A DNA stretch of 64,000 nucleotides, from contig CAZLLE010000103.1 in assembly GCA_964560425.1 (NCBI GenBank), positions 21,025 to 85,024 on the forward strand, given 5' to 3'. Positions 1-64,000 of the stretch are shown here, piece after piece. The notes under the pieces were generated by a model. The model did not search any database, was not told the origin of the DNA, and saw only the letters and a program-made list of their open reading frames with translations. This stretch comes from an uncultured Campylobacterales bacterium. Its GTDB lineage: Bacteria > Campylobacterota > Campylobacteria > Campylobacterales > QNZT01. The stretch's first letter is position 1; each line of letters opens with the position of its first letter. The translations under genes were made by a program, and so were the position numbers.

Positions 1-798
1 ATAGCAGAAGCAGGAGCAAGAGTAAGAGGAGATATTGATGAAATTGCTAAATTTTTAAATCACCAATATGCAATAGTAGGCAAAATTGGACCTCAACATA
101 TAGAGTATTTCAAAACATTAGAAAACATCAGAAATACAAAAATGGAGATTTTAAACTCCAAAAATCTAAAAAAAGCATTCGTTCATGAGAGTGCTATGAT
201 AAAGCCAACTAAAAAAGAGGTAGTTTTTGGAGAAAATATCAAAAATATAGATGCTTCACTAGAGGGAACAAGTTTTGATTTAGAAATTGATGGAAAAATA
301 GAACATTTTCAAACTCCACTTTTAGGATCATTTCATGCCACAAATCTAACAGCAATAATCTTAGTAGCCAAAGAGCTAGGAATAGGCATAGAAAATATTA
401 AAAAAGAGCTAAAAAATCTAAAACAAGTAGACCACAGACTCCAAAAAATAGAGGCAGGAGGCAAACTAATAATAGATGATAGCTTTAATGGAAATTTTGA
501 GGGAATGAGTGCATCTTATGAATTGGTAGATAGCTACAAAGGCAAAAAAATTATCATCACCCCCGGAGTAATAGAGAGTGATGAAAAGACAAATATAGAG
601 TTGGCAAAAAAGATAGATGAAGTATTTGACACTATTATTATTACAGGAGATGTAAATGCCAAAACACTATATAAAAATATTTACAAAGCAAAAAAAGTTA
701 TACTTGCAGATAAATCAAAACTAGAACAAGCACTAATAGAACATACAAAAGCTGGTGATTTAGTACTATTTTCTAATGATGCACCAACTTTTATATAG
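1..798 (+). CDS. murF: Mur ligase family protein, MurF-like (5' end outside window)
   Basis: Frame is open from base 1 (IAEAGARVRGDIDEIA...KIGPQHIEYF). Contains HRLQKIEAGGKLIIDDSFNGN and ITPG motifs and the C-terminal DLVLFSNDAP typical of Campylobacterota MurF. Confidence 0.75.
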   Translation: MAEAGARVRGDIDEIAKFLNHQYAIVGKIGPQHIEYFKTLENIRNTKMEILNSKNLKKAFVHESAMIKPTKKEVVFGENIKNIDASLEGTSFDLEIDGKIEHFQTPLLGSFHATNLTAIILVAKELGIGIENIKKELKNLKQVDHRLQKIEAGGKLIIDDSFNGNFEGMSASYELVDSYKGKKIIITPGVIESDEKTNIELAKKIDEVFDTIIITGDVNAKTLYKNIYKAKKVILADKSKLEQALIEHTKAGDLVLFSNDAPTFI

Positions 799-828
799 AA
801 AGATCATAACAAATAAAAAAAGGCAGTA

Positions 829-1533
829 ATGACATACAAAAACTTTGCAAAAAAGATGCCATCCTTTACAATTTTATATGTAGAAGATGATTTAGGTATT
901 CGTGGCTATTTTGTAGAGTTTTTGAAGAGGTATTGCAAGAATATTTATGAGAGTGACAATGCAGAAGAGGCACTAAAGCTTTATCATAAATATAATCCTG
1001 ATATTTTACTACTTGATATTAATCTACCTGCTATGAGTGGAATAGAGTTAGCTCATATTATTCGTCAATCTGATAAAAAGATACGAATCCTTATGTCTAC
1101 AGCATACACTAATACAGAGTTTATGCTCAAAGCTATTGAACTTGATATTACTAGATATTTAATCAAACCTGTTACAAGTCATGATCTATTTGAAGCCTTT
1201 GAAAAGGCAATAAAAGAGATTGAGGAGAGAACCCCCAAAAACTCAGTAGATTTGGGAGAAGGTTTTATCTATAACAAAATAGACAATTCCATCACTCATG
1301 ATAAAAAAACTACTATTTTACGAAAGAGAGAAGTTGAGTTATTAGATTTTTTTATCAAAAACTCCAATAAAATTATAGATTATAATACTCTTGAAAATAG
1401 TATTTGGCAAAATAATATAATGACTCAAGATGCAATAAGAGGTCAAATCAAAAATTTGCGTAAAAAAACATATCATGAACTAATAGAAAATATTAGTGGT
1501 ATTGGTTATAGGTTTAGATGTGATACAACTTAA
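829..1533 (+). CDS. OmpR-family response regulator
   Basis: Receiver domain (LYVEDD, LLLDINLP phospho-Asp, STA, IKP) plus winged-helix C-terminus (IENISGIGYRF). Confidence 0.92.
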   Translation: MTYKNFAKKMPSFTILYVEDDLGIRGYFVEFLKRYCKNIYESDNAEEALKLYHKYNPDILLLDINLPAMSGIELAHIIRQSDKKIRILMSTAYTNTEFMLKAIELDITRYLIKPVTSHDLFEAFEKAIKEIEERTPKNSVDLGEGFIYNKIDNSITHDKKTTILRKREVELLDFFIKNSNKIIDYNTLENSIWQNNIMTQDAIRGQIKNLRKKTYHELIENISGIGYRFRCDTT

Positions 1534-3403
1534 AGATATTGCACAAAAAAAGTATTTTTCAATTGATTTTAGAGCTTCACTCAAAGATAGTATGAAGCTT
1601 ATGCAAAAAAATGGTGATGGTTCTATTATCCTACTCAAAGATAACTATCCCATAGCAATATTAACACAGAGTGATATAATCAAAACACTTAATAATAAAA
1701 TTGATCTAAACCAAAAAGCATACAATTTTGCTACAAAATGTGTAATTAGTGCAAATGAGAATAGACCAATAGAGTTTGCTTTTGATTTTTTGAACCAACA
1801 TGATATTAGAAGAATTATTCTAGTAGATAATAAAAAGAGATTTTCAGGTGTTATTTTACAAGGAGATCTTTTTGATTATTTGGAGTCAGATGTATATAAA
1901 GTAGATCTAAAAATATCAAATATTATTAAACAAAATCAGAAAATAGAGACCATTCATGAGAGTGCAACAATTCAAGAAGCATTAAAAATCATGCAAACAG
2001 TGCATATAGGCTCAATCATCATTGTAAATGATTATACTTATATTGGTATATTAACAGAAAAAGATATTTTATCTATCACATATTCAGAGGTAAATATAGA
2101 TGAAAACATATCAAAATATATCTCCAAACCACTAATTGGCATTCATAAAGCAACATTGGTAACTCAAGCAATAGAGATCATGAAGTCAAAAAAAATCAGA
2201 CATATTGCAGTCACTGATTCAGATGATAGATTGATATCAATTCTAACCAAAAGAGATATATTAAAACATATCAAAGGGAACTATACTAGAATATTACAAC
2301 TCAAAATCAGACATGCTCAAGAGATTATGAATCTTCTACCTGAAGCAATTATTGAAGTATTTGATAGTAATCATGGTCAAATTATCGGATGGATGAACTA
2401 TAGAGCAAAAGAGATTTTTGGAAATAGATTAATTGATAATGATATAACAGAAATATTTACTCAAAAAGATTGGAGTAAAATATATAGTCAATTAAATAGT
2501 AAAAGTGTTATATCAAACAAAAAAGTACATATTAAAAATAGTATTTATGAGATATCAGGAACTCTTTCAAAAAGCCTACACAATCGCTATGTCAAACTTA
2601 TTTTCAATGATGTAACTCAACATGAAAAGACCAAAAAGAAACTAAAACAAGAGATTAATAAACAGATACAAAAAAGATTAGAAAATGAGTATCTACTAAT
2701 GCAACAATCCAAACTCGCAACCATGGGAGAGATGATAGGACATATTGCACATCAATGGAGACAACCACTCTCACAACTTAGTGGAATTTTTATGAATTTA
2801 GAGGCATCTTATGAGTTTGATGAACTTAGCCCAATATATTTTCAAGAGAAGATTCAAAAAGGAAATGAGCTTCTAAAATATATGTCTTACACAATAGAAG
2901 ATTTTAGAAATTTTTTTGAACCAAATCGAGTAAAAGAGTCATTTGATCTAATTCAATATATTCAAAATGCTATCAATATTATACAAGCTACACTCACCTA
3001 TCATCATATACATCTGAAATTTAATCTACCAAAAGAGAAGATATATATTTTGGGATACCCAAGTGAATTATCACAAGTAATCTTAAATATACTAAATAAT
3101 GCAAAAGATATTTTGGTTGAAAAAGAGATCAAAAAGCCAAAAATTATAATTGATATCAATAAACATGAGAAAAATATCATATCTATAGAGATAAAAGATA
3201 ATGGTGGAGGCATTGATGAAAAAAATATTGATAAAATTTTTGATATGTATTTTAGTACAAAAGATAAAAAAAATGGAATGGGATTAGGACTCTATATATC
3301 TAAAATTATTATAGAAAATAAACTAAAAGGTAAAATATATGCAAAAAACTATCAAAATGGAGCGATTATAAGTATAAATATCAAAAATGACCCTTATATT
3401 TAA
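1520..3403 (+). CDS. Cytoplasmic sensor histidine kinase: four CBS domains, PAS-like segment, HisKA and HATPase
   Basis: Start placed at GTG 1520, overlapping the regulator end. Four CBS repeats (GSIILL..., DIRRIILVD, GSIIIVND...GILTEKDIL, IRHIAVTD...LTKRDIL); H-box HIAHQWRQPL; N, G1 and G2 boxes (NILNNAKD, DNGGGI, GMGLGL); no transmembrane helix. Confidence 0.9.
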   Translation: MIQLKDIAQKKYFSIDFRASLKDSMKLMQKNGDGSIILLKDNYPIAILTQSDIIKTLNNKIDLNQKAYNFATKCVISANENRPIEFAFDFLNQHDIRRIILVDNKKRFSGVILQGDLFDYLESDVYKVDLKISNIIKQNQKIETIHESATIQEALKIMQTVHIGSIIIVNDYTYIGILTEKDILSITYSEVNIDENISKYISKPLIGIHKATLVTQAIEIMKSKKIRHIAVTDSDDRLISILTKRDILKHIKGNYTRILQLKIRHAQEIMNLLPEAIIEVFDSNHGQIIGWMNYRAKEIFGNRLIDNDITEIFTQKDWSKIYSQLNSKSVISNKKVHIKNSIYEISGTLSKSLHNRYVKLIFNDVTQHEKTKKKLKQEINKQIQKRLENEYLLMQQSKLATMGEMIGHIAHQWRQPLSQLSGIFMNLEASYEFDELSPIYFQEKIQKGNELLKYMSYTIEDFRNFFEPNRVKESFDLIQYIQNAINIIQATLTYHHIHLKFNLPKEKIYILGYPSELSQVILNILNNAKDILVEKEIKKPKIIIDINKHEKNIISIEIKDNGGGIDEKNIDKIFDMYFSTKDKKNGMGLGLYISKIIIENKLKGKIYAKNYQNGAIISINIKNDPYI

Positions 3404-3429
3404 TATTACATTATTTGTACATTATTTTT

Positions 3430-3438
3430 TGATAAAAT
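3430..3438 (+). promoter_or_regulatory. Extended -10 promoter (TGaTAAAAT) for the small ORF and arginine kinase
   Basis: TGATAAAAT at 3430-3438, followed by SD GGGGAG and ATG at 3466. Confidence 0.55.
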
Positions 3439-3465
3439 CTCTCACTATCATTGGGGAGTAGTAGT

Positions 3466-3726
3466 ATGAATCAGGTAGATAAAATCACATTAAAACAGTG
3501 CGAAGCAATTATAAATGAGGGACTAAACACTCTATCAAAAATAGATCAAGCATTAAATATAATTAAAAGGTTTCAACTCTTTGAAGAGGAGTATCCAAAC
3601 TTTGAAGATTATTGCCAATCAAAATGGAACATCAATGAAAAATATAACTATATTTTTATAGATAGCAAACTAAAACTTTTACAAACAAACAACTACAAAA
3701 GGAGCGACTATGAGTCAAGACAATGA
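3466..3726 (+). CDS. Small hypothetical protein (86 aa) resembling a phage/mobile-element helical domain
   Basis: ATG 3466 has an SD. LKQCEAIINEGL...FEDYCQSKWNI resembles the L-x-x-C-E-x-x-I...F-E-D-Y-C-x-x-x-W pattern I recall from phage proteins. Overlaps the kinase start by 17 nt. Confidence 0.6.
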   Translation: MNQVDKITLKQCEAIINEGLNTLSKIDQALNIIKRFQLFEEEYPNFEDYCQSKWNINEKYNYIFIDSKLKLLQTNNYKRSDYESRQ

Positions 3727-4750
3727 GTTTCCAACACTCCCAAAAGAGTGTACATCTATGTTATGCAAACATTTAACTAAAGAGGTATTTGAAAAGCTAA
3801 AAGATAAAAAAACTAGCAATGGTTTTACAATTTCTCAAGCAATTAATTCAGGTGTAAAGAATATAGATAGTGGCATTGGAGTATATGCAGGAGATGAAGA
3901 GTCTTACTCACTGTTTGCACCACTTTTTGATCCAATCATAAAAGAGTATCATGGATTTGACAAAAGCGATATGCACAAAAGTAATCTAAACCCAGATGAT
4001 TTAAATGCACCAAACCCTGATCCAGAGGGTAAATTTATAATCTCTACAAGAATTAGAGTAGGTCGAAATGTTGATAACATGCCATTAGGACCAGCTATTA
4101 CAAAAGAGCAGAGAAACCAAATAGAAAAAGATGTATCAACCTCTTTAAAAGAGCTAAGTGGAGCATTATCAGGAAACTACTATCCATTAGCGGGAATGAG
4201 CGAAGAAGTAAGTACAAAACTAATACAAGACCACTTTCTATTCAAAGTAGGTGATAGATTTTTGGAAGCTGCTGGACTTAACCGTGATTGGCCAGAGGGG
4301 AGAGGAATCTACCATAATGATGAAAAAACTTTTTTGGTTTGGGTAAATGAAGAGGATCAACTTCGTATTATATCTATGCAAATGGGGGGAGATATAAAAG
4401 AAGTTTTTACAAGACTTACTACTGCCATAGGGGAAATAGAGAAAAAAGTACCATTTTCATACAATGACCACATCGGATATATCACAAGCTGCCCTACTAA
4501 TCTAGGAACAGCCATGAGAGCGAGTGTACATATTAAATTACCAAAACTTGCAACAGATATGGAAGCATTTAAAGCAATCACTGATAAACATCATCTTCAA
4601 ATTCGTGGTATTCATGGAGAACACTCAGAGAGTGAAGGTGGAATCTATGATATCAGCAATAGAAGAAGATTAGGTGTTACAGAAGTAGAGTGCGTACAAG
4701 ATATGTATAATGGCGTTGTAGCACTTATAGAGGCAGAAAAAGCCCTATAG
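3710..4750 (+). CDS. Phosphagen kinase (ATP:guanido phosphotransferase), probably arginine kinase
   Basis: N-terminal substrate domain (SMLCKHLT, DSGIGVYAGDEESY), ISTRIRVGRN, WPEGRGIYHN, VWVNEEDQLRIISMQ, signature CPTNLGT, RGIHGEH, YDISNRRRLG. SD AAGGAG. Confidence 0.93.
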   Translation: MSQDNEFPTLPKECTSMLCKHLTKEVFEKLKDKKTSNGFTISQAINSGVKNIDSGIGVYAGDEESYSLFAPLFDPIIKEYHGFDKSDMHKSNLNPDDLNAPNPDPEGKFIISTRIRVGRNVDNMPLGPAITKEQRNQIEKDVSTSLKELSGALSGNYYPLAGMSEEVSTKLIQDHFLFKVGDRFLEAAGLNRDWPEGRGIYHNDEKTFLVWVNEEDQLRIISMQMGGDIKEVFTRLTTAIGEIEKKVPFSYNDHIGYITSCPTNLGTAMRASVHIKLPKLATDMEAFKAITDKHHLQIRGIHGEHSESEGGIYDISNRRRLGVTEVECVQDMYNGVVALIEAEKAL

Positions 4751-4760
4751 ATAGAATAAT

Positions 4761-4794
4761 GAATATTTTGAGTAAAAAATTACTCAAAATATTC
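4761..4794. terminator. Perfect 15-bp hairpin between convergent genes (likely bidirectional terminator)
   Basis: GAATATTTTGAGTAA-AAAA-TTACTCAAAATATTC. Confidence 0.7.
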
Positions 4795-5144
4795 TAGTTA
4801 AGTTTAAACTCCACAACATGAGGCTTTTGAAAATAGAAATAATATATGATATAGATCACTAATCCAATATAAAAAGTACCCATTCCTACAAACATCCAAC
4901 CGACACTAAAAAGTTTCTTTTCACCTTTTAGAGTATCTTTTGTTTTTTCCACAATATCATATCTATTACCATAAAGCATATCTTCCAAAAGATCTATCTT
5001 CTCTTTTTGGCTCATTACTTTATCTTGGTCTACTTTTAGAAAAAAATCATCAAATATTGCTTGATATTTTTTCATCGCCTTTTTCTCTTGAAATAGTATA
5101 TAAATACCAATAGGCAATGCAAATATCATAATAAGAGTATTCAT
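4794..5144 (-). CDS. Hypothetical membrane protein with two hydrophobic segments
   Basis: 116 aa; hydrophobic N-terminus and LFSVGWMFVGMGTFYIGLVIYIIYYFYF segment. Confidence 0.7.
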   Translation of the reverse strand: MNTLIMIFALPIGIYILFQEKKAMKKYQAIFDDFFLKVDQDKVMSQKEKIDLLEDMLYGNRYDIVEKTKDTLKGEKKLFSVGWMFVGMGTFYIGLVIYIIYYFYFQKPHVVEFKLN

Positions 5145-5152
5145 AAATCTCC

Positions 5153-5815
5153 TTAAGATTCATCTTTTAGAAACTGATCAAAATCTTTGAGATATTGTTC
5201 TATATCAATATCATCTAAACTTATACCATCTTCTTTTTTCTTAAGTATACTATTTTCCTCTAGCCATTGATGCATGTTTTTTATATTTTCTAATATTTTT
5301 TCACTTCTCTTATCAAAAGATATATCCAAAACTCTCTCATCTCTTTGAGCTATCTCTAGTTGAAACTCCTCTTCTTGGGCTATGCTTTGGGTTTGCATCA
5401 GTTTTTGAATATCTTTGGCACTCTCTAGTGTGGCTAATACTTGATATCTATTACTCATGTTGTACTCTAAGATTTTCTTTTTTACTATCTCTATACAATC
5501 ATCATCAATATTACCCCAAAGATGAAGATGAGGGGTTTTCATAGTTGAATCATCTGTGAGATGAGGCTCTATGAAGATATCCTCTTTTTGATGATCTATA
5601 AGTGTTTTTTGGATATCTCTCAAAAAGGTTCTCAACTCTTTGGCACTAAGATTATTTAGATTTTCAGCCCAAAAGACCTCTCTATAATTTCTATTATGAT
5701 CTTGGAGATATTTCATAATCTCTGTTTTTCGCCAATTAGCAAAAATTGGACTTGTCATATATGTATACTCACGAAACCGCAAAAATGAGCGACTTTTATC
5801 ACCCATTTTTTTCAT
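5153..5815 (-). CDS. Putative HUH-superfamily nuclease (relaxase or Rep-like)
   Basis: EPHLTDDSTMKTPHLHLWG resembles the H-x(n)-TPHxH metal-binding motif of Mob/Rep proteins; upstream Tyr candidates (EYTY, NYRE); acidic helical tail. Confidence 0.45.
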   Translation of the reverse strand: MKKMGDKSRSFLRFREYTYMTSPIFANWRKTEIMKYLQDHNRNYREVFWAENLNNLSAKELRTFLRDIQKTLIDHQKEDIFIEPHLTDDSTMKTPHLHLWGNIDDDCIEIVKKKILEYNMSNRYQVLATLESAKDIQKLMQTQSIAQEEEFQLEIAQRDERVLDISFDKRSEKILENIKNMHQWLEENSILKKKEDGISLDDIDIEQYLKDFDQFLKDES

Positions 5816-7373
5816 TATTGCCTTTTGCCTCTTGATATAATTTTTTTAACTCTATTAGCTCTTTTGTAAGAGTCTCATTTTCACTCTCTAACTCTTTTAT
5901 AAAATTTTCACTCTCTTGGAGTTGCTCTTTGATATCTTGTATAGTTACATTTCTATCCATGATAATATTTTTGGCTCTCTCCAAATCTACAAGAGCGATC
6001 TCAAGAGATTTTTGAAACTCTACTCTTTTATTTCTCTCTTTTTCAAAATTTTCAAAATGAGTCTTTCTAATCTCTTGCGATCTTTGAAGATTTTTTCTTG
6101 TAAGTTCTAAATCACTAATAGTCTTTTTGAGATTTTGAGTAGTTTGAGCAATAATCTCATCTTTTTGCAAAGATAAAATAATCTCATATTTTGCATCTTC
6201 TAATACAGTTTTGACGGTAATATTATTAAACTTTTGAGCCAAAAGTGCTTGTGTAGCCTCATCAATACTCATGCCATTGGAGAGAGATTTGATAAAGACC
6301 TTTTTGGCTTGATCTTTTTGTCTTCTTGCTTCCTCTATTTTTACTTTGAGTAGCTCCAATTCTGCCTTTTGTTCTGCCTCTTTTTGAGCAATCAAATTTT
6401 TGTAATGATCTTCAATCTTCTCATTTTGGCTTTTGGCTATTGTTTGGGCTTTGGCAATAGATGGGTTGACCTCTATCTCAGATTTGATACGAGGTTCAAT
6501 ACTATTATCTTTGATAATAGTATGCATCTCTTCTACATTTGTATGAGCTTTTTGAGCCTCTTTTTTATCAAGCTCTTTTAATCTCTGCTCAAGAGATTTA
6601 CTTCTCTCCAATTTTTCAATCTCTTCATCACTAAGAGTATCTTTAAAATGAATCTCTCTTACTTCATTGGAGATATTATCATCTTCAAATCTTCCAAAAT
6701 CATCAAGTCTAGTTTTCAAAAATCTATTGATAGCTCCTTGCTCAAAGAGCCATTTGACCTCCTCATGAAGGAAAAAATTGAGCTTTGCAAAATCTTTGAT
6801 TTTAATCAAAGCATTACCAATAGTTCTATTTGTAAAACCAAATCTAATAATCCCACCACCAAGACTAACAACCTCTACCATTTTGAAAAAAGTTTGATCT
6901 TCAATTTTGCTATGAGCAAACCTTGATGAGTATGTGGTAATCATCAACTCTTTCTCATTTGACTCTATAGCCTTAAAAATAGCACCACTTTTCAAACTCT
7001 TCAAAGAGTCCAAAATTCGCTTAAACTCCTCCCCACTCTCTGCCAAATATGTATGTTTTTGAATATCTGCAAAACTAGGCTTGATATTGACTCTCTTTAA
7101 CTTAGAAATAAAATCTCTATTTTCAACTGTGAGTAACTTTTGTAACTGTATATAAGATTTGATCTTACCATACTCAATAAGAGCCAATTTTGGACTCTTT
7201 GGAGAGAGGACAAATTTGGAAAGTTCATCTTCATCTAAAATCTCTTCAAAAAGATATCTTAGATTTGAGATAATTTTCATATCCTTTGAGAGTTCAAAAC
7301 TATCTACAGATATTACAGAGGTTAACTTATCCTCTTTTGAAATTTTTACTCTTCTATCATCAATTAACTTCAT
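5799..7373 (-). CDS. Hypothetical protein with globular N-terminal half and long C-terminal coiled coil
   Basis: 524 aa; heptad-rich E/K/Q/L sequence from about residue 250; no motif recognised. Confidence 0.75.
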   Translation of the reverse strand: MKLIDDRRVKISKEDKLTSVISVDSFELSKDMKIISNLRYLFEEILDEDELSKFVLSPKSPKLALIEYGKIKSYIQLQKLLTVENRDFISKLKRVNIKPSFADIQKHTYLAESGEEFKRILDSLKSLKSGAIFKAIESNEKELMITTYSSRFAHSKIEDQTFFKMVEVVSLGGGIIRFGFTNRTIGNALIKIKDFAKLNFFLHEEVKWLFEQGAINRFLKTRLDDFGRFEDDNISNEVREIHFKDTLSDEEIEKLERSKSLEQRLKELDKKEAQKAHTNVEEMHTIIKDNSIEPRIKSEIEVNPSIAKAQTIAKSQNEKIEDHYKNLIAQKEAEQKAELELLKVKIEEARRQKDQAKKVFIKSLSNGMSIDEATQALLAQKFNNITVKTVLEDAKYEIILSLQKDEIIAQTTQNLKKTISDLELTRKNLQRSQEIRKTHFENFEKERNKRVEFQKSLEIALVDLERAKNIIMDRNVTIQDIKEQLQESENFIKELESENETLTKELIELKKLYQEAKGNNEKNG

Positions 7374-7609
7374 ATAATCTTCTCTTTTTTAAGATAAGCG
7401 ATAATAAACTCACCAAATGTCAAATTTTGTTCTTCCAAAAAACGATTAACTTTCTCAAAATCCTCTTCTACTAGATTTACAGCTTTTGCCTTAAAGACTT
7501 TTTTACTTTTTTTGGTAAACTTTCTTTTCTCTTTTGGCTCTTTTATCTCACTATCTTTAATAGGTGTAGCTTTTTTAATTTCACGATTGTTTATATTTAA
7601 TTTTTTCAT
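7370..7609 (-). CDS. Small ParG-like ribbon-helix-helix DNA-binding protein
   Basis: 79 aa; basic flexible N-terminus, then KAVNL-VEEDFEKVNRFLEEQ-NLTFGEFIIAYL (strand-helix-helix). 4-nt overlap with parA. Confidence 0.55.
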   Translation of the reverse strand: MKKLNINNREIKKATPIKDSEIKEPKEKRKFTKKSKKVFKAKAVNLVEEDFEKVNRFLEEQNLTFGEFIIAYLKKEKII

Positions 7610-8226
7610 CTCAAAAGTTCCAATATTTCATTTTTAAGTTTTAAAGAGGCTGTTTCAATAGGGGCATAAGTTTTTCTAAAGAGTCCACCCTCTGCTAAAA
7701 GATCTGATATAGATACTTTTCTATTCTCCAAAGTCTTTATAGCTCCAGAGTAGGCAAATGATGTAAAAGAGATATTTTCAGAGTTTAAATCCTCCAACAT
7801 TTGAGATAACATACCCCCAGCAATATCAATCTCTTTTTGATTTCTCACTTCATTTACCAAAAAAAGTACACTTTTAGCCCAATTATACATACACAAAGAT
7901 ACCGCACTATCGGCAGTAGTTTTAAGACTTCTATACCCTACTCTAGTCATGAATACAAATAGATCAATATCCAATGTCCTAAGCCTCTCATCCAAAAAAC
8001 TACGAGCATCTAAAATAATAAAATCTTCATCTAACTTCTCAATAATATTGGGAAGATTAGTATGAGGAAGGATATTTATAGTCCTAGCACTATTAAAATC
8101 TTCTGCATCTTGGTAGGGATCAAGATTAAGAATAACACTATTTTCCAGTTTATTACAGAGAATATTAGCAATAGTACTCTTACCAACACCACCTTTGACA
8201 CTAGCAATAAGAATGATTTTCTGCAT
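7606..8226 (-). CDS. Short ParA/ParF-type ATPase
   Basis: Deviant Walker A KGGVGKST, LNLDPYQD, FIILD Walker B; 206 aa with no N-terminal HTH. Confidence 0.85.
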   Translation of the reverse strand: MQKIILIASVKGGVGKSTIANILCNKLENSVILNLDPYQDAEDFNSARTINILPHTNLPNIIEKLDEDFIILDARSFLDERLRTLDIDLFVFMTRVGYRSLKTTADSAVSLCMYNWAKSVLFLVNEVRNQKEIDIAGGMLSQMLEDLNSENISFTSFAYSGAIKTLENRKVSISDLLAEGGLFRKTYAPIETASLKLKNEILELLR

Positions 8227-8227
8227 G

Positions 8228-8262
8228 TATTTACCCCTCAGGTAAATAAGTTTTATTTACCT
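8228..8262. repeat. Three copies of TATTTACC/GGTAAATA (direct and inverted) at the mnmE-parA junction
   Basis: TATTTACC at 8228-8235; AGGTAAATAA at 8240-8249; TTATTTACCT at 8253-8262 (10-bp inverted repeat, 3-nt loop). Confidence 0.75.
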
Positions 8263-9596
8263 AGACAAAAATTACTAAACATTTTATCCAAAATTTCATC
8301 TCTTTCAAATGATTTAGTAATAGAAGAGATAGATTCTATAGATTCGTTAATATTATACGCAAAAAGTTCTAACTCTCCAGATATCAAAACCCCTCTAGCC
8401 TCTTTTATTGCTTCTAAAGCTCTCTTAGTTGCATCTATTTGGCGTTTGGATATGAGCATCATCTCATCTTCCAAAGATTGAGTATCCAAAAACTTTTTGA
8501 GTCGTTGCATAATTACTCTAGTTTCACCTTTACAACTAATAGATATAGAATCAAAATCATCAAATCTACTTTTTTGAATTTTTTGTTCCAAATCAGCTTT
8601 GTTAATAGCAATGATAATCTCTTTTTGATCTCTATATTGATTTAGAAGTTCAAGAATTTTTTCATCATCTTCACTAAAATCTTCACTTCCATCAAAAAGA
8701 GCAATCACAATTTCACTCTCCTCTATAGCTTCAATAGACCTCTCAATACCTATCCTCTCTATCTCATCATTTGCATCACGAATACCAGCCGTATCTACTA
8801 TTTTGATTAGATGTGTGCCTATCTTGATACTCTCTTCAATAGTATCTCTTGTAGTACCTGCAATATCACTTATAATCGCTCTATTATAACTAAGTAGAGA
8901 GTTTAGAAGTGAGCTTTTTCCAACATTTGGCTTACCAATGATACTTACTCTAAAACCATTTAACAGACCTTGACGAGATTGACTTGCATCTACACTTTTT
9001 TGTAGTAGATTTTGGTTTTCAAGAAGTCTATCTAAAATTTGATCTTGCAAATCTTGTGGTAAATCCTCCTCTGCATAATCTATATTTACCTCTACAAAAG
9101 CCAATATCTCCACAAGAGAGTCTCTAAGAGTATCTACAAACTCTTGTAAATCCCCTTTTAGCTGTTTGGATAAAATCAATGCAGCATCAATACTTTTACT
9201 CTCAATAAGTCCTGCAACAGCTTCAGCTTTACTCAAGTCCATCTTGCCATTTATTACAGCTTTTTTGGTAAACTCTCCCGGAGTTGCCAAAAAAGCTCCA
9301 TGAATTATACAAGCATCTAAAATAGCATCAGCAACAACCAATCCACCATGACATTGAAATTCTACAATATCTTCGCCAGTAAAACTAAATGGTGATTTAA
9401 AATATATAACAATAGCTTCATCTATAAATTGATCTTTTTGTGTATAAAGAGGTGTAAGAGTCGCATATCTAGGGGTAAATGAGGAGCGATGAGTAATCTT
9501 AGTAGCAATCTCTAAAGCTAGAGAGCCACTAAGACGAACAATCGAAATACCACCAACTCCATGAGCTGTTGCAATGGCACAAATTGTATTTTTTAT
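8253..9596 (-). CDS. mnmE: tRNA modification GTPase MnmE/TrmE; N-terminus starts at a non-canonical ATA
   Basis: Frame is open upstream of the ORF-track start to ATA-AAA-AAT-ACA-ATT-TGT-GCC (xKNTICAIATAHGVGGISIVRLSG). G1 GKPNVGKSS, GTTRD, DTAG, NKAD, C-terminal FCLGK; 447 aa. Confidence 0.93.
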   Translation of the reverse strand: MKNTICAIATAHGVGGISIVRLSGSLALEIATKITHRSSFTPRYATLTPLYTQKDQFIDEAIVIYFKSPFSFTGEDIVEFQCHGGLVVADAILDACIIHGAFLATPGEFTKKAVINGKMDLSKAEAVAGLIESKSIDAALILSKQLKGDLQEFVDTLRDSLVEILAFVEVNIDYAEEDLPQDLQDQILDRLLENQNLLQKSVDASQSRQGLLNGFRVSIIGKPNVGKSSLLNSLLSYNRAIISDIAGTTRDTIEESIKIGTHLIKIVDTAGIRDANDEIERIGIERSIEAIEESEIVIALFDGSEDFSEDDEKILELLNQYRDQKEIIIAINKADLEQKIQKSRFDDFDSISISCKGETRVIMQRLKKFLDTQSLEDEMMLISKRQIDATKRALEAIKEARGVLISGELELFAYNINESIESISSITKSFERDEILDKMFSNFCLGK

Positions 9597-10423
9597 TGTT
9601 CACTCTCCTTTCTATAAGAGTTTACAACAATAATTTTTCTACCATCTTTTCTAGTCTTGATCGCTACATACTTATCAGGATATGCCGCACGAAGTTTTTC
9701 TAAAGATAACTTAATCATAATCCCATCAAGCGGTTTAGTTTGAGCTTTTCCCGTATCTTCAACTCTCTCTTTAATGCTTACTAAATAGTTTTCAATAGTC
9801 TCATCTTGATTTTTCAAAAACTCTGCAATCTCTAAAGAGATATTTCTACCATATTTAATTTTGATCCAATTGTGCAAAATATAAGATATAGCTTTATATC
9901 TATAACCCTCTTTTCCAATCATCAATGCAGCATCAGCACCATCAATTTTGATATCAACCAAATCATTACTCACTTTTACATAAATAAGTTCGATATTAAA
10001 ACAGCTAGCATCCAAAAGTTTTTTGATCCCATCTTCTATTTGAGATTGAACTAACTCTGGTTTTTCATATGGAACCGATATCTTTTTGAAAGCTGGTTTA
10101 TTATCTACGGTAACCTTTTTTTCAACTTTTTTAGGATATGCAAAGCTCTTTTTTTCCCTCTCTTTTTTTTGAGGTTTTGATTCAATAAGAGTCTCTTCTG
10201 CTTTTTTTACAATTTTTAGAGTAGGCTTAACATCTTCTTTTAATAGTTTCTCATCATTGCTCAAAAGAGAGGCTTTAATAATCGCCTGTTTTGCAAAAAA
10301 ACCCAAAAAACCAGCAGAAGGATGTTGAAGTACTTCAACATCCAAGTCAACAACAGAGCAATTTAACTCTTTTGCCGCTTTAGTGTAAGCTTCATCAAGT
10401 TTTTCTGCTGTTACTTTAATCAT
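9593..10423 (-). CDS. jag: Jag/EloR (KhpB) RNA-binding protein
   Basis: Jag_N domain (DVEVLQHPSAGFLGFF) and KH domain (IGKEGYRYKAI); lies between yidC and mnmE. Confidence 0.88.
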   Translation of the reverse strand: MIKVTAEKLDEAYTKAAKELNCSVVDLDVEVLQHPSAGFLGFFAKQAIIKASLLSNDEKLLKEDVKPTLKIVKKAEETLIESKPQKKEREKKSFAYPKKVEKKVTVDNKPAFKKISVPYEKPELVQSQIEDGIKKLLDASCFNIELIYVKVSNDLVDIKIDGADAALMIGKEGYRYKAISYILHNWIKIKYGRNISLEIAEFLKNQDETIENYLVSIKERVEDTGKAQTKPLDGIMIKLSLEKLRAAYPDKYVAIKTRKDGRKIIVVNSYRKESEQ

Positions 10424-12063
10424 GACTTAGATACTTCTTTCACGGACTCTTTTTGTGCCTTTGCTTTTGCAAAAATTGAGTTTACATAATATTGTTGCAA
10501 TACAGAAAACATATTATTTACAAACCAATAAAGTGTCAAACCAGCAGGAAATGTTACAAAGAAAAATGTAAAAATTAGTGGTAAAAACTTCATAATTTTC
10601 TCTTGCATTGGATCAGTAAAGTTTGTAGGTGTAATTCTTTGTTGCCAAAACATACTAGCACCCATCAAAACAGGCAATACATAATATGGATCCATCACAG
10701 AAAGATCATGAATCCAAGCAGTCCATGGAGCATGTTTAAGCTCAATAGAGTTTAATAATACCCTATAAATTGCAAAGAAAACAGGAATTTGCATCAACAT
10801 AGGCAGACAACCACCCATAGGATTTGCACCCTCTTTTTTATAGAGTTCCATCATCTTAGCATTCATCTTTTGAGGATTACCCTTATGATCTGCTTGAATC
10901 TGCTTGATTTTTGGAGAGAGTTCTTTGAGCTTATTCATAGATACCATACCCTTATAAGTAAGAGGATATAAAATAAATCTAATAATAAGAGTAATCAATA
11001 CAATCGACCAACCCCAGTTACCTACAATACTATGAATATATTTCAAAAAGATAAAAACAGGCTTAGCAATAAAAGTAAAAAATCCATACTCTATAATAGA
11101 GGTCAAACGAGGATCAATAGAGTCTAAACGATCATACTCTTTTGGACCAATATAACCATTTACGCTTAGATCACTATTTCCTTTAATAAAAATAAGAGGA
11201 TCACTTTCGCTATCTTTTGTCACAAAAGCATTCATACTATTTTCAAAATCATAAAAAGCTGTCGTATAATATTTATCTGAAGCAGCAACAATAGTTGCAC
11301 CATTAAAAACTTCATTACCTTCAGCATCACCATCTGCTATTGTTTCTGTAGCTTCATTTGCTTTTCTTACAATTACACCCTTAAAAGTATACATATCAGA
11401 CTCTACATCAGGTCTAAAACCAGGACTCATGAAATAGTCTTGATTTTCACTAAGCTTAACATTAACATTATAACTTCCATTTTCATTAAAAGAGATAGTT
11501 TTTGTAACTGTAGTTTTACTAAGCTTTTGAGTCAAAACTATAGAAGCCTTTGAGTTTGTTACATCAAGATCCGAAACACTTGCAGTATAAGGAACTTTAA
11601 AAGCCTCCGCGTTTAATGCAGCATCAGAAAAACGAATCTCTAAAGGTTTTAGAGAGTTATTTGCAATAACATTTGGATAACCACCATCTTTAGAGTTTTT
11701 AAAACGCTCCATAAGTACTTCAAACTTTGAAATTCTACCAAGCTCATCAAACTGAGCAATAAAATCTTTAGATTTAACTGTAGATATTATATTACTTTGT
11801 GAAACTGGTGCACTATTTACTGCTGTATCAGCACTATTAGTTACAGGGGCTTGTGTAGCACTATCAGTTGGAGCAATAGGTGCAGCTGTATTACTGCTTT
11901 GCGATAGTGGTTGTGATTGTGTAGTAGCATTTTGATCATGCATCACTCTTTGTGGCTTTGGCATTATAAAATCATATACTATAAAAAATAGTAAACTTAG
12001 TGCAACTGCTAGCAACATTCTCTGTTGTTGGCTCATCTTATCAATCAAGGGTATCCTTTTCAA
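10420..12063 (-). CDS. yidC: Membrane protein insertase YidC
   Basis: YGFFTFIAKP, GNWGWSIV, NPMGGCLP, QIPVFFAIY, PAGLTLYW. Confidence 0.96.
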   Translation of the reverse strand: MKRIPLIDKMSQQQRMLLAVALSLLFFIVYDFIMPKPQRVMHDQNATTQSQPLSQSSNTAAPIAPTDSATQAPVTNSADTAVNSAPVSQSNIISTVKSKDFIAQFDELGRISKFEVLMERFKNSKDGGYPNVIANNSLKPLEIRFSDAALNAEAFKVPYTASVSDLDVTNSKASIVLTQKLSKTTVTKTISFNENGSYNVNVKLSENQDYFMSPGFRPDVESDMYTFKGVIVRKANEATETIADGDAEGNEVFNGATIVAASDKYYTTAFYDFENSMNAFVTKDSESDPLIFIKGNSDLSVNGYIGPKEYDRLDSIDPRLTSIIEYGFFTFIAKPVFIFLKYIHSIVGNWGWSIVLITLIIRFILYPLTYKGMVSMNKLKELSPKIKQIQADHKGNPQKMNAKMMELYKKEGANPMGGCLPMLMQIPVFFAIYRVLLNSIELKHAPWTAWIHDLSVMDPYYVLPVLMGASMFWQQRITPTNFTDPMQEKIMKFLPLIFTFFFVTFPAGLTLYWFVNNMFSVLQQYYVNSIFAKAKAQKESVKEVSKS

Positions 12064-12391
12064 ATTTTTTGATTAAATAGTAATTATTGTGATCTTTTGG
12101 AACGAGGTAGAATTGTACTACAATATCTTTTTTATCTTGTTGATTATGACTACAAATTTTTTTACATCTACAATCTTTTTTGACTATAGGATAGTCAATA
12201 CCACCATCAAAAAGTTGATTACATTTTAATATTCGTATAATTGTATAAAAAATTGCTTTGAAAAATGAGTTTTTTTGAAACTGCCACTTAGCATACTCAG
12301 AGCAAGTAGGATAATAACGACAACTCCCATAACCAAGAAGTGTAAAAAATTTTTGGTAGATTTCTAAAAACTTAAGAGCGATTTTTTTCAT
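12041..12391 (-). CDS. yidD: Membrane protein insertion efficiency factor YidD
   Basis: CRYYPTCSEYA, RILKCNQLFDGGIDYP; position in operon. Confidence 0.92.
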   Translation of the reverse strand: MKKIALKFLEIYQKFFTLLGYGSCRYYPTCSEYAKWQFQKNSFFKAIFYTIIRILKCNQLFDGGIDYPIVKKDCRCKKICSHNQQDKKDIVVQFYLVPKDHNNYYLIKKFEKDTLD

Positions 12392-12729
12392 CTCTTTTTT
12401 AAAGCACCTACCCTTTTGAATGCGTACTGCATATCTTTTTGTAATTTTTTATAATCACAAGTCAAAATCTCTTTTTTTGCCACAAAAACAAAAACACCAT
12501 CTTCAAGATTATCTTGAAAATCCAAAAAACTAGCTCTTAATCTTCTTTTTGAGAAATTACGCTCAACTGCGTTTCCCACCTTTTTACTAGCAGTAAAACC
12601 AACTTGCTTTTTATCTAGTTTTTTGTAGAAGAGTAAGAGACTATTTGTGTGAATTTTTTTGGCTCTATTATATATAAAGCTAAACTCTTTTGTAGTTTTT
12701 AGAGTATTATAACTACCTAAACTGCTAAT
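12388..12729 (-). CDS. rnpA: RNase P protein component; probable ATT start overlapping rpmH
   Basis: Frame is open to ATT 12729 ([20 protein letters not shown]...[23 protein letters not shown]). No ATG/GTG/TTG before the RNR motif. Confidence 0.88.
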
Positions 12730-12851
12730 CTTTTTCTACCCTTAGCTCTTCTAGCTCTAATTACAGCTCTACCATTTTTAGTCTTCATTCTTGTTCTAAA
12801 ACCATGAGTTCTCTTCTTTGGCGTATTATGTGGTTGAAACGTTCTTTTCAT
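12717..12851 (-). CDS. rpmH: 50S ribosomal protein L34
   Basis: Translated by hand: [44 protein letters not shown]. Confidence 0.97.
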
Positions 12852-12889
12852 TTCGATATCCTTCTGATTTGTTATATTTTTAGTGGCGG

Positions 12890-12895
12890 ATTTTA
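12890..12895 (-). promoter_or_regulatory. Probable -10 box (gcTAAAAT) of the rpmH operon
   Basis: TAAAAT on the minus strand about 40 nt upstream of the rpmH ATG. Confidence 0.5.
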
Positions 12896-12961
12896 GCTTA
12901 TTAATGCTTAAAATCGCTATAAACTAGCACTCTTTAGAAAAATTTTACCTATTTGGCAAAT

Positions 12962-13417
12962 TTAAACCAAACTCTTCTCCATCTTATCCACAATTTCTCT
13001 TTGCAAGAGTTCCCTATCTTCATTTTTGATATCTAGTACATGAATATATAGATCATTATTACTTTTGAGCTCAATCGTAATTGTTCCGGGAGTTAGGGTG
13101 ATTGCATTTGCCAAAAGTAGCTTATCATAATCACTTTTTAGTGAAGTTTTTAGTTTTACTATTCCTGTATTTATAGGGAGTTTTGGGTTTAGTACAATAC
13201 GGGCTACTTCAATATTTGATTTGATTAAACTTTTGAAAAATAGAGGTATAAATTTGATATATTTTTGGGCAAAAAGTTTTAGATCTATATCTTGTTTTGG
13301 AGTAAAAAAATGAGCAATGATATAAGATACTACAGCTCCTACAAACAGCTCTTGGATATCAAGAGAGTTTGTGAGACCAATCCACACTATAAAGAGAAGT
13401 ATAAATTTTCCTAACAT
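12962..13417 (-). CDS. mnhE: MrpE/MnhE-type antiporter subunit (MbxA/MbsA equivalent)
   Basis: LIKSNIEVARIVLNP...INTGIV, LANAITLTPGTITI, LYIHVLD. Confidence 0.92.
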   Translation of the reverse strand: MLGKFILLFIVWIGLTNSLDIQELFVGAVVSYIIAHFFTPKQDIDLKLFAQKYIKFIPLFFKSLIKSNIEVARIVLNPKLPINTGIVKLKTSLKSDYDKLLLANAITLTPGTITIELKSNNDLYIHVLDIKNEDRELLQREIVDKMEKSLV

Positions 13418-13809
13418 TATTTATCCTTTGGCATATATAAAAAATTATTACTATCAGAGTTTGCCCAGATACAATCATCTTCCAATTTTAGTGAATCAGG
13501 AGGGCATACATCAGTACATAAACTACACCAGCAACATCTTCCATAATCTATTCTTGGGATACAACCACTACCATTTTTTGGATTTTTTTCCTCATCTATA
13601 GTAATCATATCAATAGCATCATTCATGCATACATCTTGACAATTTGCACAACCGATACAAGCTTCAAGAACATTTGTATGAAAACCTCTATATCCATCTA
13701 TTTTCTGCTTTTTTTCATCAGGATAGCAGATAGTATTTGGATGCTCAAACAGCTTTTGTACTGCACTAAAAGGGGATACAACCCCTTTTACATCTAAATC
13801 AAATTTCAT
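13417..13809 (-). CDS. mbxN: NuoI-like 2x[4Fe-4S] subunit (MbxN/MbsN)
   Basis: CIGCANCQDVC and CCWCSLCTDVCP; TICYP and YRGFH; ATG 13809 with SD GAGG. Confidence 0.85.
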   Translation of the reverse strand: MKFDLDVKGVVSPFSAVQKLFEHPNTICYPDEKKQKIDGYRGFHTNVLEACIGCANCQDVCMNDAIDMITIDEEKNPKNGSGCIPRIDYGRCCWCSLCTDVCPPDSLKLEDDCIWANSDSNNFLYMPKDK

Positions 13810-13813
13810 CTTT

Positions 13814-14929
13814 TTACCTCTCAATCTCTGGTGGACATATTCCCAATGAGTTCATAATCATGGCTACATTTGAAAGCTCTTCGTCTATTAATAAATTTTC
13901 TAATAGAGTAAATCCATGAATTAAAGATGGTCCTTTTACCTGCATTCTTCTTATCTTTTCACTTCCATCTCCTGCCATATAATATCCAAACTCACCTCTT
14001 GCTGATTCTACACTTACAAATGTATCATCTTTTGGAAGTTTAAATTTTCGATGTTTTGGAATTTTTTGCATAATTAATCCCTCTTTTGGCATTTGAGCTA
14101 TTACTTGTCTTAAAATTTTTATAGACTCTCTTATCTCTGATCTTCTTACTAAAGCTCTCGCATATACATCACAACCTTCAAAAGTTGGGATTTCAAAATC
14201 AAGATTTTCATACATTAGATAAGGGTTATCTCTTCGCACATCTCGTTTGATTCCACAACCTCTCAAAGCTTGACCAACATATCCATTTTTGAGTGCTTCA
14301 TCTTTATTAATAACTCCCACACCTATGGCTCTTTTTTTAAATGAGCCATTATCAAAAAAGATATTGTCATATTGAGGTAATTTCTTCTCAAAATAGTCCA
14401 AAAATTGGCTCAATCTATCCAAAAATCCATCTGGTAACTCTCGTCTTACCCCTCCTGGATAAATATACATATGATAAACTCTTCCACCTGTTAGCTCTTC
14501 AAAAAGATCAAGAATCAAATCTCTATCATATATACTCCATTGAGCAACTGTTCCAAGACCAACAGAACCACTTTGACCACCCATCCACAACATTTGAGCA
14601 GCTATTCTTGACATCTCAAGAACCATAGTTCTAATATATTTGGCTTTTTCACTTATCTCAATTCCTGCCAAACTCTCAACAGCACTTGCAAAATTCTCTT
14701 CATTTGGATCGGGTTCAGGTACACAAATTCTACATACAATTGTAAAAGCTTGTATAATTGTTCGTCTCTCAATCAATTTTTCAAACCCACGGTGAAGATA
14801 ACCTACATGAGTTCTAGCCCCTTTGATAGTTTCACCCAAAAGATCAAGCTCTACACTCATATTTCCTGTAATACCGGGATGCTGAGGACCATGATAAATT
14901 TTTATTAATCTATTTTTACTTTGTTGCAT
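13814..14929 (-). CDS. mbxL: NuoD/hydrogenase large-subunit homologue without NiFe ligands (MbxL/MbsL type)
   Basis: GPQHPG, GYLHRGFEK, RICVPEPD, ESARGE, C-terminal ICPPEIER; both hydrogenase CxxC motifs are CxxE. Confidence 0.82.
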   Translation of the reverse strand: MQQSKNRLIKIYHGPQHPGITGNMSVELDLLGETIKGARTHVGYLHRGFEKLIERRTIIQAFTIVCRICVPEPDPNEENFASAVESLAGIEISEKAKYIRTMVLEMSRIAAQMLWMGGQSGSVGLGTVAQWSIYDRDLILDLFEELTGGRVYHMYIYPGGVRRELPDGFLDRLSQFLDYFEKKLPQYDNIFFDNGSFKKRAIGVGVINKDEALKNGYVGQALRGCGIKRDVRRDNPYLMYENLDFEIPTFEGCDVYARALVRRSEIRESIKILRQVIAQMPKEGLIMQKIPKHRKFKLPKDDTFVSVESARGEFGYYMAGDGSEKIRRMQVKGPSLIHGFTLLENLLIDEELSNVAMIMNSLGICPPEIER

Positions 14930-15452
14930 TTAACTCTTTTAACCTCTTCGCTTCTGCTCTTCTTCTTTTTGTCTCTGCTTTTACATCTTTGTTGTCTTCT
15001 CTACCTGCTCTAAAATTGAAATGTTCATTTACATAAGCCAAAGTATCAAACTCTCTTCTTAGAGGTGGAGTATTATTCCAATTTTCAAGAGCAAAATCAT
15101 ATAGAGTTGGATTTCCAATAAAATCTATTCCATACATCTCATGAAGATCTCTCTCCATCACCTCAGCTTGTGGAAATATATTTAATAGCGTTGGTAACTG
15201 AGTATCTTCTCTACTAACATTAATCTCTACCATAAGATTTTTATCTCTTTTTTCAGTTGTCAAAATATAATTTAGAGAAAAAATCTCATCTTCTATCCAA
15301 TCTGCACATGCTATTTGAGCTAAAGTTATAAACGATCCATTTGAAGATATAAAACTAATGGTGCTAATTAGATCTTTTTCTTCTATTTTTATCTTCCATA
15401 GAGTAGTAGTTTTCTCTATTACTTCATATTTATCTTTCAAAAAATCTATCAT
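14916..15452 (-). CDS. mbxK: NuoC-like subunit (MbxK/MbsK)
   Basis: IACADW, AEVMERDLHEMYGIDFIGNP, PPLRREF. Confidence 0.85.
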   Translation of the reverse strand: MIDFLKDKYEVIEKTTTLWKIKIEEKDLISTISFISSNGSFITLAQIACADWIEDEIFSLNYILTTEKRDKNLMVEINVSREDTQLPTLLNIFPQAEVMERDLHEMYGIDFIGNPTLYDFALENWNNTPPLRREFDTLAYVNEHFNFRAGREDNKDVKAETKRRRAEAKRLKELNATK

Positions 15453-16069
15453 TAATTCATTCCTGCAAAATTCTCTTCATAAGTAGGAGCTATATTGTCA
15501 CCAAAAACTTTCTCTTGATTTTCTTTATAAAACTCTCTATTGTCTCTATATTTAATATAACCTGCCTCCTCTTTTGAGTTTTTAATGCTATCTTGAAGCT
15601 TAACAAAACCTTCAATCAACGCTTCAGGACGAGGCATACAACCATTTACATACATATCTACAGGAAGATAATCTTCAAGCTTTTTAATGGTGTTATAACT
15701 ATCCCAATACATTCCGCCATTAATCGTACAGCTCCCCAAAGCTATCACATATTTTGGTTCATTCATCTGCTCATAACTTCTTATTACTCTTTTTAGAGTT
15801 TTGTATGAACAATATCCTGATACTATCAATATATCTGCCTGTCTAGGAGTAGCCACTCCAACTACTCCCAATCTCTCAATATCATATCTACTTGTAAAAG
15901 TAGGAGGCATCTCAATAGCCCCACAACCAGTACCATAAGCCAATACAAACATACTCTTTGATCGAAACCAATCAACCGCTTTTTGAATTACACTTTGAGT
16001 ACTTTTTATCGCATGTTCTTCACTATCCAAAACTTTTTGATAATCTATAAATCCCTCTTGCATCTTCAT
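15452..16069 (-). CDS. mbxJ: NuoB-like [4Fe-4S] subunit (MbxJ/MbsJ type)
   Basis: GTGCGAIEMPP, RYDIERLG, PRQAD, GSCTINGG, PVDMYVNGCMPRPEA. Confidence 0.85.
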   Translation of the reverse strand: MKMQEGFIDYQKVLDSEEHAIKSTQSVIQKAVDWFRSKSMFVLAYGTGCGAIEMPPTFTSRYDIERLGVVGVATPRQADILIVSGYCSYKTLKRVIRSYEQMNEPKYVIALGSCTINGGMYWDSYNTIKKLEDYLPVDMYVNGCMPRPEALIEGFVKLQDSIKNSKEEAGYIKYRDNREFYKENQEKVFGDNIAPTYEENFAGMN

Positions 16070-16072
16070 CCT

Positions 16073-16951
16073 TTAAACAAACAATAAGCCCACAACTGCA
16101 ATAGCACTTGGGACTCTTACTAGAAATTCAACACTCTGAATAGTTGTAAATCTAGCATAAACATTTCCTACCAAAACAGCAGCCAAAAATAGTATAAAAG
16201 TTTTTACAACCAACTCAAATAGATTACTAGCTCCACCAAAAAATAGATTTACCATTAAAAGTAGTTTCGCAAATGAAAATATTGCACTTTGAGACAAAGC
16301 CAAAGCAAAAAACTTACCACTAAATTCAGTAGCAGGACCACTATAAACCTCTTGAGGAGCTCCAACTACATCAAAAGGTGATTTTCCCATAAATCCCAAG
16401 AATGAGATAAACGCTCCAATAAAAAGAAGAGGATGAGAAAAAGCATTATAAGTTTCACTCTGAGATGCCATAATCTGTCCAATATCAGCACTTCCAGCCG
16501 ATATCATAATCCCTATAGAGGCGATATAAAAAGGCAATTCTAATCCAATAAGTCTAGTCAATCCTCTCGTAATTCCCATCACACCAAATGGATTTCCATT
16601 ACTTCCTATTCCCATAGCATTACCCAAAGGTCCTAAAACCATGAGATATAAAACTACAATCAAATTTCCATATTGACTAAATCCAACCAAATATTGACTA
16701 TCATTTAAATATGGAATAAAAAGCACAGTCATGATCGCACCAGTAGCCATAATAATTGGTCCAGCATAAAACATCCAACCAAAAGAGGTTGAGTTCTCTT
16801 TCATAAAAAGCTTAATACTGTCAAAAAATGATTGAGCAATAGATGGACCAAAACGCCCATGAACTCTTGCACTAATATTTCTATATAATCCATAATATAA
16901 AAAACCAAAAAAGTAAGCCAAAAGGATCATAAAAATAGTATCTAATATCAT
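16073..16951 (-). CDS. mbxM: NuoH-like membrane subunit (MbxM/MbsM)
   Basis: ARVHGRFGP...QSFFDSIKL, PFDVVGAPQEVYSGPATEFSG, multiple transmembrane helices. Confidence 0.87.
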   Translation of the reverse strand: MILDTIFMILLAYFFGFLYYGLYRNISARVHGRFGPSIAQSFFDSIKLFMKENSTSFGWMFYAGPIIMATGAIMTVLFIPYLNDSQYLVGFSQYGNLIVVLYLMVLGPLGNAMGIGSNGNPFGVMGITRGLTRLIGLELPFYIASIGIMISAGSADIGQIMASQSETYNAFSHPLLFIGAFISFLGFMGKSPFDVVGAPQEVYSGPATEFSGKFFALALSQSAIFSFAKLLLMVNLFFGGASNLFELVVKTFILFLAAVLVGNVYARFTTIQSVEFLVRVPSAIAVVGLLFV

Positions 16952-18570
16952 GACGCAACTCCTATAAATAGTAATATTGTAAAAAATAGTATAATGACTA
17001 AACCAACATGGGAGCTACTCAAACTATAAAATCTTCTTACTATCATTGAAATATCTTGTGTAACATTCACAACTCTCTGCCAAATAGCACTTGAACTATT
17101 TTTTAAGATAACTTTAATAAAACTAATTCTCTTTAACTCTTCTCCTATTCCATAACCATAATGAAGATTGATATCTTTATCAGGCACTTCACCACAATAA
17201 CTAATATCAAATCTATCTCTTACATTTACCACTCTATTTTTCATAGATATTACCATGGCTAAAACAACTACAAATACCACACCAAAAATAGCCATAAGAG
17301 CTCCACCATTAAATGAAGCAAATGATGAATTTAATTCAAATAAAGAGCTATAAGAGGTCGTATCTAATCCTAAGGAAGACAAAATTGGATTAAATTCTAA
17401 TGTACCTAGAGATGGTAAAATACCAAGAACAATTAAAATTGTTGCCCCTACAAATTGTGGAATATAAAATCCCAATGGAATTTTTCTATACTTATCTTTT
17501 ATCTGTGTTGGTTGCCCCAAATAGATACCATATATCAATTTATAACAATACAAAAACGCAGATGCAGAACTAAACATCACAGCAGCCAAAAGTAGACCTT
17601 TTTTTTCTTCAAGCAGTGTAGTATATATCAAAAACTTACTATTAAATCCACCAAGAGGAGGCATACCAGCAAGAGCAATAATACCTATGAGAAGTAATAT
17701 AAAAAGTGTTGGATAGTGATATAATAATCCTCCAAGCTCACTAAATTTTCGTCTACCTGTAATATATATAATTGAGGCAATATTGATAAATAACAAAAGT
17801 TTTACAAATGTATGTATTACAGTATGATAAAGGGCTGCTTCAACTCCACTTCCACTTAAAATTGCCAATGAGGTAACAATATATCCAAGCTGAGCAATTG
17901 ATGAATAAGCTAATAACCTTTTGAGATCATCTTGTGATATCGCTTTAAAAGTAGCAACAATAGAGGTAATAACACCAAACCATGCAACAATATCAAAAAG
18001 TATTTCATCTAATAACTCATATCCAATAATTTTTGTAAAAAATAGAATAAATAGAAAAATTCCAGCTTTGGAGATTATTGCACTCAAAATTGCACTAAAA
18101 ACATGGTTTGCCTCTTCATAAGAGTCTACAACCCAATAATGAAAGGGAACCACACCAGATTTAATAAATATAGTAATCAACAATAAAATAGATATTGGCA
18201 TATATAGATAGTGAGGAATTTTGGAGATATCAATCTCACTATAGATAACACTTTGACTAAAACCATAAATCAAAGCAATAGCAGCCAAAAGAGCAAAACC
18301 AGCAGCCAAATTAAAAATTATATATTTTTGCAAAGTCTTTATATTTGCATTCTTGGAAATTATAAAATAACTACTCCAACTCATAACTTCCCATCCAATA
18401 AAAAGCGTAATCAAATCACTAGCATAAAATATAAAACCAAGTGCAGTTAAAAGCAAAATATGTAATCTAATATCTCTATTTTGATTTTTTACAAAAAACA
18501 GAGATATAAAAACAATTAAACTAAGTCCAAAAAATAGATTTCCTAAGTGTGTCATTTCAAAATTAAACAT
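16948..18570 (-). CDS. Second MrpD/NuoL-M-N family antiporter-like subunit (MbxH' type)
   Basis: GWEVMS, KSGVVPFHYW, LAYSSIAQLGY, AGMPPLGGFNSK. Confidence 0.88.
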   Translation of the reverse strand: MFNFEMTHLGNLFFGLSLIVFISLFFVKNQNRDIRLHILLLTALGFIFYASDLITLFIGWEVMSWSSYFIISKNANIKTLQKYIIFNLAAGFALLAAIALIYGFSQSVIYSEIDISKIPHYLYMPISILLLITIFIKSGVVPFHYWVVDSYEEANHVFSAILSAIISKAGIFLFILFFTKIIGYELLDEILFDIVAWFGVITSIVATFKAISQDDLKRLLAYSSIAQLGYIVTSLAILSGSGVEAALYHTVIHTFVKLLLFINIASIIYITGRRKFSELGGLLYHYPTLFILLLIGIIALAGMPPLGGFNSKFLIYTTLLEEKKGLLLAAVMFSSASAFLYCYKLIYGIYLGQPTQIKDKYRKIPLGFYIPQFVGATILIVLGILPSLGTLEFNPILSSLGLDTTSYSSLFELNSSFASFNGGALMAIFGVVFVVVLAMVISMKNRVVNVRDRFDISYCGEVPDKDINLHYGYGIGEELKRISFIKVILKNSSSAIWQRVVNVTQDISMIVRRFYSLSSSHVGLVIILFFTILLFIGVAS

Positions 18571-19957
18571 TTCCTGCTCCTGCTAATAGTGATGAAGCAA
18601 CATTTTGACAAACACCCAAAAGATCATTAGGGAAAATACCAAAATAGACGATCATAGTCGCTAAAAAGGCTAAAACACTCTTTTTTAGTAGAGGTATTTG
18701 AATCAACTCTTTTTGTGAAGATTGTTGAGTAAGAGCTAAAAGTCTAAAGAAATAGACCGCCTCAACCAATGAAACAATCAAAATAACACCTATCATCATA
18801 TAAGCTTCTAATGAAGCTAAACCTTTTAAAATAGTAAGCTTGGCTATAAATCCACCAAATGGCGGTAAACCAAGAAGAGACAAAAATCCTATAGAGAATA
18901 TTAAGAGCAAAAATATAGATCTAAACTTACCAAAAATATCTACTTTTACACTATTGAATCTATCTTTGAGAATATCAAGAGCAAAAAAGAGCATCACTTT
19001 TGTAATGGAGTGTAAAGCTATCAAAAATATAGCTCCACTAACCACTGTTATATTTCCATATGATAGAGCAATAAATAAAACACCTATTTGTCCCAATGTA
19101 GAGTATGCAAATATTCGTTTCATATCTCTACTACTAAGAGCTGATAATTCAGAAATAGCAAATGATATAGCTCCTATAATTGCAACAAATAGTAAAAACT
19201 TTGGCTCTATTTTTAATGTATATGCAATATGAAAAAATAGAAAGATATAAGCTTTTGAAATAATCGCAGAAAATAGAGCATTGACTCTATTTTGACTAGC
19301 TTGATAAATATCTACTACCCAAAAATTGAGAGGAAAAATTTCGGCTTTGATTCCAAAGCCAATAAACAAAGACAGAAGAATCAAAAACTGAATATTTAAA
19401 TCCATTGAGCCAAATCTTTCACCTATTGTTACTAAGTTTAGAGTTCCAATATTTATATAGATACTCATAATAGCAATAAGAAGAAATATAGAAGCAACAG
19501 AACCAATTATCATATATCTTATTGCTCCACTATAAGCTTGTTTGTCCCTATTGAGCGAAGTAAGAATATAAGCTACAATACTCACTATTTCAAAAAAGAT
19601 ATAGATATTAAATATATCACCACTAAGAACCAATCCTAAAACACCACAAAGCAAAATATTACTCAAAATAAATATATCTTTTCTATTCTCATTTTGCAAA
19701 TTATAAATAGAGAAAATAAGCATAATAGATATAAATAGTATCACAAAAAATGCCGAAGCTTCATCAAATACAAATGAGATACTAAGAGCAGAATCAAAAG
19801 CTATATTTTCAACTAGAGGAGCAGAACTAACAAAACCTATAGCTAAAAATAGCAATAAAAGATTTACACCAATGGATATATATTTAAGATAATTTTTATA
19901 AAAAGGTGTCAAAAATGAAGCCAAAAGAGGAATAACCACAAAATATATTAGACTCAT
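18563..19957 (-). CDS. mnhD: MrpD/MnhD antiporter-like subunit (MbxH type)
   Basis: DIFNIYIFFEI, GIKAEIFPLNFW, AYSTLGQIG, LGLPPFGGFIAK. Confidence 0.88.
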   Translation of the reverse strand: MSLIYFVVIPLLASFLTPFYKNYLKYISIGVNLLLLFLAIGFVSSAPLVENIAFDSALSISFVFDEASAFFVILFISIMLIFSIYNLQNENRKDIFILSNILLCGVLGLVLSGDIFNIYIFFEIVSIVAYILTSLNRDKQAYSGAIRYMIIGSVASIFLLIAIMSIYINIGTLNLVTIGERFGSMDLNIQFLILLSLFIGFGIKAEIFPLNFWVVDIYQASQNRVNALFSAIISKAYIFLFFHIAYTLKIEPKFLLFVAIIGAISFAISELSALSSRDMKRIFAYSTLGQIGVLFIALSYGNITVVSGAIFLIALHSITKVMLFFALDILKDRFNSVKVDIFGKFRSIFLLLIFSIGFLSLLGLPPFGGFIAKLTILKGLASLEAYMMIGVILIVSLVEAVYFFRLLALTQQSSQKELIQIPLLKKSVLAFLATMIVYFGIFPNDLLGVCQNVASSLLAGAGNV

Positions 19958-20340
19958 CTACTCTCTCCTAACTCATCCATCTCATCTATTCTTAAATTAT
20001 TTGTCAATTTAAAATAGTTAATAACAAAAGATAGAGCCAAAGATAAAACAGCAATTGCAATTACAATAGTTGTCAAAATCATAGCTTGAGGCACAGGATC
20101 AACCATGTTTGAGCTAAATTTATCTACCTCTTTTGAAAGAATAGGAGCAACCTTTCCAACTTCAAAGTGCATTCCAATAAAATATATAAATAAACTAGCC
20201 TCTGCAATAGACAAAGAGAGAAATATCTTAAATAGATTTTTCTTACTCAATGCACCAATCAAACCAATAGTTAGAAGCAAAAAGGAACCAATAGTAATAA
20301 CACCATGTAAAAATGGTGTTTGATTAAAACTATCCAACAT
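19954..20340 (-). CDS. mnhC: MrpC/MnhC subunit (MbxG type)
   Basis: KKNLFKIFLSL, DPVPQAMILTTIVI. Confidence 0.92.
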   Translation of the reverse strand: MLDSFNQTPFLHGVITIGSFLLLTIGLIGALSKKNLFKIFLSLSIAEASLFIYFIGMHFEVGKVAPILSKEVDKFSSNMVDPVPQAMILTTIVIAIAVLSLALSFVINYFKLTNNLRIDEMDELGESR

Positions 20341-21040
20341 CTTTAATCCTTATAAAATATTCTACCAAAGCAGTTATTTCAGCAGAGACTTTGATACCTA
20401 CAAATATATATATCAGAGGTATCAATCCACCACTAAAAAGATCACCAACACTACCCAATGGCAAAAAATTACCAAAAAATCTATCAGCCAATAAAACACC
20501 CAAAATACCAACCAAAATAAATCCAGCTCCACTAAAAGATTCACAAAGAGTGATTATTTTGTGATTAAGTCTAAAATCATCATTTTTTGCCAAAAACATC
20601 AATAAAAAACCACTAGCAATAATCACACCACCTTGAAATCCACCTCCAGGGCTTAAGTGCCCATGAATAATAATATAAAAGCCAAAAAGAATAATAAGAG
20701 GAAATAAAACCTCTACACCTATCTTTAAAAGTCTATTTTCATAACTAAAAATATTACTTTTTTTGTTCATATTATCTAGCCCCAAACTAATACCAAAAAT
20801 CGATAAAAACAAAATAGTAACCTCTCCCAAAGTATCAAATCCCCTAAAATAGGTTACTACAGAAGTAACTGCATTTGCACTTTGGGTAGTAGATTCATTT
20901 ATATTCAACAATTCACTTCCCAAACTATTAGTAGTGCTAACATCAAAATTAAGTAAAATTGACAAAAGCAAAATAGTCATTAAAGATATTACAAGTGATA
21001 CAACAATAGTCTCTATCCTAATCTCTTTTTTTAGATTCAT
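20330..21040 (-). CDS. mnhB: MrpB/MnhB subunit
   Basis: NAVTSVVTYFRGFDTLGE, HGHLSPGGGFQGG. Confidence 0.92.
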   Translation of the reverse strand: MNLKKEIRIETIVVSLVISLMTILLLSILLNFDVSTTNSLGSELLNINESTTQSANAVTSVVTYFRGFDTLGEVTILFLSIFGISLGLDNMNKKSNIFSYENRLLKIGVEVLFPLIILFGFYIIIHGHLSPGGGFQGGVIIASGFLLMFLAKNDDFRLNHKIITLCESFSGAGFILVGILGVLLADRFFGNFLPLGSVGDLFSGGLIPLIYIFVGIKVSAEITALVEYFIRIKDVG

Positions 21041-21285
21041 TTTTTTAACTCCCTTCCTCTAATTTGAAGTAAAGTCACCAAAAGAACAACTCCACTAACT
21101 CCCGTACCAATCACCGCTTCAGTCAAAGCAACATCTGGTGCAGAAAATAGAAAAAATAGTATTACACTACCAAGACCAAACCCCATAAACAGAATAACAC
21201 TATGAGATAATTCCCGATTGGCAATAATAAAAATAGAGAGAGTTATCAAAGTAATAAATATAGATATTATAATTAATCCTATCAT
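21037..21285 (-). CDS. DUF4040 / MrpA C-terminal-like small subunit (MbxD type)
   Basis: APDVALTEAVIGTG; three hydrophobic helices. Confidence 0.88.
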   Translation of the reverse strand: MIGLIIISIFITLITLSIFIIANRELSHSVILFMGFGLGSVILFFLFSAPDVALTEAVIGTGVSGVVLLVTLLQIRGRELKK

Positions 21286-21596
21286 ACCTTCTCCTTCAAA
21301 TCATCAATTCCACTCTTATTCAAAAAACCTCTTTTTAGATAACTGCTTCTAGCAAGAATAGAGGATGAAAGAGGATTTGTAATCAGTATAAAAAAGCCCA
21401 ATAAAGATAGTTTAAACCACAAAGATGGTTCCCAACATATAGCACCTACAATCACCAAAAGAGTACCTAGAGTAGAAGCTTTTGTTCCTGCATGCATTCG
21501 AGTAATAGTATCTGGCATTCGTAAAAGTCCTAAAGAACTAATAACCAAAAGTAATGCACCAAGAAATATAAACATAAATCCCAAAAAATCAAACAT
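21282..21596 (-). CDS. mnhG: MrpG/MnhG subunit
   Basis: GLLRMPDTITRMHAGTKASTLG, TNPLSS. Confidence 0.92.
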   Translation of the reverse strand: MFDFLGFMFIFLGALLLVISSLGLLRMPDTITRMHAGTKASTLGTLLVIVGAICWEPSLWFKLSLLGFFILITNPLSSSILARSSYLKRGFLNKSGIDDLKEKV

Positions 21597-21846
21597 TATC
21601 TTCCTTTATTACATTAAAACGAGCAAAAATAATCGTACCAATAAAACCAATGAGTGCAAAAACAAATGCCACATCAAGATATATGCTATCTTTTATAGAG
21701 ACAGACAACAAAACCAAAAGTGATACTGCTATTATTCCCATAGTATCAAAAGCAACAACTCTATCACTCAAATTTGGACCTATTAGAAACCTAATAAATG
21801 CCAAAAATACTGCAAGCAAGATCAAAAAAAACAGAAATTCAACCAT
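21589..21846 (-). CDS. mnhF: MrpF/MnhF subunit
   Basis: RFLIGPNLSDRVVAFD, YLDVAFVFALIGFIGTIIFARF. Confidence 0.92.
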   Translation of the reverse strand: MVEFLFFLILLAVFLAFIRFLIGPNLSDRVVAFDTMGIIAVSLLVLLSVSIKDSIYLDVAFVFALIGFIGTIIFARFNVIKEDNV

Positions 21847-21963
21847 AACAAAACCTTAAAAAAATAGAAGTATAAAATAATGGCGATAATAGTAGCAAAA
21901 ACCACTCCATATCTAGGTAAGTTAAAATAATTAAGATATGATTTATATAAAAAGGGTCAAAAA

Positions 21964-22641
21964 ATGGATGAAAAACTAAATTTAGAATCTTCATGGCTAA
22001 ATGAACTTAAAAATGAATTTAATCAACCATACATAAAACAACTAAAAGATTTTTTACAACAAGAGCAAAAAGTAAAGACAATACTTCCAAAAAAAGAGCT
22101 ATATTTCAATGCCCTCAACTCAACACCACTATCATCACTAAAAGTAGTAATATTAGGACAAGATCCATATCCAAACAAAATATATCCTCATGGACTCTCT
22201 TTTTCTGTACTACCCGAAGTAAACACACTACCTGCATCACTAAAAAATATCTATAAAGAGCTACAAAGTGACTTAAATATAGATAATTCACATACAGGAT
22301 ATCTACAATCTTGGGCAGATCAAGGAGTACTATTATTAAATGCAATATTAAGTGTAGAAGAGGGAAAATCAAACTCTCATAAAGGAAAAGGATGGGAAAA
22401 ACTCACAGACAAAATTATAGAGATAATAGATCAAAAGTGTGAAAATATAGTATTTATATTATGGGGAGGTTACGCACAAAAAAAGGGAAAATCAATTGAT
22501 GCAACAAAACATCTAATAATAAAAAGCCCTCATCCCTCACCCCTTTCAGCATATAGAGGTTTTTTTGGAAGTAGAGTATTTTCAAAAACAAACGATTATT
22601 TGCAAAAGAGTGGTAAAAAACCTATCAATTGGCAACTTTAG
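21964..22641 (+). CDS. ung: Uracil-DNA glycosylase, family 1
   Basis: ILGQDPY, GLSFSV, QGVLLLN, HPSPLSA. Confidence 0.96.
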   Translation: MDEKLNLESSWLNELKNEFNQPYIKQLKDFLQQEQKVKTILPKKELYFNALNSTPLSSLKVVILGQDPYPNKIYPHGLSFSVLPEVNTLPASLKNIYKELQSDLNIDNSHTGYLQSWADQGVLLLNAILSVEEGKSNSHKGKGWEKLTDKIIEIIDQKCENIVFILWGGYAQKKGKSIDATKHLIIKSPHPSPLSAYRGFFGSRVFSKTNDYLQKSGKKPINWQL

Positions 22642-22708
22642 CCATATAATCATAAGCACTAATCTATTAAAATGCTACAAAAATCTCAAAATTAAAGGGT
22701 TTAATAAG

Positions 22709-24952
22709 ATGAGTAAGAGCAAAGATTTTTTACGAAGAATAGTTGAAGAAGATTTAAGTTCAGGCAAATACAAAGAGCCTGTTACAAGGTTTCCTCCTGA
22801 ACCAAACGGGTTTCCACATATCGGACATGCCAAATCCATTAGTATCAATTTTGGTATCGCCAAGGATTATCAGGGACATTGTAACCTTAGAATGGATGAT
22901 ACCAATCCAACTACAGAAGATACAAAATATGTTGAGGCTCTCAAAGATGCCGTGAAATGGCTTGGTTTTGAGTGGGGTAATAATATATATCATACTTCTG
23001 ATTACTTTCATAAACTATATGATTACGCAATTCAACTTATTAAAATGGATAAAGCTTATGTTGATAGCTTGAGTGAAGATGAGATACGAGAATATCGTGG
23101 GAGTGTTACAGAGGCTGGGAAAAGAAGCAAATATGCAAAAAGAGGTATTGAAGAAAATTTAGAGCTTTTTGAGAAGATGAAAAATGGTGAGTTCAAAGAG
23201 GGAGAGCATGTATTAAGAGCCAAAATTGATATGAGTTCAGCCAATATGAAAATGCGAGACCCACTTCTGTATCGTATTAGACATGCACACCATTTTAGAG
23301 CAGGAGATGAGTGGTCTATCTACCCAATGTACGATTTTGCTCACTGTTTGTCTGATTATATTGAGGGTATCACTCACTCCATATGTACGCTAGAGTTTGA
23401 AAATAATCGTGATATTTATAATTGGGTATTGGATACTTTAGAACTTGAACCTCCAAGACCCTATCAACATGAATTTGCACGATTGAATATTAACTATACG
23501 GTTATGAGCAAAAGAAAACTTTTAGAGTTAGTTGAAAAAGAGGTAGTGAGTGGTTGGGATGACCCTCGTCTGCCTACCATTGCAGGATATAAGAGAAGAG
23601 GATATACTCCAGAATCTATCTTAAATTTTTGCGACCAAATAGGTATTGCAAAAGCAAACTCAACAGTTGATGTTTCACAGCTTGAATTTTGTATTAGAGA
23701 TGATCTAAATAAAAAAGTACCACGAGTAATGTGTGTACTTAATCCTCTAAAAGTCACTATCGAAAATTATAATGCTAATGAAGAGATTGACGCTTCATAC
23801 TATCCTCATGATGTACCCAAAGAGGGATCAAGAAAACTACCTTTCTCTAAAGAGATTTATATAAATAGAGATGATTTTATAGAGAATCCACCAAAAGGTT
23901 ACTTTCGTCTCACTCCCAAACAACCAGTAAGACTTAAATATGCATATATCATCACTTGTGAGGAAGTTATTAAAGATACTAATGGAAATATCATCGAGAT
24001 AAAAGCCAAATATCATGCCAATTCTAAAAGTGGATCAGATACCAGTGGTATCAAAGTCAAAAGTGCTATCCAATGGGTAGATGCCTCATTTGCAAAAAAA
24101 GTTGAAGTAAGACTCTATGATAGACTCTTCAAAGAGGAATTTCCCCAAGGTATAGAAGATATAAACCCAAATTCTCTAAAAATCATTAAAAATGCTCTTA
24201 TTGAACCTTCTGTTATAACAGATAGACCTGATGTAAGATTTCAGTTTGAGAGAGAAGGATATTTTTATGCTGATCCTATAGACTACAAAGATGAAACACC
24301 AGTATTCAATAAAATTGTATCTCTCAAAGACTCGTGGGCTAAAAAGAAAAAAATAGAACCTAAACCTCAAACAAAAAAAGTACATATAGATGGAGAAGTA
24401 ACACCTATGAGTGAAGAGGAGCAGATACTTTTTGACAAATATACCAATAAACTTAAACTAAACAGCGAAGTAGCCAATACACTAGCTAGAGATAAAAAAT
24501 TATCTAAATTTTATGAAGAGACACTACTTCTATTTAATAGCCCTATAAGCATTGCTAACATTGTTGCAAATGAAGTAGCTAGAGAGTTAAAGCAAAAAGA
24601 GATAAGTGAGCTAAAATTTAGTGCTAAACAGATAGCTGAGCTTGTTAAAATGGTTGATGATGAGATAATTTCAAGTAAAATTGCCAAACAGGTATTTGAG
24701 CAGATGAGCAAAAATGGGGAAAACCCAGCTAAAATAGTTGAATCTAAAGGACTCATACAGATAAGTGATCCTTCCAAAATTTTGCCTATTATTGATGAAA
24801 TCATTGCAAAATATCCAGAGAATGTAGAGAAATTTAGAGCAGGTAATCGTAAACTTTTAGGCTTCTTTGTAGGTCAAGTATTGAAAAGTACAGGCGGTAA
24901 AGCAAATCCAAAAGTTGTTAATGAACTTGTAGCTAAACAGTTACAGCCATAA
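22709..24952 (+). CDS. glnS: Glutaminyl-tRNA synthetase fused to a C-terminal GatB/Yqey domain
   Basis: ATG 22709 (MSKSKDFLRRIV); RFPPEPNG, HIGH, MSKRK; tail KLLGFFVGQVLKSTGGKANP is GatB/Yqey-like. Confidence 0.93.
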   Translation: MSKSKDFLRRIVEEDLSSGKYKEPVTRFPPEPNGFPHIGHAKSISINFGIAKDYQGHCNLRMDDTNPTTEDTKYVEALKDAVKWLGFEWGNNIYHTSDYFHKLYDYAIQLIKMDKAYVDSLSEDEIREYRGSVTEAGKRSKYAKRGIEENLELFEKMKNGEFKEGEHVLRAKIDMSSANMKMRDPLLYRIRHAHHFRAGDEWSIYPMYDFAHCLSDYIEGITHSICTLEFENNRDIYNWVLDTLELEPPRPYQHEFARLNINYTVMSKRKLLELVEKEVVSGWDDPRLPTIAGYKRRGYTPESILNFCDQIGIAKANSTVDVSQLEFCIRDDLNKKVPRVMCVLNPLKVTIENYNANEEIDASYYPHDVPKEGSRKLPFSKEIYINRDDFIENPPKGYFRLTPKQPVRLKYAYIITCEEVIKDTNGNIIEIKAKYHANSKSGSDTSGIKVKSAIQWVDASFAKKVEVRLYDRLFKEEFPQGIEDINPNSLKIIKNALIEPSVITDRPDVRFQFEREGYFYADPIDYKDETPVFNKIVSLKDSWAKKKKIEPKPQTKKVHIDGEVTPMSEEEQILFDKYTNKLKLNSEVANTLARDKKLSKFYEETLLLFNSPISIANIVANEVARELKQKEISELKFSAKQIAELVKMVDDEIISSKIAKQVFEQMSKNGENPAKIVESKGLIQISDPSKILPIIDEIIAKYPENVEKFRAGNRKLLGFFVGQVLKSTGGKANPKVVNELVAKQLQP

Positions 24953-24983
24953 ATTAATTACTCATTACTTTTATTTAAGTTTT

Positions 24984-24992
24984 TGATATACT
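24984..24992 (+). promoter_or_regulatory. Extended -10 box 6 nt before the mntA ATG (probably leaderless mRNA)
   Basis: TGaTATACT-gtaaaa-ATG; no SD present. Confidence 0.55.
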
Positions 24993-24998
24993 GTAAAA

Positions 24999-25427
24999 AT
25001 GGTAGAGATAGATAAAAAATTACTAAATATATTGTTTAACTACAATTTTATCAATTTTGCCCTCTTATTTGGTTCTTATTCTAATAATACTCAAAAAGAG
25101 TTGAGTGATATTGATGTGGCTATTGGGGTAGATAAAGATATAGATATATTTATGATGGGTGAAATTATCGCTATATTGGAGGAGTGTTTAGGGAAAAGAG
25201 TTGATTTGGTTATTGTAAATGATCTATACAAAGAAAATTCTAAATTAGCCTTTAATATCACAAATAATCACAAACTTATATTTTGTAGGAATACTAAAGA
25301 GTATATAGAGTTCAAAACAAATAGTTTAAAATACTATTTTGATATGCGTTATATGTATGAAATGTTTGATAAAGAGCTCTTAAAAAGGTTGGATAATGGA
25401 ACTTTTGGAAAAACTAAAATCTCTTGA
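24999..25427 (+). CDS. mntA: MntA-type minimal nucleotidyltransferase antitoxin
   Basis: LFGSYSNNTQKELSDIDVA (GS-x10-DxD), RVDLV. Confidence 0.88.
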   Translation: MVEIDKKLLNILFNYNFINFALLFGSYSNNTQKELSDIDVAIGVDKDIDIFMMGEIIAILEECLGKRVDLVIVNDLYKENSKLAFNITNNHKLIFCRNTKEYIEFKTNSLKYYFDMRYMYEMFDKELLKRLDNGTFGKTKIS

Positions 25428-25800
25428 AGAGAATGTAAAAATACTCAAAGAGATTAGAAATAGTGTCACTAAAGAGGAGTTGAAATTAAACAAAAGATAT
25501 GAATGGGAGATAAGATATGGTCTTTTTGAATCCATTCAAATAGTTATAGATATCTCATGTAAAATTTCATCAACTTACAACTTGGGAAATCCTAAAAGTT
25601 ATAAAGAGTGTGTAGAACTTTTGGCAAAACATAAATATATTAGCCAAAAAATGTTACCAAAACTTGTATCTATGATTGGACTTAGAAATTTATTAGTTCA
25701 TGAATATGTGGAGATAGATAATGATAAATTATATCAATTTTTGGATTTTTTGGGCGATTTTATCTCTTTTGTAGATGAAATAAAAGATACAAATATATAG
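25396..25800 (+). CDS. hepT: HepT/DUF86 HEPN RNase toxin
   Basis: GLRNLLVHEY (R-x4-H-x-Y); overlaps the nucleotidyltransferase gene. Confidence 0.88.
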   Translation: MELLEKLKSLEENVKILKEIRNSVTKEELKLNKRYEWEIRYGLFESIQIVIDISCKISSTYNLGNPKSYKECVELLAKHKYISQKMLPKLVSMIGLRNLLVHEYVEIDNDKLYQFLDFLGDFISFVDEIKDTNI

Positions 25801-25806
25801 GGAGAG

Positions 25807-25834
25807 GGGAGTGTAATATATCTATTATACTCCC
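25807..25834. terminator. Hairpin between convergent hepT and cbiH
   Basis: GGGAGTGTAAT-ATATCT-ATTATACTCCC (11-bp stem with one wobble). Confidence 0.6.
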
Positions 25835-25844
25835 AAATAAAATC

Positions 25845-26624
25845 TTATTCTTTCAACTCTCCATCCAATTCATACTTTTTCAAATATCCTCTTGGTGTCA
25901 AAACTAATCCATTTTTTGTCATTCTTGTACTTGAATTACATACGATAATAAGTGTACTCATGGAAACTAACTCATTATCAATATCTTTTGCTACTAGATC
26001 AGAGGAGGAGGTTACTGTGATTTTTTCTGTATCTCTTCCTACATTTGAGGCTACTATTACTATTCTTTCATCTATTTGACTTAAAGAAGATAGAAATTGT
26101 TGGTATGGTTTGATTCTTGATTTTGATTTTGGATTATAAATTCCTATTACAAAATCTGCCTCTAGGGAATTTTTGACTCTTTTATCAATTACGGCTATGT
26201 CAGTTAGACGATCTGATAGGGAGATTACAGCAAAGTCTTGGCTGATTGGAGCTCCTATTCTACTCGCTGCGGCAAAAAATGAGGTTACTCCAGCTATTGA
26301 GATCATCTCTATTTCATCCCAACAATCTTTTTCATCCATAAGTTCTACTACAAGAGTTGCCATAGCAAATACATTTACATCTCCATTTGAGATTAGGGCG
26401 GTGGTTTTTCCAGCTCTTGCATACTCTATAGCTTTATCACATCTCTCTATCTCTTTGGTCATTCCTGATTTATATAGCTCTTTATCTCCGATGAACTCTT
26501 TTAGCTCTTTAGCATATTTGGTGTAGCTAACTATCATCTCTGAATCTGCTAATGCCTCTTTAGCCTCTGTTGTTAGGTATTTTGTGCCACCTGCTCCGCT
26601 TGATACTATGTATAATCTTTTCAT
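25845..26624 (-). CDS. cbiH: Precorrin-3B C17-methyltransferase
   Basis: GMTKEIERC, ISNGDVNVFAMA, DFAVISLSDRLT, IYNPKSK, TPRGY. Confidence 0.9.
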   Translation of the reverse strand: MKRLYIVSSGAGGTKYLTTEAKEALADSEMIVSYTKYAKELKEFIGDKELYKSGMTKEIERCDKAIEYARAGKTTALISNGDVNVFAMATLVVELMDEKDCWDEIEMISIAGVTSFFAAASRIGAPISQDFAVISLSDRLTDIAVIDKRVKNSLEADFVIGIYNPKSKSRIKPYQQFLSSLSQIDERIVIVASNVGRDTEKITVTSSSDLVAKDIDNELVSMSTLIIVCNSSTRMTKNGLVLTPRGYLKKYELDGELKE

Positions 26625-27635
26625 CTATATTGCTCCTGCTATTGTTATTTCTCTGTTGTAGACTTCTTTTTTTATTATTAACTCTCTATATTTTGATACC
26701 AAAATGGCAGATGGTTCTGCCACTCCTTTTAATCCAAAAAACTTTTTGGCTTGTGAATGGCTAAAATTTTCTTCTAATTTATTGATTTGATCTTTTTCAA
26801 AAAATTGAATATCAAAGTTATATTTTGAGGCAAACTCTAATAACCCCTTTTCATCTTTTTTGGCTTCAAATGAACCGATATTTTTGATTTGATTAAACTC
26901 CAAATTATACTTTTCCAAAAACCACTTTACACCCTCTTCTATCACCCTTGCACTTACTCCACGATTACACCCTATTCCCAAAAACAGATCTGGTTTTATA
27001 TGTAGATGAGAAGATTTAAAAGGTGTTATATTTACACAAAGTCCTTCATGAGGCTTATCTACCAATTTTATATTTTTGTACTCTTTAATCTTCTCAAATA
27101 TTGATGGATATGTCCAAACTTTTACCTCTTTTTTATTGATTAGGGCATTTGATATTGGGGCTAAGTGTTTGATATTTTCTATTTTCAGATTTTCCTCTTT
27201 GGCAAATAGATCAAAAGCTAGAGAGGATGTTTGATCTGTAGCAGTAGTAAGAAAATTGATACAGTTTGGAATATTAAGACTCAAATACTCCGCTAGTTCA
27301 TTTGCACCACCAAGATGCCCACTCAAAAGAGGTAAAACCCTAGTAAGATCAAGATTGATAATCAATACTGCTGGATCAGTTGTTTTATCTTTTAAAAGTG
27401 GTGCAATTTTTCGCACAACTGCCCCAGTTGCTAATATAAATATGATAGCATCAAATTTGCTCCAAGCAGGAGCTAAAATATCATCTAATTTATTAAAAGT
27501 CTTTAGATTCTCTCCATCATATTTTAATCCACTTTTAGAAAAAATAGCAACTTCATAGTTACCCAAATACTCACACAATTTTGAGGCACTATCTAAGCTT
27601 GGCTGATTAATCGTAACTATTGCTATACTACTCAT
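26625..27635 (-). CDS. cbiG: Cobalt-precorrin-5A hydrolase
   Basis: ATGAVVRKIAP, KTTDPAVL, LLSGHLGGANELA, TTATD, GIGCNRG, GVAEPSA. Confidence 0.92.
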   Translation of the reverse strand: MSSIAIVTINQPSLDSASKLCEYLGNYEVAIFSKSGLKYDGENLKTFNKLDDILAPAWSKFDAIIFILATGAVVRKIAPLLKDKTTDPAVLIINLDLTRVLPLLSGHLGGANELAEYLSLNIPNCINFLTTATDQTSSLAFDLFAKEENLKIENIKHLAPISNALINKKEVKVWTYPSIFEKIKEYKNIKLVDKPHEGLCVNITPFKSSHLHIKPDLFLGIGCNRGVSARVIEEGVKWFLEKYNLEFNQIKNIGSFEAKKDEKGLLEFASKYNFDIQFFEKDQINKLEENFSHSQAKKFFGLKGVAEPSAILVSKYRELIIKKEVYNREITIAGAI

Positions 27636-28348
27636 GAACTCTTCCTATATAGATGAGACTCTTCACTCTCTTTTTGGTGCAAAAACTCACCAAATAGAAT
27701 CAATGCAATACCTTTAATATGTGAAACTTGATCTTTTATATTATCAATAGTACCTCTATATATTTTTTCATCTTCCCATGTTGCTTTCTCCACTACCCAA
27801 CATGGGGTATCTTTAGAGTATCCCATATCTAGGGCTTTATCTTTTAGTTTATCAAGTAGAGTGATAGATAGATAAAATACAAGTGAAGAGTTTTTGCATG
27901 AGAGGATATTTTCTAGACTTTCAGGATTTGGGGTTCGCCCCTCTATTCGTGAGAGAATCAATGTTTGTGAAACTCCCGGTATTGTGTACTCTATTCCAAG
28001 AGATGAGGCACTTCCAAATGCGGCACTAACTCCCGGTATTACTTTGTACTCTATGTTCTCTTTTTTCAAAAACTCAATCTGTTTTGCAATAGTTGAAAAA
28101 ATTGATGGGTCGCCTGTATGAACTCTTGCAAATTTTTTGTCTCGATATTTTTTGAGAAATGCAAATATTTCATCATAATTCATTCCTTGAGAATCCTCAA
28201 TCAAAGCATCCTCTTTGCACCATGAAAGAACCTCACGAGGCACAAGAGAACCCGTATAAAGGACTATATCTGCATCTTGCAAAATCTTTTGAGCTTTGAT
28301 TGTCACCAATTCAGGATCACCTGAACCCGCCCCTATAAAATAGATCAT
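27632..28348 (-). CDS. cbiF: Precorrin-4 C11-methyltransferase
   Basis: FIGAGSGDPELVT, LYTGSLV, ARVHTGDPSIF, YTIPGVSQTLIL. Confidence 0.93.
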   Translation of the reverse strand: MIYFIGAGSGDPELVTIKAQKILQDADIVLYTGSLVPREVLSWCKEDALIEDSQGMNYDEIFAFLKKYRDKKFARVHTGDPSIFSTIAKQIEFLKKENIEYKVIPGVSAAFGSASSLGIEYTIPGVSQTLILSRIEGRTPNPESLENILSCKNSSLVFYLSITLLDKLKDKALDMGYSKDTPCWVVEKATWEDEKIYRGTIDNIKDQVSHIKGIALILFGEFLHQKESEESHLYRKSS

Positions 28349-29496
28349 TTTGTTACCTTTATTTGGAATAGTTGTCTCTCTGGTTCTACTAAATCAAGTT
28401 TGCCTTTGTATGTAGTTAGAGAGATAGAGTGAACTTCATATTTGATACTATTAGAGTTTAAAATTTCGATCATTTTAGATAGATGAGAGAGTGTAATAGC
28501 ATTTATAAGCATTACTCCACTCTCTTTTAATCTCTCATATAAATATGGTAATTTCTCAATCACCTTCACACCTCCACCACCAACAAATATTCGTTCGGGA
28601 TCATCACTAAGAGTCTCAAAAAGATTTTGTGCCTCTCCTATCAATAATTTGGTATTTAAAACATGATGATTATGTAAATTTTTGAGTATAAAATCAGATC
28701 TAAGAGGATTTTTTTCAAAAAAAACAGTAGAGACTCGATATCTTTTAAAAGCCTCAATCCCACAGCTTCCACTCCCTGCTCCAATATCCCAAAGTAGTTG
28801 ATTTGGCAAAAGATCAAGATTTTGTAAAGATAGGTGTCGTTTATATTTTTTGGTAATCATTCCCCTCTGTGTCTCAAACTCTAAATCATCACAAATTGGG
28901 CTTTTATGTTCATACTCTCTATCTATCAAAAGAACATAAGGAAAAGTTAAATCAAATGAGAAATCATCAAAAATATCAATCTCTTTTATCTCTTCATCTT
29001 CATAACCTAGTTTATATCCTATTGTGATTTTGATCTGATCTTTGACAAAAGAGAGAGCCTCTTTTAATCTATCTATAGTTTTATCATCACATAGAATAAA
29101 TGTATATTTTTGAACCAACAAAACTTCTAAATCTACAAGAGTCCTACCATGAAGTGAAAAAACTCCACATGACTGCTCAGATATAAAAAGTTTTTTTAGA
29201 AGATATTTTTTAGAAGATTCATTGTCAATAATTTTGACACTATTTTTGGGTAGTTTATTGGCTATCAAAATACCAGCCGAATAAAACAGAGGTGAACCAC
29301 TCACCACATATAATATATTTTCATCATCAAAATGATCCAAAATATACTCTTTAGCATCTTTGAAACCAAGCTTCAAAACATTGCTACCGCTATCAATAAA
29401 ATTTTTGTCACAGACAATCTTATCAAATTCACAAAAACTTATATCAAGATTGGAGAAGTCATACTTCCCCATCCCATTGCCTATAATAGTAACCAT
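28345..29496 (-). CDS. cbiET: Bifunctional CbiE/CbiT precorrin-6Y methyltransferase/decarboxylase (CobL-like)
   Basis: SGSPLFYSAG, SLHGR, MITKKYKR, LWDIGAGSGSCGIE, IFVGGGG. Confidence 0.85.
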   Translation of the reverse strand: MVTIIGNGMGKYDFSNLDISFCEFDKIVCDKNFIDSGSNVLKLGFKDAKEYILDHFDDENILYVVSGSPLFYSAGILIANKLPKNSVKIIDNESSKKYLLKKLFISEQSCGVFSLHGRTLVDLEVLLVQKYTFILCDDKTIDRLKEALSFVKDQIKITIGYKLGYEDEEIKEIDIFDDFSFDLTFPYVLLIDREYEHKSPICDDLEFETQRGMITKKYKRHLSLQNLDLLPNQLLWDIGAGSGSCGIEAFKRYRVSTVFFEKNPLRSDFILKNLHNHHVLNTKLLIGEAQNLFETLSDDPERIFVGGGGVKVIEKLPYLYERLKESGVMLINAITLSHLSKMIEILNSNSIKYEVHSISLTTYKGKLDLVEPERQLFQIKVTK

Positions 29497-29500
29497 TTTT

Positions 29501-29532
29501 TTTCCCTCCCTTATACTAAATAGGAGGGGAAA
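29501..29532 (-). promoter_or_regulatory. GC-rich hairpin sequestering the cbiET ribosome-binding site
   Basis: Minus-strand RNA UUUCCC-C-UCCU...GGGAGGGAAA pairs the SD just upstream of the AUG at 29496. Confidence 0.45.
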
Positions 29533-29543
29533 TATTACTTAAT

Positions 29544-30482
29544 TTAATCTTTTGGTAAAATATGTTCCAAAATATAATCGGCTACTTTATTTAATCCATA
29601 CTCTGAAAAATGAATAGGGTCTCTATGATCTGGTTCTTTCTTTGTAGGTTCTAATCTATACCAATCTTCAAAAGCAATAGAAGTACTATTCTCATCTTGA
29701 ACTCTTGGAGGCATAATATTATCTACATAATCAATAAATGGAAGCTCTAACTCTGCCGATACCTCTTTATAAACTTGAGCATAAATTTCTGATCCTTCAG
29801 TCCAATCAAGCAAAGGACTAGGAGAGGTTAAAACAAAATTAATATCGGGCTTAGATGCCTGTATCAATTCTATTGCTTGTAACAATCTATCTTTGATTAT
29901 GCCAACAGCATCTGCCATATCATCTTTCGTATGAATATTCAAATCCCAAAGATCATTGATACCTAAAGCCATATCTACGATAGTAGTTGCACCACTACCA
30001 GGTGTAGCTAAAATTACATCTCTATATGTTGGTTTTCTGACTTTTCCATTTTCTAATTTTAGCTCCAAAAAATGAGATAACTCTTGAGAACCTCTAGCTT
30101 TTAATATAGAGTTAACCTTATAAGTATCCAAAGTAGCTTTAACTCTCTCAAACATTTTATGAGCTTGATCCTCTTCAGATTTGGCTCTTGTACTATCACC
30201 AACACAAATATAGGTTACATCACTAAGTAATCCATCCCTAGATTTTTTAATCAAATCTTGAATTTTTGCAAATCCCGTAAGCTCAACAATAGTTTTTTCT
30301 TCATTTTGAACTGATTTATTATCATCCAAAATAAGTTTTCTCTCGCTATCATTTGTATCACTAACAACTGCTGTACTACTATTTGAATCATTAATAATTG
30401 GTTCATTACTACTAGAACCACCGCAACCTATAAATAAAAACATTAAAAAGAGTAAAAGTACCATTCTTTTCATAACAACCAA
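29544..30482 (-). CDS. Lipoprotein with SGNH/GDSL hydrolase domain
   Basis: Lipobox FIGC followed by a Ser-rich linker; CVGDST, GINDL, DPIHF (catalytic S, N, D-x-x-H). Confidence 0.8.
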   Translation of the reverse strand: MVVMKRMVLLLFLMFLFIGCGGSSSNEPIINDSNSSTAVVSDTNDSERKLILDDNKSVQNEEKTIVELTGFAKIQDLIKKSRDGLLSDVTYICVGDSTRAKSEEDQAHKMFERVKATLDTYKVNSILKARGSQELSHFLELKLENGKVRKPTYRDVILATPGSGATTIVDMALGINDLWDLNIHTKDDMADAVGIIKDRLLQAIELIQASKPDINFVLTSPSPLLDWTEGSEIYAQVYKEVSAELELPFIDYVDNIMPPRVQDENSTSIAFEDWYRLEPTKKEPDHRDPIHFSEYGLNKVADYILEHILPKD

Positions 30483-30728
30483 ACCTTTTTTAGAAAATTT
30501 CTAGTGAAGTATAATATAAGACATTTGTTACTTAAATGTTAGCAGAAATGCTATATTAGAAATCGATTATACTACTTTTTCTTAAGCTTATCAAGAGTTT
30601 TTATGATTTTTATAAAAAAAACAACACAAATAAAAACTACTTTTATAATTTCACATTTACTTTTTATTATATTAAGTTAAATATATTTAATTTTTAGCTA
30701 GAATTCTCAACTATTTTTAATAAAGGAG

Positions 30729-32072
30729 ATGCAAATGACTCAACAATTAGTCTTTGATACTCCTATGTTGGTTTCAGCCATTATTATGACTTTTACCTTC
30801 ATAGGTATTTTTACAGAAGGTTTACATGGATTTCATCGCACTAAGTTTGCTATGCTTGGTGCATTATCAATGATTTTAGCAGGACAATATTTCGGTTTTT
30901 ATTCGCCTGAACTCGCACTTGAGGCGATCGACTGGAATGTTGTACTACTTTTAGGTGCTATGATGACAATCGTAGCTATTATGATTCCTACTGGAGGATT
31001 TGAGGTAATAGCCTACAAAGTTGCACAACTTAGCAAAGGAAAGCTATTTATACTTATGCTCTTAATGGGTACAGCTGTCACAGTAATATCACTACTACTA
31101 GATAATGTAACAACTGTTGTCATTTTTGGACCATTAGTGGTTTTAATCGCACAAGCTCTAAAAGTAAGCCCTATTCCATATCTTTTGGCAATAGCTCTAC
31201 TCTCTGATACTGGTGGTGTAGCAACACTTGTAGGTGATCCTCCAAATCTTATGATTGGTTCTGCTGCAAATATTGATTTTAATACTTTTTTATTACATAT
31301 GGGAAGTATTGTATTTTTAGCTTGGTTAACAGTCATTTTGACACTCAAATTTTTATTCAAAAAAGAGTTAAGTGTTATACCATTCAAACCAGATTTTTCA
31401 AAAATAGCAAAAATAAAAGATACCAAAACTTGGAATGCTGCTTTGAGTGTACTTGGGATGATGGTTATACTATTTATTTTTCATCACCATTTTGGTTGGG
31501 ATGCATGGGTAGTTGCTGCTATTGGATTTACTGTTCTTCTCTTTCTTGCACCAAAAATTGAACTTGATGGAGCATTTGAGAGTGTTGAGATAACACTTTT
31601 GACTTTTTTTATCGCTCTGTTTGTTCTTGTAGGAGGAGTTCACAATAGCCATTTTCTTGAATATCTAGGAACATTAATCTTACCATTTGTAGAGAAAGAT
31701 CTACTAATGGCTTCTCTTATTTTGATGTGGGCAGCTGCAATCTTATCCGCAATGATTGACAATATCCCTTTTACAGCTGCTATGATTCCTGTCATACTAG
31801 GACTAGAAGCACAAGGCATCAATATCACACCTCTTTGGTGGGCTCTTGCCATTGGTGTTGGAATGGGTGGAAATGGTTCACATCTAGGATCAACTGCAAA
31901 TGTATATATTGTAACACTTTCTGAAAGAGTAGCAAAAGAGAGAAATGACCCATCTTTGGCAATTACTCCAGGTCTTTGGTTTAAAAAAGGAACACCTGCG
32001 ATGATTGCAACATTGGTTATATCATCTGTAACTATGTGGATATTTTTTGATTTTTTTGCAAAACCAATATAA
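30729..32072 (+). CDS. ArsB/NhaD (ion transporter superfamily) permease
   Basis: LLLDNVTTV, GGVATLVGDPPNLMI, SAMIDNIPF, GMGGNGSHLGSTAN. Confidence 0.85.
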   Translation: MQMTQQLVFDTPMLVSAIIMTFTFIGIFTEGLHGFHRTKFAMLGALSMILAGQYFGFYSPELALEAIDWNVVLLLGAMMTIVAIMIPTGGFEVIAYKVAQLSKGKLFILMLLMGTAVTVISLLLDNVTTVVIFGPLVVLIAQALKVSPIPYLLAIALLSDTGGVATLVGDPPNLMIGSAANIDFNTFLLHMGSIVFLAWLTVILTLKFLFKKELSVIPFKPDFSKIAKIKDTKTWNAALSVLGMMVILFIFHHHFGWDAWVVAAIGFTVLLFLAPKIELDGAFESVEITLLTFFIALFVLVGGVHNSHFLEYLGTLILPFVEKDLLMASLILMWAAAILSAMIDNIPFTAAMIPVILGLEAQGINITPLWWALAIGVGMGGNGSHLGSTANVYIVTLSERVAKERNDPSLAITPGLWFKKGTPAMIATLVISSVTMWIFFDFFAKPI

Positions 32073-32075
32073 AGA

Positions 32076-32105
32076 AGAGAGTCAATCTTTCAAGATTGAC
32101 TCTCT
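32076..32105. terminator. Perfect 14-bp hairpin between convergent genes
   Basis: AGAGAGTCAATCTT-TC-AAGATTGACTCTCT. Confidence 0.7.
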
Positions 32106-34039
32106 ATCATCTCTACTTTCTCTTCAATCTCCAAAAATCGCTCAACCAACTGTTCATACTCCTCTTCCATTTTGATTAGCTCTTGACTAAGAGTATTCAA
32201 CCCCTTTTCATTATAACAATCTGGATTTTGCAAACAATCATTTAGAGACTCTATCTTATCTTCAAACTCTTCTATTTTAATAGGTAAACTCTCATACTCC
32301 ATCTTCTCTTTATATGAGAGTTTAATAGCTCTATTTGTAGTTCTAGCAACACTCTCTTTTGAACTCTCTTCTTTTAGACTTTTTTCAAAAGTATCTATAT
32401 TTCCCAACTCTTTTTCTATACTCAAATAGTCACTATAGCTTTGATAACTCTCCTCTATAACTCCATCACCCTTGAAAATAAGAAGTTTTTGAGCAATCTT
32501 ATCCACAAAATAACGATCATGACTCACAAATATCAATGCACCCTCAAAACTTTGAAGATACTCTTCTAATATATTTATCGTACTAATATCAAGATCATTA
32601 GTAGGCTCATCCAAAATAAGACAATCATACTCTTTGGTAAACAAAAGAGCCAAAGCTACTCTATTTCTCTCTCCACCACTAAGTAAGCCTATCTTTTTTT
32701 CTAAATCCTCTTTTGGGAAAAGAAAGTTTTTGAGATATCCATATACATGGAGATCTCTTCCTTTTACCATTACTCTATCCCCACCATTTGGACAGAAAGT
32801 TTCTAATAAATTATCTTCATCATTGAGCATTCCACGATGTTGATCAAAATATCCTACAGCAAATTCACCCTTTTGTATTTTTCCACTATCTACTTCCATT
32901 TGACCCAACAAAAGTTTTAAAAGGGTTGATTTTCCACTTCCATTTTTACCAACTATCGCCATACTATCTTTTTGTAAAATTCGCATTGAAAAGTTTTTGA
33001 TTAAGAGTTTATTTCCTAAACTTTTATCTATATGTTCAATATCAAAAAGCATTTTTTTACGATTTTTACTCTCGCTTTGGTTAAAACTTTTCTGCTCTCG
33101 TTCAAGCTCTATTTTCATCTTATTTATCACAGAAGGATCATGTTTAGCTTTTTCTCGCATCTGCATGACTCTCTCTTTACGACCTTCATTTCGTTTGAGT
33201 CTAGCTCTTACTCCTCGATGGAGCCACTCCTCTTCTACTTTTAGAAGTTTCAAAAATGTCTCATGAGATTTTTGCATAGATTTTAAAATCTCCTCTTTCT
33301 GAGAGATATAATCACTATATCCACCCTTAAAGTATCTAATCTTTCCATCTTCTATCTCTATACTTCTAGTAGCAATATTATCCAAAAAATATCTATCATG
33401 AGAAATAAAGAGTAGAGTAAATTTTTCACGAAGTAAAATCTCCTCCAAAAACTCAACCATATAAACATCAAGATGATTGGTAGGCTCATCAAGAAGTAAA
33501 ATATCAGGTTTTTTCAAAAGCAACCCAGCCAAAGCCACACGCCGTTGCTCTCCTCCACTCAGAAGATTTACGGGACGATTTTCAAACTCTTTAAGATGAA
33601 ACTCTTGTATAACTCTCTCTACCTTATCATCCAAACTCCAAGCATTATGCGTATCCAAAAAAGTTGTCAAATAAGCCTGACGATCTAAAAGCTCCTTATT
33701 ATCATAATCCTCAACAAGTTTGGCACTAATAGAGTCATACTCATCTTTTGCATCTTTTAACTCTTTGAGTTCATTTTCAATTGCATCTTTTACATAAACA
33801 CCATCTTCAAAATGTGGCACTTGATCGAGCATCTCTACTTTTATATTTTGCTGAACAACTCTTCTACCGTCATCAAAATCCAAAGAGCCATCAATAATAC
33901 TCATCAAAGTAGATTTACCACCACCATTTTTGGCAATAATAGCAACACGATCACCTTCATGAATACTAAAGTTTATAGATGAAAGAATCTCTTTAGATTC
34001 GTAAGATTTACTTAATTCTATTAAATCTATTAATGCCAT
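32090..34039 (-). CDS. uup: ABC-F family ATPase (Uup-like)
   Basis: Two ABC cassettes (NGGGKST, LSGGEQ, LDEPTN; GKNGSGKST, LSGGER, LDEPTN), RARLKRN, C-terminal KLSYKE coiled coil. Confidence 0.88.
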   Translation of the reverse strand: MALIDLIELSKSYESKEILSSINFSIHEGDRVAIIAKNGGGKSTLMSIIDGSLDFDDGRRVVQQNIKVEMLDQVPHFEDGVYVKDAIENELKELKDAKDEYDSISAKLVEDYDNKELLDRQAYLTTFLDTHNAWSLDDKVERVIQEFHLKEFENRPVNLLSGGEQRRVALAGLLLKKPDILLLDEPTNHLDVYMVEFLEEILLREKFTLLFISHDRYFLDNIATRSIEIEDGKIRYFKGGYSDYISQKEEILKSMQKSHETFLKLLKVEEEWLHRGVRARLKRNEGRKERVMQMREKAKHDPSVINKMKIELEREQKSFNQSESKNRKKMLFDIEHIDKSLGNKLLIKNFSMRILQKDSMAIVGKNGSGKSTLLKLLLGQMEVDSGKIQKGEFAVGYFDQHRGMLNDEDNLLETFCPNGGDRVMVKGRDLHVYGYLKNFLFPKEDLEKKIGLLSGGERNRVALALLFTKEYDCLILDEPTNDLDISTINILEEYLQSFEGALIFVSHDRYFVDKIAQKLLIFKGDGVIEESYQSYSDYLSIEKELGNIDTFEKSLKEESSKESVARTTNRAIKLSYKEKMEYESLPIKIEEFEDKIESLNDCLQNPDCYNEKGLNTLSQELIKMEEEYEQLVERFLEIEEKVEMIESQS

Positions 34040-34536
34040 TAAATAAGATGCTTTTTAGGATATTCAAAAAAGAGTGGCTCCCCACTATTATAATTCACAT
34101 CTTTCCAAGAGGATAGATCAAACTTGATAGCAAAAACTCCCATAGTTGGTAAATTATCTAATCTTCCACTTCCTGAGAGGACATTTATCACATCTGTTAG
34201 AGCAGGATTATGCCCCACAACTGCCAAAGATTCTACCTCATCACTCACAGAGTTTATAATATCAATAATATTTTGGGTTGAAGATTCATAAATAGTCTCA
34301 TTAAAAACAATAGAATCTTTATCATAACCGATCTCTTGGGCAATTAATAAAGCAGTTGTTTTTGCCCTTTTAGCAGGACTTGAAATTATTAAATCTGGTT
34401 TTACACCTTTGTTAAAGAGTACATGTCCCATCATGGGAGCATTACTCTTACCTCTACTATTTAGAGGGCGATTTACATCACCCTCCATACCTTTCCAACT
34501 AGACTTCGCATGTCTTATAATATATAATGTTTTCAT
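34039..34536 (-). CDS. sixA: SixA-type histidine phosphatase
   Basis: RHAKS, RPLNSRG, SSPAKRA, VGHNP. Confidence 0.85.
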   Translation of the reverse strand: MKTLYIIRHAKSSWKGMEGDVNRPLNSRGKSNAPMMGHVLFNKGVKPDLIISSPAKRAKTTALLIAQEIGYDKDSIVFNETIYESSTQNIIDIINSVSDEVESLAVVGHNPALTDVINVLSGSGRLDNLPTMGVFAIKFDLSSWKDVNYNSGEPLFFEYPKKHLI

Positions 34537-34615
34537 ACCCTAATATTAACATACTTTTGATCATAAATATACCTTATATCACAGCCTTAAAAGGCGATGG
34601 TTTACAGTATTGTTG

Positions 34616-35518
34616 CTAAAGTGCTTCGGTCATATTCTCTTCCATGATTGAAATCTCTTTAATACCACTATATAATATATCAGGATCAATTTCTAAAAAC
34701 TGATTATCTATCTTATCGGGATAATCCACACTTGATAAAATATGTTTGATACAATTAATACGAGCCTTTTTCTTATTATCAGACCTAATCACAGTCCATG
34801 GAGCATGTGGAGTATTTGAAGAGAACAACATAGAGTATTTAGCTACAGTATAAGCATCCCATTTGGCTTGAGCTAGCTCATCTACTGGCGAAATTTTATA
34901 CTGTTTCAATGGATCTTGTCTTCTTTTATCAAAACGCCGAGCCTGTTCATCTTTACTCACTGAAAAGTAAAATTTTAACAATATAATACCAGAACTAACA
35001 AGCATCTTTTCAAACTCAGGAACTTCTCTAAGAAACTCTTTATGCTCCTCTTGAGTACAAAATTTCATAACAGGTTCAACCCCCGCTCTGTTATACCATG
35101 AACGATCAAACAATACCATCTCACCAGCACTAGGAAGATAATTTGTATATCTTTGAAAATACCACTGTGTCTTCTCTATATCAGAAGGCTTCTCAAGTGC
35201 AACCACTCTTGCACCCCTAGGATTTATATGTTCCATAACTCTTTTTATTGTTCCACCTTTTCCAGCTGCATCACGACCTTCAAAAAGCATCAAAACTCTA
35301 ATACCCTTATCTTTGACATGATTTTGAAATTTAAGCAGTTCAACTTGAAGACGCTTTAACTCTTTTTCATAAGCCAAAGTCTCCTCTTTTACCCAAATCC
35401 GAACCTTTCCTTCCCTATTTTTTTCCCTGACCTCTAACTTACCTTCGCCACTCTTTTGATCTTTCTCCACCGCTTTTACAATAGGAAGACTTTTACCTTT
35501 AATATCTTTTTTTATCAT
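34616..35518 (-). CDS. ppk2: Polyphosphate kinase 2
   Basis: FEGRDAAGKGG, FDRSWYNRAGVE, LLKFYFSVSK. Confidence 0.95.
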   Translation of the reverse strand: MIKKDIKGKSLPIVKAVEKDQKSGEGKLEVREKNREGKVRIWVKEETLAYEKELKRLQVELLKFQNHVKDKGIRVLMLFEGRDAAGKGGTIKRVMEHINPRGARVVALEKPSDIEKTQWYFQRYTNYLPSAGEMVLFDRSWYNRAGVEPVMKFCTQEEHKEFLREVPEFEKMLVSSGIILLKFYFSVSKDEQARRFDKRRQDPLKQYKISPVDELAQAKWDAYTVAKYSMLFSSNTPHAPWTVIRSDNKKKARINCIKHILSSVDYPDKIDNQFLEIDPDILYSGIKEISIMEENMTEAL

Positions 35519-35532
35519 ACAAACCCTTTTAT

Positions 35533-35558
35533 TAGATTTACTTTTGCAAATAAATCTA
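35533..35558. promoter_or_regulatory. Inverted repeat upstream of ppk2 (possible operator)
   Basis: TAGATTTA-N10-TAAATCTA between a minus-strand TATACT (35572-35577) and the ppk2 start. Confidence 0.3.
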
Positions 35559-35738
35559 TTTACCTAATTTTAGTATATTTTTAATAAAATGAATAATAAA
35601 AATTTATTACTTTTTCTCTTTCATTAACTTATAACTCATTCTATAGAGATGTTATATATGCAAAATCTTTAAAAGAATATTAAGGCATAATATCTATATA
35701 TTTTGCTTAAATTAAAAATTTTAAAATGAAAAGTTATT

Positions 35739-36722
35739 ATGAAAAAAATTGTTTTACTATCACTTATATTTTTATTACCTATCTATTCATATGCAGTAGA
35801 TCAAAAAATTTATTTTACACAAAAAAAAGAGGTTAAATTATTTATTACTAAAATGGTAAAAAAATATAATTTTGATAAATCTTATTTAGAATTTTTATTT
35901 TCACATGCCCAACTTCAACCCAAAGCCCTAGAGGCATATACACAACCAATAAGAGCATATAAAACAGATGCTGATTGGGTAAAATATACAACCAAAATTC
36001 TTACAAAAGATAGAGTTGAAGCAGGTAAAGAGTTTTTGAAAAAGTATAAAACTACTCTAAATAGAGCGGAAAAAATATATAAAGTACCAAAAGAGTATAT
36101 AGTTGGAATGATTGCGATAGAGACATATTTTGGACAATTTTTGGGTAAGCTTCTAGTATTAGATTCACTTACAACTCTTGCATTTATAAAGAATAGAAAA
36201 CAGAAATTTTTTAGATATGAACTTGAACAATTTATCATTTTAATACATAAAGAGAACCTCACACCTTTTTCACTAAGAGGCTCAATAGCTGGGGCTATGG
36301 GTTGCTCACAGCAGTTGCCAAGTGTTCATCTTAAATATGGTGTGGATTTTAATAAAGATGGAGTAAAAGATCTATTTGATATGGAAGATTGTATTGGAAC
36401 TTTGGGTAATTTTTTACATCAAAATGGTTTTACAAAAGATCCAATTGTGGCAGTACAAACAAATTTTGAGGGTAAAAACTTTAATAAACTAAAAACAGGA
36501 TATAACAAAATATATAAATTGAAATATCTAAAAAAGAGGGGAATTAATCCCCTCACTAAATTTCCTTATAAAAAAGCTTCTCTTTTAAAATTAAGATATA
36601 AAGATTACCAAGAGATTTGGCTAGGAAATCATAATTTTCAAGCCTTAACTTCATATAATCACAGTACAAACTATGCTATGGCAATTCATAACTTTGCAAA
36701 AATGCTAAAGAGTCCCCTCTAA
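35739..36722 (+). CDS. mltB: MltB-type lytic murein transglycosylase
   Basis: AIETYFG, GSIAGAMGCSQ, DFNKDG EF-hand-like loop, YNHSTNYAMA; N-terminal signal peptide. Confidence 0.88.
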   Translation: MKKIVLLSLIFLLPIYSYAVDQKIYFTQKKEVKLFITKMVKKYNFDKSYLEFLFSHAQLQPKALEAYTQPIRAYKTDADWVKYTTKILTKDRVEAGKEFLKKYKTTLNRAEKIYKVPKEYIVGMIAIETYFGQFLGKLLVLDSLTTLAFIKNRKQKFFRYELEQFIILIHKENLTPFSLRGSIAGAMGCSQQLPSVHLKYGVDFNKDGVKDLFDMEDCIGTLGNFLHQNGFTKDPIVAVQTNFEGKNFNKLKTGYNKIYKLKYLKKRGINPLTKFPYKKASLLKLRYKDYQEIWLGNHNFQALTSYNHSTNYAMAIHNFAKMLKSPL

Positions 36723-37916
36723 AACAACCCTAAATCCAATATTATAATTGGAACTTTGAGGAGTTCTCCAGTCACGGTTTGAAGATTGAAGCCACTTTGC
36801 ATAACCATACCAACTACCACCACGAAGAACTTTATATGATTGATTTATATCATACCAATCTTCACACCACTCTCTTACATTTCCATGCATATCATATAGC
36901 CCCCATGGATTTGGTTTTTTTTCTCCAACTAATTGTGTTTTTTTGCCTGAGTTTTTTTCATACCATGCATAATGAGTAGCTAATTTATCATCATCTCCAA
37001 AACTATATTTACTTTTTGTTCCAGCACGACATGCATATTCCCACTCTTTTTCAGTAGGTAGTCGATATTTTTTACCCATTTTTTTACTCAAATACTCAGT
37101 ATATGCTCTCGCATCATACCAACTTACATATATTACAGGTCGTCTACCTCTTCCCCAACCCTCATCACGAGGCAGTTGTCTATTGGTATCTTTACAAAAT
37201 ATATCATACTCATCAAAAGTCACTTGATATCTACTCATACAAAAATCATAATTTATAAATTTGCTTCTTGGAATCTGTACAAAATCTTTTTCATGTGGTA
37301 ATTTTTGATTGGAGTTTCTCTTTGTTGAGTGAAAAATAGTAAAAAGCTCTCTAATGAATGTTTTATTTTTCCTAATATTTGGTGATAATATAGATAGATC
37401 AGGATAGCGAAGTAGTAATCTTTTTTTCTCTAATTTACCCATAGATAGATAACTTTTAGGATAGAGACTATATCCAGAACATCGTAGATTATAGATATAT
37501 AACTTTTTTTCAAAAACTGTTATAGATGCAAAAAGGGGATATTTTCTGGAGTTGTTATATAAACTTTGGGCTTTACTTCTTGGTACTTCTACAAGCCATT
37601 TTTCATCTATGATATTACTATTTTCTATCTTTTCATCAAATATATTAAACAGTATAGCATCTGCAATAAAGTATGACTCTTCCGCATCATACTCTAAAAG
37701 TTCAATATAACCAATTTCAATGGGATCTAAATTATGTAGTCTATCTCTATACTCATCAAATGTTTCAAACATTGTCTTATCAAGTGTTTGAAGCTCTAAT
37801 TTTTCTTCATCTTTCTCTAATCGTTTCAAACATTCATGACAAAGTTTTTTATCTTCATCATAAAGGAAAGGAGGAACATCCTCCTCTTTACACATCTTAC
37901 AGATATGTCCCCTCAT
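36705..37916 (-). CDS. FGE-sulfatase (SUMF1/C-lectin-fold) domain protein with an N-terminal CxxC..CxxC module
   Basis: PVIYVSWYDA, RLPTEKEWEYACRAG, NPWGLYDMHGNVREW, RGGSW, NIGFR; N-terminal CKMC-x14-CHEC. Confidence 0.85.
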   Translation of the reverse strand: MRGHICKMCKEEDVPPFLYDEDKKLCHECLKRLEKDEEKLELQTLDKTMFETFDEYRDRLHNLDPIEIGYIELLEYDAEESYFIADAILFNIFDEKIENSNIIDEKWLVEVPRSKAQSLYNNSRKYPLFASITVFEKKLYIYNLRCSGYSLYPKSYLSMGKLEKKRLLLRYPDLSILSPNIRKNKTFIRELFTIFHSTKRNSNQKLPHEKDFVQIPRSKFINYDFCMSRYQVTFDEYDIFCKDTNRQLPRDEGWGRGRRPVIYVSWYDARAYTEYLSKKMGKKYRLPTEKEWEYACRAGTKSKYSFGDDDKLATHYAWYEKNSGKKTQLVGEKKPNPWGLYDMHGNVREWCEDWYDINQSYKVLRGGSWYGYAKWLQSSNRDWRTPQSSNYNIGFRVVLEGTL

Positions 37917-37919
37917 ATA

Positions 37920-39458
37920 TTACTCCCATTCAATAGTTCCTGGAGGCTTAGAGGTGATATCATAAACCACTCTATTAATACCATCCACTTCATTGATAAT
38001 TCGACTACTTATCTTCTCTAACAACTCATGAGGAATATGAGCAAATGTAGCAGTCATGCCATCAACACTCTCAACCATTCTCACACAAACTGTATTATCA
38101 TAAGTACGATTATCACCCATAACACCAACACTTTTCACATTTAATAAAACACAAAATGCTTGCCATACTTTGTCGTAATAACCATAAGCTTTGAGTTCAT
38201 CAATCATGATAGTATCGGCTAAACGCAACATATCTAAATCTTTTTGATTAACTTCACCCATAATTCTAATAGCAAGTCCTGGTCCGGGGAATGGATGTCG
38301 TGCAATCATATCTTTTGGAAGTCCAAGTTCAAGACCCAATTTTCGTACTTCATCTTTGAAAATCTCACGAAGTGGTTCAATAAGTTCAAAACTCATCCAA
38401 TCAGGAAGCCCACCTACATTATGGTGTGATTTTATTGTTTTACTAGGTCCTTTTACTGATACTGACTCAATTACATCTGTATATAGCGTACCTTGTGCAA
38501 GAAATGAGATACCATCATGCTTTTGAGCTTCTCTATCAAATACTTTGATAAAAGTCTCTCCAATAATTTTTCTCTTTTGTTCAGGGTCTACAACACCCTC
38601 AAGGTTATTAATAAACTCTTCACTTGCATCAACAGTAATAAGCTTAGCATGAAGACGATTTTTAAACATCGCTTCTACTTGCATTCTTTCATTGGCTCTC
38701 AAAAGTCCTTGATCGACAAAAACAGGAATTAATTGATCTCCAATTGCTTCATGAAGAAGGGCAGCTACAACAGAGCTATCAACCCCTCCACTCACACCAC
38801 AAAGAACTTTTTTATCACCAACTACATCTCTAATTTTTACAATTTGCTCTTTTGCAAATCCACCCATATTCCATGTACTTTCACAACCACAAATATATTT
38901 TGCAAAGTTTTTAAGAAGCTTAGTACCAAATTCCGAGTGATGAACTTCAGGATGAAATTGGAATGCATAAATATTTTTATCTTCATTTGCAATAGCAGCA
39001 TAAGGGGAGTTATCAGAGTAAGCAATTTTTTCAAAACCTTCAGGAATCATATCTACACGATCACCATGACTCATCCAGACAATCTGTCCACTTGGAGTAT
39101 TTTTTAAAATTGGGGATTCATTATCAAAATAGAGTTTAGCTTTACCATATTCATGATGATCAGCAGGAATTACAGCACCACCAAAGTGTTGAGTAATAAG
39201 TTGCATACCATAACAGATACCCAAAATTGGTAACCCAAGATCAAATATAGCACTATTAGGATGATATGCATCTTTGGCATATACAGAAGATGGACCACCA
39301 GAGAGTATAATCCCCTCTGGTTGTTTTGCCCTAATACTTTCAATATCTTCATTATAAGGGACTATCTCGCAATAGACCCCACTCTCTCTTAATTTTCTTG
39401 CAATAAGTTGTGTATATTGTGATCCAAAATCCAAAACAACTATTGGTACATTTTTCAT
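37920..39458 (-). CDS. guaA: GMP synthase (glutamine-hydrolysing)
   Basis: [41 protein letters not shown]. Confidence 0.98.
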
Positions 39459-39515
39459 GCTATTCCTTACTTTTTCTATAAGAAATCATTTTAGTTAATT
39501 TTATCTAATAAACTA

Positions 39516-40883
39516 CTAGTAAATTCCTAAAATTTGAAACTGTACATACCAAATAATCATAGAGACAATATAACCAACTAAAATCATCCAAGCATATTTC
39601 ATATGTGAACCAAAAGTATAAATACCTCTAAGTCTTCCCATTACACCAACACCAGCAGCAGAACCAAAACTAATTAAACTTCCACCAATACCAGCAGTAA
39701 GAGTTACTAACATCCACTGATCAAGACCCATTTCAGGATTTGCCTTAAGAACTGCACTCATTACAGGTACATTATCTACTACAGCAGACAAAAATCCAAC
39801 ACCCATATTTCCAGCAGTTGCACCAATAATACCGTATAAATCAACAATATATTCCAAAAATCCTAAAAAGTGAAGTGCTCCAACAGCAGCAAGAATACCA
39901 AAGAAAAATAGAAGTGTATCATTCTCAACTTTTTGCATATTTACAAAAACATCAAATGTTTCACCCTCGACCTGTTTGAGCTGATAAGAGTAAATTTTAA
40001 GAACAGATAGACCAAACATCATACCCCACATTGCTGGAAAGTGGAAAAACTGGTGTCCCAAAACTGCAACTATAATTGTTCCTATACCCAAATAGATAAC
40101 TGTTTTTGCACCTGGTTTTAGTTTTTCAACTTTATCAGTCTGTGCTGAAAAAGGTGGTTTTCCTTCTGGAACAACTTTTGATAAAAGCCATGCAGTAATA
40201 AGCCAACCCACAATAGAAGCAGGAAATAGAGATATAAAATCAATAAAAACACCTTTACCCGCAGTCCATGCCATCAAAGTAGTAATATCACCAAATGGGC
40301 TCCAAGCTCCTCCTGCATTTGCAGCAACAACAATATTAATCGCACCTGGTACTAAAAACTCTTTATTTGTCTTATCAATAGTAAAAAGAACTGTTGAGAG
40401 AATTAATGCTGTTGTCAAGTTATCTGCAACTGGTGAGATAAAAAAGGCTAAAAGCCCTGTTAACCAAAAGAGCTTTTTAAAAGTGTAACCTCTTGAAACC
40501 AACTTATATTTTAATACATCAAATACATTTCTCTCTATCATTGTCTCAATAAAAGTCATAGCAACAAACAAGAAGAAAAATATCTCCGCAATCTCTAAAA
40601 TAAGATGTTTCATCTCAACATGAAGATGATGTACATCTATGCTGTTAAGTGTAAAATAGATACCAATCAACATGAACATAAATGTACCTGTAAAAAGTGC
40701 TGGTTTTGCTTTATTTATCTCATACTTCTCTTCCGTAGCAATAAAATAATATCCAGTAACAAACACTATCACAGCCAAAATACCAACCCAAGTCCCCGTA
40801 TAACTTGCGTTTTCCACAGCTGTAGCACCCTCAGATGCAATACCAAATGTTGTTAAATACATTAACATAAGTAAATACCTCAT
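39516..40883 (-). CDS. nhaD: NhaD Na+/H+ antiporter
   Basis: EEKYEINKAKPAL, SPVADNLTTAL, NAGGAWSPFGDITT, SAVVDNVPV, GSAAGV. Confidence 0.92.
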   Translation of the reverse strand: MRYLLMLMYLTTFGIASEGATAVENASYTGTWVGILAVIVFVTGYYFIATEEKYEINKAKPALFTGTFMFMLIGIYFTLNSIDVHHLHVEMKHLILEIAEIFFFLFVAMTFIETMIERNVFDVLKYKLVSRGYTFKKLFWLTGLLAFFISPVADNLTTALILSTVLFTIDKTNKEFLVPGAINIVVAANAGGAWSPFGDITTLMAWTAGKGVFIDFISLFPASIVGWLITAWLLSKVVPEGKPPFSAQTDKVEKLKPGAKTVIYLGIGTIIVAVLGHQFFHFPAMWGMMFGLSVLKIYSYQLKQVEGETFDVFVNMQKVENDTLLFFFGILAAVGALHFLGFLEYIVDLYGIIGATAGNMGVGFLSAVVDNVPVMSAVLKANPEMGLDQWMLVTLTAGIGGSLISFGSAAGVGVMGRLRGIYTFGSHMKYAWMILVGYIVSMIIWYVQFQILGIY

Positions 40884-40897
40884 TCTAATCCTTTTTT

Positions 40898-42340
40898 TTA
40901 AATATTTATAATATTATGAGCACCTAGAGACTCTTTTCTATAGATCGCACTTTCTACGATATTTTTTGATACCTTTAGACGCAATCTTAATAATTTACCT
41001 ATATCTTCATGCAAAAGTGTATTGATTTTACTCAATGCCTCTTGCAAATCACCCTCATTTCTAACAATTGAGACACTATTCCACATAACCGAACGCAAAA
41101 TATCTTTACGATAAGCATCCTTCTCTTTTACTAATACCTCCTCTGTTTCATCAAATTTTATAAGTTTAAAATAGATACTTCTTCTAAGAATATCATCTAC
41201 TGCTCTTTTAGAAAAGACTAATCCTTCCAAAAGGGAGTTACTTGCCAATCTATTAGCACCATGAACTCTTGTAGAAGCAACCTCTCCAACAGCATATAAA
41301 TTTTCAAATCCTAAAACTTTTCCATTGATATCTGTCTCTATTCCACCCATGGAGTAGTGAAAAGCGGGAGATATAGGAACTCTATCTTCAGGTAAGTTTA
41401 GACCAATATCACGCATATTAAAATATATCGTTGGAAATCTCTCTTTAAAATGCTCTTCAGTAAAGTTTGAAAAACTCAGATAGACCTCTTTTCCTGTTTT
41501 GGCTTTCCAATCAAAGATGGCTTGACTCACTTTACTTCGTGAACTTAATTCTCCTCTTTCATGATAATCAAAGAGAAATCTATAACCATCTTCATCAACT
41601 ATATGAGCACCTTCACCTCTAAGAGCTTCAGTAAGTAACTGTTTTCTTGCCCCTTTATTATGAATAAAAACTGTAGGATGAAATTGTGTCATCTCCATAT
41701 CACGAAGAGTTGCCCCATGTTCGAGACAAATTCCTTGCAACTCCCCACTTATACTTCTAGCATTTGTATGAAACTCATACAAAGAGCCAATACCACCACT
41801 TGCAATAATCACACTCTTTGCATAATAATTTCTAATTTCACCAGCATGAGATACTTTCACTCCATGGCAAATATTATCTTTGATTAAAAGATCTGTAACA
41901 GTTGAGTTATAAAGTAACTTTTGCCTATTTTCATGCATCAAAAAGAGGTGTATATACCTACCAGTAGCATCTCCTCCAGCATGTAAAATACGATTTTTGG
42001 AGTGAGCTCCCTCTTTTGTATAGTGAAGTTTTCCCTCTTCATCTTTATCAAATTCAAAACCTCGTTTGATAAAGTTGCGAACCTCTTTATAACCATCTTT
42101 GCATAGAGTCTCTACAGCTTTTGGATCACAAAGCCCTGCTCCCGCATTAATAGTATCTTCAATATGCAAAGGGATATCATCTTCATCTGTTGCAACAGCA
42201 ATCCCACCTTGGGCATAAAAAGTATTACAATCCCATGAGTTCTCTTTGCAAATAATGAGTACTTTCTTGTTCTTACCAAATGCAATAGCTGCATTTAATC
42301 CAGCAATACCTGAACCTATGATAATAGCATCATAAATCAT
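40898..42340 (-). CDS. nadB: L-aspartate oxidase
   Basis: GSGIAG, YAQGGIA, EGAHS, QFHPT, HYSMGG, GANRLASNSLLEG. Confidence 0.93.
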   Translation of the reverse strand: MIYDAIIIGSGIAGLNAAIAFGKNKKVLIICKENSWDCNTFYAQGGIAVATDEDDIPLHIEDTINAGAGLCDPKAVETLCKDGYKEVRNFIKRGFEFDKDEEGKLHYTKEGAHSKNRILHAGGDATGRYIHLFLMHENRQKLLYNSTVTDLLIKDNICHGVKVSHAGEIRNYYAKSVIIASGGIGSLYEFHTNARSISGELQGICLEHGATLRDMEMTQFHPTVFIHNKGARKQLLTEALRGEGAHIVDEDGYRFLFDYHERGELSSRSKVSQAIFDWKAKTGKEVYLSFSNFTEEHFKERFPTIYFNMRDIGLNLPEDRVPISPAFHYSMGGIETDINGKVLGFENLYAVGEVASTRVHGANRLASNSLLEGLVFSKRAVDDILRRSIYFKLIKFDETEEVLVKEKDAYRKDILRSVMWNSVSIVRNEGDLQEALSKINTLLHEDIGKLLRLRLKVSKNIVESAIYRKESLGAHNIINI

Positions 42341-42417
42341 AACTTCTCCAAAACAGTACTTGGCTTATAAATAGGATCCCCTTTATAACCACAAGATACA
42401 AAAAATGTGAGTAATAG

Positions 42418-42426
42418 TGTTATAAT
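42418..42426 (+). promoter_or_regulatory. Extended -10 box 6 nt before ATG 42433 (probably leaderless mRNA)
   Basis: TGtTATAAT-acccac-ATG; no SD present. Confidence 0.6.
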
Positions 42427-42432
42427 ACCCAC

Positions 42433-42885
42433 ATGAAAAATTCTAAATATATAATTAATCATTTAATAAATAAACCTCAAAATAGTAAGATTTTACAAAA
42501 AATGTGTTTTGAGAAGTTAAAATCTCTTTTACCCCCTAGATTAACTAAATCTATACTCTTTATGTATATAAAGAATAGCACACTATTTTTTGTACTAAAT
42601 CATCCAGGGATGAAAATGGAGTTTGATTATAAGAATAATTTAATAAAAAACTTATTAAAGAAAATTAAAGATTTTGATACAAGTTGTGTGGATATTGAAA
42701 TAGATGAAGTAAAAACATTTATTAGTAATAAAATAGAACCATCAAACACCTATTCTAAGCCTCCTCGCAGATATAAAGAAAAATCTGATGCCTCATTTGA
42801 TATATTATCTAAAAACCAAGATATAAAAGAAATTTTTCAGAAAATCAAAGAGGAGATAAAAAAAAGAAATGGAAACGGAACTTGA
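42433..42885 (+). CDS. DUF721/DciA-like protein
   Basis: YIKNSTLFFVLNHPGMKMEF segment resembles DciA; basic C-terminal tail. Confidence 0.6.
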   Translation: MKNSKYIINHLINKPQNSKILQKMCFEKLKSLLPPRLTKSILFMYIKNSTLFFVLNHPGMKMEFDYKNNLIKNLLKKIKDFDTSCVDIEIDEVKTFISNKIEPSNTYSKPPRRYKEKSDASFDILSKNQDIKEIFQKIKEEIKKRNGNGT

Positions 42886-44662
42886 ACAGAAGATAAAAGA
42901 GATTCCTCCCCAAGCAGGTGTCTACCAATATTTTGATAAAAATGGAAGATTACTCTACATAGGCAAAGCTAAAATTCTCAAAAATAGAGTCAAAAGTTAT
43001 TTTAAATTTACCCCCTTTCAAGCCTCATCAAATCTAACTCCTAGAATTTACAAAATGATTAGCGAAGTAGCAGATATAAACTATATCATAGTAGAGAATG
43101 AACATGACGCACTAATACTTGAAAACTCTCTCATAAAACAGCTACAACCAAAATATAATATTCTTCTTCGTGATGATAAAACTTATCCATATATTTGTAT
43201 TGACCTAAATAAACCTTTTGGTAGATTTGAAATCAGTAGAAAAATTATTAATGATAAAAAAATAAAATATTTTGGTCCCTTCTCTATTGGAGCTAGAGAT
43301 ATATTAAACTCTATATATGAGATTTTTCCCCTTGTTCAGAAAAAAAGTTGTTTAAGCAGTAAAAAAGCTTGTCTATTTTATCAAATAGAGAGATGTAAAG
43401 CCCCATGTGAAGGTAAAATTAGCGAGGAAGATTATTCCAAAATTGTAAAAGATGCAATTGCAGTTATAAACGATAAGAAAAAATTGATCCAACTACTCAA
43501 AGAGAAGATGTATTACTACTCAGAAAAACTACTCTTTGAAGAGGCAAAAGAGATTAGAGATCGAATAAAACGAATTTCACAAACACAACTTGTAAGTAAT
43601 TTGGACTTAGCTTCTTCTAAATCTTATGATATTTTTGCAATTGAAATAGAAGAAAATATTGCATGTAGTGTACTAATTTTTGTTAGAGAAGGGAGAGTAA
43701 TATCAACTTCTCACTCTATTTTTAAATCAGAATTTGGATTTGATAGTAGTCATCTTTACCGCAGAGTTTTGGTCGATTATTACCAAAAAGATGTACTACC
43801 TGCTTCAGAAATTTTGGTTTATGAACCATTTGAAGAGATCAAAGCTGTAGAAAAATTTCTATTCTATAAAACAAAGAAAAAGATAAAAATCACAGTACCT
43901 ATAAGAGGAGATAGAAGAAAATTAACAACTCTAGCCCTTAAAAATGCAAAGGAGTTGATAAGATTAGAAAAAAATAAAAATTATGATATACTTATAAAAG
44001 TAAAGAATCTTTTTTCATTAGAGAAAATACCTTATGTAATAGAGGCGTATGACAACTCTCATTTACAGACTCAAGCTACAGTTGGAGCAATGATCAAGTG
44101 GGAAAATTTCTCTTTTGTCAAAAAGGATTATCGGCACTATAATTTAGAGGCGAAAGATGAGTACGCTCAAATGTCCGAACTCATCACAAAAAGATGTGAA
44201 AGTTTTGCAAAAAATCCTCCCCCAGATTTAATAATTATTGATGGGGGAGAGACATTATGGAAACTAGCCAAAAAGATTATTAATCAATATGGCATTTTCG
44301 TCGATATTATTGCAATAGCAAAAGAGAAAAAAGATAACAAAGCTCAACGAGCCAAAGGAAGAGCTAAAGACACTATTATTTGTGAGCTTGGAACTTTTAA
44401 TCTCCAATCAGATGATAAAAGGTTACATTTTATTCAAAAAATGCGTGATGAATCTCACCGTTTTGTAATCAATTATCATCGAAGAGTAAAATTAAAAAGA
44501 GATAAAGAGATTCAACTCTTAAAGACAAAAGGTGTTGGTGAAGCAACAATCAAAAGGTTGATTCAATATTTTGATACTTTTGAAAATATTGAAAATGCTT
44601 CTATGGCTGAGTTGGAGAGTGTTATTGGCATCAAAATTGCTAGAAATCTTAAAAAACAATAA
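42869..44662 (+). CDS. uvrC: Excinuclease ABC subunit C
   Basis: GVYQY..LLYIGKAKIL GIY-YIG domain, KYNILLRDDKTYPY, YDNSH, IDGG, RDESHRF, HhH tail. Confidence 0.96.
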   Translation: METELEQKIKEIPPQAGVYQYFDKNGRLLYIGKAKILKNRVKSYFKFTPFQASSNLTPRIYKMISEVADINYIIVENEHDALILENSLIKQLQPKYNILLRDDKTYPYICIDLNKPFGRFEISRKIINDKKIKYFGPFSIGARDILNSIYEIFPLVQKKSCLSSKKACLFYQIERCKAPCEGKISEEDYSKIVKDAIAVINDKKKLIQLLKEKMYYYSEKLLFEEAKEIRDRIKRISQTQLVSNLDLASSKSYDIFAIEIEENIACSVLIFVREGRVISTSHSIFKSEFGFDSSHLYRRVLVDYYQKDVLPASEILVYEPFEEIKAVEKFLFYKTKKKIKITVPIRGDRRKLTTLALKNAKELIRLEKNKNYDILIKVKNLFSLEKIPYVIEAYDNSHLQTQATVGAMIKWENFSFVKKDYRHYNLEAKDEYAQMSELITKRCESFAKNPPPDLIIIDGGETLWKLAKKIINQYGIFVDIIAIAKEKKDNKAQRAKGRAKDTIICELGTFNLQSDDKRLHFIQKMRDESHRFVINYHRRVKLKRDKEIQLLKTKGVGEATIKRLIQYFDTFENIENASMAELESVIGIKIARNLKKQ

Positions 44663-44692
44663 CTTGTAAAAGAGTTAACGCAGGAGTATATT

Positions 44693-47185
44693 TTGGTTTT
44701 ATACGATAAAAATCACAAATTCATAGGAATTAGTTCAAAAACACTTAGTTATTTAGGATACGAAGATATCAAAGAGTTTTCATCAGTACATAGTGATTTT
44801 GCCAATATACTTGTTAATCAAGAGGGATATATATATAATTTTAGTAACTTTTCATGGATAGACTTTATACTCTATAGTGGCTCTCCAAATAAGAGTGCAT
44901 TAGCCACCTTAAAAAATGGACGAGAAGTAGAGGTAAAACTTAGCATAGAGGAGATATATCTACCACAAGAGATTAATGGCAATAGCAGTTTTTTTGCTGT
45001 TCATGTTACTGGTGAAGTAGATGTAGGTGAAGAGAGTTATGAACATACTGCACCAAAAGGTATTTTTAATCTAGACAACCTAATGCCAACAACAGATAAA
45101 GAAAATAATAAATTAGAACCTCAACGAATAGAAGATCCAAAACCAATTGAAACTCTTAACAATAATGATTATAAACTAGATATACCACAACCAATACAAA
45201 CAAATGAGTTTGAAAATAGAGAATTTATTCTGGATAGCTCTTTTGAAGAACAAGTTAACCCCACCCCTCAACCAAAAGAGGAGACAAAAAAAGAAGATAT
45301 ACCTACAAACTTTGTAGAACCAATAATTGGAAAAGAGATTCAACTAGAAACTAAAGTAGAAGATAAGAGAAGTGAAAAGGATGATTTTCAACTAAACTTC
45401 CTAAAAACAGAAAAACAAGAGCTTCCTACCTCAGAACCAAAAGATAAGATAATAACTCCAATTGAAGAGGAGAAAAAAAGTACCAAAGATGATTTTCAAT
45501 TCAACTTCTTAAAACCAGAAAAACAAGAAAAGCCTATCTTAGAACCAAAAGAGGAGACAGAAGAGCTCTCTCTAAATTTTTTGAAACCAACAACTCAAAA
45601 AGAGACTCAACCAGAGCCTAAGATAGAAGAAGTAAAAAATAGTGAAGATGATCTTCAACTAAACTTCTTAAAAACAGAAAAACAAGAAGAGCCTAAAGTA
45701 GAAGTAAAAGAGGAGATAGTAACTCCAATAGAAGAAAAAAGTACCAAAGATGATTTTCAACTAAACTTCCTAAAAACAGAAGAAGAGAAAACTATTACAC
45801 CACCCAAAGATGAAGTAGTAGTTCAAAAAAAGGAGGAAGAGAAAGCAGAAGAGCTATCTTTAAATTTCTTAAAGCCAGAAAATGAAGAAAAAATTCCATC
45901 AAAGCCTAAAGAAGAGGATAAAAAAAGTGGTGAAGATGATTTTCAACTAAACATCCTAAAAACAGACAAACAAGGGGAGTCTATCTCTCAACAAAAAGTG
46001 GAGATAGCAAATCCTACAGAAGAACAAAGTGTTGAAGATGATTTTCAACTAAACTTCCTAAAAACAGACAAACAAGAAGAGATAGTAAATACAATAAAAA
46101 AAGAGGAAAAAAAAGAAGAACTCTCCCTAAATTTCTTAAAACCGACAACAGAAAAAGAGATTCAAACAGAACCTAAAATAGAAGAGAAAAAAGGTATCAA
46201 AGAGGAAGAAGATTTTCAATTTAATTTTCTAGAGACAGAAAAACAAGAAGAACCTATTACTCAAGAAAAAGAGGAGATAATAGATCCAAAAGTGGAAGAA
46301 AAAAGTATTGAAGAGGAAGAAGATTTTAGACTTAATTTTTTGAGATCAAATCCCTATAAAGAAGATAGTGAAGATATTAAAGAGGATACTTTAACACCAA
46401 AATCTGAAGAGTCTAAAGAGGGGATGGTTCAATTCAACTTTTTGCAAAACCTAAACACAGAAACTGAAGAACAGACAATAGATACAGATCAAAAAGAGCA
46501 ACTTATTAACCAAATTAAAAATGATATTAAAGAGATAGATACAAAAGAAGATCCAATAAAAGAGGATTCTCAAACTGGTCTAAAATCTCTATCAAGTAGC
46601 TTAAAATCAATATTTTCAAGAGGAGAAAAAGAGAACAAAAAAGAGGAGACAACAGCAAATTTTTCTCTAAAATCAGAACAGAAAAATATAAATCAACAAA
46701 ATAGAGACTCTCTAGAAGATACATCTATAAATATCATGAATCAACCATTAGAAGAGATAGAGTCAAACTTAAACTTAGATTTGAATGAACCATTAATTCA
46801 AGAAAGCAGTGAATTAGCAACAGTAAAAAAGAGTAAACCAAAAATAGAGATTCAACCACAAAACATATCTGTAGAGTTACAAAATTTAGGACTTACACAA
46901 GAGGATGAGTATGATCTGATTAATGATTTTGTAAATGATATTAGTGTTCATCTAAATCTATTTAATAAGCTAATCGCTAATAAAAATTTTGATCAAGCAC
47001 AATATTCTCTTATCAAAGTAAAAAGTTCTGCCGAAATTTTAAATTTAGATGCTATAATCATCAGCCTAAATGGTATAAAAGAAGCATGCGATAGGAAAGA
47101 TGAACAAAATATCAAAGAACTTAACCTTCATCTAGAAAATCAAGTACAACAACTAAGAGACTATCTAAAAAACGCTACAATTTGA
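44693..47185 (+). CDS. Acidic repeat-rich protein: PAS-like N-domain, disordered linker with 12 motif copies, degenerate HPt C-domain
   Basis: TTG start with SD AGGAG. C-terminus LINDFV...SLIKVKSSAEILNL fits the HPt helical pattern, but the His position is Ile. Confidence 0.8.
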   Translation: MVLYDKNHKFIGISSKTLSYLGYEDIKEFSSVHSDFANILVNQEGYIYNFSNFSWIDFILYSGSPNKSALATLKNGREVEVKLSIEEIYLPQEINGNSSFFAVHVTGEVDVGEESYEHTAPKGIFNLDNLMPTTDKENNKLEPQRIEDPKPIETLNNNDYKLDIPQPIQTNEFENREFILDSSFEEQVNPTPQPKEETKKEDIPTNFVEPIIGKEIQLETKVEDKRSEKDDFQLNFLKTEKQELPTSEPKDKIITPIEEEKKSTKDDFQFNFLKPEKQEKPILEPKEETEELSLNFLKPTTQKETQPEPKIEEVKNSEDDLQLNFLKTEKQEEPKVEVKEEIVTPIEEKSTKDDFQLNFLKTEEEKTITPPKDEVVVQKKEEEKAEELSLNFLKPENEEKIPSKPKEEDKKSGEDDFQLNILKTDKQGESISQQKVEIANPTEEQSVEDDFQLNFLKTDKQEEIVNTIKKEEKKEELSLNFLKPTTEKEIQTEPKIEEKKGIKEEEDFQFNFLETEKQEEPITQEKEEIIDPKVEEKSIEEEEDFRLNFLRSNPYKEDSEDIKEDTLTPKSEESKEGMVQFNFLQNLNTETEEQTIDTDQKEQLINQIKNDIKEIDTKEDPIKEDSQTGLKSLSSSLKSIFSRGEKENKKEETTANFSLKSEQKNINQQNRDSLEDTSINIMNQPLEEIESNLNLDLNEPLIQESSELATVKKSKPKIEIQPQNISVELQNLGLTQEDEYDLINDFVNDISVHLNLFNKLIANKNFDQAQYSLIKVKSSAEILNLDAIIISLNGIKEACDRKDEQNIKELNLHLENQVQQLRDYLKNATI
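45380..46447 (+). repeat. Twelve in-frame copies of [DE][DE][FL][QS][LF]NFL[KER] with every third copy of the EELSLNFLKP type
   Basis: DDFQLNFLK, DDFQFNFLK, EELSLNFLK, DDLQLNFLK, DDFQLNFLK, EELSLNFLK, DDFQLNILK, DDFQLNFLK, EELSLNFLK, EDFQFNFLE, EDFRLNFLR, GMVQFNFLQ. Confidence 0.88.
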
Positions 47186-47210
47186 CCAAAAATTTTTGGA
47201 GTAATAATAG

Positions 47211-50200
47211 ATGAAAATAAAAAGTAATCTGAAGTTAATAACAATAATTCCTATTTTGTTATTAACTATACTCTCTAGCTACCTTTTATATGATGCTTAT
47301 ATTAAATATGAGAGCGTAAAAGGGACACAGAGATATCTTAATGAGAATAGAATCCTCAAAACACTCTCTCAGCAGTTATTGACAGAGAGAGGCTTAAGCA
47401 CGCTGTACCTTCTTGAAAAAAAAGAACAAACAAAAGAGTTACTTAAAAAGCAGAGAGTTAGTAGTGACAATGCAATTAACTCAATTATGCGTTTATATAA
47501 TAGTAATACACTAAATAAAACACAATTTCGTATTATAAATAAACTCAAAAAACTGATATTAAAACGAGAAAAAGTTGATAATGCGACTATTACCTTCGAT
47601 GCTCTATACTCATATTTTGATACACTAAATTCAGATACCCTTAAACAATTAAGAAAAATCTCAATCTCTTCAAATAATTCAAAACTAGATAATCTTTCAA
47701 GAGATTATGCAAATAGTGTTGCACTTATACAATCTATTGCAAATGAGAGAGATTATATATCTAATATCATAAAAAAAGATCTAAAAAAAGATCCATTTTC
47801 ACTAATAAATCTTTTCAAAAATGGACAAATTGCACCAATACTAAATCATCTATCTCCACAAATCAAAAAAAATCTAAATTCTCAAAAATTTAAAGATGCA
47901 CTAAAAGAGACAAGAGAGATAAAAAGATCTATACTTGAAGGCAAAAATAGTCAAGATATAAATATCATCAACTGGTTTGCAAAAGAGAGTAGAAAAATTT
48001 CAGAAATTAATAAAGTATCCAATGAAATCAGTAGTGAAATAGAGATAACATCAGAAAAAGAGAGACAAAAAGTCTATATACAAGCAGCCATTGCACTACT
48101 TTTACTCCTTTTGAGCTTCTACATGATCTATATCTACAAAAAACTCTATAGTTATCTAAATAGCACAAAAGGGTTAGAGGGTATCTTAAATAAAATTCTT
48201 GATTATGCTCTTATTGATGAGAGTATAGATTTAGGAACTATAGAGGGAGTTAATAAAACATATTCACTCATAGAGGATACTGTAAGTAAAATTGCCATAG
48301 AGAAGAAAAAAGCAGAGAGAGCTAATGCTGCTAAGAGCATATTTTTGGCGAATATGTCACATGAGATACGAACACCTATTAATGGTATTATCGGTTTTAC
48401 AGAACTACTCAAAAAGAGTAAGCTCAAAGAAGATGAGAGAGAGTATGTAAATATTATAGACAAAAGTACAGAAAATCTCTTGGAGATAATAAATAATATC
48501 CTAGATTTATCCAAAATAGAGAGTAAAAAAATAGAGGTAGATGATGTACTATTTTCACCTGTTGAAGAGATTGAAAATATTGTAGAGGTATATAAGCCAA
48601 AAGCGGCAAACAAAGAGATAAATCTTTCACTTCTAATTGATAGTGGATTTGATAACTACCTTCTTGGAGATATTGGCAAAATAAAAGAGGTATTACTAAA
48701 TCTAATCAGTAATGCTGTCAAATTTACACCTACAGGTGGACAAATCACAATATTAATCAAAAATATTAGCTCATACACTCAAGACCACCAAAAAATCTAT
48801 TTTGAAGTAAGCGATTCTGGTATTGGTATGAGTAGACAAGAGATGAAGGATATTTTTAATGCCTTCTCACAAGCTGACTCAACTATTACAAGAAAGTATG
48901 GGGGAACAGGACTAGGTCTTACTATATCTTCAAACTATATATCTGTTATGGGTGGAAAATTAGAGGTTTTTAGTCAAAAAGATCATGGTAGTAATTTCTT
49001 CTTTACACTTGAATTCAAAAAAGAGAAACCAATCAAATCTATCTCAAAAAATAGATTTCCAAATCTCTCTGTACTACTTTTAAGTGAATCTATAGGGGAT
49101 AAACTAACAGAAAACTTATCTCATAATCTAGACTATTTTGGAGCAAAAGTTAAGCCATTAACCAAATCTCAACTTAGAGATGTAGCCAAAAAACTAAAAA
49201 CACAGCTATTAATTGCTCAAAAAAAGTGGATATCACCAAAAGATATCATGACATTAAACAATTTGGATATACCAACTATTCTTATTCTTCCAACAAAAGA
49301 GCATCTAAAAACAAAAGATTATCAAAGTAATAAAATATTTCCAATTGTAGAACCTCTTAGTTTGGAGAAGTTTTCAAATCTTATAGCAGAGATAAATCGT
49401 ATTTTTGATTTTAAAAATCATACAACTATAGAAAAAAATCAAACACAAAAGAAGACAAATAGAGTCCTTGTAGCAGAAGACAACGAAATAAATCAAAAAT
49501 TAATCACTAAAAATATTGAAAATTTTGGATTAGAAGTAATAACTGTAGACGATGGAAAAGAGGCTGTATATGTAACTAAAACTAATACTTTTGATATTAT
49601 CTTTATGGATATTGCAATGCCTGTAATGGATGGTGTAACCGCTACAAAAGAGATTTTGGAGTATGAGAGAGTCAATAACTTAAATCATACACCAATTATA
49701 GCCCTCACCGCCAATGCATTAAAGGGAGATAGAGAAAAATTTTTAAATGATGGACTTGATGACTACATTGCAAAACCAGCAAAAGAGAGAGATCTAAGAG
49801 ATGTTTTGATCAAATATGATATTATCAATGATGATAGTGAAAAAATATTATATGATCAAAAAAATATATTTTCATCTTCCAAACCAATTGAGATTCACAA
49901 AACAAAAGATAGTTCAAAAGAGAGATCTAAACAGAGTATAAAAGATATACTTATATTCAAAAAGAGCAAAGTAGAGACCAAAATTTTTGAAAAAGTTTTG
50001 AAAAAAAACTATAACAATATAGATACTGCAAATAACTTAGATGATTTTTACTATCTACTAGATACTAATGAATATAGAGCTATTATGTTAGATAAAGAGA
50101 TACCTGAACTAGATATTGAACGATTCTTCAAAAAAATTAAAAATAGAGAACAAACAGCAGTTTTACTCTTTAGAAGTTTTGATTCAATTATAGATGATGA

Positions 50201-50285
50201 TATCAGAAGAAAATTTGATGAAGTACTCATAAATAGTGCAGATCAAGCATATCTAAAAACTATTTTAGATAACTATCTCTCATAA
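47211..50285 (+). CDS. Hybrid sensor histidine kinase with a probable NIT (nitrate/nitrite-sensing) extracytoplasmic domain
   Basis: Two transmembrane helices flank [14 protein letters not shown] (NIT-like); H-box [18 protein letters not shown]; receiver LVAEDNEIN...FMDIAMP; degenerate C-terminal receiver. Confidence 0.88.
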
Positions 50286-50286
50286 A

Positions 50287-50856
50287 TTGATATATATCAT
50301 TACAGCCCTAAAAGTGGAGGCAACTCCACTAATAGTGCATCTAAACCTAGAGAAAATCAGATCCAAACCTTTTGAAATCTACTCAAATCAAAATATAATC
50401 CTCATTATTTCAGGTATAGGAAATATAAATATAGCAATAGCAACCACCTACCTTTTATCAACATTTCAAACAGCTAAAAGTGATAAGATATATAATATAG
50501 GAATATGTGGAAGTAAATCTACCAATAATGATATTGGAGAACTTTATACCATCAAAAAGATAGTAAATCAATCAACAAACAAAGTAGTACACATAACCAA
50601 CAATTCAGATACAAGAGAGGAAAGTATTACTACTACTCCAATTGCTCAAAATAGTTCTCATAAAATCAAAACCAATCTAGTAGATATGGAGAGTTTTGGA
50701 TTTTATTCTAGTGCAAAACTATTTTTACCAAAAGAGAGTATCATGATAATCAAGATAGTTTCTGATAAAGTTGATGATACTATTTTGGGTAAAAATATAA
50801 TATACTCTCTACTAGAGAATAAGATAGAGGAGATAAAATCATTAATGCTCTTATAA
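50287..50856 (+). CDS. Nucleoside phosphorylase / MTA-SAH nucleosidase-like protein (PNP_UDP_1 fold)
   Basis: ITALKVEA, ISGIG, NIGICG, LVDMES, KIVSD. Confidence 0.78.
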   Translation: MIYIITALKVEATPLIVHLNLEKIRSKPFEIYSNQNIILIISGIGNINIAIATTYLLSTFQTAKSDKIYNIGICGSKSTNNDIGELYTIKKIVNQSTNKVVHITNNSDTREESITTTPIAQNSSHKIKTNLVDMESFGFYSSAKLFLPKESIMIIKIVSDKVDDTILGKNIIYSLLENKIEEIKSLMLL

Positions 50857-51524
50857 CTGGTGCATCTAGTGGAATAGGATTAGAGTGTGTCAAAAAGCTT
50901 ATTAAGTTAAATTATAAAGTTTATGGAGTTGCAAGAGATTTTACAAAATGTAAATTTTCAGATCCAAATTTTATAAAAGTTGAATCCAATCTAACAGTAA
51001 ATCAAGAGTTTCCACAAATTAAAGATATCTCCATCTTAATAAACTGTGCAGGTGTCGGATATTTTGAACCTCATGAAGAGCTAAGTATAAAACAGATCAA
51101 AGAGATGATCAATCTAAACCTCACTGCTCCACTACTACTAAGTAGATACTTTTTGAGAGATCTCAAAAAAAATAGCGGATATATTTTCAATATCAACTCA
51201 ATTTCAGGAGTTGAACCAGCACCATTTGGAGCAGTTTATGGAGCAACAAAAGCAGGACTCAAACACTTTAGCACTTCACTATTCAAAGAGGCAAGAAAAA
51301 GTGGATTAAAAGTAATTAATATCAATCCAGATATTACAAAAACTCCATTTTTTGATAATCTACATTTTAAAGAGTCTAATAATCCATTGAGCTACATAGC
51401 ACCTCAAGATATAGCACAAATAATTGAAGATATCCTATCACTAAGAGAAGGTACTGTTATTACAGACATCACAATCCAACCACAAAAATTTCAGATACAA
51501 AAGAAAAAAAAAATAACTCTATAA
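50838..51524 (+). CDS. Short-chain dehydrogenase/reductase; N-terminus lacks a canonical start (ATC 50838 or ATT 50841)
   Basis: Frame is open from 50823: ALITGASSGIG, LINCAGVG, YGATK. In-frame TAA at 50820; the first ATG (51105) lies after the Rossmann fold. Confidence 0.82.
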   Translation: MINALITGASSGIGLECVKKLIKLNYKVYGVARDFTKCKFSDPNFIKVESNLTVNQEFPQIKDISILINCAGVGYFEPHEELSIKQIKEMINLNLTAPLLLSRYFLRDLKKNSGYIFNINSISGVEPAPFGAVYGATKAGLKHFSTSLFKEARKSGLKVININPDITKTPFFDNLHFKESNNPLSYIAPQDIAQIIEDILSLREGTVITDITIQPQKFQIQKKKKITL

Positions 51525-51577
51525 CCATTATTGGATACAATACCATCTAAAAATTTTTCCTAGAAAGTCTACTTAAC

Positions 51578-53647
51578 ATGAAAATCATAGATAATATAAA
51601 ACTAACAGGTGATAACCTAGAACAAAAAAGAGAAGAGATTAGAGACTATTTTATAAATAGTTGGGAAGCTTATGAAAAACTTTTTGAAATTATCAAAGAT
51701 GAACGGGCTTATTATCAAAAAGCAAACAATCTTAGACACCCTATTATCTTCTATTTTGGACATACTGCTACATTTTTTATCAATAAACTCATATTAGCCA
51801 AAATCATAGACAAGAGAGTTAATCCAAAATTGGAATCTATTTTTGCTGTTGGTGTTGATGAGATGAGTTGGGATGATTTAGATGAAAAAAACTACGATTG
51901 GGCTTCACTTCAAGAGACAAAAGAGTATCGAAATCTTGTCAAAAATAGAATACTTAATCTCATAGATAATTTACCACTTACACTACCAATATCTTGGGAT
52001 TCTCCATTTTGGGTTATATTAATGGGAATAGAACATGAGAAAATACATTTAGAGACATCTTCTGTGCTTATTAGAGAGTTACCTATAGAATTTATTACAA
52101 AATCATCTGTTTGGAAAATAGATAAAGAGGATAAAATAGTACCAAAAAATAAACTAATCCCTATCAAAGAGGGAGAAGTAAAACAAAACAAAACAAAAAA
52201 TAGTGATTATTATGGTTGGGACAATGAATATGGCACTCATGAAGCCTCTGTTTCAAACTTTAAAGCTTCTAAATTTTTGGTAAGCAATAGTGAATTTCTA
52301 GAGTTTGTAAAAGATGGAGGATATCAAACAGATAGATATTGGGAAGAGGAAGGAAGAGAGTGGAAAAACTACACAAAAGTAACCCATCCAAAATTTTGGA
52401 TCAAGGAAGGAAATGAGTATAAATTAAGAGATATTGACCAAATTATCCCCCTACTTCTTAGTCATCCTGTAGAAGTCAACTATCATGAAGCCAAAGCATA
52501 TTGTAATTGGCTTTCTCAGAAATTGGATAAAAATTTACGACTTCCTACTGAAGATGAGTGGTATAGACTAATTCAAACCAATGAGACAAAAGAAGCAAAT
52601 ATAAATTTGAAAAATCTATCTACAACACCTATAGATAAATTTCCTCATGGAGAATTTTATGATTTGAGAGGAAATGTATGGCAATGGACTCAAACAGCTA
52701 TATACCCTTATGAGGGGTTTGAAGTTCACCCAATTTATGATGATTTTACAACTCCAACATTTGATACCAAACACAACCTCATAAAAGGAGGCTCTTTTAT
52801 AAGTACAGGAAATGAGATCTTATTATCAGCAAGATACGCCTTTAGAAGACACTTCTATCAACATGCAGGTTTTAGATATGTAGAGAGTGATTATCAAGAA
52901 GAGAGTAAAAATAATATTTATGAGAGTGACTCTCTTGTATCTCAATATATAGAGTTTGGCTGGGGAAAGGAGTATTTTGGAGTAGCAAATTATCCATCTA
53001 CTTGTGCATCTTTGGCACTATCTTTCATGAAAGATAGACCCAAAAAAAGAGCTTTAGATATTGGATGTGCTATTGGTAGAAGTAGTTTTGAATTAGCAAG
53101 AGAATTTGAAGAGGTAACAGGATTAGATTTTACTGCTCGTTTTATATCTATGGCAGATAAGATGAAAAGTGATAAAAAGCTAAATTTTACAACCACTATA
53201 GAGGGTGATTTAGTAGAGTATAAAAGCACTTATTTAAAAGATTTTGATCTAGAAAAAGAGGCTCAAAAAGTAGAATTTTGGCAAGGAGATGCTTGTAATC
53301 TCAAACCAGTTTATAAAGATTATGATCTTATCTTTGCAGGAAATTTAATAGATAGATTATATAATCCAAAACACTTTTTAGACGATATTTCACACAGATT
53401 AAATAGTGGAGGACTCTTTATTATGACTAGCCCATACACATGGCTAGAAGAGTTTACTCCTAAAGAGGAATGGATTGGAGGCTATAAAAAAGATGGTGAA
53501 AATTTTACAACGCTAGATGGATTAAAGATAATTTTGGATAAAGACTTTAAATTAGTAGAGAGTAGAGATATACCTTTTGTAATTAGAGAAACAAAAAGAA
53601 AATATCAACATACTATTGCACAAATGAGCGTATGGGAGAAGAGATGA
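51578..53647 (+). CDS. ovoA: OvoA, 5-histidylcysteine sulfoxide synthase fused to a methyltransferase (ovothiol biosynthesis)
   Basis: DinB-like LRHPIIFYFGHTATFF, H-x3-H-x-E (HEKIHLE), FGE domain (GNVWQWT, HPIYDDF, FRRHFYQHAGFR), SAM methyltransferase domain (LDIGCAIGR). Confidence 0.9.
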   Translation: MKIIDNIKLTGDNLEQKREEIRDYFINSWEAYEKLFEIIKDERAYYQKANNLRHPIIFYFGHTATFFINKLILAKIIDKRVNPKLESIFAVGVDEMSWDDLDEKNYDWASLQETKEYRNLVKNRILNLIDNLPLTLPISWDSPFWVILMGIEHEKIHLETSSVLIRELPIEFITKSSVWKIDKEDKIVPKNKLIPIKEGEVKQNKTKNSDYYGWDNEYGTHEASVSNFKASKFLVSNSEFLEFVKDGGYQTDRYWEEEGREWKNYTKVTHPKFWIKEGNEYKLRDIDQIIPLLLSHPVEVNYHEAKAYCNWLSQKLDKNLRLPTEDEWYRLIQTNETKEANINLKNLSTTPIDKFPHGEFYDLRGNVWQWTQTAIYPYEGFEVHPIYDDFTTPTFDTKHNLIKGGSFISTGNEILLSARYAFRRHFYQHAGFRYVESDYQEESKNNIYESDSLVSQYIEFGWGKEYFGVANYPSTCASLALSFMKDRPKKRALDIGCAIGRSSFELAREFEEVTGLDFTARFISMADKMKSDKKLNFTTTIEGDLVEYKSTYLKDFDLEKEAQKVEFWQGDACNLKPVYKDYDLIFAGNLIDRLYNPKHFLDDISHRLNSGGLFIMTSPYTWLEEFTPKEEWIGGYKKDGENFTTLDGLKIILDKDFKLVESRDIPFVIRETKRKYQHTIAQMSVWEKR

Positions 53648-54855
53648 ACTTTGATCTAATTATACCCAGAGAGGGATCACATTGTGAAAAATTTGATTCA
53701 AAAGTTGAAAAATTTGGAACAAACGATCTATTTCCACTATGGGTGGCAGATATGGATTTTGCCACTTCAAAAGCTATTCAAGAAGCTATTACAAAGAGAA
53801 TAAAACATCCAATTTATGGATATACATCTTTTTACGAATTATACTTTGCAGCTATAAAATATTGGATGAACAAACAACATCAATGGCAAATATCAAATAG
53901 AGATATCATTCCAATCAATGGAATCGTTCCAGCACTTAATCTAGCAGTAGAGCAGTTCACAAAAAAAGGTGATGGAGTTCTTATTCAAACACCAATCTAT
54001 CCGCCATTTATGAATGCAATCAAACACCAAAGCCGAGAGATATTAGAGAATCGACTTCAACTAATAAATGGAAGATATGAGATAGATTTTGTCGATTTTA
54101 GAGAGAAAATAAAAAGAGCAAAACTTTTTCTATTTTGCTCACCACACAATCCAACAGGAAGAGTATGGCAAAAAGATGAACTAGAGGAGATTGCAAAAAT
54201 ATGCTATGACTACAAAGTAACTATAATAAGTGATGAAGTTCATGCTGATCTAGTATATAGAGGACATAAACATACCCCTATTGCTATGTTGGAAAAAGCA
54301 AAAGATATTACAATCACACTAAATGCACCATCCAAAACATTCAATGTTGCAGGAGTTGTAAATGCTTATGCAATAGCACAAAATAGCTCACTAAAGAGAA
54401 GATTTGAGGCAATTTTTACAAAATATGCACTAATAAATCCAAATCCATTCTCAATAGAGATTACTATAGCAGCATATCGACAGAGTGGTCTTTGGCTAGA
54501 TCAACTACAAAACTACCTAGAAGGGAACCTAAACTATCTCCTTCATCAACTAGAACAGACCCCAAAAATAAAACCAATCAAAGGGGAAGCTACATTTTTA
54601 CTATGGCTAGATTGTAGAGATCTAAATCTAAATGACCATACTATGTCTAATTGGTTTATAAAAGAGGCAAAATTGGGACTAAATAGTGGTATTAGTTTTG
54701 GAGCTATTGGATCTGGATTTATGAGAATTAATTTTGCACTTCCTCGCATTGTATTAAAATTAGCAATCAAAAATCTAAAAGATGCTTATGAAAAAAGGGA
54801 AAAAACACTTATAGAAAAAAGTATTGAGTTTCCATTCCTCAAGAAAGCTCCTTAG
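53644..54855 (+). CDS. MalY/PatB-family PLP-dependent C-S lyase (cystathionine beta-lyase-like)
   Basis: PLWVADMDF, CSPHNPTG, SDEVHADL, APSKTFN (PLP Lys), FMRINFA; ATGA overlap with ovoA. Confidence 0.9.
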   Translation: MNFDLIIPREGSHCEKFDSKVEKFGTNDLFPLWVADMDFATSKAIQEAITKRIKHPIYGYTSFYELYFAAIKYWMNKQHQWQISNRDIIPINGIVPALNLAVEQFTKKGDGVLIQTPIYPPFMNAIKHQSREILENRLQLINGRYEIDFVDFREKIKRAKLFLFCSPHNPTGRVWQKDELEEIAKICYDYKVTIISDEVHADLVYRGHKHTPIAMLEKAKDITITLNAPSKTFNVAGVVNAYAIAQNSSLKRRFEAIFTKYALINPNPFSIEITIAAYRQSGLWLDQLQNYLEGNLNYLLHQLEQTPKIKPIKGEATFLLWLDCRDLNLNDHTMSNWFIKEAKLGLNSGISFGAIGSGFMRINFALPRIVLKLAIKNLKDAYEKREKTLIEKSIEFPFLKKAP

Positions 54856-57649
54856 CCAAAAATTTTCCCGTATAACTACCACTTTTTTTATAATGCTTTG
54901 CTAAATCATAAGGAGAACCAGTAGCAACTATTTTTCCTCCACCACTACCTCCTTCTGGTCCCATATCTATAATATAATCGGCATTTTTCACAATATCAAG
55001 ATTATGTTCAATTACCAATACACTATTACCAAGATCCGTTAAATGTTGCAAAACATTTACAAGCCTATCTACATCAGCAAAGTGTAACCCCGTAGTTGGT
55101 TCATCAAGAATATAGAGGGTATTTCCAGTATCTTTTTTACTTAGCTCTTTTGAAAGCTTAATCCTCTGAGCCTCTCCACCACTCAAAGTTGTGGCATTTT
55201 GTCCAAGAGTGATATATCCAAGTCCTACTTCATGAAGTGTATGTAGTTTTTGATAAATTTTTGGAATTGCTTTAAAAAACTCCAAAGCTTCATCTACATC
55301 CATGTGCAATACTTCAGAAATATTTTTACCACGATAAAATACCTCCAATGTTTGAGCATTATATCGTTTACCTTGACATGCATCGCATTTGACTTGAATA
55401 TCTGGCAAAAAATGCATTTCGATTTTTATCTCTCCATCACCTTGACACTTTTCACATCTTCCACCTTTGACATTAAAGCTAAACCTTCCGATTTTATAGC
55501 CCCTAATCTCTGCCTCTTTAGTTTTGGAAAAGAGTAATCTTATCTCATCCATAACACCAGTATAAGTAGCTGGATTACTTCTAGGAGTACGACCAATAGG
55601 ACTTTGATCAAGATATATCACTTTATCCAACTGCTCCAATCCAAGACACTCTACACCCTCCACTTTTTTTACTTTTCTAGCACGATTAAGAAGCTCTTTG
55701 GCAACAGGCATAAGAGTTTGTAAAATAAGTGAACTTTTACCACTTCCGCTAACACCAGTAATACAAACCAAATTTGCAAGAGGAATTTTTACACTAAGAT
55801 CTTCAAGATTATTAAGAGTAACGCCATTTACCTCTATCCACCTCTCCTGTTTTCTCCCTTTAAAATAATCAATTTTTTTACGCCCATATAGATAATCTGC
55901 TGTTAAAGTTTTAGCTTTTTTTAGCTCCTTTAAAACACCACTAAATACAACCTCACCCCCAAATTTACCAGCCTTAGGACCAATATCTATAATAAAATCA
56001 GCAGATTCAATAGTCTCTTTATCATGCTCTACAACTATTACGCTATTGCCTCTTTTTTGTAGATTTTTCAAAGTACGAATAAGTCTAAGTGTATCTCTCT
56101 CATGAAGCCCAATGCTAGGCTCATCTAATACATACATTACACCCGTAAGTCCACTTCCAATTTGTGAAGATATACGAATTCTTTGAGCCTCTCCTCCACT
56201 AATTGTTCTAGCATCTCTCCCCAAAGATATATAACCAAGTCCTACATCTACTAGAAAAAATAGTCTCTCTTGAAGCTCTTTTAAAATTGGTGCAGCAATA
56301 ATAGATTGTTGTCTATTTAGGTGAGAAAAGTTTTTTTCATCTATATAAAACTGATAACTTTTATCAATTGGCATATCCAAAATAGAGGCTATACCCTCAT
56401 CAGCAAATTTTACAGCTAAACTCTCTAGTTTAAGACGATGTCCACCACAACTATCACACACCTTTTCCGTCATATATTCGCCAAGTTCTCGCTCATCTTT
56501 GATCATATCATAAGCAATTTTGACAACACCTTCAAACTTTCTTTTGAGATTATGGCGTTTCCATGTAAACTCTGCAAACTCTACTCCACCATGCAAAACC
56601 GCTTTTTTTTGATGTGATTGTAGATCTTCAAATGGGATAGTTGTATCAATTTTTGAGGCATCACAAAAAGCCTTTAAAAATTTTGCATAATACCCCTTGT
56701 TAAAGCCATAAAAGAGTTTAACAGCTCCATTATCAATACTTAAGTGTTCATCAATCACTTTACGCATATCAATTACATATCTAATGCCCAAACCATCACA
56801 AACAGGACATGCACCTTTTGGAGAATTAAATGAAAAAGAGAGTGGTTCAAGTGGATCAAAAGAGATCTTACAATCAAAACATGCAAAGTGTTCACTATAG
56901 TGAATATGTTCACTCTCTAAATTAACCTCTTCATGATTTAATATATCTATCTCCAACTCACCATAACTCTCCTTGAGAGCTTTCTCTACATCTTCTGCAA
57001 CTCTTTGACGATTATCCTCTTTTATAACAACCCTATCAACTACCAATTTGATTGTATGTTTTTTAGTTTTACTAAGCTCAATTTCATCATCAAGCCTCAC
57101 CATAACACCATCAATCATAGCTCGTACATAACCCTTTTGTCTCAATGACTCTATCAAATCATGAAAGCTTCCCTTTTTATCACGAATAAGGGGAGCTAAT
57201 AGTACTGCTTTTGTACCATTTGGAAGTTTTTGAACTTGTTTAATAATATCAGCCGCACTCATTTCAGAGATAGGTTTTCCACATTTATGACAATGTTGTT
57301 TTCCTACTCTTGCATATAAAAGTCGAAGATAGTCATAAATTTCGGTAATTGTTCCAACAGTAGAGCGTGGATTTTTGGAAGTTGTCTTTTGATCTATGGC
57401 AATAGCAGGAGTAAGCCCCTCAATCTTATCAATATCAGGCTTACCGATACGATCCAAAAACTGTCTAGCATAAGAGGATAAAGACTCTATATAACGCCTC
57501 TGCCCCTCTGCATAGAGAGTATCAAATGCCAATGTACTTTTACCACTGCCACTAAGACCTGTAATAACAACTAACTCATTTTTGGGAATCTCAATATTTA
57601 TCGATTTTAGATTATTTTCTCTAGCCCCATAAACTTTGATTTTATCCAT
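54839..57649 (-). CDS. uvrA: Excinuclease ABC subunit A
   Basis: GLSGSGKS, YAEGQRRY, SFNSPKGAC, GVSGSGKS, LSGGEAQR, LDEPTTGLH. Confidence 0.98.
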   Translation of the reverse strand: MDKIKVYGARENNLKSINIEIPKNELVVITGLSGSGKSTLAFDTLYAEGQRRYIESLSSYARQFLDRIGKPDIDKIEGLTPAIAIDQKTTSKNPRSTVGTITEIYDYLRLLYARVGKQHCHKCGKPISEMSAADIIKQVQKLPNGTKAVLLAPLIRDKKGSFHDLIESLRQKGYVRAMIDGVMVRLDDEIELSKTKKHTIKLVVDRVVIKEDNRQRVAEDVEKALKESYGELEIDILNHEEVNLESEHIHYSEHFACFDCKISFDPLEPLSFSFNSPKGACPVCDGLGIRYVIDMRKVIDEHLSIDNGAVKLFYGFNKGYYAKFLKAFCDASKIDTTIPFEDLQSHQKKAVLHGGVEFAEFTWKRHNLKRKFEGVVKIAYDMIKDERELGEYMTEKVCDSCGGHRLKLESLAVKFADEGIASILDMPIDKSYQFYIDEKNFSHLNRQQSIIAAPILKELQERLFFLVDVGLGYISLGRDARTISGGEAQRIRISSQIGSGLTGVMYVLDEPSIGLHERDTLRLIRTLKNLQKRGNSVIVVEHDKETIESADFIIDIGPKAGKFGGEVVFSGVLKELKKAKTLTADYLYGRKKIDYFKGRKQERWIEVNGVTLNNLEDLSVKIPLANLVCITGVSGSGKSSLILQTLMPVAKELLNRARKVKKVEGVECLGLEQLDKVIYLDQSPIGRTPRSNPATYTGVMDEIRLLFSKTKEAEIRGYKIGRFSFNVKGGRCEKCQGDGEIKIEMHFLPDIQVKCDACQGKRYNAQTLEVFYRGKNISEVLHMDVDEALEFFKAIPKIYQKLHTLHEVGLGYITLGQNATTLSGGEAQRIKLSKELSKKDTGNTLYILDEPTTGLHFADVDRLVNVLQHLTDLGNSVLVIEHNLDIVKNADYIIDMGPEGGSGGGKIVATGSPYDLAKHYKKSGSYTGKFLAKELS

Positions 57650-57651
57650 AT

Positions 57652-58383
57652 CTACACCAATTTATTTACAATAAGTGCTAAAATTATAAAATTCAAAATT
57701 AAGATAAGATTTTTATGCCGTTTAGGGTCAGTTTTGTGAGCCAAGTGTATACCCAAAAATACACCAATCAAGGAGGCTATACCAATAATCAACCCACTAT
57801 TATAATCAATATATCCATAAGTAGATAGACTAATCAGACCAGCAGTAGATGAAAAAACTACAAAAAATAGAGCAGAAGAGACAGCCTCTTTAATTGGATA
57901 GTGAAGCATTCCCACCATAATTGGAGTCAACAATAAAGCCCCCCCAATACCTACGCTTGTAGCAAAGATACCAATCATTATACCAATAATAAAAAAGAGA
58001 ACTCTATTTTCAATAGGTTTTTTATCAGATATAGCAGGAGCATTAAAAAAGCGATAAATAGCAAAAATAATTACACCCAAGAGAATGTAAGTTAATGTTT
58101 GAGAAGAGAGGAGATGGACAATATAACCACTCAACAAACCACCAAAAAAGCCACCAATACCAAAAAATATTGTACTAGATACCTTGAGTGAACCTTTTTT
58201 ATAGTTAAGGTAAGAGCCAAAATAGGAGCTAAAGACCATCTGAACCACAGAGATACCGATAGCTTCTTTGATATCAAACCCCATATAAAGCAAGATTGGT
58301 ACAAGAATTGTCCCACCACCAACTCCAAAAAAACCAGAAATTGCTCCAACAAATATACCAATTAATATTAGTTCAAATACCAT
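57652..58383 (-). CDS. TSUP (TauE/SafE) family transporter
   Basis: GFFGVGGGTILVP, second repeat GIGGALLLTP; about eight transmembrane helices. Confidence 0.88.
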   Translation of the reverse strand: MVFELILIGIFVGAISGFFGVGGGTILVPILLYMGFDIKEAIGISVVQMVFSSYFGSYLNYKKGSLKVSSTIFFGIGGFFGGLLSGYIVHLLSSQTLTYILLGVIIFAIYRFFNAPAISDKKPIENRVLFFIIGIMIGIFATSVGIGGALLLTPIMVGMLHYPIKEAVSSALFFVVFSSTAGLISLSTYGYIDYNSGLIIGIASLIGVFLGIHLAHKTDPKRHKNLILILNFIILALIVNKLV

Positions 58384-58481
58384 AATAAACCTCTCTAAAA
58401 GAAGAGAGATTGTACAAAAAAGGTTCTTAATACCTAGTGAGAGGTATAATTTAAAAATTTATTTAACTAGAGAGAAAAAAC

Positions 58482-58811
58482 ATGGAAGAAGAGAATCAAA
58501 AAGAGTTAGATAACATGATGGATGAAAATGGTCATATTGTTATTAATTATGAAAAGTTGGTGGACATATCTGTCACTCTTGTTACAGACTTAGGTTCTAC
58601 TACACTCAAAACAAAAGAGTACCTAAAATTAAAAAAAGGCTCAGTCATAGATCTACAAAAACCAGCAGGTGAAAGCGTAGAGATATATGTAAACAATAAA
58701 ATCATCGGAAAAGGTGAGGTTATGGTATATGAAGATAACCTTGCAGTGAGGATAAATGAGATATTAGATTCTAGTGCAATCATTCAATATTTGAGAAAAG
58801 AGAAGATATGA
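58482..58811 (+). CDS. fliN: Flagellar motor switch protein FliN
   Basis: LGSTTL...KGSVIDLQKPAGESVEIYVNNKIIGKGEVMVYEDNLAVRINEI (SpoA domain). Confidence 0.92.
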   Translation: MEEENQKELDNMMDENGHIVINYEKLVDISVTLVTDLGSTTLKTKEYLKLKKGSVIDLQKPAGESVEIYVNNKIIGKGEVMVYEDNLAVRINEILDSSAIIQYLRKEKI

Positions 58812-59941
58812 GATATCTAACTCTTTTAATAATATTAAATACATTTTTATGGAGTGCAAACCTTACAAAACATAGAATTTCAGAATCTGAAGATAGAGTA
58901 GATATCATGCTCTATTTTGATACCCCCTATGACAGACAGATTATCAAAAAGCGAGAATCTAACTCAATACTTATAATACTCCCCCAAGTAAAATCAAAAT
59001 ACAAAATATCCAACCATATTAATTCATCAATTATTCAAAGTTTCAAAGCAATCTCTTATAAAAACCAAACTATGTTAGAACTACATGGTGCAGATAAATT
59101 TAGCGTTAATGCAATGAGTACAATAGACAACTATGGATTAAGATTGAGAGTAGAACCTCTTTTAGAGACAAGTACAAAGTTATATCCAAATAAAAACAAA
59201 ACACAAAATAGAGTAACTGAATTTAGAACAAAAGACGATACAGATATGGTAAGTGAATCTATTAAAGTTCTTTTAGCTCTTTTTTGGGTTTTTGCAGCAC
59301 TTTTTTTACTCAAAACTTGGGTTGCAAAAAAAAGAGGTAAAGATATAGATATATCAAAATGGTTTCCAAAAAAAACTAAAGAAAAAGTTAAAACTAAAGA
59401 GATTCAAGAAGTTAAAAAAGAGCTAAAAGAGAAAAAAGAGGAACCCAAAAAAGAGGAGAAAAAAACAGATGAAGTCATCATAGTAGAAGCTAAAAAAGAG
59501 GAGAAAAAAATTACTGAAGTTGTTGCAAAACCAAAACAAGAGGAGAAAAAAGCCACTGAAGTTGTTGCAAAACCAAAACAAGAGGAGAAAAAAGCCACTG
59601 AAATTGTTGCAAAACCAAAACAAGAAGAGAAAAAATCGCCACCTCCCGAAGATCCCTTTCAAATAGTATTTCAAAAACATATTGATAAACAAAATACAGT
59701 TTCACTATTAGAATACAATGGAAATAACTATCTAATCCTTACAGGAAATACAAATATGCTACTAGAGATGAATGCAAAAACACAAGCAGGATTACAAGGA
59801 CATGATCAAGAAATTCAAAATATACTAAAACAAAACGATAAAAATTTTAATGATTTTATACAATTACAAAATACAAAGTTTAATGAATATAAAAGGAAAG
59901 CAAGTCAAGATGCCCCTATTAAAATAGGAGCATCTTCATAA
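58808..59941 (+). CDS. fliO: Campylobacterota-type FliO (periplasmic AMIN-like domain, TM helix, charged linker, FliO core)
   Basis: Signal peptide, DRVDIMLYFDTPY, one TM helix, IVFQKHIDKQNTVSLLEYNGNNYLILTG; 4-nt overlap with fliN. Confidence 0.7.
   Translation: MRYLTLLIILNTFLWSANLTKHRISESEDRVDIMLYFDTPYDRQIIKKRESNSILIILPQVKSKYKISNHINSSIIQSFKAISYKNQTMLELHGADKFSVNAMSTIDNYGLRLRVEPLLETSTKLYPNKNKTQNRVTEFRTKDDTDMVSESIKVLLALFWVFAALFLLKTWVAKKRGKDIDISKWFPKKTKEKVKTKEIQEVKKELKEKKEEPKKEEKKTDEVIIVEAKKEEKKITEVVAKPKQEEKKATEVVAKPKQEEKKATEIVAKPKQEEKKSPPPEDPFQIVFQKHIDKQNTVSLLEYNGNNYLILTGNTNMLLEMNAKTQAGLQGHDQEIQNILKQNDKNFNDFIQLQNTKFNEYKRKASQDAPIKIGASS
59498..59635 (+). repeat. 42-bp in-frame tandem repeat, about 3.3 copies (EEKKATEVVAKPKQ)
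   Basis: Units begin at 59498, 59540 and 59582, with a partial unit at 59624; near-identical at the DNA level. Confidence 0.92.
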
Positions 59942-59946
59942 AATTA

Positions 59947-60318
59947 TTATTGTTGAGAGATTAAAAAACCCTGCTGAACTTTAGGTTTACTATCTAAAAA
60001 TGGAAATATCTTCTCTACAAATGTTTTATGAGTAAACTTCTTTTGCTCTTTTTGTAGTTTAGCTTCTAATTTTTTTGCTCTATCTTTTTTGCCAAACCAA
60101 TAAGAAGCTTGATCTGGGTCATAAGCTACACCAAGACCATTATTCAATAACACACCCAAGTTTTGCTGTGCAATAAAATCATCACACATAGCCGCTTTAG
60201 TAAAACTATTTGCTGCTGCCTCATAGTTTTCTACCTTCACTTGTTCTAAGCCATTTTCCAACTCTCCTGCTACTAAAGAGAAAGAAAATGCTACAACCAA
60301 TATAATAAAATATTTCAT
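59947..60318 (-). CDS. Secreted Sel1-repeat protein
   Basis: Signal peptide; AQQNLGVLLNNGLGVAYDPDQASYWF. Confidence 0.82.
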   Translation of the reverse strand: MKYFIILVVAFSFSLVAGELENGLEQVKVENYEAAANSFTKAAMCDDFIAQQNLGVLLNNGLGVAYDPDQASYWFGKKDRAKKLEAKLQKEQKKFTHKTFVEKIFPFLDSKPKVQQGFLISQQ

Positions 60319-60327
60319 ATTAACACC

Positions 60328-60341
60328 TTGTAAATTTACAA
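60328..60341. promoter_or_regulatory. Perfect 14-bp palindrome (possible operator) upstream of the Sel1 gene
   Basis: TTGTAAATTTACAA lies between a minus-strand TATACT (60344-60349) and the SD. Confidence 0.4.
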
Positions 60342-60424
60342 TTAGTATATCGGCAATTCCTTTAATAAAATTTAGGAATAATTAACTAAATTTTTCAATG
60401 TTTTTTTTAAAAATATTCAATTTT

Positions 60425-63400
60425 TTAAATTGCAAAATAGAGTGCTTCTTTGTGATGAACTACCAAAGCACTAGTAGTTTGCTCTGGATGCATCTGAAAA
60501 GTTTCACCCAAAACCACTCCAAACTCTTCGGGTTTTAATAGATCAAAAATCACTCTATTATCACTAAGTTCAGGACAAGCAGCATATCCAAAGGAGTATC
60601 TAGCTCCTTGATATCTAGCCATCTTAACATCTCTTAAACTATGCCCCTCATTTTGAGCAATATTAAGCTCTAATCTAATCTGTTTGTGAATCACCTCAGC
60701 CAAAGCCTCTGCCAAATCAACACTCATGCCATGAAGATAGTGATAATCTGTAAATTTCCCCTCATCATAAAGCTCTTTTTCTACAATACTAAATTTATCC
60801 CCTGCACTAGCAAGTGTAAAAGCTATCACATCATGACGGTCACTTCTAAAATAATCAGCCAAACAACGGTGAGGTTTTCTAGTCTGTCTTGGAAATTTTA
60901 TTCTGTATTTTGCTCTTTCTCTCACCACTTCTAATGGCTCATGATTAATCTCTTGATCATTAAACCAACCTTCACTCTCATCAAATATAAGAAGGTAATC
61001 GCCATCACTTCTACATGGATAGTATCCATAAAGTTTTACAGGCTGATAGATATCTTTTTTCAAAATTTCACTTTTTAGTTTTTCATAAAGAGGCCAAAGC
61101 TTATCATCTATCTGTTTTTGCTTCTCCTCTTTACTCATACCTTTTCCTGCATATCCCCATCTTTGAGAAAATAGTAATTTATGATTAATCCAATCAAAAG
61201 TAATCTCTTTGACCTTAGCATCAAGCACTCTTCTACCCCAAAATGGCGGATTTGGTATAGTGATATCACGAGAAGGCATTTTGATATCTTCAAAATTTGG
61301 CATAATTACCTCTTTTTTCTCTTTGATAACTATCTCTTTGTCATTGACCTTATCGGATCCAAGAGAGGTATCTAGCTCTCCACCCTCCTCTATTCTACTC
61401 ATAGCTACAATACCATCAAAAGCATCTCTACAATAGAATATTGATCCATCATATTTAGGACGACAAAACTCATCAACAAACTTTCTAGTCAACGCAGCAC
61501 CACCCAAAAGCACAGGAGCATTAATACCAGCTTTTTTTAACTCTTGCATATTTTCCATCATAACAGCAGTTGATTTTACCAACAATCCGCTCATGCCAAT
61601 AGCATCAGCTTGATATTTATTAAATGCTTCAATAAATTGTGAAATATCAGCTTTGATACCTATATTTATTACCTTAAAACCATTGTTTGAGAGGATAATA
61701 TCTACAAGATTTTTACCAACATCATGAACATCACCTTTAACTGTTCCAATAATAAGCGTAGTTTGACTCTCCTTCTCCTTTTTTGGTAGATATGGATTTA
61801 GAAAATCTACAGAAGTTTTCATAGTTTCAGCAGATTGAAGCACAAAAGGGAGTTGCATCTTTCCACTTCCAAAAAGCTCTCCTACCTCTTTCATAGCATT
61901 TATCAAGATTTCATTTACTATTTTTTCAGGCTCAATCTCATCTTTTGCACTAAACAAAAGCTCCAACATTCTCTCTTTATCTCCATCAAGAAGAAGTTGG
62001 TGAAGTTTTTCTTGAGTATTAAGGGCATTAAATGCTTCATCTTCTGCATCTTTATCAATCTCTTTTGCATCTGCAAAATAGTCTATAAATTTAAATAGAG
62101 GATCACCATCTTCTCTATTATTAAATAGTAAATCTTCACAAACTTTAATATCCTCTTGACTCATTTTGTGCATAGGAATTGTATTTTTGACATTTACAAT
62201 AGCCATACTCAATCCAGCTTTGACACAGTGATACAAAAATACAGAGTTTAGATATTCACGAGATAACTTATCCAAACCAAAAGAGATATTAGATACACCA
62301 AGAACAAATCCAACTTCAGGGTGCATTGAGTGAAACTCTTTGATAGCCTCTATTACTTCAATAGCAGCAGTAAAATACTCCTCATCACCACTACCAACAG
62401 TAAAAGTAAGAAGATCAAATACCAAATCTCTAGGGTCTAATTCATGACGATCCACACAAAGATCATAAATCCTTTGTGCAATTCTTACTTTATCATCTTT
62501 GGTTTTTGCCATTCCTACTTCATCAATAGTAAGACATACTAATGCCGTTCCATATCGTTTGGCTAATCTACAAACCTCATCAAACTTCTCTTCACCATCT
62601 TCAAGATTTACAGAGTTGATAATAGGTCGCCCACCAATCTGTTTGAGTCCCGTCTCTACAATTTTGGTAACAGTAGAATCAACCATCAAAGGTAAAGTAA
62701 TCTTTTGAGCATACAAAGATGAGATAATTTGCATATCTTTTGTCTCATCTCTCCCTGCAAACCCTACAGAAATATCAATACCATGAGCTCCACTTCTCAC
62801 TTGTTGTTGACCAACAGAGAGAGTCCCCTCATAATCCTCAGCCAATAAAAGCTCTCTAAATGCCTTTGAACCTGTAGCATTACTCCGCTCTCCAATCAGA
62901 AATGGAGCAGGATCTTGTAGAAGTTCTTTTGTCTCAAAAAGTGAAGCTAGAGCTTTAGGATGTGAACCTTTTGGAGGTTTTGGAATATCTGATTCTATAA
63001 GCTTTGATAGTTCCAAAATATGTTGAGGAGTAGTACCACAACACCCACCCAAAAGAGCAACACCATCAAATTCTAAAAAACTCTTTTGAAAATTACTAAA
63101 CTCATTAGGACCCATAGGATAAAAAGTATGCCCTCCTCTATTTTGAGGAAGTCCCGCATTTGCATGAACACTAATTGGCTTATTCCAAACCTCACTCAAA
63201 CTCTTGACATGTTTTTTGACCTGCTCAGGACCTGTACCACAATTAAACCCCAATGACAAAATATCAAACGGCTCCATAATCGTCGCAATAGTCCTAGCAT
63301 CAGTACCAATAAGCATACTTCCACTAAGCTCAATAGTAACAGATACCATAATAGGGATATCTCTATTTTTCTCTCTTGCCATATCTTCACAAGCATGAAG

Positions 63401-63904
63401 AGCAGCTTTGATCTGCAACGGATCTTGACAAGTCTCCAACAAAAACAGATCAGCCCCACCATCAATCAAGCCACTAGCTGCAATTTTATAACCATCATAC
63501 ATCTCATCATAACCAATATGCCCAAGACTAGGAAGTTTAGTCCCCGGTCCCAAATCACCAGCCACAAAACGAGGCTTATTATCACTACTAAACTCTTCAC
63601 AAGCCTCTTTGACGACCTTTGCACCAGCATAAGCCAACTCATAAGTACGATCTCCAATATCATAATCATCCAAAACCCAAGGAATCGCCCCAAAAGTATT
63701 GGTTTTGATAATATCCGCACCAGCTTTGAGATAAGCTTTATGAATCTTACTTATCCCCTCACTAAATGTTACATTCAAAAGCTCATTACACCCCTCGTTA
63801 CCTTCCCAAGCACTTTGAGGAATATCCAAGTTTTGAATCTGCGTACCCATTGCCCCATCAAGAACAAGAACCCTACTTTTAATTAAATCTTTTATATTTT
63901 TCAA
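60425..63904 (-). CDS. metH: Cobalamin-dependent methionine synthase
   Basis: LDGAMGT, LGFNCGTG, GGCCGTTP, IGERSN, GDVHDVGKN (DxHxxG), RYSFGYAACP. Confidence 0.97.
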   Translation of the reverse strand: MKNIKDLIKSRVLVLDGAMGTQIQNLDIPQSAWEGNEGCNELLNVTFSEGISKIHKAYLKAGADIIKTNTFGAIPWVLDDYDIGDRTYELAYAGAKVVKEACEEFSSDNKPRFVAGDLGPGTKLPSLGHIGYDEMYDGYKIAASGLIDGGADLFLLETCQDPLQIKAALHACEDMAREKNRDIPIMVSVTIELSGSMLIGTDARTIATIMEPFDILSLGFNCGTGPEQVKKHVKSLSEVWNKPISVHANAGLPQNRGGHTFYPMGPNEFSNFQKSFLEFDGVALLGGCCGTTPQHILELSKLIESDIPKPPKGSHPKALASLFETKELLQDPAPFLIGERSNATGSKAFRELLLAEDYEGTLSVGQQQVRSGAHGIDISVGFAGRDETKDMQIISSLYAQKITLPLMVDSTVTKIVETGLKQIGGRPIINSVNLEDGEEKFDEVCRLAKRYGTALVCLTIDEVGMAKTKDDKVRIAQRIYDLCVDRHELDPRDLVFDLLTFTVGSGDEEYFTAAIEVIEAIKEFHSMHPEVGFVLGVSNISFGLDKLSREYLNSVFLYHCVKAGLSMAIVNVKNTIPMHKMSQEDIKVCEDLLFNNREDGDPLFKFIDYFADAKEIDKDAEDEAFNALNTQEKLHQLLLDGDKERMLELLFSAKDEIEPEKIVNEILINAMKEVGELFGSGKMQLPFVLQSAETMKTSVDFLNPYLPKKEKESQTTLIIGTVKGDVHDVGKNLVDIILSNNGFKVINIGIKADISQFIEAFNKYQADAIGMSGLLVKSTAVMMENMQELKKAGINAPVLLGGAALTRKFVDEFCRPKYDGSIFYCRDAFDGIVAMSRIEEGGELDTSLGSDKVNDKEIVIKEKKEVIMPNFEDIKMPSRDITIPNPPFWGRRVLDAKVKEITFDWINHKLLFSQRWGYAGKGMSKEEKQKQIDDKLWPLYEKLKSEILKKDIYQPVKLYGYYPCRSDGDYLLIFDESEGWFNDQEINHEPLEVVRERAKYRIKFPRQTRKPHRCLADYFRSDRHDVIAFTLASAGDKFSIVEKELYDEGKFTDYHYLHGMSVDLAEALAEVIHKQIRLELNIAQNEGHSLRDVKMARYQGARYSFGYAACPELSDNRVIFDLLKPEEFGVVLGETFQMHPEQTTSALVVHHKEALYFAI

Positions 63905-64000
63905 CTATACTTCTCTCTAATAATATTATTTTTATTAAATATTTTAACACATTTTGTATAGGAAAACACATGATCAAATATATTAAAATCACCACAACTC

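Follow-up and report, generated by a model that had tools for sequence, protein, structure and literature searches.

The window, a 64,000-nucleotide stretch of DNA, carries an operon of 13 translationally coupled genes whose products very probably form a bacterial version of MBS (formerly MBX), a family of respiratory enzymes that resemble complex I and are known from heat-loving archaea, in which they transfer electrons of ferredoxin to polysulfide. Reasoning from the enzyme of Pyrococcus furiosus, we lean towards a complex in which electrons would flow from ferredoxin to sulfane sulfur with concomitant export of ions. The MBS-type operon is widespread and is common in sulfur-oxidising bacteria, and public databases mislabel the complex as complex I.

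The 13 genes lie on the minus strand and run from 21846 to 12962, overlapping or abutting one another: 11 junctions are overlaps of 1–14 nt, and one is a 3-nt gap. The Pfam matches, with E-values of 1e-6 to 1e-69 across the operon genes, give the order MrpF-G-DUF4040-B-C-D-D'/A, NuoH-B-C-D-I, MrpE. Neither the ORFs nor Pfam reveal NuoE/F/G, NuoA, or NuoJ inside or adjoining the cluster. The single-strand, 13-gene operon without NuoEFG described in an earlier note on this DNA is thus confirmed by the ORF list and Pfam. The features, in the direction of the genes, are as follows.

21847–21963, no strand: presumed promoter region, 117 bp, the intergenic stretch that separates the operon from divergent ung (ORF layout)
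21589–21846, minus: MbsB-like (MrpF family), part of the Na+ path (Pfam MrpF_PhaF, 3e-18)
21282–21596, minus: MbsC-like (MrpG family) (Pfam PhaG_MnhG, 6e-24)
21037–21285, minus: MbsD-like (DUF4040/MbhD) (Pfam MbhD, 2e-17)
20330–21040, minus: MbsE-like, an MnhB domain plus a weak MbhE domain (Pfam MnhB, 1e-23; MbhE, 1e-5)
19954–20340, minus: MbsG-like (MrpC/NuoK family) (Pfam Oxidored_q2, 2e-17)
18563–19957, minus: MbsH-like antiporter-type subunit (MrpD family) (Pfam Proton_antipo_M)
16948–18570, minus: MbsH'-like second antiporter-type subunit (MrpA-derived), with a C-terminal HL/TM region (PDB; Pfam Proton_antipo_M)
16073–16951, minus: MbsM-like membrane anchor (NuoH family) (Pfam NADHdh, 5e-49)
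15452–16069, minus: MbsJ-like (NuoB family) (Pfam Oxidored_q6; PDB)
14916–15452, minus: MbsK-like (NuoC family) (Pfam Complex1_30kDa, 5e-21)
13814–14929, minus: MbsL-like (NuoD/[NiFe]-hydrogenase large-subunit family) (Pfam Complex1_49kDa; PDB)
13417–13824, minus: MbsN-like (NuoI family), two [4Fe-4S] clusters (Pfam 2x[4Fe-4S] ferredoxin domain; PDB)
12962–13417, minus: MbsA-like (MrpE family), the last gene and not the first (Pfam MNHE, 1e-39)

The operon is flanked by rpmH-rnpA-yidD-yidC on one side and by the divergent ung and glnS on the other. On the minus strand at 21869–21960 there are three weak promoter-like hexamer pairs, not above chance in such AT-rich DNA; G+C is about 0.31 throughout. 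An independent gene call for the source contig (ENA ERZ27262694, k141_446567) recovers these genes too; only J (203 aa, 2 codons later) and N (130 aa, starting MKFDL) begin a little later there.

The subunits B, C, D, H, H', J, L, M, and N were compared with proteins of known structure in the PDB. For all of these but B, eight of the nine, the best match is P. furiosus MBS (6U8Y), well ahead of complex I, MBH, FHL, and Mrp chains. The 371-residue L protein matches 6u8y_L with 314 bits (E 1.5e-92), against ~216 for complex I, 140 for MbhL, and 100 for HycE. J scores 204 bits with 6u8y_J (~51% identity), whereas NDH-1/complex I reaches ~132 and MbhJ 95. M follows the same pattern (6u8y_M 129 bits; HycD 68, MbhM 62), as do H (6u8y_H 177; MrpD 115, MbhH 109), H' (6u8y_X 192; MbhH 126, MrpA 123), and N (6u8y_N 71; NuoI at most 44); the top matches of C and D are 6u8y_C (57 bits) and 6u8y_D. 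The exception is the MrpF-like B, which matches MBH slightly better than MBS (6cfw_B 56 bits; 6u8y_B 44.5 bits). In a neighbour-joining tree of L, built with unlabelled reference sequences, the window protein groups with P. furiosus MbsL and other CxxE/D...CxxD/E proteins, while NuoD-type proteins and 4-Cys hydrogenases form separate groups. The bacterial clade has 98.5% bootstrap support, and the node joining it to P. furiosus MbsL has 58–67%.

The L sequence carries RICVPEPD at residues 67–74 and ICPPEIER at the C-terminus, in residue-for-residue alignment with P. furiosus MbsL and matching its C85 and C385; the RICVPE and CPPE motifs named in the earlier note are correct. Of the NiFe-site Cys, L keeps just the two that are vestigial in MbsL; acidic residues fill the remaining two positions, and in every homologue aligned two of the four NiFe-ligating Cys are replaced by Glu. 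The quinone ligands of complex I are also replaced (His38 by Thr, Tyr87 by Val), and we predict from these alignments that L has neither a NiFe site nor a quinone site. In J, only three Cys (C49, C114, and C144) are predicted to ligate the proximal [4Fe-4S] cluster. The loop is ungapped as in MbsJ, with AYGTGCGAIEM aligned to AFCTGCGGIEM of P. furiosus, and GC stands where complex I has a tandem CC. The fourth Cys of P. furiosus MbsJ is non-ligating and dispensable (PMC7684303); at its position, C25, Gly is found in all 66 bacterial loci examined. N, of 130–135 aa, has eight Cys in two CxxCxxCxxxC motifs and is the presumed entry point for ferredoxin. Its top NCBIfam match, PRK13984 (611 positions), is covered only at positions 6–131, so longer relatives carry an extra domain; in Thermotogae this is a GltD-like module that binds NAD(P).

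The proton-channel and Na+-path residues listed in PMC8165549 are conserved in the subunits examined, B, C, D, H, and H', apart from a Lys at the MbsH E219 position. These comprise the acidic and Arg residues of SDRVVAFD and YLDVA in B; RMPD..R and TNP in C (the MbsC D31, R35, and P83 positions); the Glu of APDVALTEA in D (MbsD E58); the E138, K250, H330, and K393 positions in H; and E128, K217, K248, H336, and K399 in H'. The D protein stops at 82 residues and so lacks the C-terminal, Trp-rich tail that MbsD has in P. furiosus. H' covers positions 65–611 of the 613 of NCBIfam NF006419 and, since the alignment starts at 65, is without ~65 N-terminal residues. The NCBIfam matches of E are MrpB-type models.

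The closest homologues (85–97% identical) belong to Sulfurovum, Sulfurovaceae, and Campylobacterales MAGs, and the earlier assignment to Campylobacterota therefore holds. The cluster is not a peculiarity of one genome. An identical gene order occurs in 37 complete loci from Sulfurovaceae, Sulfurimonadaceae, an Arcobacteraceae MAG, and many purple sulfur bacteria, a set spanning Campylobacterota, Chromatiales, and one MAG labelled ‘Fibrobacter’; in all 37 the MrpE-like A gene ends the operon. The shared order implies selection on the whole module. In their great majority the carriers among the nearest relatives oxidise sulfur (Sulfurovum, Sulfurimonas, Sulfuricurvum, Nitratifractor, and many Chromatiaceae). 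Isolate labels in their record titles suggest sulfidic habitats (sulfidic caves, Guaymas, Zodletone). A gene for a CoA-disulfide/persulfide reductase of the NSR family adjoins the operon in six Campylobacterota loci, and NSR-family enzymes partner with MBS in the sulfur response of Thermococcales. No neighbour or partner gene is conserved in all related loci, and there are no hyp maturation genes near the operon. Our literature search found no report of an MBS-type complex for Campylobacterota. For a gammaproteobacterial symbiont that oxidises sulfur, a ‘putative Mrp-Mbx complex’ is already on record (PMC11636981).

We infer the electron donor, sulfur substrate, and direction of the complex as follows. 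A cytoplasmic arm of four subunits (J, K, L, and N) would sit on the NuoH-like anchor M. The Mrp-derived membrane arm would comprise two antiporter-type proton channels (H and H'), a small D/G/E proton path, and a B/C/A sodium module. Electrons from a low-potential carrier, ferredoxin or possibly flavodoxin, would enter at N and pass through three [4Fe-4S] clusters to the proximal cluster in J, the likely reaction site. One iron of this cluster would be open because it has only three Cys ligands and, by analogy with P. furiosus MBS, could split polysulfide or other sulfane sulfur at its S–S bonds; the free energy of sulfane reduction would power H+/Na+ export. A Sulfurovum-like host might in this way dump surplus reduced ferredoxin on abundant zero-valent sulfur and conserve energy; H2, stored carbon, or PFOR/OGOR running oxidatively under anoxia are possible ferredoxin sources. 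Polysulfide respiration or detoxification with low-potential electrons is thus a plausible role by analogy. In favour of this reading, besides the PDB matches, the replaced quinone ligands, and the tree placement of L, we counted the full 13-subunit set, the conserved cluster ligands and ion-path residues, the gene order shared by 37 loci, the sulfidic sources, and the NSR-family gene beside six loci; against it we counted the low bootstrap support (58–67%) for the node with P. furiosus MbsL in a neighbour-joining tree with unlabelled references, the MrpF preference for MBH, the missing MbsD tail and H' residues, the lack of a sulfur gene within the window, and the lack of a universally conserved neighbour. 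As carriers are mainly sulfur oxidisers and not classical sulfur reducers, a reverse or different role fits equally well.

The annotations suggest a ferredoxin-dependent quinone reductase of the complex I/NDH-1 type. Every named homologue of L is called NuoD (NADH-quinone oxidoreductase subunit D), L passes the NuoD equivalog NF004739 (394.9 bits; cutoff 360), and complex I variants without NuoEFG occur in Campylobacterota. We nevertheless regard this as very unlikely: the quinone-binding His and Tyr are missing from L, J lacks the tandem CC motif, NuoA and NuoJ genes are absent, the membrane arm is Mrp-type including MrpE/F/G, complex I chains trail MBS by ~100 bits (L) and ~70 bits (J), and NuoD-type sequences form their own tree group. 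Still harder to credit is a group 4 membrane-bound [NiFe] hydrogenase (MBH/Ech/Hyf type) evolving or consuming H2. The Mrp-plus-NuoBCDHI architecture is indeed that of MBH, and the L N-terminus gives a weak NiFeSe_Hases match (5e-4, below the Pfam cutoff), but the Glu substitutions at the NiFe positions, the gap between MbsL and MbhL scores, the separate grouping of four-Cys proteins, and the lack of nearby hyp genes all speak against it. The conclusion of the earlier note that the complex is MBX/MBS-type, neither complex I nor group 4 hydrogenase, agrees with the PDB matches, the CxxE...CxxE pattern of L, the three-Cys cluster, and the tree.

The two remaining alternatives accept the MBS scaffold. 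Related enzymes (Ech, Rnf, and complex I) are known to reverse, and with this precedent the H+/Na+ gradient might drive electrons from sulfide/polysulfide (about -270 mV) up to ferredoxin. In sulfur oxidisers this would supply low-potential reductant to nitrogenase and to the 2-oxoglutarate and pyruvate synthases of the reductive TCA cycle. The prevalence of sulfur oxidisers among carriers fits such a role, as does the Riftia symbiont's putative Mrp-Mbx, expressed together with the rTCA cycle rather than with the Calvin cycle, although its authors list its direction as unknown (PMC11636981). The forward reaction with two pumps conserves ~41 kJ per 2 e- (PMC8165549), close to the cost of the uphill step, so that the enzyme should run near equilibrium. 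However, S–S bond formation at the open iron of the proximal cluster has no known precedent, the rTCA argument leaves out Chromatiaceae since these use the Calvin cycle, the Endoriftia complex is absent among the 120 closest relatives of the Thiocystis (Chromatiaceae) protein, and the adjoining NSR-like reductase points to sulfur reduction; we consider reversal unlikely, though worth keeping in mind. Rather more doubtful is another acceptor: an organic persulfide or disulfide (of CoA or a different low-molecular-weight thiol), or NAD(P)+ reached through a soluble partner, an idea put forward earlier for MBX. A single archaeal enzyme is the source of the assumed sulfane chemistry, the longer N relatives carry their extra domain, the CoA-disulfide/persulfide reductase gene adjoins six loci, and OvoA/EgtB-like thiol-histidine synthases are encoded in the window, so unusual thiols may be present. 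Yet neither an NAD(P)-binding nor a flavin module is encoded in the operon, N is short, no conserved partner gene was found across loci, and the three-Cys cluster and MbsL motifs are kept exactly as in the sulfane reductase.

Returning to the favoured forward, sulfane-reducing MBS, the closest known system is that of P. furiosus. The two share the 13 subunit types, the order B-C-D-E-G-H-H'-M-J-K-L-N, the L motifs RICVPEPD and CPP(E/D)I(E/D)R, the eight Cys of N, the three J ligands, and the ion-path residues, and have neither a quinone nor a NiFe site. The window complex differs in being bacterial and, judging from its relatives, presumably mesophilic, with identities of ~42% (L) and ~51% (J). 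The A gene closes the operon where that of P. furiosus opens it, Gly takes the place of the non-ligating MbsJ C25, MbsH E219 is Lys, the Trp-rich dimerisation tail of MbsD and ~65 N-terminal H' residues are lacking, and N is shorter (130–135 aa against 208). Carriers here are sulfur oxidisers without the SurR-type regulatory context. The putative Mrp-Mbx of Candidatus Endoriftia persephone, compared by description only, is likewise Mbx-type and from a mesophilic sulfur oxidiser running the rTCA cycle, but is gammaproteobacterial (PMC11636981).

P. furiosus MBH (PDB 6CFW), ferredoxin-driven and Na+-linked, also joins an Mrp-derived membrane arm to a NuoBCDHI-like module. It has one antiporter-type subunit where the window has two, and four NiFe Cys in L and four proximal-cluster Cys where the window has two vestigial and three, respectively; with 140 bits for L and 95 bits for J it scores far below MBS. 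Respiratory complex I (NDH-1; Nuo, Ndh) has homologous Q-module subunits (NuoB, C, D, H, and I) and antiporter-like subunits. The window complex lacks its NuoA, NuoJ, NuoEFG, tandem-Cys motif, and quinone-binding His/Tyr and has the MrpE/F/G sodium module instead, and in the MBS architecture the peripheral arm is joined to the other end of the membrane arm. Lastly, PsrABC, the molybdopterin polysulfide reductase of Wolinella and other Campylobacterota, belongs to an unrelated family of periplasm-facing Mo-bisPGD enzymes fed by the quinol pool, without ferredoxin or an Mrp module, but it occurs in the same phylum and polysulfide may be a substrate common to both.

The operon comprises 13 minus-strand ORFs within positions 12962-21846 of the window. 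Neighboring ORFs overlap by 1-14 nt, the single exception being a 3-nt gap, an overlapping to near-abutting layout that argues for a translationally coupled operon. In order of transcription, the Pfam matches are MrpF, MrpG, MbhD/DUF4040, MnhB (with a weak MbhE match), NuoK/MrpC, two Proton_antipo_M proteins of 464 and 540 aa, NuoH, NuoB, NuoC, NuoD, a two-cluster ferredoxin domain (NuoI-like), and MrpE. This order follows the subunit lettering of MBS, the sulfane sulfur reductase of Pyrococcus furiosus, except that the MrpE-like gene (A) stands at the end. The MBS inventory is complete: a single operon holds a full Mrp set, with two antiporter-type subunits (H and H'), and the subunits that resemble NuoH, B, C, D, and I. 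An ORF and Pfam survey of the window found no NuoE/F/G, NuoA, or NuoJ among the operon ORFs or their neighbors. The ORFs and Pfam matches agree in every point with the earlier note, which had listed 13 genes on one strand in this order without NuoEFG. The same 13 genes are present in an independent gene call on the source contig (ENA ERZ27262694, k141_446567, 113.7 kb). Downstream lies rpmH-rnpA-yidD-yidC-jag-mnmE; upstream and divergent are ung and glnS. The G+C content of the operon, ~0.30-0.33, matches that of the remainder of the window and gives no hint that the operon was imported recently. Promoter and terminator scans at the operon gave nothing above chance in this AT-rich DNA.

Of the 13 products, nine (L, J, H', H, M, N, C, D, and B) were searched against all PDB chain sequences. 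MBS scores highest for all but one; the lone exception is the MrpF-like B, for which the P. furiosus membrane-bound hydrogenase, MBH, scores higher.

Scores of nine operon products against PDB chains (bits)
L (NuoD-like): MBS 314; next, complex I 49-kDa ~216, MbhL 140, HycE 100
J (NuoB-like): MBS 204; next, NdhK/PSST ~132, MbhJ 95
H': MBS 192; next best family 126
H: MBS 177; next best family 115
M: MBS 129; next best family 68
N (NuoI-like): MBS 71; next best family 44
C: MBS 57; next best family 51
D: MBS 33; next best family 27
B (MrpF-like): MBS 44.5; MBH 56

The features that distinguish MBS have been set out in the structure paper (PMC7684303) and in a review (PMC8165549). P. furiosus MbsL retains two of the four NiFe cysteines, C85 and C385 (PMC7684303, PMC8165549). 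The segments RIC-VPE-PD and IC-PPE-IER of window L align without gaps to RIC85VPEPD and NC385PPDIDR of the archaeal protein, and both lost NiFe cysteines are Glu. This CxxE...CxxE pattern is found in 18 of 19 bacterial homologues, the remaining one having Ala for the first Glu.

The proximal [4Fe-4S] cluster of MbsJ has three Cys ligands only, C28, C93, and C123; C25 is near the cluster and beyond binding distance, and a C25A mutant is fully active (PMC7684303). Window J reads AYGTGCGAIEM where P. furiosus has AFC25TGC28GGIEM, and through the motif, on the loop that is shortened in MbsJ, it is ungapped to chain J of the MBS structure (6u8y_J). Its only conserved cysteines are C49, C114, and C144, and the equivalent of C25 is gone. 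All 66 bacterial loci with a J sequence covering the motif have Gly at the C25 position, and the only other Cys of J, C87, is C, L, or A across them. Since C25 is always Gly and three conserved cysteines are left, a four-Cys proximal cluster is impossible in the bacterial branch. The proximal cluster of window J is thus predicted to have one open iron. We read the loss of C25 in bacterial J as independent comparative support, from sequence, for a three-Cys, open-iron cluster as the catalytic site.

The remaining signature residues are as follows. Window N has two all-Cys [4Fe-4S] motifs (eight Cys), CIGCANCQDVC and CCWCSLCTDVCP, aligned with the MbsN ligands. The charged axis is kept at positions equivalent to E128, K217, K248, H336, and K399 in H' and to E138, K250, H330, and K393 in H. 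Positions of the Na+ path are kept in B (D30/R31/D36/D60) and C (D31/R35/P83), as is the equivalent of MbsD E58 in window D. By sequence, the ligands for three clusters and the residues of the proton and sodium paths are intact in the window; the NiFe site, the quinone site, and the NAD(P)H module are absent.

We reject three other identities for the operon on the motifs that define them. Respiratory complex I (NuoA-N) does not fit, as there are no NuoA or NuoJ ORFs and J has G-C, not the tandem Cys-Cys of NuoB. In L, GPQHPGITG has Thr at the position of the quinone-binding His, and the Val of RICV stands where the NuoD-type R(L)DY motif has its Tyr; we take these quinone-binding residues to be His38 and Tyr87 in NuoD numbering. 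A group 4 [NiFe] hydrogenase (MBH, Ech, Hyc/Hyf, or Coo) would have the four-Cys L1 (RxCGxC) and L2 (DPCxxC) motifs, where the window has RICVPE and ICPPE, and four-Cys representatives fall elsewhere both in the classification by NiFe positions and in the tree. At the level of motifs, then, the complex I and hydrogenase readings are essentially excluded. A stand-alone Mrp Na+/H+ antiporter has seven subunits and no redox module; here, NuoH/B/C/D/I-like genes with overlapping frames lie between the MrpD-like and MrpE-like genes.

In a full HMMER scan of 1.84 billion cluster representatives, no more than three full-length clusters (at the 50%-identity level) scored above 340 bits, with 45-49% identity; beyond them, scores fall to the 35% identity typical of NuoD-like proteins. 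A taxonomy look-up for the nearest 50%-identity representatives named just one Zestosphaera and one Heimdallarchaeota protein, each from a more distant cluster. When 143 full-length relatives of L were sorted by the four NiFe positions, one group, CxxE/D...CxxD/E, took in window L with all its bacterial relatives, as well as P. furiosus MbsL and a few representatives; the second group is NuoD-type (D...V/I, 0-Cys), and the third is the four-Cys hydrogenases. In a neighbor-joining tree of L (numpy, 200 bootstraps, references mostly unlabelled), the bacterial sequences form a single clade (98.5% bootstrap), sister to the representative P0121 (99%), with P0122, P0123, and P0211 (67% for the three) and P. 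furiosus MbsL (58%) joining next. The clade is separate from the NuoD-type and four-Cys groups, the deeper nodes being moderately supported. The earlier note had classed the operon as MBX/MBS-type, neither hydrogenase nor complex I, quoting the motifs RICVPE and CPPE and proposing a phylogeny of the NuoD-like subunit as a check. Both motifs are present in window L, its branching is neither with hydrogenases nor with true NuoD in a tree that contains no labelled Ehr sequences, and the PDB scores, motifs, and tree together bear out the classing. The window operon very probably encodes a member of the MBS family.

The survey of Campylobacterota that the note had also suggested was run as a scan of one genome per GTDB species, which found 80 loci with 61-88% identity to L. 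Campylobacterota hold about 55 of them (Sulfurovum, Nitratifractor, Sulfurimonas, Sulfuricurvum, Hydrogenimonas, one MAG of the Arcobacteraceae, and Sulfurovum sp. CS9, an isolate). Chromatiales account for about 22 (Thiocystis, Chromatium okenii, C. weissei, Allochromatium warmingii, A. palmeri, Thiococcus, Imhoffiella, Thiorhodococcus, Thiocapsa, Thiohalocapsa, and Ectothiorhodospiraceae MAGs), and the rest are two Spirochaetales MAGs and one 'Fibrobacter'-labelled MAG. Protein searches added Sulfurospirillum sp. 1612 and Thioflavicoccus mobilis. Among the carriers in culture are Sulfurovum sp. CS9, Sulfurospirillum sp. 1612, Thiocystis, Chromatium, Allochromatium, Thiococcus, and Thioflavicoccus. 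Gene order is identical in all 37 loci with 13 genes, the MrpE-like gene always being last.

Some loci depart from this layout. Chromatium okenii LaCa has two L copies on separate contigs. Neither N nor A was found downstream of L in loci L055, L073, L074, L080, L051, and L057 (hosts Chromatium okenii, C. weissei, a Thiocystis violascens MAG, and Allochromatium warmingii); these species may have a truncated or split operon. Genes inserted between L and N in some loci are unrelated to the operon, and several kb are inserted between M, J, and K in L071. Individual genes within or beside the operon are the following.

L055, 11115-14138, minus strand: Type ISP restriction-modification gene directly after L
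L050 (Thiocystis minor), 11127-11512: HicB/HicA-like pair inside the operon, identified by eye
L030 (Sulfurimonas MAG), 11181-13196: inserted 671-aa protein, PAS-domain-like by eye
L031 (another MAG), 11154-12167: inserted 337-aa ORF

Every named L homologue is annotated 'NADH-quinone oxidoreductase subunit D'. Window L (13814-14929) passes the NCBIfam NuoD equivalog NF004739 with 394.9 bits against a cutoff of 360, and it is because this cutoff is passed that the whole bacterial clade is automatically named NuoD. Through this systematic mis-annotation, complex I is counted too often in sulfur bacteria, and metabolic reconstructions consequently score the operon as complex I.

All-against-all clustering of the flanking ORFs of the 80 loci gave no universal operon partner, and contexts vary. 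A pyridine nucleotide-disulfide oxidoreductase of ~450 aa abuts the operon in six Campylobacterota loci, on either side and either strand. It has a VPCGIPY active-site motif, and in the PDB it comes closest to CoA-disulfide, CoA-persulfide, and NADH-persulfide reductases, Pyrococcus enzymes included.

NSR/CoADR-like reductase genes abutting the operon
L012: 537-1895
L022: 1610-2962
L023: 1585-2937
L026: 12018-13364
L032: 12147-13514
L036: 2678-4051

NSR, a soluble sulfur reductase that Thermococcales regulate together with MBS, belongs to this family. Among the 80 loci, this reductase is the only functionally suggestive recurrent neighbor, and its presence in six of them is a hint, not proof, of a link to sulfur. 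No such gene lies within the 64-kb window. Genes for methyl-accepting chemotaxis proteins are near the operon, also in six loci.

The housekeeping genes that make up the context in the window itself are uninformative (mnmE, jag, yidC, rnpA, ung, glnS, cbi genes, nhaD, nadB, uvrC, uvrA, and metH). Several of its genes may be recorded in their own right, as follows.

3710-4750: McsB-like protein arginine kinase (ATP:guanido phosphotransferase) domain, 153 bits, under the family cutoff of 385
24999-25800: overlapping 142- and 134-aa ORFs, by eye resembling a nucleotidyltransferase and HEPN (MNT/HEPN-type) toxin-antitoxin pair
25845-29496: anaerobic-type cobalamin biosynthesis block (cbiH, cbiG, cbiF, cbiET-like)
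36705-37916: second FGE-sulfatase-family protein, EgtB/PvdO-like
39516-40883: NhaD-type Na+/H+ antiporter
47211-50285: 1024-aa hybrid histidine kinase with a NIT (nitrate/nitrite-sensing) domain
51578-54855: FGE-sulfatase domain and SAM methyltransferase in one protein, an OvoA-like 5-histidylcysteine sulfoxide synthase architecture, with a class I/II aminotransferase gene after it
60425-63904: B12-dependent methionine synthase MetH

The OvoA-like and EgtB/PvdO-like proteins suggest ovothiol- or ergothioneine-type thiol-histidine biosynthesis in this Sulfurovum-like host. The McsB-like domain seemed an unexpected family for the phylum, and the NhaD-type antiporter points to active sodium cycling. 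ORFs at 44693-47185, 5799-7373, 5153-5815, 7606-8226, and 58808-59941 (up to 830 aa) matched neither Pfam nor NCBIfam models at the thresholds applied.

The P. furiosus MBS carries out ferredoxin-dependent reduction of polysulfide and dimethyl trisulfide, an activity abolished by ferricyanide and restored by Fe2+ (PMC7684303). By homology to that enzyme, a low-potential carrier (ferredoxin, possibly flavodoxin) would dock at N and electrons would pass to the proximal cluster, which would cleave S-S bonds of polysulfide. With the energy of this reaction, H and H' would pump H+ and the distal module would exchange Na+ and H+. On this analogy we lean towards a window complex that reduces sulfane sulfur from ferredoxin with ion export; an acceptor other than sulfane sulfur seems to us unlikely. 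The main rival is the same complex run backwards, as an ion-gradient-driven sulfide/polysulfide:ferredoxin oxidoreductase. The carriers found are mostly sulfur oxidizers, and in the Riftia symbiont the expression of a 'putative Mrp-Mbx complex' goes together with that of the ferredoxin-dependent rTCA cycle (PMC11636981). Since the energy conserved in the forward direction is about that needed in the backward one (PMC8165549), such an oxidoreductase is thermodynamically reasonable. The authors of the Riftia study give the direction of their complex as unknown (PMC11636981), and for the window complex we consider the reverse direction unlikely. It is tempting, if doubtful, to propose that in sulfur-oxidizing autotrophs and phototrophs of the Campylobacterota and Chromatiaceae a reversed complex, so far unrecognized in this role, supplies the reduced ferredoxin on which the reductive TCA cycle and nitrogen fixation draw.

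A related possibility concerns purple sulfur bacteria, which classically reduce their stored sulfur in the dark while fermenting storage carbohydrate, a process to which no enzyme is known to have been assigned. An MBS-type complex could be that enzyme. If the complex couples ferredoxin to zero-valent sulfur in either direction, it would be an unaccounted energy-conserving step in the bacterial sulfur cycle, and it would matter for the ways in which rTCA autotrophs obtain reduced ferredoxin or keep it in balance. The hosts are presumably mesophilic and are cultivable, which makes the question experimentally tractable.

MBS is treated as an evolutionary intermediate between hydrogenases and complex I and, as far as we know, has been characterized in hyperthermophilic archaea only. 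The window operon is a new bacterial member of this known type of system, and it belongs to a compact, well-conserved bacterial branch that spans dozens of species-level genomes from sulfur bacteria of vents, caves, and lakes. What makes the finding valuable is how far the mis-annotated clade extends, that its three-Cys cluster is invariant, that it is associated with sulfur oxidizers, and that some of its hosts are in culture. In the literature searched, which left out most subscription journals, nothing links Mbx/MBS to Campylobacterota, Epsilonproteobacteria, Sulfurovum, or Sulfurimonas. Other mentions of bacterial Mbx there concern different complexes, the sole related one being that of the Riftia symbiont (PMC11636981).

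Compared with the P. furiosus MBS, the bacterial operon has its MrpE-like gene last and J lacks C25. Window H' is missing ~65 N-terminal residues, and window N has 130-135 aa against 208 in MbsN. The E219 position of H is Lys in the window, which we take to be the usual residue of antiporter-type subunits. Window D, of 82 aa, is without the Trp-rich C-terminal tail W90/W91/W94; the archaeal homodimer is held by this MbsD tail and the HL helix of H', and the tail part of that arrangement is missing here. Dimerization through the Trp tail is a structural peculiarity of the archaeal enzyme and no catalytic requirement. None of these differences from the P. furiosus MBS touches the catalytic core.

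Follow-up and report, generated by a model that had tools for sequence, protein, structure and literature searches.

In ergothioneine synthesis the C-S lyases EgtE and Egt2 use PLP to cleave a histidyl-cysteine sulfoxide, a reaction of the kind ascribed to OvoB. PatB of B. subtilis, the C. difficile protein 4DGT and MalY of E. coli have cystathionine, cystine or conjugates of cysteine as their substrates. For ovothiol, Erwinia has provided the sole characterised pathway (PMC8943887), and the lyase of Erwinia tasmaniensis, EtOvoB, has been identified as PDB entry 5Z0Q (PMC8433421). The adjacency of ovoA and ovoB was reported in 2021 and 2022 (PMC8433421; PMC8943887), with pairs described in Nitrosospira, Acidithiobacillus, Alteromonas and Pseudoalteromonas (PMC8433421) and an adjacent OvoB predicted in Methyloversatilis thermotolerans (OvoAMtht/OvoBMtht; PMC8943887). 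A 2026 survey equates the CDD family 'MalY' with OvoB, tabulates it among the neighbours known for these synthases, and files EgtE under the CsdA-type enzymes (PMC13674229, Table 1). On the synthase side, OvoATh2 from Hydrogenimonas thermophila (PDB 8KHQ) has been both crystallised and assayed. Here these systems are compared with an ovoA locus from an uncultured Campylobacterales bacterium, contained in a 64,000-nucleotide stretch of DNA that was analysed as a whole (the window).

The ovoA gene and its junction with the lyase gene

The locus consists of ovoA and a lyase gene on the same strand, with the following features:

51578-53647, plus strand: ovoA, 689 aa, with DinB_2, FGE-sulfatase and methyltransferase domains
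53635-53638, plus strand: GGAG, a Shine-Dalgarno-like motif for the lyase, read from the sequence, in Trp-Glu codons of the ovoA C-terminus
53644-53647, plus strand: ATGA start/stop overlap, a putative translational-coupling junction, read from the sequence
53644-54855, plus strand: ovoB-like gene for a predicted PLP-dependent C-S beta-lyase of the PatB/MalY family, 403 aa
54839-54855, no strand assigned: 17-bp overlap of the lyase and uvrA 3' ends, marking the end of the operon (open reading frame list and UvrA domains)

The first gene is identified by model matches as ovoA, predicted to encode a 5-histidylcysteine sulfoxide synthase fused to a C-terminal 5-thiohistidine N-methyltransferase. 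Its product passes the equivalog models for both the N-terminal sulfoxide synthase (TIGR04344, 662.9 bits, cut-off 400) and the C-terminal N-methyltransferase (TIGR04345, 338 bits, cut-off 170) and stays under the cut-offs of the models for EgtB and SenA. In the control genomes of E. coli and B. subtilis nothing scored above the cut-off of the OvoA model, so that these hosts of MalY and PatB carry no ovoA. Among solved structures the protein matches 8KHQ with an E-value of 6.6e-289 and OvoM (9bxl) with 1.4e-81, with H62, H153 and H157 aligning with the OvoATh2 metal ligands H71, H162 and H166, and Y387, Y59 and R53 with Y406, Y68 and R62 (residue list from PMC10696552). The metal-site histidines and the active-site Tyr and Arg residues are invariant in our OvoA alignment. 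An enzyme for the selenium analogue was considered and rejected, as the match to OvsA reached only E 2.5e-26, the SenA score lay below its cut-off and the OvoA models were passed.

The junction reads GGGAGAAGAG-ATGA, such that the lyase ATG (53644-53646) overlaps the ovoA TGA (53645-53647), with the GGAG motif 5 nt upstream of the ATG and within the final ovoA codons. W686 of OvoA is invariant in the same alignment, and many proteobacterial loci also have a GGAG ahead of their NTGA junction. An alternative in-frame ATG at 53632 would yield a lyase of 407 aa instead of 403, but the ATGA start is preferred because the first residues of the lyase and of B. subtilis PatB then align with each other and because relatives share the NTGA start. 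This layout is consistent with translational coupling of the lyase to ovoA through the ATGA overlap, in which the ribosome-binding site would lie in the last ovoA codons. The sequence-only reading had described a gene for a three-domain OvoA that overlaps at ATGA with the downstream gene of a MalY-type PLP enzyme, and the domain and model scores together with the junction confirm that description.

Downstream, uvrA (54839-57649, minus strand) is convergent with the lyase gene. A larger operon including the upstream nucleosidase-like and SDR genes was rejected, since a tblastn search of 80 loci found neither gene at a distance of up to 6 kb from ovoA, indicating that the conserved unit is the ovoA-lyase pair. 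A scan of positions 50800-55300 for promoters and terminators gave counts no higher than in shuffled sequence with no signal standing out, an observation that was counted against an operon.

The lyase and its relation to Erwinia OvoB

The second protein passes the PatB family C-S lyase model TIGR04350 at 478.5 bits (cut-off 340) with an alignment that spans model positions 1-383 of 384, and is matched over nearly its full length by 4dgt (2e-98), PatB (6qp3, 4e-89) and MalY (1d2f, 4e-71). EtOvoB (5Z0Q) is matched at E 7.5e-58, with query residues 2-379 on chain residues 12-382, and ranks 15th among the PDB matches, the best being 4dgt and PatB. That the lyase stands closer to PatB-type enzymes of the generic kind (4dgt, 6qp3) than to EtOvoB was also entered against the operon reading.

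It had been proposed from the sequence alone that the characterised OvoB of Erwinia is a member of another PLP subfamily, making the lyase in the window a non-orthologous replacement for it. The first part is wrong, given the full-length match to 5Z0Q and the equation of MalY with OvoB (PMC13674229). A replacement drawn from another PLP subfamily is therefore highly improbable, being refuted at the family level, where nothing speaks for it; the contrast that the author had in mind may be with EgtE, an enzyme of the CsdA type.

The PLP lysine of the lyase is K231, and K231, Y60, Y119, N169, D197, H200 and R361 correspond to K240, Y66, Y125, N176, D204, H207 and R364 of EtOvoB, such that the PLP and catalytic residues given for that enzyme (PMC8433421) are all kept. 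The PLP and catalytic columns are invariant or nearly so among 104 family members, with one substitution each in the Y125 and N176 columns, both in other genomes. Of the three EtOvoB residues for which docking has led to a proposed role in selectivity (S352, D356 and R364), R364 is retained as R361, while S352 and D356 are replaced by N347 and S351. The D356 column varies (P, H, G, A or D) inside the EtOvoB-like clade itself and is unusable as a signature. The N347/S351 replacement was likewise noted on the debit side of the operon reading.

The relationship was examined further in a quick maximum-likelihood tree of 104 lyases, with support from SH-aLRT only and many forks open, in which EtOvoB is represented by proxies, namely Vreelandella and family f11 proteins whose best PDB match is 5Z0Q (2e-93 and 1e-108). 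The lyase from the window groups with ovoA-linked lyases of Hydrogenimonas, Sulfurovum and Halothiobacillus (SH-aLRT 95) and falls outside the EtOvoB-like clade (SH-aLRT 98, 12 sequences), so that orthology in the sense of membership of that clade was not found. The sampled members of the EtOvoB-like clade are all unlinked to ovoA, and the clade is nested inside the radiation of ovoA-linked lyases. The earlier description of the lyase as non-orthologous thus fails at the family level, the two enzymes sharing the PatB/MalY family, and is partly right at a finer one, in keeping with its position outside the EtOvoB-type clade and its best PDB matches to 4dgt and PatB.

These relationships leave some room for the view, which we hold to be possible while leaning against it, that the ovoA-linked lyases were recruited separately from Erwinia-type OvoB, the lyase in the window being a functional analogue and paralogue of EtOvoB, not its ortholog, from another clade of the same family. 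The separation of the two supported clades, one of them comprising unlinked genes only, speaks for such a history, as do the best PDB matches (5Z0Q in the EtOvoB-like clade, 4dgt or PatB in the linked lyases) and a 2-residue deletion before the conserved Arg that is common to the EtOvoB-like clade and absent from the lyase in the window. However, the nesting of the EtOvoB-like clade within the linked radiation is fitted equally well by a single ancestral OvoB with later loss of linkage, the tree has the open forks and proxy placement described above, and OvoB-like sequences had already been described as polyphyletic (PMC8433421).

Linkage of ovoA and the lyase across genomes

Within the class, ovoA is present in 52 of 301 genomes; all 52 carry a PatB-family gene somewhere in the genome, and in 33 of them the lyase lies directly downstream of ovoA on the same strand. 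The host's own Campylobacterales family is little sampled, with 2 genomes. Elsewhere, 53 of 74 assessable ovoA loci (Campylobacterota, Beta- and Gammaproteobacteria) are linked. The 4-base NTGA overlap occurs in 39 of the 73 linked pairs from other genomes, with loci in Nitrosospira, Nitrosomonas, Methylophaga and others showing the gene order and NTGA overlap of the window. Recurring at this frequency inside and outside the class, the ovoA-lyase linkage is far beyond chance, and the survey of ovoA-malY linkage suggested by the sequence-only reading shows that it is common.

A further 80 genomes of the class have a PatB-family gene and no ovoA, from which it follows that the family has other roles; this too was weighed against the operon reading. 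The lyase might therefore be mainly a housekeeping beta-lyase of broad specificity, acting like PatB/MalY on cystathionine or cysteine-S-conjugates and borrowed for ovothiol, which we judge unlikely. It is the sole PatB-family gene over the cut-off in its genome, OvoB has been termed a 'broad specificity beta-lyase' (PMC12631010) and unrelated lyases are able to complete thiohistidine pathways (PMC13674229), all of which would suit such a role. Against this, the translational coupling with ovoA has been kept in different phyla, and in three families (f8, f9 and f11) the lyase tracks ovoA exactly, the counts of the two genes being identical in each family (30 genomes with both, 10 with neither). 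Moreover, a separate PF01053 enzyme (428 bits) is encoded in the genome and could take part in the metabolism of methionine or cysteine.

Proposed pathway and comparison with known systems

The TIGR04350 score, the match to EtOvoB, the kept PLP and catalytic residues and the conserved linkage together make the lyase a candidate OvoB. The pair is very probably a two-gene ovothiol A operon, ovoA-ovoB, the substrates and product of which are inferred. In the predicted pathway the N-terminal non-haem-iron domain of OvoA would use O2 to join Cys to C5 of His, giving 5-histidylcysteine sulfoxide, from which the PatB/MalY-family PLP enzyme, as OvoB, would remove the cysteinyl moiety by beta-elimination to leave 5-thiohistidine. 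The C-terminal SAM methyltransferase of OvoA would then methylate the imidazole ring to form ovothiol A. This is in line with the earlier proposal of a self-contained unit of ovoA and a lyase, in which the lyase is the obvious candidate for cleavage of the sulfoxide. That proposal had also seen a tension between an O2-dependent OvoA and anaerobic sulfur reduction in the same cell. The tension is not real, since the genome carries haem-copper oxidase genes, two of the COX1 family, such that the O2 requirement poses no paradox, and ovoA occurs in 52 of the 301 genomes of the class.

It is doubtful, though conceivable, that lyases coupled to ovoA make up one or several lineages of dedicated OvoB, which arose within the PatB/MalY family separately from the Erwinia type, with the NTGA coupling and a ribosome-binding site drawn from invariant Trp-Glu codons reflecting matched synthesis, or an OvoA-OvoB association that passes on the sulfoxide. 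Among ovothiol C-S lyases EtOvoB alone has been assayed, and the Erwinia type that it represents is unlinked to ovoA in the sample, whereas the ovoA-coupled clades are widespread; in the literature searched no assayed ovoA-linked lyase or enzyme from the clade of this lyase was found, and this was also set against the operon reading.

The window very probably holds an ordinary ovoA-ovoB operon for making the antioxidant ovothiol; gene pairs arranged in this way are widespread and have been published before. A generic annotation as PatB/MalY lyase or aminotransferase would thus become probable OvoB, with little import beyond annotation, and production of ovothiol A is predicted in a sulfur-associated Campylobacterales lineage. 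For heterologous production of ovothiol, the linked pair would offer a compact cassette of two genes.

Compared with OvoATh2, the OvoA in the window has the same three-domain build, shares its metal ligands and its active-site Tyr and Arg residues, is about 60% identical to it as judged by eye on the printed alignment, and lacks a 9-residue insertion after residue 333. PatB of B. subtilis (6QP3), the C. difficile 4DGT protein and MalY of E. coli (1D2F) are among the nearest solved relatives of the lyase and share its NCBIfam subfamily, whereas EgtE and Egt2, being CsdA-type, belong to a different PLP subfamily. EtOvoB shares both the class I/II aminotransferase fold and the PatB/MalY family with the lyase, the two falling in separate clades of that family in the quick tree. 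In the published ovoA-ovoB pairs, the lyases of which are predictions only, ovoA likewise adjoins a class I/II aminotransferase-type C-S lyase, as it does in the window.

The ovoA-lyase pair and its junction

In the window ovoA is followed on the same strand by a PLP enzyme of the MalY type:

51578-53647, + strand: ovoA, 689 aa, with DinB_2, FGE-sulfatase and SAM-methyltransferase domains (ORF list and domain search)
53632 or 53644 to 54855, + strand: PatB family C-S lyase, 407 or 403 aa; TIGR04350 478 bits (cut-off 340)
53644-53647, + strand: ATGA overlap of the lyase ATG (53644) and the ovoA TGA (53645-53647), GGGAGAAGAG-ATGA

The ORFs, domains, TIGR scores and junction sequence bear out the sequence-only reading of two genes joined through an ATGA overlap. 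The ovoA ORF scores 663 and 338 bits against the N- and C-terminal NCBIfam OvoA equivalog models TIGR04344 and TIGR04345 (cut-offs 400 and 170), with the EgtB and SenA models scoring below their cut-offs. The crystallised and assayed OvoA of Hydrogenimonas thermophila (PDB 8KHQ) matched at E 6.6e-289, and the active-site residues named in the paper on that enzyme are identical in the alignment, the metal ligands H71, H162 and H166 corresponding to H62, H153 and H157, with Y406 at Y387, Y68 at Y59 and R62 at R53. The closest OvoA, 64% identical, is encoded in a metagenome bin of Campylobacterales. Far from ovoA, at 36849-37127 on the minus strand and inside a 404-aa open frame, the OvoA N-terminal model has another, low-scoring match of the FGE-sulfatase type (34 bits, model positions 300-385).

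A GGAG located 5 nt 5' of the lyase ATG is formed by the OvoA C-terminal Trp-Glu codons, and W686 is invariant across the OvoA protein alignment. We favour the ATGA start, not the in-frame ATG at 53632, since residue 1 of the lyase so read pairs with residue 1 of Bacillus subtilis PatB. At its 3' end the lyase gene shares 17 bp with the convergent uvrA. Upstream of ovoA lies a full-length SDR gene (50838-51524, + strand; Rossmann motif TGASSGIG from ~50850), called only as a 139-aa fragment from 51105 because it has no ATG, GTG or TTG start, its frame beginning ATC/ATT following AGGAG. The SDR gene overlaps the end of a nucleosidase-like ORF (50287-50856).

Linkage of ovoA and lyase genes across genomes

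Clustering of ovoA with an OvoB-like C-S lyase gene has been described in Nitrosospira, Acidithiobacillus, Alteromonas and Pseudoalteromonas (PMC8433421), with a predicted OvoB also adjacent in Methyloversatilis thermotolerans (PMC8943887). Among 301 surveyed genomes of the class Campylobacteria, ovoA was present in 52, being common in the sulfur-associated families and found in none of the 214 genomes searched of the large families f2 and f3. All 52 carry a PatB-family gene over the cut-off, and in 33 the lyase lies downstream on the same contig and strand, usually directly adjoining ovoA and no more than ~4 kb off. In families f8, f9 and f11 ovoA and PatB-family genes occur in equal numbers, 30 genomes having both and 10 having neither, a clean phyletic match.

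A non-random sample of 80 loci, the best matches to campylobacterial OvoA in a species-representative genome collection, included Sulfurovum, Hydrogenimonas, Nitrosomonas, Nitrosospira, Methylophaga, Sulfuricella, Gallionella, Halothiobacillus, Chromatiaceae and Cellvibrio. The lyase is immediately downstream in 53 of the 74 assessable loci, and 39 of 73 linked pairs share the 4-base NTGA overlap of the window, with start sites picked by a nearest-start heuristic. The nucleosidase-like and SDR genes were absent from all 80 loci, so that the conserved unit is the two-gene pair. The linkage survey that the sequence-only reading had called for therefore reveals nothing special to this genome, the arrangement being widespread and already published.

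Variant loci were also seen. In genus g42 (L054, G174:C2; L055, G231:C9) ovoA encodes the sulfoxide synthase domain only (~450-470 aa), with the lyase within a few bases and no methyltransferase domain in between; in genome G231 a TIGR04345 match (314 bits, 613-aa frame) lies apart, on a different contig, and a search of G174 found none. Four OvoA proteins of families f7 and f8 (L045, L048, L049, L056; 618-645 aa) have a shortened C-terminal domain, which in the two genomes searched (G049 with L045, G268 with L048) matches TIGR04345 only weakly and in part (46-62 bits) and could represent a degenerate methyltransferase or a variant one. The ovoA-bearing Dechloromonas-like genome G304 (L095) has only two PatB-family matches, both partial (208-216 bits; C50:12901-13497 and C51:6543-7142; model positions ~134-333) and one with in-frame stops, which may represent lyase pseudogenes or an assembly problem.

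Relationship of the lyase to the Erwinia OvoB

The proposal of an alternative OvoB depended on the OvoB of Erwinia tasmaniensis (EtOvoB; PDB 5Z0Q, PMC8433421) belonging to another PLP subfamily. This was mistaken, as 5Z0Q aligns with almost the whole of the window lyase (query 2-379 to chain 12-382, E 7.5e-58) and the CDD family "MalY" is entered as OvoB in Table 1 of PMC13674229, a study in which 4.4% of the sulfoxide and selenoxide synthase genes overall had "MalY" no further than 5 kb away. The same table gives EgtE as a CsdA-type enzyme, and the supposed difference in subfamily may, we suggest, trace to EgtE.

The cofactor and catalytic residues Y66, Y125, N176, D204, H207, K240 and R364 of EtOvoB (PMC8433421) are all kept, as Y60, Y119, N169, D197, H200, K231 and R361; these positions show little or no variation among 104 aligned PatB-family members and therefore mark the family rather than OvoB. 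The selectivity residues S352 and D356, proposed by docking, correspond to N347 and S351, and D356 is no signature since it varies even within the EtOvoB-like clade.

Within the shared PatB/MalY family, a distinction from the Erwinia type does hold at the level of clade. The top PDB relatives of the window lyase are a Clostridioides difficile protein (4DGT, 2e-98) and B. subtilis PatB (4e-89), with 5Z0Q ranking 15th, and a linked Methylophaga lyase is likewise nearer 4DGT (3e-102) than 5Z0Q (8e-77). By contrast, in ovoA-bearing Vreelandella and in family f11 the PatB-family genes that are not linked to ovoA have 5Z0Q as top match (2e-93 and 1e-108). In a quick ML tree (IQ-TREE, SH-aLRT support only) the window lyase groups with linked lyases of Hydrogenimonas, Sulfurovum and Halothiobacillus (support 95), while most proteobacterial linked lyases form a second clade (support 99). 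The 12 members of the EtOvoB-like clade (support 98) are unlinked genes only, spanning Proteobacteria and one Campylobacteria family (L058-L060, L064, L071 and L072 of f11; also L162, L166, L167 and L171-L173). This clade is nested among linked lyases, such that the tree fits either one ancestral OvoB with linkage lost later or, equally, several separate recruitments of lyases; OvoB-like sequences have already been termed polyphyletic (PMC8433421).

Proposed pathway and place among known systems

By analogy with the Erwinia and Hydrogenimonas enzymes, OvoA would couple cysteine oxidatively to C5 of histidine, the lyase would beta-eliminate the cysteinyl part to give 5-thiohistidine and the OvoA C-terminal domain would methylate this to ovothiol A. 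An O2-dependent OvoA had seemed at odds with a sulfur-reducing complex, yet the two are compatible because the genome encodes two COX1-family oxidases.

The 2.43-Mb genome has no PatB-family gene over the cut-off other than the window lyase. A role shared with housekeeping is possible; OvoB has been termed a broad-specificity beta-lyase (PMC12631010), and 80 genomes of the class carry PatB-family genes without ovoA. A dedicated role is plausible since sulfur amino-acid metabolism could be served by a separate PF01053 enzyme (428 bits). Unlike the Erwinia type, the ovoA-coupled clades had no assayed member in the literature searched.

Both genes belong to their respective families, with intact active sites and a conserved, coupled linkage. 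As an ovoA-ovoB arrangement the pair is ordinary and has been described before; the host is new, and belongs to a sparsely sampled family of Campylobacterales with two genomes in the sample.
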